From positions 1 to 32,164 of the forward strand of contig JABDJW010000252.1 of assembly GCA_013002375.1 (NCBI GenBank): a DNA stretch of 32,164 nucleotides, given 5' to 3'. This document shows, piece by piece, positions 1-32,164 of the stretch; the stretch's first letter is position 1, and every line of letters starts with the position of its first letter. This DNA comes from Acidimicrobiales bacterium. GTDB taxonomy: Bacteria > Actinomycetota > Acidimicrobiia > Acidimicrobiales > SHLQ01. The position numbers and the translations under genes were made by a program. Under the pieces are notes generated by a model. It did not search any database, had not been told where the DNA came from, and saw nothing but the letters and a program-made list of their open reading frames with translations.

Positions 1-1
1 G

Positions 2-346
2 GTGCGGGTGGTTACGGCCTACCGAGCGCCGGCGGTCGCGACCGATAGCGCCGGCGCCTATTTTCGGGCGTTCGAAAAGGCAGAGGCGACCGCCCGCCGG
101 CGGGTGGCCGACGCCATCGACCGAAGCGGTGGTGGGCTGGTGGTCGATCACGTGGTCGCGCTGGGGCCGATCGACAAGATCTTGCTCGAGCACAGTGCGG
201 ACGCCGCCATGATCGTGGTTGGCGTCCGGCCCAACGACAGCTGGATCGATCGCCTACGCCCGTCGTTGACCAGTCGCTTGGTCGAACGGGCGCGAGTACC
301 GGTCGTCGCGGCCCCACCCCGCATGGCCCCGGCCCACGCCGCTTGA
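2..346 (+). CDS. Universal stress protein (USP domain), 5'-truncated by window edge
   Basis: C-terminal USP pattern GPIDKILLEHSADAAMIVVG...SLTSRLVERARVPVVAAP; stop at 344-346. Confidence 0.8.
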   Translation: MRVVTAYRAPAVATDSAGAYFRAFEKAEATARRRVADAIDRSGGGLVVDHVVALGPIDKILLEHSADAAMIVVGVRPNDSWIDRLRPSLTSRLVERARVPVVAAPPRMAPAHAA

Positions 347-363
347 GTCGCACTTTCCCGAAA

Positions 364-404
364 TTCTTGTGGGGGACCACCCTGACGGTGGTTTTCCGCA
401 AGAA
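364..404 (+). terminator. 18-bp stem-loop between convergent genes (terminator or REP-like hairpin)
   Basis: TTCTTGTGGGGGACCACC (364-381) pairs fully with GGTGGTTTTCCGCAAGAA (387-404) using four G-U pairs on the + strand; loop CTGAC. Confidence 0.65.
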
Positions 405-415
405 GAACGATCGAG

Positions 416-1288
416 CTACATGTCACCCATGCGGTCGACGAGCTGGTGGAGCAGCGTGTTGAACTGGGCTGGGTCCATGTCGTGGTTCCAGCCGTGGCCG
501 CAGAACAGGCGCCGGAAACGGTAGTCGCTGTCGGCGAAGCGGCCGAGCGAGGCGGTCTGCTCGGGCCACGAGTACCAACAGGCGTTGCGGAACGCACGGA
601 GCTGCTCCCGTCGCGGGTTCCAGGAGAGTGAATCGCCCGAGAACAACAACCCGTCGTCGACGAGGAAAAGCACGCTGCCCTCGGTGTGGCCGGGCACCGG
701 GAACCCGATGACGCCGTCGATGAGCTCGGCCGGCTCGGTGCCTTCGATCAGGTTGGTGGCGTACGGGGCCGCGTCGCGGTCGGTGGTGTGGATCCAGACC
801 TTGGCTCCGAAGCGCTCGGCATAGCGCTCGGCGTCGGCCACGTCGTCGCGGTGGCTGAGCAGGATGTGCGCGATGCCGCCGAGCTCGGCTACCGGCTCGT
901 AGACCTCGCGAGTCCAGCGGGGCGAGTCGATCATCAGGTTCCCGCCCGGCCGGCGCACCAGGTACGAGTGCGCGCCGAACGAGTCGCGGCTGTTGTGGCC
1001 CAGCCGGTAGACGCCGTCGCCGAGATCCTGGGGGAACACCGGTGTCTCGGGCCGCTTGAGCGTGACGTGGCCGACCGACCGGGTCGGGCACACCATCACC
1101 GCCCGCCACGCCATCTCGATCTCGTCGGGGGTCTCGGGCTGATGCACGAACAGCGAGACCCCGTCGTCGGGGTTGCGCTCGATCAGCCCCGGCGCCACCT
1201 GCCGCGCTGCATCGCAGTCGATGCACCGGCGATCGACGTACCAATCACCCGGTGCCCCGCCCGGGTGCCGCTCATCAGGCCTCGCCAT
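416..1288 (-). CDS. Metallo-beta-lactamase-fold hydrolase with N-terminal ferredoxin-like domain
   Basis: N-terminal CIDCDAAR...VCPT ferredoxin-like segment; MBL motifs LSHRDDVAD, PGHTEGS, FSGD and CGHG; TAAACT -10 lies 6 nt upstream of the ATG. Confidence 0.88.
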   Translation of the reverse strand: MARPDERHPGGAPGDWYVDRRCIDCDAARQVAPGLIERNPDDGVSLFVHQPETPDEIEMAWRAVMVCPTRSVGHVTLKRPETPVFPQDLGDGVYRLGHNSRDSFGAHSYLVRRPGGNLMIDSPRWTREVYEPVAELGGIAHILLSHRDDVADAERYAERFGAKVWIHTTDRDAAPYATNLIEGTEPAELIDGVIGFPVPGHTEGSVLFLVDDGLLFSGDSLSWNPRREQLRAFRNACWYSWPEQTASLGRFADSDYRFRRLFCGHGWNHDMDPAQFNTLLHQLVDRMGDM

Positions 1289-1396
1289 GGGTGGAGTTTA
1301 GTTGGCTCGTCGGGCTCCCAACCCGAGGCTCGGGGATTCGGCGTGATGCCTCAATTCGACACGTTTGGGATGAGCTGCTCGATAGATTGACCGGCC

Positions 1397-2365
1397 ATGA
1401 GTGCGGTTGTGGCCGAGGGCCTGAAGAAGCATTATGGCGACACCAGGGCCCTGGACGGGCTCGACATGGAGGTCGCCCAAGGAACGGTCTACGGGCTGCT
1501 CGGGCCCAACGGGGCCGGCAAGACCACGGCGGTCAAGGTGATGACCACGCTCGTCAAGCCAACCGATGGTCGGGCGTGGATCGACGGTATCGACGTGGCC
1601 GAGAACCCGCGGGTGGTGCGCACCCGCATCGGTCTCACCGGCCAGTACGCCGCCGTCGAGGAGCGGCTGACCGGACGTGAGAATCTCGAGCTGATCGGCC
1701 GGTACTTTCATCATGCCGGCACCGAACGGTCGGCTCGCGCCATTGAGCTGCTCGCCATGTTCGATCTGACCGAGGCCGGCGACCGAGTGGCGAACACGTA
1801 CAGCGGCGGCATGCGAAGGCGGCTCGACATCGCCATGAGCCTGGTGGCCCGCCCGTCGGTGCTCTTCCTCGACGAACCCACGACCGGGCTCGATCCCCGC
1901 AGCCGCCTGGCCATGTGGGATTTCATCGAACGGTTGGGCGACGAGGGCACTACCGTGTTGCTGACCACCCAATACCTCGAAGAGGCCGATTACCTCGCCG
2001 AGCAGATCATGGTGATCGACCGAGGCCGCAAGATCGCCGAGGGGACGTCCGACCAGCTGAAGGATCAGATCGGCGGCGACAAGGTTCGGGTCACGATCGT
2101 GAAGCCCGAGAACATCCAACGGGCCAAGGAAGCCATCGCTCCACTGTGCGTGGGTACGGTCGAGCAGGATCCCCAATCCGCGCTCACCCTCACCGCGCCG
2201 ATCAATGCGGGTGGGGGAGTGGTGCCGGGCATCATTCGGGCGCTCGACGACGCCGGTGTCGACGTGGTCGATGTCGAGGTGCGTCGACCGACCCTCGACG
2301 ATGTGTTCCTCGTGCTCACCGGTCACGCCGCCGAAGCGGCCGGCGGCGACGGCGAGGACGGCTGA
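1397..2365 (+). CDS. DrrA-type ABC transporter ATP-binding protein
   Basis: Walker A GPNGAGKT, signature YSGGMRRRLD, Walker B LFLDEPT, LTTQYLEEAD and C-terminal PTLDDVFL, typical of the DrrA family. Confidence 0.95.
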   Translation: MSAVVAEGLKKHYGDTRALDGLDMEVAQGTVYGLLGPNGAGKTTAVKVMTTLVKPTDGRAWIDGIDVAENPRVVRTRIGLTGQYAAVEERLTGRENLELIGRYFHHAGTERSARAIELLAMFDLTEAGDRVANTYSGGMRRRLDIAMSLVARPSVLFLDEPTTGLDPRSRLAMWDFIERLGDEGTTVLLTTQYLEEADYLAEQIMVIDRGRKIAEGTSDQLKDQIGGDKVRVTIVKPENIQRAKEAIAPLCVGTVEQDPQSALTLTAPINAGGGVVPGIIRALDDAGVDVVDVEVRRPTLDDVFLVLTGHAAEAAGGDGEDG

Positions 2366-3177
2366 TGGCCATTGCGAGGAGCACGGCCGCGATCGGCGAC
2401 GACGTCATCGGTCTGCGCAACGTCATCACCGATTCCATGACCGAGGCGGGCCGGCACCTGCGGATCCTGCCCCGAAACGTGGAGCTGCTGATCTTCGCCA
2501 CGATCCAACCGGTCATGTTCGTGCTGCTCTTCAGCTACATCTTCGGCGGGTCGATCCAGATCCCCGGCTACGACGACTACGACCAGTATCTGATGCCGGG
2601 CATCTTCGCCCAGTCCGTCGTCTTCGGGTCGGCCTTCACCAGCATCGGGATCGCCGAGGACCTGAGCAAGGGGCTCATCGATCGGCTGCGGTCGCTGCCG
2701 ATCGCGCAATCGTCGGTGCTGATCGGCCGCACGATCTCGGATCTGCTGCGGAACATCATCACCTTCGTGATCATGCTCGTCGTCGCATTCCTCATCGGTT
2801 TCCGATTCGAAGGATCACTCTGGGCCGCGCTGCTGGCAACGCTGCTCCTGCTCTTCTTCAGCTACGGGCTGAGTTGGGTGCAGGCGCTGATCGGTCTCAG
2901 CGTCAGCTCGGTCGAGGCGGCGAACTCGGCCGGATTCATCTGGATGTTCCCCATGACCTTCGTGTCGTCGGCCTTCATCGACACCTCGACCCTGCCGGGA
3001 TGGTTGCAGGAAGTCGCCGACGCCAACCCCTTCACCCATCTCACCAACGCGGCGCGAGCGCTCTACAACGGGAACCCGGTCGGCAACAGCGTGTGGTTGT
3101 CGCTCGCCTGGTCGGTCGGCCTCGTGGCCGTCTTCGCCACGCTGTCCATCCGCAAGTTCAACGAGACCAGTTCCTGA
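2365..3177 (+). CDS. DrrB-type ABC-2 transporter permease
   Basis: ATG at 2365 overlaps the drrA-type stop (TGATG); QPVMFVLLFSYIFGG, DRLRSLPI and NPFT motifs; about six hydrophobic segments. Confidence 0.93.
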   Translation: MAIARSTAAIGDDVIGLRNVITDSMTEAGRHLRILPRNVELLIFATIQPVMFVLLFSYIFGGSIQIPGYDDYDQYLMPGIFAQSVVFGSAFTSIGIAEDLSKGLIDRLRSLPIAQSSVLIGRTISDLLRNIITFVIMLVVAFLIGFRFEGSLWAALLATLLLLFFSYGLSWVQALIGLSVSSVEAANSAGFIWMFPMTFVSSAFIDTSTLPGWLQEVADANPFTHLTNAARALYNGNPVGNSVWLSLAWSVGLVAVFATLSIRKFNETSS

Positions 3178-3192
3178 CCCTAGGCCGTTCGA

Positions 3193-3218
3193 CTCATATC
3201 CCGATCCGATCGGCCGAC
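3193..3218 (+). promoter_or_regulatory. Putative FliA/WhiG (sigma-28)-type promoter
   Basis: CTCA (3193-3196)-N16-GCCGAC (3213-3218), 9 nt before the ATG at 3228. Confidence 0.45.
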
Positions 3219-3227
3219 TGGAATCCC

Positions 3228-3614
3228 ATGTCGGGACTCAAAGAATCTGCCGCGGTGCCTGATCACGGAAAAGCCGGTGAGGCGGGCGAAGGCTCGAGCG
3301 CCGAATCGATCATGGAAGCGCTCTATGCGCAGGCCGCGGCCGATGACCATATTCGCCTCGATCTGATCGAGAAGGCCAGAACGCTGGAGCACCACCACCC
3401 CGGTGCCCGCGACGAGTCGGCCCCGGTTCGTGCCACCGACTGGTCGACGCGCCTGTTGGCCGTCGCCCAGATCGTGATGATCTTCGTGCTGGCCGGTCTG
3501 GTTCTGTTCGGTTCCCGGTTGGGCGACATGGGCGCAGCGCTCACCGTGGGTGGGCTCTCGATCGCCCTCGGATTGGCCTTCCACAGTGGCCGACGCCTTC
3601 TGACGCCGTCCTAA
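3228..3614 (+). CDS. Hypothetical membrane protein (128 aa, two C-terminal TM segments)
   Basis: Fills the gap between the permease and the acyl-CoA dehydrogenase; MSGLKESAAV... with hydrophobic LLAVAQIVMIFVLAGLVLFG and ALTVGGLSIALGLAF. Confidence 0.65.
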   Translation: MSGLKESAAVPDHGKAGEAGEGSSAESIMEALYAQAAADDHIRLDLIEKARTLEHHHPGARDESAPVRATDWSTRLLAVAQIVMIFVLAGLVLFGSRLGDMGAALTVGGLSIALGLAFHSGRRLLTPS

Positions 3615-3693
3615 CAGAATTTGGCGAGGAAAATGTTCGCCTCCCGCATCGCAGGCTCGCCAGATCCGGACAAGGAGCTGCTACAACGAACAC

Positions 3694-4914
3694 ATGGACC
3701 CGACCTATTCCGAAGAAGCCGAAGCGTTCCGTCAGAAGATCCAGGCGTTCCTGGCCGAGAAGCTGCCGGCGAACTGGGCTGGCGTCGGCGCGCTGAGCGA
3801 AGAGGAATATCACGAGTTCGTGGCCAAGTGGCGGCCGGTGCTGGCCGAACACCGCTTCCTGGCCCCGGCCTGGCCGGCCGAGTACGGCGGGGGAGGGCTC
3901 AGCGAGCTCGAGCAAGTGATCCTGGCCGAGGAGTTCCAGGCCGCCGGCGTGCCCATGGGTGGCTCCAACGACACGTTCAGCATCCAGATGGTCGGCAATA
4001 CGATCCTGCACTGGGGCACCGACGAGCAGAAGGCCCACTTCCTCCCCCGGATCATCTCCGGCGAAGACGTGTGGTGCCAGGGCTACAGCGAGCCCGACGC
4101 CGGCAGCGACCTGGCCGGCTTGGGCTGCAAGGCGATGCTCGACGGTGACGAGTGGGTGATCAACGGCCAGAAGATCTGGACGTCGGCCGGCCAGTACGCG
4201 AACTGGATCTTCGTCCTGTGTCGCACCGATCCCGACGCCCCGAAGCACCGTGGCATCAGCTTCTTGTTGTGTCCGATGGATCAACCCGGCATCGAGGTCC
4301 GCCCGATCGAAATGCTCTCGGGTACCGCCGAGTTCAACGAGACCTTCTTCGACAACGCCCGCACGCCGAAGGAGAACGTCGTCGGCGAGGTCAACGGCGG
4401 CTGGGCGGTGGCCATGACCTTGCTCGGCTATGAGCGGGGTGAGAACGCAGCCACGATGCCGATCATGTTCCGAGGGGAAGTCGACAAGCTGATGGCCCTG
4501 GCCAAAGACCGCGGTCGCACCGACGATCCCGTTGTTCGCCAGCGCTTGGCCCAGGCCCACATCGATGTCGAGGTCATGCGGTTTCTCGGGCTCCGCAGCC
4601 TCACCGGCTTCCTGGCCGGCCGGCAGCCGGGCCCGGGCGAATCGTCGTTCAAGCTCTACTGGAGCGAGTACCACAAGAAGATCACCGAACTCGCGGTCGA
4701 CGTGCTGGGCGCCGATGCCATGGTGCCCGGCGATCGCGTGCCGTGGACGTCGTTCCACGCCGACCTCCCCGGGGCGCCCAACGACGCCGCGTCGTGGGTC
4801 GGCATCTTCTACAACGCGCGGGCCGGCACGATCTACGCCGGAACCTCCCAGGTGCAGCGCAACATCATCGGCGAGATGGTGCTCGGGCTGCCCAAGGAAC
4901 CCAAGCCCACCTGA
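3694..4914 (+). CDS. Acyl-CoA dehydrogenase (FadE family)
   Basis: WCQGYSEPDAGSDLA, INGQKIWTS, FNETFFD and IYAGTSQVQRNII motifs. Confidence 0.95.
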   Translation: MDPTYSEEAEAFRQKIQAFLAEKLPANWAGVGALSEEEYHEFVAKWRPVLAEHRFLAPAWPAEYGGGGLSELEQVILAEEFQAAGVPMGGSNDTFSIQMVGNTILHWGTDEQKAHFLPRIISGEDVWCQGYSEPDAGSDLAGLGCKAMLDGDEWVINGQKIWTSAGQYANWIFVLCRTDPDAPKHRGISFLLCPMDQPGIEVRPIEMLSGTAEFNETFFDNARTPKENVVGEVNGGWAVAMTLLGYERGENAATMPIMFRGEVDKLMALAKDRGRTDDPVVRQRLAQAHIDVEVMRFLGLRSLTGFLAGRQPGPGESSFKLYWSEYHKKITELAVDVLGADAMVPGDRVPWTSFHADLPGAPNDAASWVGIFYNARAGTIYAGTSQVQRNIIGEMVLGLPKEPKPT

Positions 4915-4982
4915 CCCACCAAGCGGCGGGCGACGACTTGTGACTACGGTCGGGTCATGGAGTTGCCCGGTCCCATCCCGAC

Positions 4983-5915
4983 ATGCTGACCCCGCGCCAA
5001 CGGTCGTATGCCCTGCACGGGGTCTGCGCCGCACTCACCCTCGGCTCGAATCCGCTCGACCGCCACCTCCAGGCGCGCGGTGCGGGGCCGGGGTCGTCGC
5101 TGCTGGTCAACACCACCGGTTGGTACGCGCTGCTGTTCGGGCTCGAACGGCTGAAGCCGGCCGATGCGGGGTGGAACCCGGATGGCGCCGAGGCCCGCAC
5201 CGACGGTGCGTTCTTCGTCACCACCGCCGTGGCCGCCCTCGGCGGGCAGGCCCTCGGCGCCAAGATCCTCCAATGGCTTCGGCCCGATCTCGTGCGACAC
5301 GGCGGTGCGATCGGCAGACTCGGCGTCGTCGGAGGGGTCGTCGTCAGTGTGCTCACCTCCGACTTCGTCCACTACTCGCTGCACCGCCTGAGCCACCAGT
5401 GGGGGCCGGCCTGGCGGGTGCATTCGGTGCACCACAGCCCCGAGGGTTTGCACATCCTCAACGCCAGCCGCTTTCATCCCATCGATGCCGCGGTCGAAGG
5501 CGTGCTCGAGGGTATCGCCCTCGGTCTGTTCGGATTCTCCGAGCGCCAGCACCTGGCGCACCTCACCATGCGCTCGACCTATGGCCAGCTCCAGCACTGC
5601 AACATCGAACTCGACAGCGGGCCGATCGACTTCGTCATGGCCACCCCCGACCTGCACCGCTGGCATCATTCGGAGGTCTATGCCGAAGGCGACAACAACT
5701 ATGGGGCCATCGTGTCGGTGTGGGATCGCCTCTTCGGCACGTTCTTCCGGCCCGAGCGTCCGCTCGATTCACCGCTCGGTGTGGGTCGCATGCCGTCCTT
5801 CCCCCAGCGGTTCAAGAACCTGTTGGCGGTACCGTTTCGATGGGGGGCGATCAAGGAACGCAACGCCGAGACGTGGTACGCGCCCGACAACCCGATCCTG
5901 GAATCTCGATCATGA
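4983..5915 (+). CDS. Sterol desaturase / fatty acid hydroxylase superfamily di-iron enzyme
   Basis: His boxes HRLSH, HSVHH, HCN and HRWHH, plus NYG...WDRLFGT. Confidence 0.9.
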   Translation: MLTPRQRSYALHGVCAALTLGSNPLDRHLQARGAGPGSSLLVNTTGWYALLFGLERLKPADAGWNPDGAEARTDGAFFVTTAVAALGGQALGAKILQWLRPDLVRHGGAIGRLGVVGGVVVSVLTSDFVHYSLHRLSHQWGPAWRVHSVHHSPEGLHILNASRFHPIDAAVEGVLEGIALGLFGFSERQHLAHLTMRSTYGQLQHCNIELDSGPIDFVMATPDLHRWHHSEVYAEGDNNYGAIVSVWDRLFGTFFRPERPLDSPLGVGRMPSFPQRFKNLLAVPFRWGAIKERNAETWYAPDNPILESRS

Positions 5916-6700
5916 CCGATGCATCGGGTCGTTACGCGACGGCCGAAGAGGAGGTCGACATCGAGCGGGTCCGGCTCGACATGTTGGCGGCGGTTCGCGA
6001 CCCGTCGACCTTCGAGGTACTCGACCGAGTCGGGATCGGGCCAGGGATGCGCGTGCTCGAAGTCGGGGCGGGTGCGGGCACGGTGAGCGCGTGGATGGCA
6101 GATCGCGTCGGCGGCCCCGGCCAGGTGCTCTCCACCGACATCGATCTGCAGTTTCACGCCGAGATGCCGTCCAACGTCGAGGTGCGCCGGCACGACATCG
6201 AGCGCGATCCGCTTCCCGACTCGACCTTCGACATCGTGCACGCCCGAGCCGTGTTGCAGCACGTGCCCGAGCGCGAGGCGGTCATCCCCAAGCTGATCGC
6301 GTCGCTCAAACCGGGTGGCTGGTTGGTGCTCGAAGACGGGCAGTTCACGGGATTCGGCGCGCAGGGGCTCGCCGAGCCGTACCGGTCGATCCACCAGATC
6401 ATGGCGGCCGGCAGCCAACAGGACTGGCGCGATCCGGACTTCGGCCTCCAGCTCCTCGACCGGATGCGAGGGCATGGGCTGGTCGACCTCGATGTGACGG
6501 GCGACGTGTGGGCGATGCGAGCGGGCGAGCCCTCGGGTGAGTGGTGGTTCCTCGCGCTGGAGCGGGCGATACCCCGCTTGGTCGCGGCTGGCATCACGAC
6601 CGAGGCCGACGCCGCTGCCGCGCTCGACCAGGTTCGGGCGCCTGGTTTCGTCATGATCAGCCCGGTGTCGATGGCCACGGTGGGGCGAAAGCCCGCGTAG
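5912..6700 (+). CDS. Class I SAM-dependent methyltransferase
   Basis: ATGA overlap with the desaturase stop; VLEVGAGAG motif I, FDIVHARAVLQH and LKPGGWLVLED. Confidence 0.92.
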   Translation: MTDASGRYATAEEEVDIERVRLDMLAAVRDPSTFEVLDRVGIGPGMRVLEVGAGAGTVSAWMADRVGGPGQVLSTDIDLQFHAEMPSNVEVRRHDIERDPLPDSTFDIVHARAVLQHVPEREAVIPKLIASLKPGGWLVLEDGQFTGFGAQGLAEPYRSIHQIMAAGSQQDWRDPDFGLQLLDRMRGHGLVDLDVTGDVWAMRAGEPSGEWWFLALERAIPRLVAAGITTEADAAAALDQVRAPGFVMISPVSMATVGRKPA

Positions 6701-6742
6701 CGCTTCTCGCGCCGCGGGCCGACCCGATACGCTCGGGCGCTC

Positions 6743-7315
6743 ATGGCCGATCAAGCGACCTTTGCCGAACAGGCGATGCCCCTCATGGACTCGCTGTATT
6801 CGGGTGCGTTGCGCATGACCCGCAACCCGGCCGACGCCGAGGATCTCGTGCAGGAGACCTACCTCAAGGCGTATCGAGCCTTCGACAGCTTCGAGGACGG
6901 CACCAACCTCAAGGCGTGGCTGTACCGAATCCTGACCAACACGTACATCAACACGTACCGCAAGAAGCAGCGGCGCCCGCAAGAGACCGATTTCGAAGAC
7001 GTCGAGGATCTGTACCTCTACCGCCGGCTCGGGGGCGGTGAGCTGGCCAGCCGGTCGCGGAGTGCCGAAGACGTCCTGATGGACGGCTTCACCGAGTTCG
7101 AGGTCAAGGAAGCGCTCGAGAGCCTGCCGGAGAACTTCCGGATGCCGGTACTGATGGCCGATGTCGAGAACTTCTCGTACAAGGAGATTGCCGACATCCT
7201 CGATGTGCCGATCGGAACGGTGATGAGCCGTCTCCATCGGGGAAGAAAAGCGTTGCAGAAGGCGTTGTATGAATTCGCACGCGACCGCCGACTTCTGCCC
7301 GAGAGCCAATCATGA
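6743..7315 (+). CDS. sigH: ECF sigma factor, SigR/SigH (thiol-stress) type
   Basis: [41 protein letters not shown] and [23 protein letters not shown]; followed by a ZAS anti-sigma. Confidence 0.93.
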
Positions 7316-7584
7316 CCGAACAAAGTCCTGATCCCCGTGCCGCCGAGCCACTGTGCGGCGACGACCCGTGTTCCGATGCGCTGGGTCGGTTGTACAACTA
7401 TCTCGACCAGACGCTGACCGACGACGTGCGGACCCAGATCCGTGGGCACCTCGACGATTGTGGAAGCTGCCTCGACGCGTTCGATTTCGAAGCCGAACTG
7501 CGCATCGTCGTCGCCCGGAAGTGCCAGGACTCCGTGCCGGAGTCACTGCGCGAACGCATCGCTCGCGAACTCGGCATCGAATAG
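7312..7584 (+). CDS. rsrA: Zinc-binding anti-sigma factor RsrA/RshA
   Basis: ATGA overlap with the sigma gene; N-terminal Cys plus ZAS motif HLDDCGSC (HxxxCxxC); C-terminal [14 protein letters not shown]. Confidence 0.9.
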
Positions 7585-7594
7585 GCGCCCCGCG

Positions 7595-7747
7595 TCAGTC
7601 GAGGATCTTGCCCCGCATGCGTGGCACGACCATCGGTGCGTGCAGGGCGCAGTAGTCCATGTCGTTGTATCGGCTCAGGACGGCGCCGCATCCCGGCTCC
7701 TCGCAACAGCGCTGCGAGCCCCAAGTCACGTGGTCAGCATCACTCAT
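7595..7747 (-). CDS. 50-aa Cys/His-rich hypothetical microprotein (putative Zn-binding)
   Basis: MSDADHVTWGSQRCCEEPGCGAVLSRYNDMDYCALHAPMVVPRMRGKILD; C-x4-C-x12-C-x2-H pattern; SigR-type promoter 8 nt upstream of the ATG. Confidence 0.7.
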   Translation of the reverse strand: MSDADHVTWGSQRCCEEPGCGAVLSRYNDMDYCALHAPMVVPRMRGKILD

Positions 7748-7755
7748 GACTGAGC

Positions 7756-7782
7756 AACCCCGACCGGCCCGCCATTCATTCC
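7756..7782 (-). promoter_or_regulatory. SigR/SigH-type promoter for the microprotein
   Basis: Minus strand GGAAT (7782-7778)-N19-GTT (7758-7756), then 8 nt to the ATG; fits the GGAAY-N18/19-GTT consensus. Confidence 0.6.
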
Positions 7783-7787
7783 CCTCC

Positions 7788-7876
7788 GGGGTCAGACCCC
7801 CATCCCAAGGAGTCTGACCCCAATCCGGCAAATGGGGTCTGACCCCATTTGCGAAAATGGGGTCAGACCCCATTTT
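7788..7876. repeat. Cluster of four GGGGTC(A/T)GACCCC-type palindromes (REP-like)
   Basis: GGGGTCAGACCCC 7788-7800; GGAGTCTGACCCC 7809-7821; GCAAATGGGGTC-T-GACCCCATTTGC 7828-7852; AAAATGGGGTC-A-GACCCCATTTT 7854-7876. Confidence 0.9.
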
Positions 7877-8037
7877 GACGGAGCGCGCGAATGTGCTGGT
7901 CAGCGAGGTGCCGGACTCGCGCGGAGGGTGGTTGCGGGGGAAGGAACGCGCCGACGGGTGGAGCGCGACGGGTGGCGAGGACTACGGTGCGCGCGAAGAC
8001 CGGACCGATCGGGGCCGGGCACCACAGGGGGAGCACC

Positions 8038-9837
8038 ATGAAACGGGTACTCGTAGTTCTGGTCGTCTTGGCGACCCTGATGACCGCGTTGGTCACCGCG
8101 CCGGCCGCCGGCGCCAGCGATCGTTCGTCGCCGAGACCGGGTCGGGCACCGGCCGAGGAGCTCGGCCCGTGGGCGATCGGCTACGAGACGTTCGAGCTCG
8201 TCGATGCCGCCCGCGGCGACCGCACCCTGCCGGTCGATGTCTGGTACCCGGTCGATGCCGACGATGCCGTTGGCGTTCCCAAGGCCCAACTCGACCTCTT
8301 CGTCGCCGACTACGAGCTCGAGTACGCCCTCGACGCTCCCGAACCCGCTGGAAAGGGCCGCTTCCCCCTCGTGGTCTTCTCCCATGGTTCGGGTGGCTTC
8401 CGCTCGCAGTCCTGGTTCTACATGCAGCACCTCGCCAGTCACGGCTACGTCGTCGTGGCGCCGGATCATGTCGGCAACACGGCGCTCGACGGCTTCTTCG
8501 GCACCCAGATCCCGGGTTCGGAGATGGTGACGCTTCGGCCCCAGGACATCAGCTTCGTCATGGACGAAATCCTCGCGATGAACGAGGACGACGATCATCG
8601 GTACGACAACCTCATCAACGAGCGCCGCATCGCGGTGGCCGGGCACTCGTTTGGTGGTTACACCGCCCTGGCCATCGCCGGTGGCGTAGAAGCGCTCGGC
8701 CTCGAGGCCGACGAACGCGTCGATGCGATCATTCCCCTGGCCGGCGCGTCGAACGGCATGAGCGACGTCGATCTGGAGAACATCGACATCCCGACCTTGT
8801 TCCTGTCGAGCACCGACGACGTCACCGTTCCGCTCGATCCCGGCACGGTGCGGCCCTTTGACCTGATCTCTTCCCGCCGCGCCTACCGGGTCGATATCTT
8901 GTCCGGTGGCCACAACTCCTTCGTCAACATCTGTGACCTGGTCGATGTCCTGCTCGAGGCCGGGTTGCCCGATGTCCTGCTGGCCCAGCTGATCTCCAGC
9001 GCCGAGGAAGGGTGCGGCGCCGACCTGATCAATATCGATGAGGCGCATCGCTTGACCAACCTGTACTCGGTGGCGTTCCTGAACGACGTGTTCAACCGGC
9101 CGGGCCGCAATGCTCGTTACCTGACCGACGACTATGCCGAGGCCAACGAGCTGCCCGTCGATCTCTACGACCTTCGCCGCGGCGAACCCCGGCTTCGGTT
9201 CTCCGGAGTCGATCCGGTCGGCCCGCTACGCGACTTCCGCTACTGCGAGATGATCACGCTGGCCGGCCTGCCCAATGCCGACGGCTTGATCGAGGCCACC
9301 GTGTGGAACTCGATGTTCCTCAACGACTGTCCACAGGACGCATTCGACGCCATCGACACCGCAGAGGTGGCCGCCGATCTCGGCGTGACCGCGGCGGTGA
9401 AAAACGGCCCCCGTTACTGGGTGCTCGACGCGATCGCGGCCGAGGGTGCGACGGCCGGCGGTGAGATCTACGACTTCGGCGGCATCGAGATGCGCAGCTC
9501 GGCCACCGTGCTGGTCAACCCGGCCAACCGCGCGCCGTATAGCCAGACCAGCGTCGAACGCGACACGGTCTTCAGCTTTTTCGCCGGTCGCGAGGTGCCG
9601 ATCCTGACCGACCCGCACGGCAACGAGTACGTCATGCAGTCCTACAGTCTCGAGGTCGATCCCGAGCTGGGATTGGCCGACGTCACCGAAATCGGCGGTG
9701 ACCTCGGGCTGCCCCCGGGCTGGACCTTCGAGGCCCGGTTCCTCGACCAGCAGCTCGACGTGGTGGATCAGGACGGCATCGCCACCGTCGTGCAGGACGA
9801 TCTGCGCAACACGTACCAGCTGATCGCGCCGGCCTAG
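8038..9837 (+). CDS. Secreted alpha/beta hydrolase (PAF-acetylhydrolase/dienelactone-hydrolase-like) with an extra uncharacterised C-terminal domain
   Basis: RBS AGGGGGAG before ATG 8038; signal peptide MKRVLVVLVVLATLMTALVTAPAAGA; PLVVFSHG, nucleophile elbow GHSFGG, DD and GGHNSF; separate domain of about 215 aa from LRFSG to NTYQ. Confidence 0.85.
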   Translation: MKRVLVVLVVLATLMTALVTAPAAGASDRSSPRPGRAPAEELGPWAIGYETFELVDAARGDRTLPVDVWYPVDADDAVGVPKAQLDLFVADYELEYALDAPEPAGKGRFPLVVFSHGSGGFRSQSWFYMQHLASHGYVVVAPDHVGNTALDGFFGTQIPGSEMVTLRPQDISFVMDEILAMNEDDDHRYDNLINERRIAVAGHSFGGYTALAIAGGVEALGLEADERVDAIIPLAGASNGMSDVDLENIDIPTLFLSSTDDVTVPLDPGTVRPFDLISSRRAYRVDILSGGHNSFVNICDLVDVLLEAGLPDVLLAQLISSAEEGCGADLINIDEAHRLTNLYSVAFLNDVFNRPGRNARYLTDDYAEANELPVDLYDLRRGEPRLRFSGVDPVGPLRDFRYCEMITLAGLPNADGLIEATVWNSMFLNDCPQDAFDAIDTAEVAADLGVTAAVKNGPRYWVLDAIAAEGATAGGEIYDFGGIEMRSSATVLVNPANRAPYSQTSVERDTVFSFFAGREVPILTDPHGNEYVMQSYSLEVDPELGLADVTEIGGDLGLPPGWTFEARFLDQQLDVVDQDGIATVVQDDLRNTYQLIAPA

Positions 9838-9864
9838 CCGGTCACGGCCGCATCTGGGCCATTC

Positions 9865-9899
9865 GGCCCTTCGATACCCCGAACCGGTGTCGGAGGGCC
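9865..9899 (+). terminator. Probable intrinsic terminator hairpin after the hydrolase
   Basis: GGCCCTTCGATACC (9865-9878) pairs with GGTGTCGGAGGGCC (9886-9899), 14 bp with two G-U pairs; no U-tail. Confidence 0.6.
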
Positions 9900-9912
9900 T
9901 ACGATGGCGCCC

Positions 9913-10050
9913 ATGTACGGAGTGATTCTCGCGGTCGTTTGGCATTTCTGGTTGGCGGTGGCTCTGGCCTTCCCCGCCGTGCTGCTGATCGTCGCCACCA
10001 TCGTTGGGTATGTCACGCAAGTGACCCGCACGAGGTATCCGAAGCAGTAG
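9913..10050 (+). CDS. 45-aa small membrane protein (absent from the ORF track)
   Basis: MYGVILAVVWHFWLAVALAFPAVLLIVATIVGYVTQVTRTRYPKQ*; TACGAT -10 (9900-9905) 7 nt upstream; stop 2 nt before the next GTG start. Confidence 0.72.
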   Translation: MYGVILAVVWHFWLAVALAFPAVLLIVATIVGYVTQVTRTRYPKQ

Positions 10051-10052
10051 CT

Positions 10053-11129
10053 GTGACCGAGCCTGTCGACTGGGATCTCGCCCGCCGCGTCGCCACCCGG
10101 GTGGCCGGCCGCGAGCCGTTCAGCGTCAGCTACCACGCGCACTCACTGCTGCCGGACTTCAACGAGTTCACCGCCCAGGCCGAGGAACTGGTCGCCGAAA
10201 CGACCGGCCTGCGATCGATGGCCGGCGACGCGCGGGCCCGGGTCGCCGACCGCGAACAATGGGTCGATGCCAACCTCGCCTCGTTTCAGCGCCTCTTGCG
10301 GCCCCTGCTCGATCGCATCAGCGAGAAGTCGAGCGGCAGCAGCCTGGCTGCCCCGATCGGCCGCCGGCTCACCGCGCTCGAACTCGGCGGCCTGCTCGGG
10401 TGGATGTCGACCCGAGTGCTCGGTCAATACGATCTGCTCGTCATCGAGGACGAGAACCCCGACGATCAGGACATCGTCTACTACGTGGGCCCGAACGTCC
10501 TGGCCCTCGAGAAGCGCTACGCCTTCCCGCCCCAGGAATTCCGGCTTTGGCTCGCGCTGCACGAGGTCACCCATCGGGCCCAGTTCACTGGCATCCCCTG
10601 GATGCGCGAGCACTTCCTGGGCCTCGTCAACCAAACCCTCGATGCCGTCGATCCCGATCCGCAACGCTTCCTCGATGGCCTGAAGCGCATGGTCGAGATC
10701 AAGAAGGCGGGCGGTGACCCGCTGGCCGACGGTGGCATCGCCGCGTTGCTGGCCAGCGAGGAACAGCGTGAGATCCTCGATCAAATCGCCGGGCTGATGA
10801 GCCTGCTCGAAGGCCATGGCGATGTCACCATGGATCGGGCCGGTGCCGATCAGATCCCCAGCGCCGAACGCTTCGGCCGGGTGTTGCGCGATCGCCGCTC
10901 CTCCACCAAGGGCCTGATGAAACTGTTCCAGCGGATCGTCGGGATCGACGCCAAGATCCAGCAGTACGCCCAGGGTGAGCACTTCATCGAGATCGTCGAA
11001 AAGGCCGGCGGAACCGAGCTGCTCGATCAGGCCTGGATCGGCCCGGAGATGTTGCCCTCCATCCAGGAGATCCGCGACCCCGAGCTGTGGATCACCCGAA
11101 TGCAGCCGGTCGAGGCCCAACCGGCGTAA
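10053..11129 (+). CDS. Zinc-dependent metalloprotease, DUF2342 family
   Basis: GTG start VTEPVDWDLA; RVLGQYD, LHEVTHRAQF (HExxH) and MSLLEGH; usual position upstream of tilS. Confidence 0.9.
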   Translation: MTEPVDWDLARRVATRVAGREPFSVSYHAHSLLPDFNEFTAQAEELVAETTGLRSMAGDARARVADREQWVDANLASFQRLLRPLLDRISEKSSGSSLAAPIGRRLTALELGGLLGWMSTRVLGQYDLLVIEDENPDDQDIVYYVGPNVLALEKRYAFPPQEFRLWLALHEVTHRAQFTGIPWMREHFLGLVNQTLDAVDPDPQRFLDGLKRMVEIKKAGGDPLADGGIAALLASEEQREILDQIAGLMSLLEGHGDVTMDRAGADQIPSAERFGRVLRDRRSSTKGLMKLFQRIVGIDAKIQQYAQGEHFIEIVEKAGGTELLDQAWIGPEMLPSIQEIRDPELWITRMQPVEAQPA

Positions 11130-11148
11130 GGCCGCCGGTGAGCGCCCG

Positions 11149-12138
11149 GTGATCTCCTCCGCTCTCGAACGGTGCACGTTCCCCGCGGCCGGCTCGCCGC
11201 TGGCCTGCGCAGTGTCGGGAGGTGCCGACTCGCTGGCGATGTTGGCCTTGGCCGCTGCGGCGGGATGCAGGATCACCGTCTGGCACATCGATCACGGACA
11301 GCGGCCCGACGGTCCTGCTGAAGCGGCCCTGGTCGAAGCCGCGGCGGCTCGCTACGGAGCGGCGTTCGAGGCTCGATCCGTCGCCGTGCCCGACGGCCCG
11401 AACCTCGAGGCGCGGCTCCGGCGGGCCCGGTACGAGGCGTTGCCCGGGGTGGTTGCGGTGGGCCATACCGCAGACGATCAGGTCGAGACCCTGCTGTTGA
11501 ACATGATGCGCGGCGCCGGCCCTGACGGCTTGAGCCCGATGGCGGGCCTCGTGGGGGCGGTGGGTCCCGACGGCGTGGAGGGAGTGCAGGTCTGCGCCGA
11601 CGGTTCGACGCGTCCGATCGAGCGGCTGCGGCCCATCCTGGCCCTCCGCCGACGCGACACCGAGGCGATCTGCGCGGCAGAGGGATTGGACTTTGCCAAC
11701 GATCCGACCAACGCCGATCCCCGCTTCCGGCGCAACCGGGTGCGGCACGAGCTCCTGCCGCTGCTGGCCGACATCTTCGAACGCGATCCGGTACCGGTGC
11801 TGTTGCGCATGATCGAGCAACAGCGCGAGCTGGCCCAGGCCTTGCACGAGCGCACCGATGGGCTCGACCTCGCCGATGCCAAGGTCGTCGCGGCGCTGCC
11901 AGCCGCGATCGCCACGAGCGCGGTACGTCGGTGGTTGGTCCGGCAGGACATCCGGTTGCTCGATGGATTGAACGCCGCCGCGCTCGAACGGGTCGTGGCT
12001 GTCGCCCGAGGTGACGCGGTGGCGACCGAACTCGAAGGCGGCTTCCGCGTCGAACGTTCGAAGCAGCGGCTCCGTTTGATCGGCCCGTCCACGGATTCGG
12101 ATGCGCCGCCGGACCGAGCCGGTCCCGAATCGGGGTAG
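11149..12138 (+). CDS. tilS: tRNA(Ile)-lysidine synthetase
   Basis: PP-loop AVSGGADS, HIDHG, GHTADDQVETLL and DPTN...RRNRVRH; start approximate (GTG 11149). Confidence 0.92.
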   Translation: MISSALERCTFPAAGSPLACAVSGGADSLAMLALAAAAGCRITVWHIDHGQRPDGPAEAALVEAAAARYGAAFEARSVAVPDGPNLEARLRRARYEALPGVVAVGHTADDQVETLLLNMMRGAGPDGLSPMAGLVGAVGPDGVEGVQVCADGSTRPIERLRPILALRRRDTEAICAAEGLDFANDPTNADPRFRRNRVRHELLPLLADIFERDPVPVLLRMIEQQRELAQALHERTDGLDLADAKVVAALPAAIATSAVRRWLVRQDIRLLDGLNAAALERVVAVARGDAVATELEGGFRVERSKQRLRLIGPSTDSDAPPDRAGPESG

Positions 12139-12208
12139 GCTCGCCCCTGTTTGTCGGCCGGGCTCGTCCGGGCCGGCCTGTCGTGGCGGAGCCTCAAAGG
12201 AACCGATC

Positions 12209-12754
12209 TTGTCCAACGAATACGACCTGGCCGAGTGCCAGGAAGTTGTGGTCAGCGCCGAACGGTTGCAGCGGCGGATCACCGAACTCGGTGCCCAGAT
12301 CACCGCCGACTATCAGGGTCGGCCCCCGCTGCTGGTCGGCGTGCTCAAGGGCGCCTTCATGTTCATGAGCGACCTCGCCCGAGCCATCGAGCTCCCGGTC
12401 GAGTTCGACTTCATGGCGGTGGCTTCGTACGGCAACGCGACCAAGACCAGCGGCGTGGTGCGCATCGTCAAGGATCTCGACATCGACCTGGGCGGCCGTG
12501 ATGTCCTGCTCGTCGAGGACATCATCGACAGCGGGCTCACCCTGAAGTACCTGCGGACGAACCTGCTGGCCCGCCAGCCGGCCAGCCTCGAGGTCTGCGC
12601 GCTGCTGGTGCGGGAGGGGCTGCAGGAGAGCGATCCCGATCTCAAGTACGTCGGCTTCCACATCCCGCCGGATTTCGTGGTCGGGTACGGGCTCGACGTG
12701 GCCGAACGATTCCGCAACCTGCCCGACATCCGTCGTTTCACCGGCACCGCCTAG
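12209..12754 (+). CDS. hpt: Hypoxanthine phosphoribosyltransferase
   Basis: RBS AAAGGA before TTG 12209; VGVLKGAFMF, PRPP motif VLLVEDIIDSGLT and FVVGYGLD. Confidence 0.96.
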   Translation: MSNEYDLAECQEVVVSAERLQRRITELGAQITADYQGRPPLLVGVLKGAFMFMSDLARAIELPVEFDFMAVASYGNATKTSGVVRIVKDLDIDLGGRDVLLVEDIIDSGLTLKYLRTNLLARQPASLEVCALLVREGLQESDPDLKYVGFHIPPDFVVGYGLDVAERFRNLPDIRRFTGTA

Positions 12755-12785
12755 CCAAACGGCGCCCTATCGGGCCGGGTGCGGC

Positions 12786-12811
12786 ATCAAGTCCCCGCCA
12801 ATTCGGTCGAT
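12786..12811 (+). promoter_or_regulatory. Possible FliA/WhiG-like promoter upstream of ftsH
   Basis: ATCA-N16-GTCGAT (equivalently TCAAG-N14-GTCGAT); a TAGGAT housekeeping -10 is also present at 12855-12860. Confidence 0.3.
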
Positions 12812-12869
12812 GGGAAGCGGCCGAGTCGCGGGTTCGCAGGACCTCGGCAAGCGATAGGATTGAGGCAAC

Positions 12870-14807
12870 GTGAAACGACTGAACCGTAGTCTGGTCATCT
12901 GGGCGCTCTTGGTGCTGTTGCTCGGCGTGCTCGCCGGATCGATCTGGCGCGGCGGCGATGACGCGGAAGAGCTGTTGCTCAGCGAGTTCCGGGCCCGAAT
13001 CGCAGCCGAAGAGGTCGAAACCGCCACCTTCCACGATCGCGACAGCTTCGTCGACGGCGAGCTCAGCGACGGCACCAGGTACACGGTCGCCTACCTCGAG
13101 GAACAAGGCGATGAACTCATCGCTGCCGTCGAGGAAGCCGGCGTCCAGGAGATCGAAGTCGATCAGCAGAGCGAGTCGTTCTGGGTCAGCCTCCTCCTGA
13201 ACCTGCTGCCGATCGTGTTCCTCGTCGCCGTGTTCCTGTTCTTCATCAACCAGATGCAGGGCGGCGGCCGTGGCGTCATGCAATTCGGCAAGGCCAAGAC
13301 GCGCCAGATGTCGAAGGACCAGCCCAAGGTCACGTTCGCCGACGTCGCCGGCTCCGACGAAGCGGTCGAGGAGCTGCGCGAAATCAAGGACTTCCTCGAA
13401 GCACCCGGCAAGTTTCATGCCATCGGCGCCAAGATCCCCAAGGGGGTGCTGCTCTACGGCCCTCCCGGCACCGGCAAGACCCTGCTGGCCCGAGCGGTCG
13501 CAGGCGAAGCGGGTGTTCCGTTCTTCACGATCTCGGGTTCCGACTTCGTCGAGATGTTCGTCGGTGTCGGTGCGAGCCGGGTTCGCGATTTGTTCGAACA
13601 GGCCAAGGCCGCGGCGCCTTCGATCATTTTCGTCGACGAGATCGATGCCGTCGGGCGCCATCGCGGTGCCGGTCTCGGCGGCGGCCACGACGAACGCGAG
13701 CAGACCCTCAACCAGCTGTTGGTCGAGATGGATGGCTTCGACGTCACCAGCGGCGTCATCTTGATCGCTGCGACCAACCGTCCCGACATCCTTGATCCCG
13801 CCCTGCTGCGCCCAGGTCGCTTCGATCGTCAGATCGTGGTCGATCGGCCCGATCTCGAAGGCCGGAAGGCCATCGTCGAGGTCCATCGCAAGGGCAAGCC
13901 CCTGCTCGAAGAGGTCTCGAGCGAGGTCATCGCCCGCCGCACTCCCGGCTTCACCGGCGCCGACCTGGCCAACCTGATGAACGAAGCCGCCCTGCTGGCG
14001 GCTCGGATGGACGAGCAACAGATCAGCGCGTCGCACATCGATGCCGCGATCGATCGTGTCATCGCCGGCCCGGAACGCAAGGGCAAGCTGATGACCGACA
14101 AGCTCAAGCACGTCATTGCGTACCACGAGGCCGGGCACGCGCTCGTCGGTCATGTGCTGCCCAACACCGACCCGATCCACAAGATCACGATCATTCCCCG
14201 CGGCCGAGCGTTGGGCCTGACCTTGGCGCTGCCGACCGAGGACACCTACCTCGTCAGCCGAGCCGCCTATCGCGATCAGATGGCGATGATGCTGGGCGGA
14301 CGCACCGCGGAGGAAATCATTTTCGGCGAACCGACCACCGGCGCGGCCGACGACATCAAACGGGCGACCGGCATCGCCCGCTCCATGGTCACCGAATACG
14401 GCATGAGCGACGCGCTCGGCCCCCAGCAGTTCGGCGAGCCCGAAGGTGAAGTCTTCCTGGGCAAGACCCAAGGGCATCGCCAGAACTACTCCGATGACAT
14501 CGCATCCCAGATCGACGCCGAGGTGCGGAGCCTGATCGACAGTGCCCATGACGAGGCCCGCGAGGTGCTCTCCCTCCACCGCAGCACGCTCGACCTCCTG
14601 GCCGAGCGGTTGATCGAACACGAGACGCTCGACGACGATGCGCTCAACGCGCTGTGGGACGAAGTCGACCTACCCAAGGGTGGGGCTGATGCCGAGTCCG
14701 ATGCGGCGAGCCCCGCGACCCCGTCAGCCAACTCTCCCGAGTTGACCAATCCGAACGCGGCGCAACCGACGTCGTTCGAGCCGCCGCGCGGCGGCGAAGA
14801 CGACTAA
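12870..14807 (+). CDS. ftsH: ATP-dependent zinc metalloprotease FtsH
   Basis: Two TM segments, [19 protein letters not shown] motif [19 protein letters not shown] and HEAGH. Confidence 0.98.
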
Positions 14808-14846
14808 AACAATAGCGCTGGATCGCGACACAAAAGGGCGCTCTCG

Positions 14847-15485
14847 TTGAGTAACAACTCGTCCCACTCCACCGACGACGACATTGATGGCGCGCGGCTG
14901 AAGGCCATCCACGCCTCCGAGGTTGATCAACCCCGCATCGAGGCCGCGGTGCGCGAGATCCTCGCCGCCATCGGCGAGGACCCGAATCGCGATGGTCTGC
15001 TCGATACGCCGGGCCGGGTGGCTCGCATGTACGCCGAAACTTGCTCGGGACTGCACATCGACCCGGCCCAGCATCTGCACAAGACCTTCGATGTCGACCA
15101 CGACGAGATGGTCATGGTGCGTGACATTCCGCTCTATTCGTTGTGCGAGCACCATCTGTTGCCCTTCATCGGCTCGGCCCACTGCGCGTACATCCCCCAG
15201 AAGAACGGGCGCATCACCGGCCTGTCGAAGCTGGCCCGGCTGGTCGACGGCTACTCCCGGCGCCCCCAAGTCCAGGAGCGTCTGACGCAACAGATCGCCG
15301 ATGCGATCGATGAGATGCTCGAACCGCAGGGCGTGCTGGTGGTGATCGAGGCCGAGCACCTCTGTATGTCGATGCGGGGCGTCCGCAAACCCGGCTCCTC
15401 GACCGTCACGTCCTCGGTCAAGGGCATCTTCCGCGAGCAGAGCTCCACTCGCTCCGAGGCCATGCGCTTCCTCGAGCGTCGCTGA
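14847..15485 (+). CDS. folE: GTP cyclohydrolase I
   Basis: [35 protein letters not shown] and HLCMSMRG; start approximate. Confidence 0.97.
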
Positions 15486-15550
15486 ACGCCGGTCACTCGC
15501 CGGCGACCGTTCTGCTTCACGGTTTGGGAATCGCTACTAGGGTGGCGGTC

Positions 15551-16375
15551 GTGCCTTTGTCCTTCCCGCTGCGCCCCCGGACGACGGGCCCTGTCGTCAT
15601 GGGAATCGTGAACGTCACACCGGATTCATTCTCCGATGGTGGCCGTTTTCTCGATGCCGATGCCGCGATCGAGCACGGGCGAGCCATGCTGGCCGACGGG
15701 GCGGCGTGGCTCGACGTCGGCGGTGAATCGAGCCGGCCGGGCGCCGAGCCGGTCTCGAGCGAAATCGAGCTCGAACGGGTGATTCCCGTGGTCGAAGCAC
15801 TGGCCAACGACGGCCTGGTCTCGATCGACACCGTCAAGCCCGAGGTCGCCCGGGCCGCCGTGGCCGCAGGCGCCACCATGATCAACGACATCTCCGCATC
15901 CTTGGCGTCGGTGGCGGGCGAGTTGGGCGTGGCCTGGGTCGCCATGCACTGTCAGGGAACCCCCCGCACGATGCAGGATGCGCCCCGCTACGACGACGTC
16001 GTCGCCGAAGTCACCGCCGATCTGGCCGCCGCCATCGAGGCCGGCCAGGCGGCCGGCGTGTCGCAGATCTACGTCGATCCCGGCATTGGCTTCGGCAAGA
16101 CCACGCAGCACAATCTGACGCTGTTGGCGCACCTCGATCGGTTCGTCGCGCTCGGCTTTCCGGTTCTGGTCGGTGCCAGCCGGAAGCGATTCATCGGTGA
16201 AATCCACAGTCGAGCCGACCATCGATCAGAACCGGGATCCCAACTGGCCGCGATCGACGATCGTCTGGAAGGGTCATTGGCCGTCGCCACCTGGGCCAGC
16301 GCGCAGGGGGCGGCAATCGTCCGGGTCCACGACGTGCGAGCAACCGTGCAAGCGGTGCGCGTCGTGGCCGCTTGA
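15551..16375 (+). CDS. folP: Dihydropteroate synthase
   Basis: MGIVNVTPDSFSDGG, DVGGESSRPG, DPGIGFGK, SRKRF and RVHDV; start chosen because TAGGGT -10 lies 7 nt before GTG 15551. Confidence 0.96.
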   Translation: MPLSFPLRPRTTGPVVMGIVNVTPDSFSDGGRFLDADAAIEHGRAMLADGAAWLDVGGESSRPGAEPVSSEIELERVIPVVEALANDGLVSIDTVKPEVARAAVAAGATMINDISASLASVAGELGVAWVAMHCQGTPRTMQDAPRYDDVVAEVTADLAAAIEAGQAAGVSQIYVDPGIGFGKTTQHNLTLLAHLDRFVALGFPVLVGASRKRFIGEIHSRADHRSEPGSQLAAIDDRLEGSLAVATWASAQGAAIVRVHDVRATVQAVRVVAA

Positions 16376-16384
16376 GAGGAACAC

Positions 16385-16903
16385 ATGAAGGGTAAGTGGG
16401 CCCGGGGTATCGAGCCTCGGAACTTCACATGGATCATCAAGGATCGACTGGCCGTCTGCGAGCGGCCGGGCGGCTACGGCGCGAACCATCGCAAGGTCCG
16501 GCGCCAGGAGGAGATCATCTGGATCCGTGAAAACGCCTTCGACATCGTCTTCTCGTTGATCCAGTCGCCCCACAACCTCCACAACTACGACGCCCTCGGC
16601 GTGGCCTATACCCATCAACCGTTCAACGGTCCCGAAGACGGCGTCGAACGACTCGATCAGCTCTACAAGAACCTTCGCACGCTGCTCGACAACGGAGCCA
16701 AGGTCCTCGTCCATCGCGAAGAGCTGGCCGATCACGTCTCGGGAATGCTGGCCGGGTACCTGTTGTGGGCCGGCTTCATCGAGACCGGCCCCGACGTCAT
16801 CGTCGCGATCGAGCAATTGGTCTCGCGACCGCTCGGTCCCGTCGGCCGCGAGATCGTGTCGCTCGCCATCCGGGCGCGCGACGGGGCCGAGGCCTCTTCG
16901 TGA
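16385..16903 (+). CDS. Hypothetical protein with PTP/dual-specificity-phosphatase-like fold lacking the catalytic Cys
   Basis: RBS GAGAGGA; NFTWII..LAVCERPG resembles the N-terminus of small DSPs; the P-loop position reads KVLVHREELADHV instead of VxVHCxxGxxR. Confidence 0.75.
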   Translation: MKGKWARGIEPRNFTWIIKDRLAVCERPGGYGANHRKVRRQEEIIWIRENAFDIVFSLIQSPHNLHNYDALGVAYTHQPFNGPEDGVERLDQLYKNLRTLLDNGAKVLVHREELADHVSGMLAGYLLWAGFIETGPDVIVAIEQLVSRPLGPVGREIVSLAIRARDGAEASS

Positions 16904-17262
16904 CCGACGTCCTCGAATTGCGCGGGCTGCGGGTCATGGCGCTGTGTGGGGCGTTACCCGAAGAGCGCGAGCGGGCCCAACCCTTCGAACTCGACATCGA
17001 CGTGCACACCGACCTTTCGGTGGCCGGCAAATCGGACAACCTCGACGACACGCTCGACTACGGCAGCCTCACCGAGGCGATCTCGATCGTCCTCCATGGC
17101 GAGCAATACACCTTGCTCGAACGCATGGCCGAGCGGGTGACCGAGATCGTCCTCGACGCTCCGACGGTCGAGAAGGTCGTCGTGTCGGTCCACAAGCTCC
17201 GGCCGCCGGTGTCCGAGCACCTGGCGACCGCGGGTGTCCGGATCGAGCGCACCCGCTCCTAG
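16900..17262 (+). CDS. folB: Dihydroneopterin aldolase
   Basis: GTGA overlap with the upstream gene; EERERAQPFELD, SDNLDDTLDY, LLERMAE and VHKLRPP. Confidence 0.93.
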   Translation: MTDVLELRGLRVMALCGALPEERERAQPFELDIDVHTDLSVAGKSDNLDDTLDYGSLTEAISIVLHGEQYTLLERMAERVTEIVLDAPTVEKVVVSVHKLRPPVSEHLATAGVRIERTRS

Positions 17263-17274
17263 GGCGAGCACGCC

Positions 17275-18459
17275 ATGGTCACGACCCGCGCCCTGCTCGG
17301 CCTCGGTTCGAACCTGGGTGACCGTTGGAAGCTGTTACGCGACGCGGTTGGATCGATTCCCGATGTCGTCGCGGTGTCATCGGTGTACGAGAGCGACCCG
17401 GTCGGTGGGCCCGAGCAGGGGCAGTTCCTGAATCTGGTCGTACGGCTCGAGACCGAGCGGTCGGCCCGGGAGCTACTCGAGGTGTGTCAGCGTTGCGAAG
17501 AAGCCGCGGAGCGGGTGCGGGTCGAGCGCTGGGGGCCGCGCACGCTCGACGTCGACGTGCTGTGGGTCGATGGCGAGACGGTGGACGAGCCGGATCTGAT
17601 CGTGCCGCATCCCAGGACCTTCGAACGGGCCTTCGTGGTATTGCCGCTTCGCGACGTCGCACCCGATGTCGCGCCCGACGACTGGGAACACCCCAGCGAC
17701 CAACAACTCCGGCGGGTCGGAACGCTCTTCGCCGGCCCCGACGAGGGCCGGTCGGTCGCCATCGTCGGCCCCGGCCGCGCCGGTCAGGCCATGGGCCAGG
17801 CCATCGAGCAGATCGGGTGGGCGTCGGTGCGTTACTTCGGCCGCAATGACGATCTCGACGGCATCCGATCCGACGAGCTCGTGATCATCGCCACGCCCGA
17901 TGCCGCGGTGGCCGACGTGGCCACCGCGATCCCGGAGGTCGAGGATCGTCCGGTTCTGCACGTGGCCGGTTCCCTCGGGGTCGACGTGCTCGCCGGTCAT
18001 CGCCGCGCCGCCGCTCTCCACCCGGTGCTGGCGATGCCCACGCCCGCCATCGGTGCGCACCGGCTGCTCGATGACGCCTGGTTCGCGATCTGCGGCGATC
18101 GAGCGGCCGACGAACTCGCGGTCGCCATGGGGGGACGATCGTTCTGGGTCGAGGACCACGATCGCGCCGCGTACCACGCCGCCGCAGTGGTGGCGTCGAA
18201 CCACGTCACTGCGCTGCTCGGCCAGGTGTGGCGCATCACCGGGTCGATCGTCGTGCCGCGCGAGCCCTTCTTCCGCCTGGCCCGGAGTGCAATCGACAAC
18301 GTCGCGACGCTGGGGCCACAGAAGGCCCTGACCGGCCCGGTGGCACGGGGCGATCACGAGACCATCGAACGCCACCGGGCCGCGCTCGACCCGAGTGAGG
18401 TCGAGCTGTACGACGCGCTCGTGGCCGCCGCGCTTCGGGTCAAGGACAACCGGCCATGA
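17275..18459 (+). CDS. folK: Fusion of FolK (HPPK) and Rossmann-like/DUF2520 (PanG-type ketopantoate reductase)
   Basis: N-half GLGSNLGDR, FLN, RWGPRTLDVD and LIVPHPR; C-half IVGPGRAG, IATPD, HVAGS, LHP, YHAAAVVASNH and ALTGPVARGD; single uninterrupted frame. Confidence 0.88.
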   Translation: MVTTRALLGLGSNLGDRWKLLRDAVGSIPDVVAVSSVYESDPVGGPEQGQFLNLVVRLETERSARELLEVCQRCEEAAERVRVERWGPRTLDVDVLWVDGETVDEPDLIVPHPRTFERAFVVLPLRDVAPDVAPDDWEHPSDQQLRRVGTLFAGPDEGRSVAIVGPGRAGQAMGQAIEQIGWASVRYFGRNDDLDGIRSDELVIIATPDAAVADVATAIPEVEDRPVLHVAGSLGVDVLAGHRRAAALHPVLAMPTPAIGAHRLLDDAWFAICGDRAADELAVAMGGRSFWVEDHDRAAYHAAAVVASNHVTALLGQVWRITGSIVVPREPFFRLARSAIDNVATLGPQKALTGPVARGDHETIERHRAALDPSEVELYDALVAAALRVKDNRP

Positions 18460-19319
18460 CCGCCGAGACCACCATCGTCACCAGTATCGCCGAGCTTCGC
18501 GCCACCCTCGATGCCGAGCGGGCCGCCGGTCGTTCGGTGGGCTTCGTGCCGACGATGGGGTACCTCCACGACGGCCACGGATCCCTCATCGAGGCCGCCG
18601 CGGCGGCCAACGACGTCACCTTCGTCTCGATCTTCGTCAATCCGTTGCAGTTTGCGCCCGGCGAAGACCTCGAGGCGTATCCCCGTGATCTCGAGGCCGA
18701 CGCGGCGTTGTCCGTCGCGGCGGGCGCCGCGCTGATTTTCGCCCCGTCGGTGGAGGAGATGTACCCGGAACCGATTCTGACCAGCGTGCATGTGAACACG
18801 GTGTCCGATCCGCTCGAGGGACGGCACCGGCCCACGCACTTCGACGGCGTGTCGACGGTGGTGAGCAAACTCTTCGCCATCGCCGGACCGTGCCGCGCCT
18901 ATTTCGGCGAGAAGGACTGGCAACAACTGGCGATCGTGCGGCGCATGGCCTCGGATCTCTCGTTCCCGGTGGAGGTCGTGGGTTGTCCGATCGTCCGCGA
19001 GCCCGACGGTCTGGCGATGTCGAGCCGGAACGTCTACCTGACCTCGGAGGAGCGCACCCAGGCCCTCGTGTTGAACCAGGCGCTGCGGCACGGCATCGAG
19101 CTGATCGAAGCCGGCGAGCGTGATCCCGACATCGTCGAGCGGGTGGTCAGCGCCATGATCGAGACGCAGCCGGCGGCCGAGATCGACTATGTCGGTGTGG
19201 TCGATGCAATGACGTTGCTCGAGCCGGCCCCGCTGGCCGGCGAAGTCCGGCTGTTGACGGCAACCCGGTTCGGCAAGGCCCGCTTGCTCGACAACATGGG
19301 CGTGGTGGTACCGGACTGA
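18456..19319 (+). CDS. panC: Pantoate-beta-alanine ligase
   Basis: FVPTMGYLHDGH, SIFVNPLQF, RPTHFDGV, FGEKDWQQ, GLAMSSRN and RLLDN; ATGA overlap with the upstream fusion. Confidence 0.97.
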   Translation: MTAETTIVTSIAELRATLDAERAAGRSVGFVPTMGYLHDGHGSLIEAAAAANDVTFVSIFVNPLQFAPGEDLEAYPRDLEADAALSVAAGAALIFAPSVEEMYPEPILTSVHVNTVSDPLEGRHRPTHFDGVSTVVSKLFAIAGPCRAYFGEKDWQQLAIVRRMASDLSFPVEVVGCPIVREPDGLAMSSRNVYLTSEERTQALVLNQALRHGIELIEAGERDPDIVERVVSAMIETQPAAEIDYVGVVDAMTLLEPAPLAGEVRLLTATRFGKARLLDNMGVVVPD

Positions 19320-19374
19320 CCGCTTGGGGGCGTTCCCAGGCGGCAAGCTCCTCGGCTCGCCGTACGATCGTGGC

Positions 19375-20196
19375 ATGAACATGCCAGCAGCCAATTGGTA
19401 TCCCGACCCCTCCGGGAAGCACGAGCACCGGTACTGGGACGGTGCCGGGTGGACCGAGCACGTCAGCGACCACGGTCGGCAGTCGATCGATCCGATCGGC
19501 TCGGCCAAACCGGTGCCGACCACCAACGACGATTCCGATCGGATTCGGCGCCAGGTGCAAGAGCGAGCTCGGGTGGACGTTGCGGAGGCCGGCGGGGGCA
19601 CGCTGTTCACCGAGCCGGTTCTGGTGGTCAATCAAAAGGCCAAGCTGATCGAAATTCACAACGAGTACGCGGTGTTCGATCAGCACGGCAGCCAGGTCGC
19701 CGCCGTTCGGCAGGTGGGGCAGAGCGCGGCCAAGAAGGTGCTGCGGGTGCTCACCAGCCTCGATCAGTTCATGACGCACAGCCTGCAGATCGTCGACATG
19801 GGCGGGAACGTGCTGCTGACGGTCACCCGGCCGGCCAAGTTCTTCAAGTCGACGGTCGAGGTCGGCGGGCCGCACGGTGAGACGATCGGTCGAGTGGTGC
19901 AACAGAACATGTTCGGCAAGATCCGATTCGCCTTTGAGGTCGACGGCGAAACGATCGGCTCGATGCATGCGGAGAACTGGCGGGCTTGGAACTTCAGCCT
20001 GCAGGACCGCTCGGGCACCGAGGTTGCTCGCATCACCAAGACGTGGGAGGGGTTGGCCAAGACGTTGTTCACGACCGCCGACAACTACGTGCTGCAGATC
20101 GACCAGCCCGTCGCAGGCCCGCTCCGAACGTTGGTGGTGGCGTCAGCCTTGGTGGTCGATACCGCGTTGAAGCAGGACCAGCGGGGATTCGGCTAG
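19375..20196 (+). CDS. DUF2510 + phospholipid scramblase / LURP-one-like protein
   Basis: N-terminal ANWYPDPSGKHEHRYWDGAGWT (DUF2510); LFTEPVLVVNQKAKLIE...TTADNYV tubby/scramblase-like domain; TACGAT -10 6 nt upstream. Confidence 0.85.
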   Translation: MNMPAANWYPDPSGKHEHRYWDGAGWTEHVSDHGRQSIDPIGSAKPVPTTNDDSDRIRRQVQERARVDVAEAGGGTLFTEPVLVVNQKAKLIEIHNEYAVFDQHGSQVAAVRQVGQSAAKKVLRVLTSLDQFMTHSLQIVDMGGNVLLTVTRPAKFFKSTVEVGGPHGETIGRVVQQNMFGKIRFAFEVDGETIGSMHAENWRAWNFSLQDRSGTEVARITKTWEGLAKTLFTTADNYVLQIDQPVAGPLRTLVVASALVVDTALKQDQRGFG

Positions 20197-20223
20197 GCGT
20201 TGTTCCCTGGGTTGGGACTGGCG

Positions 20224-20862
20224 CTAGGGCTTGATGAGGGCGGCCCGCATCACGACCGGATCCTCGCCCTGGAATTCGGCCAGGCCGTTGCCCTCGTGGA
20301 AGAAACGGAGCAGATAGCCGCGATCGATCTCTTGGTGGATGAACGCCTGGGCGTCGATGTGCCGGCGGAAGTGGTCGGTGACGAACGCATGTCGGCCGAC
20401 CTCCTGGCCCTTGCCGTACAAGGGATCGAGGATGGTGCGAGCCTCGATCAGGAACTGACCCCCCGAGGGCAGCATGTTCCAGACCGATTGGACCAGCCGC
20501 TCTTCGGCTTCGTCGTCGATCGAGTGCAACGTGAATCGTGAGTAGACGGTGTCGATCCCAGGGAAGTCGGCCGGGTCCAGCCGGGTGAAGTCGCCAACCT
20601 CGAATCGGACGCGCTCGGGGTTGCGGGCCCCCTCGACGCGCTCGCGGCACAACTCGATGGCCTGGCTCGACTGATCGACACCGACGAGTTGGTGCCCGTG
20701 CTCGAAGAAGAACGCGGCATCGCGGCCATTGCCCGGCCCGAGCTCGAGGATGGACGAGGCATCGTGCAGGAGGTGCTCGCGGGCGAACACCGCGAATGGG
20801 CTCGGATACGAGACGGCGGCTCGATGCTCGTAGAACTCGTTCCAGAAACCGGTGTCAGCCAT
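20224..20862 (-). CDS. Class I SAM-dependent methyltransferase
   Basis: ILELGPGNGRD, VGVDQS, GDF and VYSRFTLHSI; alternative start at 20874. Confidence 0.88.
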   Translation of the reverse strand: MADTGFWNEFYEHRAAVSYPSPFAVFAREHLLHDASSILELGPGNGRDAAFFFEHGHQLVGVDQSSQAIELCRERVEGARNPERVRFEVGDFTRLDPADFPGIDTVYSRFTLHSIDDEAEERLVQSVWNMLPSGGQFLIEARTILDPLYGKGQEVGRHAFVTDHFRRHIDAQAFIHQEIDRGYLLRFFHEGNGLAEFQGEDPVVMRAALIKP

Positions 20863-20931
20863 GGCGGGTCGCATTCTGTCGATGTCCGAACCATGCTACC
20901 GGTCACCGACCCCGCGTCCTGTCATCGTCAG

Positions 20932-20984
20932 TACCCTCGGGTCGCGCCGGTCGCAATACCCTCGGGCCGCGCCGGTCGCAATAC
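20932..20984. repeat. 25-bp tandem duplication in the nadC promoter region
   Basis: TACCCTCGGGTCGCGCCGGTCGCAA (20932-20956), TACCCTCGGGCCGCGCCGGTCGCAA (20957-20981), then TAC; one mismatch. Confidence 0.9.
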
Positions 20985-20994
20985 ACTGCCCCTC

Positions 20995-21864
20995 GTGAGT
21001 CGATTGTTGCATCCACCCCGACTCGACGTGCGGGCAGCCGTCGAACGGGCCTTGGCGGAAGACCTCTATCCGTTCGGTGATCTCTCGGCCACGTTGTTGC
21101 CCGAGGGCGCCGCAGCCATCGCCAAGTTCCGGGTGCGGGAGGCCGGCGTGTTGGCCGGCACCGCCTGTGCTGACGAGACGTTTGCCCAGGTCGACCCGGC
21201 GTTGCCCATCACCTGGCTCTCCCAAGAGGGTGATCGAGTCCAGCCCGACCAGGTCATCGCGACCGTCGAAGGCTCGCTCGAATCGATACTGATCGCCGAG
21301 CGCACCGCGCTCAACTTCATGGGCCACCTGTCGGGCATCGCCAGCCGGGTGGCGCAATTCGTCGACGCCGCCGCCGGCGGGTGCCGGGTCTGGGACACCC
21401 GCAAGACCACTCCAGGGCTTCGATCGCTGGAAAAGGCAGCGGTACGAGCGGGCGGTGCATGGAATCATCGCGGCAACCTGTCCGACTGGATCATGTTGAA
21501 GGACAACCACTTGATGGGCGTGTCGATCACCGACGGCGTGGCCATGGCGCGCGATCGCTGGCCGGGCCGCACCGTGCACATCGAGTGCGACCGCGAGGCG
21601 CAGGTTCGTGAGGCCCTGAACGCCAAGGCCGATGCACTCTTGCTCGACAACATGAGCCCGGCCGAAGCCAAAGCCTGTGTCGACCTCGTCGACGAGCACG
21701 AGGCGGCCACCGGCCACCGGCCGCTGGTGGAGGCATCGGGTGGCATCACGCTCGACACCATCGCCGGCTACGCCAAGACCGGTGTCGATCTGGTTTCCAG
21801 CAGCTCGTTCATCATGTCCGCCGCGGTGCTCGACATCGGGCTCGACATCGACCCGGTCACGTAG
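20995..21864 (+). CDS. nadC: Nicotinate-nucleotide pyrophosphorylase (carboxylating)
   Basis: ALAEDL, AERTALN, DTRKTTPGLR, NHR, MLKDNH, LLDNM and EASGGITL; TACACT -10 7 nt before GTG 20995. Confidence 0.96.
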   Translation: MSRLLHPPRLDVRAAVERALAEDLYPFGDLSATLLPEGAAAIAKFRVREAGVLAGTACADETFAQVDPALPITWLSQEGDRVQPDQVIATVEGSLESILIAERTALNFMGHLSGIASRVAQFVDAAAGGCRVWDTRKTTPGLRSLEKAAVRAGGAWNHRGNLSDWIMLKDNHLMGVSITDGVAMARDRWPGRTVHIECDREAQVREALNAKADALLLDNMSPAEAKACVDLVDEHEAATGHRPLVEASGGITLDTIAGYAKTGVDLVSSSSFIMSAAVLDIGLDIDPVT

Positions 21865-22656
21865 ATGCTGTTCGCGATCGATGTCGGCAACACCAATACC
21901 GTGTTCGGGCTGTACGACGCCAACAGCGATGTCGGCGACGGGGCCGAGCGGGGTCTTGTCGATCATTGGCGGATCGCGACCGATTCGAATCGGATGGCCG
22001 ACGAACACGCCGTCCTGGTCCGCAATTTCCTGACATCGGCCGGCTACGACCTCGAAGGCGAGATCGACGGCATCGCCATCTGCTCGGGTGTACCGCGCGT
22101 CACCGTTGCCCTTCGTGACATGATCGCCCGGACATTTCGGGTCGAACCGATCGTCGTCGGTCCCGGGGTCAAGACCGGCATGCCGATCCAATACGAGAAC
22201 CCGCGCGAGGTTGGGGCCGATCGCATTGCCAACAGCGTGGCCGCGTTCGATCTCTTCGGTGGCCCGACCGTGGTGGTCGACTTCGGCACCGGTAACAACT
22301 TCGACGTCATCAGCGCCGATGGCGAGTTCCTCGGTGGTGCGATCGCTCCCGGTATCGAGATCAGCCTCGATGCCCTGTTCGGCCGAGCGGCGGCCTTGGG
22401 CGCGGTCGAAATGACCGAACCCCGTAGTGTCATCGGCAAGAACACGGTCGAGGCGCTGCAGTCCGGCGCCGTCTACGGCTTTGCGGCGCAGGTCGACGGT
22501 ATGCTCGGTCGCTTCCGGGATGAACTGGGCGAAGTCACCGTCGTCGCGACCGGTGGCCTCGCAGACCTCATCGCGCCGGTGAGCAAATCGATCGAATACG
22601 TTGAGCCGTTCCTGACCCTGCATGGCTTGCGCTTGGTGCACGCCAAGAACACGTAG
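21865..22656 (+). CDS. coaX: Type III pantothenate kinase
   Basis: [32 protein letters not shown] and LTLHGL; starts immediately after the nadC stop. Confidence 0.96.
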
Positions 22657-22688
22657 CCCTGACCCCTCGGCCTAGCGAGTACCTGACT

Positions 22689-24095
22689 GTGACCGACCTG
22701 CCCTATCGATATGAAGTCACCGCCACGGCGGCCGCGCTCAACGAGAGCCACGCCGAGCTGGGCGATGGCGACGAGACCGGCCTTTTCGTCACCGTCGCCG
22801 GCCGGCTCATGCTTCGGCGCGGCCAGGGAAAGCTGGTGTTCGGCGACCTGCAGGATCGCACCGGCCGCATCCAGCTTTTTGCGTCGGCCAAGGTGTGCCC
22901 CGACTTCCACGAATTCGCCGCGCTGAACCTCGGCGACTGGCTCGGCGTGACCGGCGAGATCATCAAGACCAAGCGGGGCGAACTCTCCATCCGGGTCACC
23001 GCGTGGGATGTCCTGGCCCGGTGGGGTGGCACCTTCCCGGACAAGTGGCATGGCCTGACCGACACCGACGCTCGCTACCGGCAGCGATACATCGATCTGT
23101 GGGTCAACGATGGTTCTCGTCAGGCCTTCGTCGACCGAAGCCGCATGGTATCGGCCACTCGTCGCTGGCTCGAGGAGCGTGATTTCCTCGAGGTCGAGAC
23201 GCCGATCCTGCACCCGATTCCCGGTGGCGCCCTGGCTCGCCCGTTCGAGACGCATCACAATGCGCTCGACACCGAGATGTTCCTACGGATCGCGCCGGAG
23301 TTGTATCTGAAGCGCCTCACCGTCGGCGGCTTCGACAAGGTCTACGAGATCGGGCGGGTGTTCCGGAACGAGGGCATGTCGACTCGGCACAATCCGGAGT
23401 TCACCATGCTTGAGCTCTACTGGGCGTACGCCGACTACCACGACGGCATGGAGCTCACCGAGCAGCTGATCGCCCACCTGGCCGAGCAGATCACCGGCTC
23501 GACGACGATCACCTACGACGGCCGGGAGGTCGATCTCAGCACCCCGTGGGAACGACGAACCATGACCGATCTCATCAGCGAGCATGTCCAGCTCGACCTG
23601 TCGATCGAGATGGACCGAGACGAGTTGGCCAAGATCGCCGAGGACGTCGGCGTCCAGGTCAAGGGCTACTACGGCCCCGGCAAGCTGATTCTGGAGATCT
23701 ACGAGAAGACGGTCGAAGCCCACCTGTGGGGTCCGGTGTTCGTGACCGACTACCCCAAGGAGGTCTCGCCGCTGTCGCGTGTGCACCGGGACAAGCCGGG
23801 CTTCACCGAGCGATTCGAGGCCATCGTGGCCGGCCGTGAGCTCTGCAACGGCTTCAGCGAGCTCATCGATCCGGTTGAACAGCTCGCCCGGTTCGAAGCC
23901 CAGGCCGCCGACCGAGATGCCGGCGATGCTGAAGCGATGCCGATCGACCGCGACTACGTCCGGGCCCTCGAGCATGGCCTCCCGCCGACTTTTGGTCTGG
24001 GCATCGGCATCGACCGACTGGTCATGTTGCTGACCGACACCCAGACCATCCGCGACGTCGTGCTGTTTCCCACCCTCCGCCCCGAGCAGGAGTAG
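22689..24095 (+). CDS. lysS: Lysine--tRNA ligase (class II)
   Basis: OB-fold [47 protein letters not shown] and GLGIGIDRL. Confidence 0.97.
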
Positions 24096-24099
24096 CTCG

Positions 24100-26112
24100 T
24101 CAGCCGGCTTCGGAGGCCTGCCACGCGAACGTGACCGCGATCGGCGGGTGATCGCTGAGCGGCTGACCGGCCTCATCGACGAAGACGTCGGTTTCCGGCG
24201 ACCATGCGACCGGTGTCAGGGTGACGGCGTCACTGCTTCGGAACAGGAATCGATCGATCTCGTCGGCGTCGTCGCACCCCAGCGCGTCGCAGGCGCTGGT
24301 GAGGCCGGTCGCGGCGAACAACGTGTCGTACAAGGGGGCATCGAGTGGGTCCGACGGCCGCAGATTGAAATCGCCACCGACGATGACGGCTCGGCCGGAC
24401 GAGTTCGCGTTGATGTACGCGGCCAGTTCGGCCAGGTCCTGGGCCTTCAACGCTTCGTCGGCGGCATCACCTCCGGCTTCGACATGGAGGTTGTACACAT
24501 CGACTTCGGTTCCCCCGCCGAGGCCGAGCACACTCTTGCTGAAGCCCTTGAAGGCCAGGCAGTCGCTGGCCCCGTCCAGGACACCGTTGCACTCGGTCCA
24601 TGCCACCCGTTCGACCGGGTCGCTCCAGAACCTGGTGAACCGGTTGAGACCATCGGCCAGCTGCGCGGTCGGCCGGCTGGGATCGGTGCCCAGCGGCTGT
24701 TCGGCCGGCACCGACTGGAAGGAGTGGGTCGAGGCTGCGGCCAGAATCTCGTGGTACACCCGCAACGGGTCGAGACCGTTGGGTTCGGGGGTCTGCCAGG
24801 ATTCCTGGAGCAGGACCAGCTCGTAGTCATTCAGAAGCGGGCCGATGATCGGGGTGTTGGCCTCCGGGTCGCTGCCCGACAACGGCGCCGGCAAGCCGGC
24901 GACGTTGTAGGTGAGGGCGGTGAACTCGCCACCCGGCGGCGGCAGGAAGCCGTCGCATTCGCCGGCGGTGAGCAGCGAGACCAGCTGGACCGAGCCGGCC
25001 AGGAGGCTGTTGGCCGCCGCGGTGTCGAACGAACTCGGGCCGTTGTTCACGATCGCTTCGATCTGCGCGCCGACGGTCAGGAAGGTCTGTTGTTGAGCCG
25101 GAGTGAAGCGGTCGAGATCGGCCAGGCCCAGCTGCACGACGGTGTTGATCGCGACCGCGTCCTCGTAGACGGCGAGGGGCGCCGCCGTGAGCGAGGGGGT
25201 GACCGAGCCGTTGGTCAGCTGGAGGGCGAGATCCAGTGCGATGGCGGTCTGTTGCTGGAGCTTGGCGAAATCGACGATGCCGAGCTCGTCATCGGTGGTG
25301 TGGTAGCAGGGCCCGGTGCTGTCGGAGAAGAACACCGACGGAACGCCCGCGTTGATCAGGGTGGCGTAGTCGCTTCGGAACTGGCCGAAGATCGAGCTGA
25401 CCCGCTGGGTCTGCAGTGGCTCGGCACCGATCGCGGCGTCGACGGCCGCCTCGAAGGGCGGCCCACCGGTCTCGGCGGCGATCGCAAAGCTGGTCGTGCG
25501 CAGACTCGGCAGCAGGTTCGAGCCCAGGATGTCGAAGTTGATGTAGGCGACGGTGTCTTCGAGCGGTACGAGCGGGTCGGCGACGTACTGCTCGGAACCC
25601 ACCAACCCGTCCTCCTCGCTGTCCCAGAAGGCGAAGACCACCGATCGGCGCGGCGCGTTGTCCGGCTCGGCCAACGCCCGGGCGATCTCGAGAGCCGCGG
25701 CCACCCCCGCCGCGTTGTCGGTCGCTCCGTTGCAGATGACGTCGGTGGGATCGGCGGTGCTGCAGGATGCGAGGTGGTCGTAGTGCGCGCCGATCATCAC
25801 GTACTCGTCGGCGAGGTCGGTGCCGGGCATGATCGCGATGACGTTCGTGCCCGGCGCCCCGCCGCCGGTGTAGGTCTGGAGATAAGGCGTGGCCGAGCCG
25901 GTGTTGGCACCGACCGTGAAGTCATCGAGCACGCTGATCAGGTACTGCTGGGCGAGTTCCGAGCCGTCCGATCCGTTGTTGCGGCCGGCCAACGCGTCGC
26001 TGGAGAGATAGGCGACGTCGAACCAGGCGCACGACGACGCCAGCAACATCAGGGCCAGCAGGCCGGCGATCCGGCGCGGCGATACCGGCCCGTTGTTGTT
26101 CCTCTTGCTCAT
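24100..26112 (-). CDS. Putative lipoprotein: M28 metallopeptidase fused to an endonuclease/exonuclease/phosphatase (EEP) domain
   Basis: Signal peptide ending LLASSC; M28 motifs GAHYDH, GATDNAAG, DSEEDGLVGS, INFD and YHTTDD; EEP motifs TYNV, LQE, NLH, GGDFN, IDR and SDH. Confidence 0.85.
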   Translation of the reverse strand: MSKRNNNGPVSPRRIAGLLALMLLASSCAWFDVAYLSSDALAGRNNGSDGSELAQQYLISVLDDFTVGANTGSATPYLQTYTGGGAPGTNVIAIMPGTDLADEYVMIGAHYDHLASCSTADPTDVICNGATDNAAGVAAALEIARALAEPDNAPRRSVVFAFWDSEEDGLVGSEQYVADPLVPLEDTVAYINFDILGSNLLPSLRTTSFAIAAETGGPPFEAAVDAAIGAEPLQTQRVSSIFGQFRSDYATLINAGVPSVFFSDSTGPCYHTTDDELGIVDFAKLQQQTAIALDLALQLTNGSVTPSLTAAPLAVYEDAVAINTVVQLGLADLDRFTPAQQQTFLTVGAQIEAIVNNGPSSFDTAAANSLLAGSVQLVSLLTAGECDGFLPPPGGEFTALTYNVAGLPAPLSGSDPEANTPIIGPLLNDYELVLLQESWQTPEPNGLDPLRVYHEILAAASTHSFQSVPAEQPLGTDPSRPTAQLADGLNRFTRFWSDPVERVAWTECNGVLDGASDCLAFKGFSKSVLGLGGGTEVDVYNLHVEAGGDAADEALKAQDLAELAAYINANSSGRAVIVGGDFNLRPSDPLDAPLYDTLFAATGLTSACDALGCDDADEIDRFLFRSSDAVTLTPVAWSPETDVFVDEAGQPLSDHPPIAVTFAWQASEAG

Positions 26113-26843
26113 TGGCTCGAACCTTCGTGGTTGGCGGGTCCTCGGGCTGACTCGACTGTGTCGAGGGCCCGGGCGTACAACAGAACGTCGAGGGCGTTGT
26201 CTTCGGCGATGCGGTCGCGAAGGCCCTCCGGGGTCGGTGCCGGTTTGGAGACGTTGCCCCGACCGATCTCGCCGACCGTCCAGCCGAATCGGGACTCGAG
26301 CAGGGCGCCGAACCCGGCCAGGTCGCGTTGGAAGCCGACTGCGCCCATCGAGGCCAACCGATGGAGCGCGACCTCGACATGGTGCTCGTTCAGGTCGACC
26401 GGCGACAACAGCCCGGCCGGCATTTCGGCCAGCGTGGTGCCGAGCATTCGAGTCATGTGATTCGGGAACAGTGGATTCGACGCGAAATCGTCGGCATAGC
26501 GTTCGTCCAGCGGACGGTCGTCGTCGGCCTCGTCCCGCATCGAGCGCAGGAGCGAGAGCACCCGGTCGACGGGATCACGCAGGACCGTGAAGGTCGAGAT
26601 GTCGGCGTCGAGCTTCTCGACCGTGCAGTAGGGGAAGTGGCCGGCGAGAAGGGTGACTCGCGACCGAAGCTCCGGCCACCGGTCGATCACCGCGGCCATG
26701 TCGATCTCGGCAAACGGGGGCGAATCGAATGCCGGCCCCGGGTACACGACATCGCGTCCGAGCGCTCGCTGGAGCGCCAGCGTGACGACGGTGCCGCCGG
26801 TCTTCATGAGGTGCACGAAGAAGTACCGCTGCCGGTCGTCCAT
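26109..26843 (-). CDS. Sulfotransferase family protein (Sulfotransfer_2-like)
   Basis: PAPS 5'-PSB motif FVHLMKTGGT; GHF; 3'-PB motif LRDPVDRVLS; C-terminal NALDVLLY. Confidence 0.85.
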   Translation of the reverse strand: MDDRQRYFFVHLMKTGGTVVTLALQRALGRDVVYPGPAFDSPPFAEIDMAAVIDRWPELRSRVTLLAGHFPYCTVEKLDADISTFTVLRDPVDRVLSLLRSMRDEADDDRPLDERYADDFASNPLFPNHMTRMLGTTLAEMPAGLLSPVDLNEHHVEVALHRLASMGAVGFQRDLAGFGALLESRFGWTVGEIGRGNVSKPAPTPEGLRDRIAEDNALDVLLYARALDTVESARGPANHEGSSQ

Positions 26844-26972
26844 ACCGCTCCCTGCACCCCTCGAAACTGCGGCCCGGAGGGCTACGATATGGGTGGAAAT
26901 ATGCCCGTGTCTATTCTGGTTGTCGCTACTCGATGCCGTATTCGAGGGTGGCGCGGAGCGCGTCGGCTGCAG

Positions 26973-28523
26973 TCATGAGGATCGGCTCGGGACGATGCGG
27001 TTCAGGAGCTGGTCGAGTCCGAAGAACTCGCGGCGGCCGATCGCCCATCCCGCGGTCAGGAGCCCGGCGACAACGGTGGCCATGATGGCGATGACGAAGC
27101 TGGGATCGGTGGCCAGGTGGGCGACCGCGGCGACGGCACCGAAGGCCACGCTGGTGATCAGGATCGCCTCGATCGTCGCACTGCCGAACGGCTGCAGACC
27201 GGTCGAGCGCCTCACCTGCACGTAGGGACCGAGGTTGGTCACCATGATCGACGCCACCCAGGCCACGGCTGCGCCCTCCAGGCCCCACTGGGGTACCAGC
27301 ACGAGATTCAACACGATGTTCACCACCAGTGCGCTGGTGTGCATGGCCAAGTTGTGTGAGGTCTGGCCCGACATCACCAGCACTGATTCGACCGGACCGA
27401 CCGCGGTCGACACGAGCCGGCCCAAGGACAAAATGGTGAGCGCGGCGGCACCCTCGCCGTACTCCGCACCGAAGACCGCAACGGTGAGTGGTTCGGCGAA
27501 GAACGCGGTGGTCAGGTAGATCGGGAAGGCCAACAGCACGAGCCACGATGTGGCGGTCTGGTAGATCTGGCGGCCTCGTACCAGGTCCCGGGATGCGAAG
27601 GCCTCGGCCATCTGTGGCCCCGTCACCTCGACGATCGCTTGGTTGACCATGGCCGCCAGCTTCACGAGCCGGGTGACGACCGAATAGATCGCCGCTTCGC
27701 GCAGACCGAGCAAGATCGCGATGAGGATCGTGTCCTGCCAGCGAACCACCGCCCGCAGGATTTCGACGCCGCCTTGGGGAGCCGTGAAACGCCAGAACTC
27801 GCGACCCTCGACCGGGTCGGTCCATCGGTCCTTGCTCCGGCCACCGGTGCGGTCGAGTTCGCGCCGGTAGAGCCGCCGCGACACGATGGCGCCCATCACG
27901 GCCGGCACGACGTAGGCCGCCATCCAGGCTGCTGCGATCAGCGCGGTGTTCCTGGTGAAGGCCAACGCGATCGCCACCGCGGCGAGCTGGGCCAGGGGGC
28001 GGCCGATGCCGTTGTAGAGCGCGGTGGGTCGGATGACGCCGAAGCCTCGGGTCGTGGCCATCAGCGCGATGGCCAAGGCGGCGACCGGCAGGAACGGGCC
28101 CGCGCCGCGCAGCGCATCGGTGAGGCCATCCATCGAGGCCGAGCTGCTCTGCTTCGAAAGAAGGTCGGCCAGCTGAGGAGCGGCCAGGACCATGAGCAAC
28201 GACAAGCCGAAACCGACGAGGAAGACCGGTACCAGTCCGGTGCGCAGGAGTTGGGGAACGACCGCGACCCGGCCCTCGACCCGAAGCTGGCTGATGTGGC
28301 GCACCATGCCGGCGCCGACGCCGAAGATGGCCACCTGCATCAAGATGTTGAAGAACGCCACCGCAACATTGACCGCTCCGACGCTCTCCGCCGACAGATA
28401 CTCGGTGATCAGCTTCAGTACGACCAGCGCACTGGCGGCGGTCACCACCGAGCCGACAAACGACAATGCGCTCTGCCGGCCGAGGCGCCGCACCGATGCA
28501 GCTTCTGGAGTTTGCGGATTCAC
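26973..28523 (-). CDS. Polysaccharide flippase (Wzx / MOP superfamily)
   Basis: More than 12 hydrophobic segments; AAIYSVV, VFGAEY, LVMSGQ and LNLVLVPQWGLEGAAVA; probable GTG start at 28523. Confidence 0.88.
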   Translation of the reverse strand: MNPQTPEAASVRRLGRQSALSFVGSVVTAASALVVLKLITEYLSAESVGAVNVAVAFFNILMQVAIFGVGAGMVRHISQLRVEGRVAVVPQLLRTGLVPVFLVGFGLSLLMVLAAPQLADLLSKQSSSASMDGLTDALRGAGPFLPVAALAIALMATTRGFGVIRPTALYNGIGRPLAQLAAVAIALAFTRNTALIAAAWMAAYVVPAVMGAIVSRRLYRRELDRTGGRSKDRWTDPVEGREFWRFTAPQGGVEILRAVVRWQDTILIAILLGLREAAIYSVVTRLVKLAAMVNQAIVEVTGPQMAEAFASRDLVRGRQIYQTATSWLVLLAFPIYLTTAFFAEPLTVAVFGAEYGEGAAALTILSLGRLVSTAVGPVESVLVMSGQTSHNLAMHTSALVVNIVLNLVLVPQWGLEGAAVAWVASIMVTNLGPYVQVRRSTGLQPFGSATIEAILITSVAFGAVAAVAHLATDPSFVIAIMATVVAGLLTAGWAIGRREFFGLDQLLNRIVPSRSS

Positions 28524-28531
28524 GGGTTCCA

Positions 28532-28557
28532 GTCGGCGGGTAGTACGCGTTTGCGAG
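28532..28557 (-). promoter_or_regulatory. Putative FliA/WhiG-type promoter of the flippase
   Basis: Minus strand CTCG-N16-GCCGAC followed by TGGAACCC-GTG, nearly the same as the element at 3193-3230. Confidence 0.4.
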
Positions 28558-28614
28558 CATCGCAAGTGTAGGTCCGGCGGTTGCTACGGTCTTGGGCGCG
28601 ATGAGGATATCCAT

Positions 28615-29403
28615 ATGCGGGTGCTGATCTTGGGCGAGCCCAAGTCGGGTACGACCGCCCTGTTCCAGTCGGTCGTCGATCATCTCGGTACGCCGGAGGT
28701 TCGGTTCGAGCCCGAGGACCTCCGGACCGAGGATCTCGCCCCCCCGACGTTGGTCGTGAAGAAGCTCATGACCAGCTTTCAGTTCGGTGAGGCCGACCTC
28801 TTCGATCGGTTCGATCTCCGGCTGCTCCTCGTCCGCGACCCTCGCGACCGGTTGGTCTCGTCGCTGTTGTTCGACATTTCGGGCCGCAACGTCACCGTGC
28901 GAACCGCGTTCATCGACAACTTCGTGCAACTCCTGCGCGAGAAGGAGGCCGACCCGCGCAGCACGCCGCTGATCAAGCTGCTCGATGCCTATTTTCATGC
29001 CACCCGCATCGATCTGCTCTCGGCGTTCGCTCGCTCGAACCACCGCCACCTGCAGGTGCTGCACAACTTCGCCGATCGGTTTCAGCTCGTTCGGTACGAG
29101 GACATGGTCCGCGACGGAATGGCCAGGTTGGGCGGGCAGTTCGGCATGCCGGGGCTGGCCGAGCCGGTGATCACCGGTGATCTCACCCGGGTGCAGCGCA
29201 ACCAGACCTCGGGCGACTGGCGGCACTGGTGTGGCCATGCCGACCTCTGGGTTCTGCGGCCGATGTGCACCAACCTGCTCGATGCCTTGGGCTACGCCGT
29301 CGACTGGGATCTCGCCGAGCAACCGACGATCGACCCGGCCACGGCCTCGGCGTACGTACTCGATCTCATCGAACGCCGGCGCCTCGAACTCACCGGGGAG
29401 TGA
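28615..29403 (+). CDS. Sulfotransferase-like P-loop protein
   Basis: RBS GAGGA; LILGEPKSGTTAL, LVRDPRDRLVS, VRYED, GDWRHW and ALGY. Confidence 0.82.
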   Translation: MRVLILGEPKSGTTALFQSVVDHLGTPEVRFEPEDLRTEDLAPPTLVVKKLMTSFQFGEADLFDRFDLRLLLVRDPRDRLVSSLLFDISGRNVTVRTAFIDNFVQLLREKEADPRSTPLIKLLDAYFHATRIDLLSAFARSNHRHLQVLHNFADRFQLVRYEDMVRDGMARLGGQFGMPGLAEPVITGDLTRVQRNQTSGDWRHWCGHADLWVLRPMCTNLLDALGYAVDWDLAEQPTIDPATASAYVLDLIERRRLELTGE

Positions 29404-29421
29404 GCGCTTGACCGAGCGACA

Positions 29422-30441
29422 CTAACCGGCGACGGCGGCGACCCGCTCGAGCAGATGGTCGGTGGCGGCCCGCAGTGGTGCCGAAGCCGCAGTTGCCGCG
29501 ACGGGGTCGAGGGCGGCGACCGCCTGGGACGCGAACTCCTGGGCGACGGCCAGCGAGGCTTCGACCGCGCCGCTCGCTCGAACGAGTGCACGGGCTTCGT
29601 CGCGGGTCCGCAGATCGATCACCGGGGGTGTGCCGCCGAACTCGGCCTCGCGGGTGAGGAGCTGGCGGAGGCGGGGGCCGGCTTCGGTCTCCAGAGCGCG
29701 CAGCACCGGGAGGGTGAACACCCCTTCGACCACGTCATTGCCGGCCGGCTTGCCGAGCTGTTCGTCGGTGGCGGTGATGTCGAGGATGTCGTCGACCACC
29801 TGGAAGGCCATGCCGTAGCTGTGCCCGAAGGTGGTGAGCGTATCGATCAGGTCGCGGGGGAGGTCGGCCACGATGCCGCCGATCCGGCACGAGGTCGCCA
29901 GCAGCGATGCGGTCTTGCCGTCGATGGAGACGAGGTAGTCGGCTTCGGTGCGATCGATGTTGTAGGTGTCCTGGAGTTCACGCACCTGACCCTCGCACAG
30001 CCGAGCGATGGTGTTGGCCAGCAGGCCGGCGACCTCGGTGCCGAGCGATGCCGCGATTTCGGACGCGCGAGCCAGCAGGTAGTCGCCGGCCAGGATGGCC
30101 CGCAGGTTGTTCCACCGGGCGTTGACCGAATCGGCGCCCCGCCGGGTGGCGGCCTCGTCCATGACGTCGTCGTGGTACAGCGAGCCGAGGTGCACGAGCT
30201 CACAGGCGACGCCGCCCATCACCGCCTCGATCGGGACCGGTTGTTCGCTGACGTGGACGGCGAGGGCCGCGGCCATGCTGAAACCGGGACGCACCCGTTT
30301 GCCGCCCGCCAGGATGAGATGCCCCGCGACCTCGGTCAGAAACGGGTCGTCGGTGCGGACCGAAGCGCGAAGTTCTTCCTCGACTTGGCTGAGCCCGGCC
30401 GCGAGATTGGGGAAGGCCAGCAGTGGGTTTCCCGAACTCAT
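29422..30441 (-). CDS. trans-polyprenyl diphosphate synthase (HepT/GrcC-like)
   Basis: GGKRVRP, FARM SLYHDDVMD, RRG, KTA, SARM FQVVDDILD and GKPAGND; TACGCT -10 7 nt upstream of ATG 30441. Confidence 0.93.
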   Translation of the reverse strand: MSSGNPLLAFPNLAAGLSQVEEELRASVRTDDPFLTEVAGHLILAGGKRVRPGFSMAAALAVHVSEQPVPIEAVMGGVACELVHLGSLYHDDVMDEAATRRGADSVNARWNNLRAILAGDYLLARASEIAASLGTEVAGLLANTIARLCEGQVRELQDTYNIDRTEADYLVSIDGKTASLLATSCRIGGIVADLPRDLIDTLTTFGHSYGMAFQVVDDILDITATDEQLGKPAGNDVVEGVFTLPVLRALETEAGPRLRQLLTREAEFGGTPPVIDLRTRDEARALVRASGAVEASLAVAQEFASQAVAALDPVAATAASAPLRAATDHLLERVAAVAG

Positions 30442-30637
30442 GATGCAAAGCGTATGGGCAGAGAATGCGCCGCGGGAAACCCAGGACGCCTGGATTATTT
30501 TCCCGATTCGAACGCCCACCGTGCTCGGGCGAGCATTTTCCGTGCTCGCGCCCAGCTTTTGCAGCACTTTTGTCGAGGAATATTCTGCCGATGGGAACGG
30601 GCGATGGTTCGACCGATTCTCTGGGGCGCGACGCCGA

Positions 30638-30672
30638 TAGACTGCACCCACGAAACTCCAGCCCCATGGAGG
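30638..30672 (+). promoter_or_regulatory. Putative -10 element and RBS of clpC
   Basis: TAGACT at 30638-30643 and GGAGG at 30668-30672 before GTG 30680. Confidence 0.5.
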
Positions 30673-30679
30673 CAATGAC

Positions 30680-32164
<1,485 letters not shown>

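Follow-up and report, generated by a model that had tools for sequence, protein, structure and literature searches.

Does the phosphatase-like gene that lies between folP and folB in an Acidimicrobiales genome supply a dephosphorylation step that the folate pathway often appears to lack? We refer to this gene, and to the protein it encodes, as X, and to the 32,164-nucleotide stretch of DNA in which we analyzed it (contig JABDJW010000252.1 of assembly GCA_013002375.1, from its first position) as the window. In the passages of PMC1971073 that concern this step, the gene for the dihydroneopterin triphosphate (DHNTP) pyrophosphatase is described as missing in most genomes and the final phosphate's removal is ascribed to a non-specific phosphatase. 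To that extent the premise of a preliminary description of this locus, that the hydrolase is commonly missing, is sound. The same description proposed that X is a non-orthologous, possibly metal-dependent (pyro)phosphatase that converts dihydroneopterin triphosphate or monophosphate to the dihydroneopterin required by FolB or, alternatively, a pseudophosphatase that serves as a scaffold or regulator of folate synthesis. Here, we consider these proposals in light of the context, predicted structure, conservation and distribution of X.

X and its neighbors in the window

The placement of X between folP and folB, with a ribosome-binding site and a GTGA overlap, was confirmed by the sequence and by Pfam and TIGR matches to the flanking genes (Table 1), and the Pfam match of FolB begins at residue 6 of the frame translated from position 16900. 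The genes nadC, coaX and lysS lie farther downstream of panC in the window. A promoter and terminator scan of positions 10500–24500 returned 0 promoter-like sites and 9 terminator-like sites versus 6.5 expected, and the + strand is free of terminator-like sites from 13621 to 18715. Such an outcome is compatible with a single transcript for the cluster and carries no weight as evidence. The motifs that had been singled out in the protein (NFTWI, LAVCERPGG, VLVH, HREELADH and HRKVRRQEE) are all found in the translation of X.

Table 1. Features of the cluster that contains X, with positions in the window
Feature	Position	Strand	Remarks
tilS	10975..12138	+	PP-loop domain; upstream of X in the same-strand cluster
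hpt	..12754	+	Pribosyltran domain; upstream of X in the same-strand cluster
ftsH	12870..14807	+	Labeled from the translation read by eye and from tblastn matches in relatives, without a Pfam scan
folE	14847..15485	+	GTP_cyclohydroI, 4.7e-77
folP (dihydropteroate synthase)	15524..16375	+	Directly upstream of X; PF00809 Pterin_bind, 1.9e-79; DHPS equivalog TIGR01496, 1.7e-89
Shine-Dalgarno-like GAGAGGAA	16374..16381	+	Overlaps the folP stop codon TGA (16373-16375); 5 nt from the GAGG core to the ATG of X
ORF X	16385..16903	+	172 aa, ATG start; stand-alone protein of predicted DSP/PTP fold with a degenerate catalytic motif
Residues 23-46 of X, AVCERPGGYGANHRKVRRQEEIIW	16451..16522	+	Most conserved segment; holds the family-specific basic insertion
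Residues 110-117 of X, HREELADH	16712..16735	+	Takes the place of the HCX5R P-loop; counterpart of HCRAGYGR in the alignment to 25xa
GTGA	16900..16903	+	GTG start of folB (16900-16902) overlaps the TGA stop of X (16901-16903)
folB (dihydroneopterin aldolase)	16900..17262	+	Directly downstream of X; PF02152, 2.2e-30
folK fused to a Rossmann-like/DUF2520 domain	17275..18459	+	HPPK, 2.9e-35, and DUF2520, 4.9e-29, in one 394-aa ORF
panC	18456..19319	+	Pantoate_ligase, 4.6e-104

Fold and active site of the X family

A database search with X returned 5022 proteins at E ≤ 1e-3. The best 120 of these are 58–100% identical to X over 91–100% of the query, and the only label they carry is "hypothetical protein". 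Because of these matches and a mean column identity of 55% in an alignment of 36 members, X is not a chance reading frame. An exhaustive profile search among 1.84 billion cluster representatives found only 530 clusters at E ≤ 1e-3, and the family is therefore compact. Scanning X against Pfam and NCBIfam gave nothing above threshold: PF22785 was the only Pfam match (14.1 bits versus a cut-off of 27, E = 0.069), PF22784 was absent from the list and no match to NUDIX appeared at E ≤ 1. A match to PER beta-lactamase at E = 0.26 was set aside as noise. A look-up by language model and structure identified PTP-SAK (PF22784), Tc-R-P (PF22785) and PTP-NADK (PF22741) as the nearest named families (score 0.93, TM 0.74–0.79), and by the Pfam rule the score of X places it outside PF22785. 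We found no paper on the family, which has no name to search by.

The model of X generated by AlphaFold2 from 36 sequences (pLDDT 86.7, pTM 0.83) has a single soft spot at residues 31–40, where the mean pLDDT is 56. Foldseek matched this model at probability 1.00 and TM 0.6–0.78 to dual-specificity phosphatases (DSPs), including Cdc14, DUSP23/VHZ, KAP, Tk-PTP, a baculovirus RNA 5'-phosphatase, PTEN and others. VIA-align returned 50 entries with Z scores of 16.5–14.2 over residues 5–172, every one of which has the PTP/DSP fold, and the family profile matched the DSP 25xa in the PDB at E = 1.6e-5. The model and both structural comparisons thus bear out the fold that had been read from the sequence, and X is predicted to adopt the DSP/PTP alpha/beta fold over its whole length. 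The fold modeled for X is that of the small atypical DSPs, which are single-domain proteins of about 150–170 residues, namely 25xa (annotated as a "dual specificity protein phosphatase family protein"), human DUSP23/VHZ (2img, 4erc) and archaeal Tk-PTP (5z5a) and SsoPTP (2i6i). X aligns to these proteins with Z scores of 15–16 and an rmsd of 2.4–2.9 over 141–146 residues and has the NFxW, LAG/LAV..PG and VL[IV]H motifs in common with them. However, identity is just 15–20%, X has neither the nucleophile Cys nor the general-acid Asp, its P-loop reads H-x-[ED]-E-L-G-D-[RH] rather than HCxxGxxR, and six residues rich in Arg are inserted in X behind its second strand.

Residue counts over 282 family members define what became of the active site. 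Position 110 is His in 278 of them. Position 111, the site of the nucleophile, is Q in 115, R in 73, G in 43, A in 17, H in 14, S in 7 and M in 4, so that Cys is absent from the seven commonest residues; the window protein has R111. Position 112 is E or D, position 113 is E in 244 members, position 115 is G in 210 and position 116 is D in 262, giving the consensus H-[QRG]-[ED]-E-L-G-D-R. The P-loop Arg at position 117 is present in 180 members and is replaced by His in 45 and by other residues in 57; in the window protein this residue is H117. About two thirds of the family therefore preserve the His...Arg frame of the P-loop. The general acid of 25xa and Tk-PTP, the Asp of their "PD" motif, has a variable column as its counterpart in the family, occupied in the window protein by G82 of PFNGPED. 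With the nucleophile Cys absent from the listed residues and the general-acid column variable, the classical PTP mechanism is gone. The counts at position 111 and the alignment to 25xa thereby uphold the loss of Cys-based chemistry that had been noted for X. The term "Cys-less" is literally wrong, since Cys25 sits in LAVCERPGG, and is right in that the P-loop nucleophile is missing. Cys25 itself, found in 228 of the 282 members, was ruled out as an alternative nucleophile because 52 members have Ser there.

The residues that are most strictly kept lie in the segment from 23 to 46, in which A23, E26, R27, G29, G30, H35, R36, R39, R40, E43 and W46 are invariant in an alignment of 98 sequences, following the pattern A23-x2-E-R-P-G-G-x4-H-R-x2-R-R-x2-E-x2-W. 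H110 and R155 are also invariant in this alignment, which takes in one relative from outside the class. Locus L093 is represented in the alignment and L092 is not. The basic stretch of the segment falls in the six-residue insertion relative to 25xa, the nearest solved DSP. Elsewhere, H63, H66 and H77 are each present in 231–251 of the 282 members. The topology of the fold would place the basic loop, the loops that carry PHNLHNY and follow strand 4, and the P-loop together on the face where true phosphatases have their active site.

STYX is a eukaryotic protein that binds phosphoproteins. It retains the P-loop Arg, which most members of the X family also keep. The human protein (2r0b) resembles X in its DSP fold and replaced nucleophile, with a Z score of 14.3. 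It differs in that identity is 12% with no specific sequence relationship, and in that X is bacterial, stand-alone and restricted to one class. On its fold, its lost nucleophile and the purifying selection acting on it, X would fall into the STYX-like class, which is a functional class and not a clade.

Distribution of X and of the pterin branch

To place X among genomes we sampled the class evenly in a single draw, which gave 201 genomes with a completeness of at least 80%, G000 included; one of the 201, G197, is flagged as unpublished and counts as one unit in the tallies of X, FolB and HPPK, none of our conclusions depending on it by itself. X is present in a single copy in 197 of the 201 genomes, in 172 of the 173 with a completeness of at least 90%, and, among the roughly 1-Mb genomes of family f19, in 33 of 36. 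When 301 genomes were drawn from the phylum, 22 of 23 class members had X compared to 2 of 278 others. Those two matches, in G323 and G383 of family f58, are weak and partial (1.3e-21 and 2.3e-17), carry the motif HCDR..EW and lie away from fol genes. Named GTDB records that hold X belong to Acidimicrobiia, Acidimicrobiales, Microthrixaceae, Iamiaceae, Aquihabitans and similar taxa. The species with a copy of X number roughly 600. One copy in 197 of 201 genomes, those of about 1 Mb included, together with the eleven invariant residues in segment 23–46, indicates strong selection on X. X is a real, strongly selected and undescribed family and a core gene of its class, and the best explanation of the data is that it is the founding member of a class-wide Acidimicrobiia family of small, stand-alone DSP-fold proteins. 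That a gene nearly universal in its class is unnamed, is covered by no Pfam model and has had no function put forward for it represents a gap in basic cell biology.

FolB and HPPK, for which we searched the same 201 genomes, are present in 185 and 188 of them, respectively. Nine genomes have X and lack both enzymes. Seven of the nine are 97–100% complete (G008, G042, G074, G090, G102, G106 and G193, from genera g3, g7 and g8 of family f3), and the other two, from family f19, reach 88% (G068) and 80% (G152). No FolE turned up in the three of these genomes that were checked (G008, G106 and G102). In G008, which is 100% complete in two contigs, DHPS is absent as well: the lone Pterin_bind match is a methyl-THF:corrinoid methyltransferase (NF005719, 9e-107). 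X scores 243–255 bits in the genomes without FolB and HPPK versus 246–257 bits in f3 genomes that have the pathway, and in the former it keeps all of the conserved residues that were compared. Of the four g7 genomes, two encode FolB and HPPK, two encode neither, and all carry X. The reverse case is provided by G046 (99% complete, one contig), in which the order tilS-hpt-folE-folP-folB-folK-panC is found without X. Three f19 genomes of 82–88% completeness lack X, FolB and HPPK together, the pattern that one missing contig would give. The nine genomes with X and without FolB and HPPK, and the fol genes of G046 without X, thus uncouple X from the pterin branch in both directions.

These findings argue against the folate-specific role proposed for X, and we doubt strongly that it is a dedicated dihydroneopterin phosphatase. 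Of the second proposal, a pseudophosphatase scaffold or regulator of folate synthesis, the pseudophosphatase half stands and the folate half falls, at least as a sole function. The observation that no such hydrolase is encoded nearby holds within the window, where none of the 23 ORFs scanned is a Nudix protein; it does not extend to the genome, which has 13 Nudix matches on its other contigs, and the specificity of a Nudix protein cannot be read from its sequence. NudB/FolQ, a Nudix enzyme, has a fold unrelated to the DSP fold predicted for X, and the distribution of X across the 201 genomes does not follow the pterin branch as a function of the NudB/FolQ type would. FolQ is also found in a folate cluster, the folKEPQC cluster of Lactococcus described in PMC1971073 in its treatment of this step.

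The order of genes around X was counted in the best 80 GTDB loci of its relatives. The folP-X-folB order is conserved, being present in 63 of the 80, with FolP the nearest upstream neighbor in 65 and FolB the nearest downstream neighbor in 66. X directly follows tilS, hpt or ftsH in 7, 2 and 3 loci, respectively. In these 12 loci folE and folP are gone from the place before X, and in 9 of them fol genes are found in neither flank (10 of 80 loci if L075, which starts at X, is counted). Among ten loci from other families of the class or from outside it, folP-X is present in all 8 in-class loci (f23, f25, f41 and f4). The seven loci from f23, f25 and f41 have the order tilS-hpt-ftsH-folP-X-folK-panC, with folB and folE located elsewhere. 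Family f3 has kept the tilS-X pair and has unrelated genes downstream. In G014, a member of f3, X sits beside tilS and folB-folK lies about 1.5 Mb away; in this genome and in G094, folB-folK adjoins a divergent folP (32% identity) on the opposite strand. The link between folP and X is old and has been broken repeatedly, with X as the gene retained. Given how deep this adjacency is, X may still have a folate-linked role in genomes that possess the pathway. The order tilS-hpt-ftsH ... folP-folB-folK ... lysS is found as well in Bacillus and in other Actinobacteria. A gene inside a block of this kind would inherit its neighbors, and the position of X would then say little about its function.

Long proteins that carry X together with Pterin_bind, FolB, HPPK or PP-loop number 129 at E ≤ 1e-10, and nearly all are singletons. 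In most of those that join FolP to X, the FolP match ends at about position 200–236 of the roughly 270-position profile and is followed by 50–75 unmatched residues before X begins; in a few, such as P0304, a complete FolP is followed directly by X. We rejected these proteins as true fusions that could serve as Rosetta-stone evidence, since the pattern is that of frameshifted gene calls, mostly singletons.

Possible roles of X

We favor, with about even confidence, a model in which X is a pseudophosphatase-type, phosphate- or polyanion-binding housekeeping protein that is independent of de novo folate synthesis. The family has lost the Cys nucleophile and the general-acid Asp; it has kept His in the P-loop and, in roughly two members of three, Arg as well. 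It has also gained an invariant Arg-rich insertion (H35, R36, R39 and R40), which would sit beside the former active site. According to this model, the insertion and the cradle of the P-loop would together hold a phosphate-bearing or polyanionic ligand without Cys-based hydrolysis; candidate ligands are a nucleotide, a nucleic acid, polyphosphate or a phosphoprotein. The setting of X between folP and folB, to each of which it is translationally coupled, would reflect an inherited order within an old tilS-hpt-ftsH-fol-pan-coaX-lysS cluster and no dedicated step in pterin metabolism. The binding of a ligand, the nature of that ligand and the absence of catalysis are the elements of the model that we infer. 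A simple phosphate cradle is weakened for the window protein by its H117 in place of the P-loop Arg. By a residue count of the translation, the core domain of X is about charge-neutral and is therefore not an obvious binder of nucleic acid. Pseudophosphatases have been well studied in eukaryotes, and X suggests that they can also be core genes of bacteria.

The invariant or nearly invariant H35, H110, E26, E43, E113 and D116, along with H63, H66 and H77, would also suit a metal- or His-based enzyme. X could accordingly be an enzyme that has evolved new chemistry on the PTP scaffold, either a metal- or His-dependent hydrolase or another kind of transferase, acting on a phosphorylated housekeeping substrate other than a pterin, with a nucleotide, an alarmone, polyphosphate or the 5' end of RNA as candidates. 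We consider this rather unlikely. The invariance of E26, R27, H35, R36, R39, R40, E43, H110 and R155 in the 98 sequences, with E113 and D116 close behind, is a degree of polar conservation more typical of catalysis than of a scaffold. The single-copy core of X even in genomes of about 1 Mb, the RNA 5'-phosphatases 1yn9, 4mbb and 4jmj among the Foldseek matches and the basic tails found in some lineages all point in the same direction. However, we know of no Cys-independent DSP that is catalytic, and the variability of position 111 (Q, R, G, A or H) leaves no replacement nucleophile. Furthermore, H63, H66 and H77 are not universal, and the Foldseek list spans every kind of DSP, so its RNA phosphatases are unspecific. 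If X does prove to be catalytic, it would represent new chemistry on a classic fold.

It is a long shot that X is the first protein of the PTP/DSP fold to catalyze without Cys and uses a metal- or His-based site made up of residues around the old P-loop (E26, R27, H35, R36, R39, R40, H110, E113 and D116) to hydrolyze a polyphosphate-bearing small molecule that its neighbors make or use. The substrate would be the GTP-derived pterin triphosphate where the pathway exists, and a related nucleotide, for example GTP, (p)ppGpp or PRPP, everywhere. Such a hydrolase would explain both the linkage to folP and the retention of X in folate auxotrophs.

We think it very unlikely that X is a protein partner, whether regulator or scaffold, of DHPS (FolP) or, at loci that have lost the fol genes, of TilS or FtsH. 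Its tight coupling to folP, the presence of FolP upstream in most of the 80 loci and in distant families, and the tilS-X pair that is kept in f3 and in 7 of the 80 loci are what such a partnership would predict. Yet X persists without DHPS in G008, and gene neighborhood on its own is weak evidence of binding. Long forms are rare as well, at 129 compared to 5022 stand-alone proteins (at the thresholds given above), and most resemble frameshifted singletons. Predictions of a complex between FolP and X, made without controls, gave scores of 0.01, 0.55 and 0.21. The median is 0.21, the mark being 0.32, and we count this result neither for nor against a partnership.

The pterin (pyro)phosphatase with which we began is, in our view, very unlikely. 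Its attraction lies in the exact placement of X between folP and folB with overlapping signals on either side, in the conservation of this order and the recurrence of folP-X in distant families, in the gap left by the missing pyrophosphatase and the non-specific removal of the last phosphate, and in His, Glu and Asp residues that are conserved about the former active site and could bind a metal. Against it stand the fully conserved X of seven near-complete genomes without FolB and HPPK, the absence of FolE from the three of these that were checked and of DHPS from the one, the pathway without X in G046, the separation of X from folB-folK in G014, the 13 Nudix genes that could cover the step, and the loss from X of both the nucleophile and the general acid. 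For folate biology the lesson is one of caution: tight placement between folP and folB does not make X the missing dihydroneopterin phosphatase, and annotation pipelines should not name it by context.

A minority of X proteins, from several lineages, carry basic tails. Lys/Ala/Pro-rich C-terminal tails are present on P0121, P0130, P0132 and P0135, and in an ORF of G043 (P0271) X is followed by about 290 residues that are first KE-rich and then Lys-rich. In genus g51, open frames of 452–479 amino acids surround X in 5 of 5 genomes. Several of the long forms of X match the histone-H1-like model PF07382. Lys-rich tails are typical of polyanion-binding proteins in Actinobacteria, and those found here weakly suggest that X acts on or near nucleic acid or another polyanion.

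Arrangement of fol genes within the class

Only one near-complete sampled genome of the window's order lacks X, the phosphatase-fold ORF between folP and folB that has no Cys at the P-loop nucleophile position, and in this genome (G046, 99% complete, a single contig) folB and then folK directly follow folP (L106, G046:C1:1992000-2008000). The tilS locus of family f3 lacks the fol genes. At two loci elsewhere in f3 genomes (L102, G014:C1:2317000-2335000; L104, G094:C1:2312000-2330000), folB-folK adjoins a divergent folP that is encoded on the opposite strand and has 32% identity to the FolP of the window. Together, folB-folK and the divergent folP may represent a replacement set of fol genes. 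Two or three HPPK matches per genome occur in all 18 of the f23 and f25 members in our sample of 201 Acidimicrobiia genomes, and the same is seen in a few from families f41, f28 and f24. One copy in these multi-HPPK genomes lies directly 3' of X, with folB far off or on another contig.

Divergent and extended forms of X

Two relatives of X from outside the class share 30-39% identity with it and retain ERPGG..SHR..RR..E..WW. In both, a Cys follows the P-loop His (VLVHCDR..EW) and the Arg six residues on is absent. Judged by eye, the ORFs next to these relatives resemble a thioesterase and a sigma factor, not fol genes.

Within genome G043, X is extended at its C-terminus by about 290 residues, KE-rich at first and Lys-rich thereafter, and open frames of 452-479 aa occur in all five genomes of this genus. 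G043 has FolP and FolK, but searches of this genome for FolB and FolE found neither.

Coordinates of X relatives and of other ORFs in the window
Feature	Sequence	Coordinates	Strand	Remarks
Out-of-class X relative	L092 (G323)	6711..	+	
Out-of-class X relative	L093 (G383)	5641-6213	-	
X with C-terminal extension (P0271)	L083 (G043)	4440-5810	-	
Zincin_2 metallopeptidase	window	9939-11129		precedes tilS
tilS, longest ORF	window	10975-12138		start 10975
folK fused to Rossmann-like/DUF2520 domain	window	17275-18459		single 394-aa ORF
DUF2510 and scramblase family	window	19324-20196		just after panC; PF03803, 2.4e-20

Other ORFs of the window

The fused folK ORF encodes HPPK at residues 8-130 and the Rossmann-like/DUF2520 domain at residues about 197-383. 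The last 4 nt of this ORF overlap the start of panC. Judging from tblastn segments, the two halves seem to be fused in the genomes of some relatives and separate in those of others. Ketopantoate reduction (PanG) has been associated with proteins of the DUF2520 type, a connection that would fit panC as the neighbour of this ORF.

At the other end of the cluster, the longest tilS ORF overlaps the end of the Zincin_2 ORF by about 150 nt. Since its PP-loop domain does not begin until residue 77, the true tilS start probably lies further downstream. The ORF after panC combines an N-terminal DUF2510 motif with a scramblase-family domain, a family that is unusual for a bacterium.
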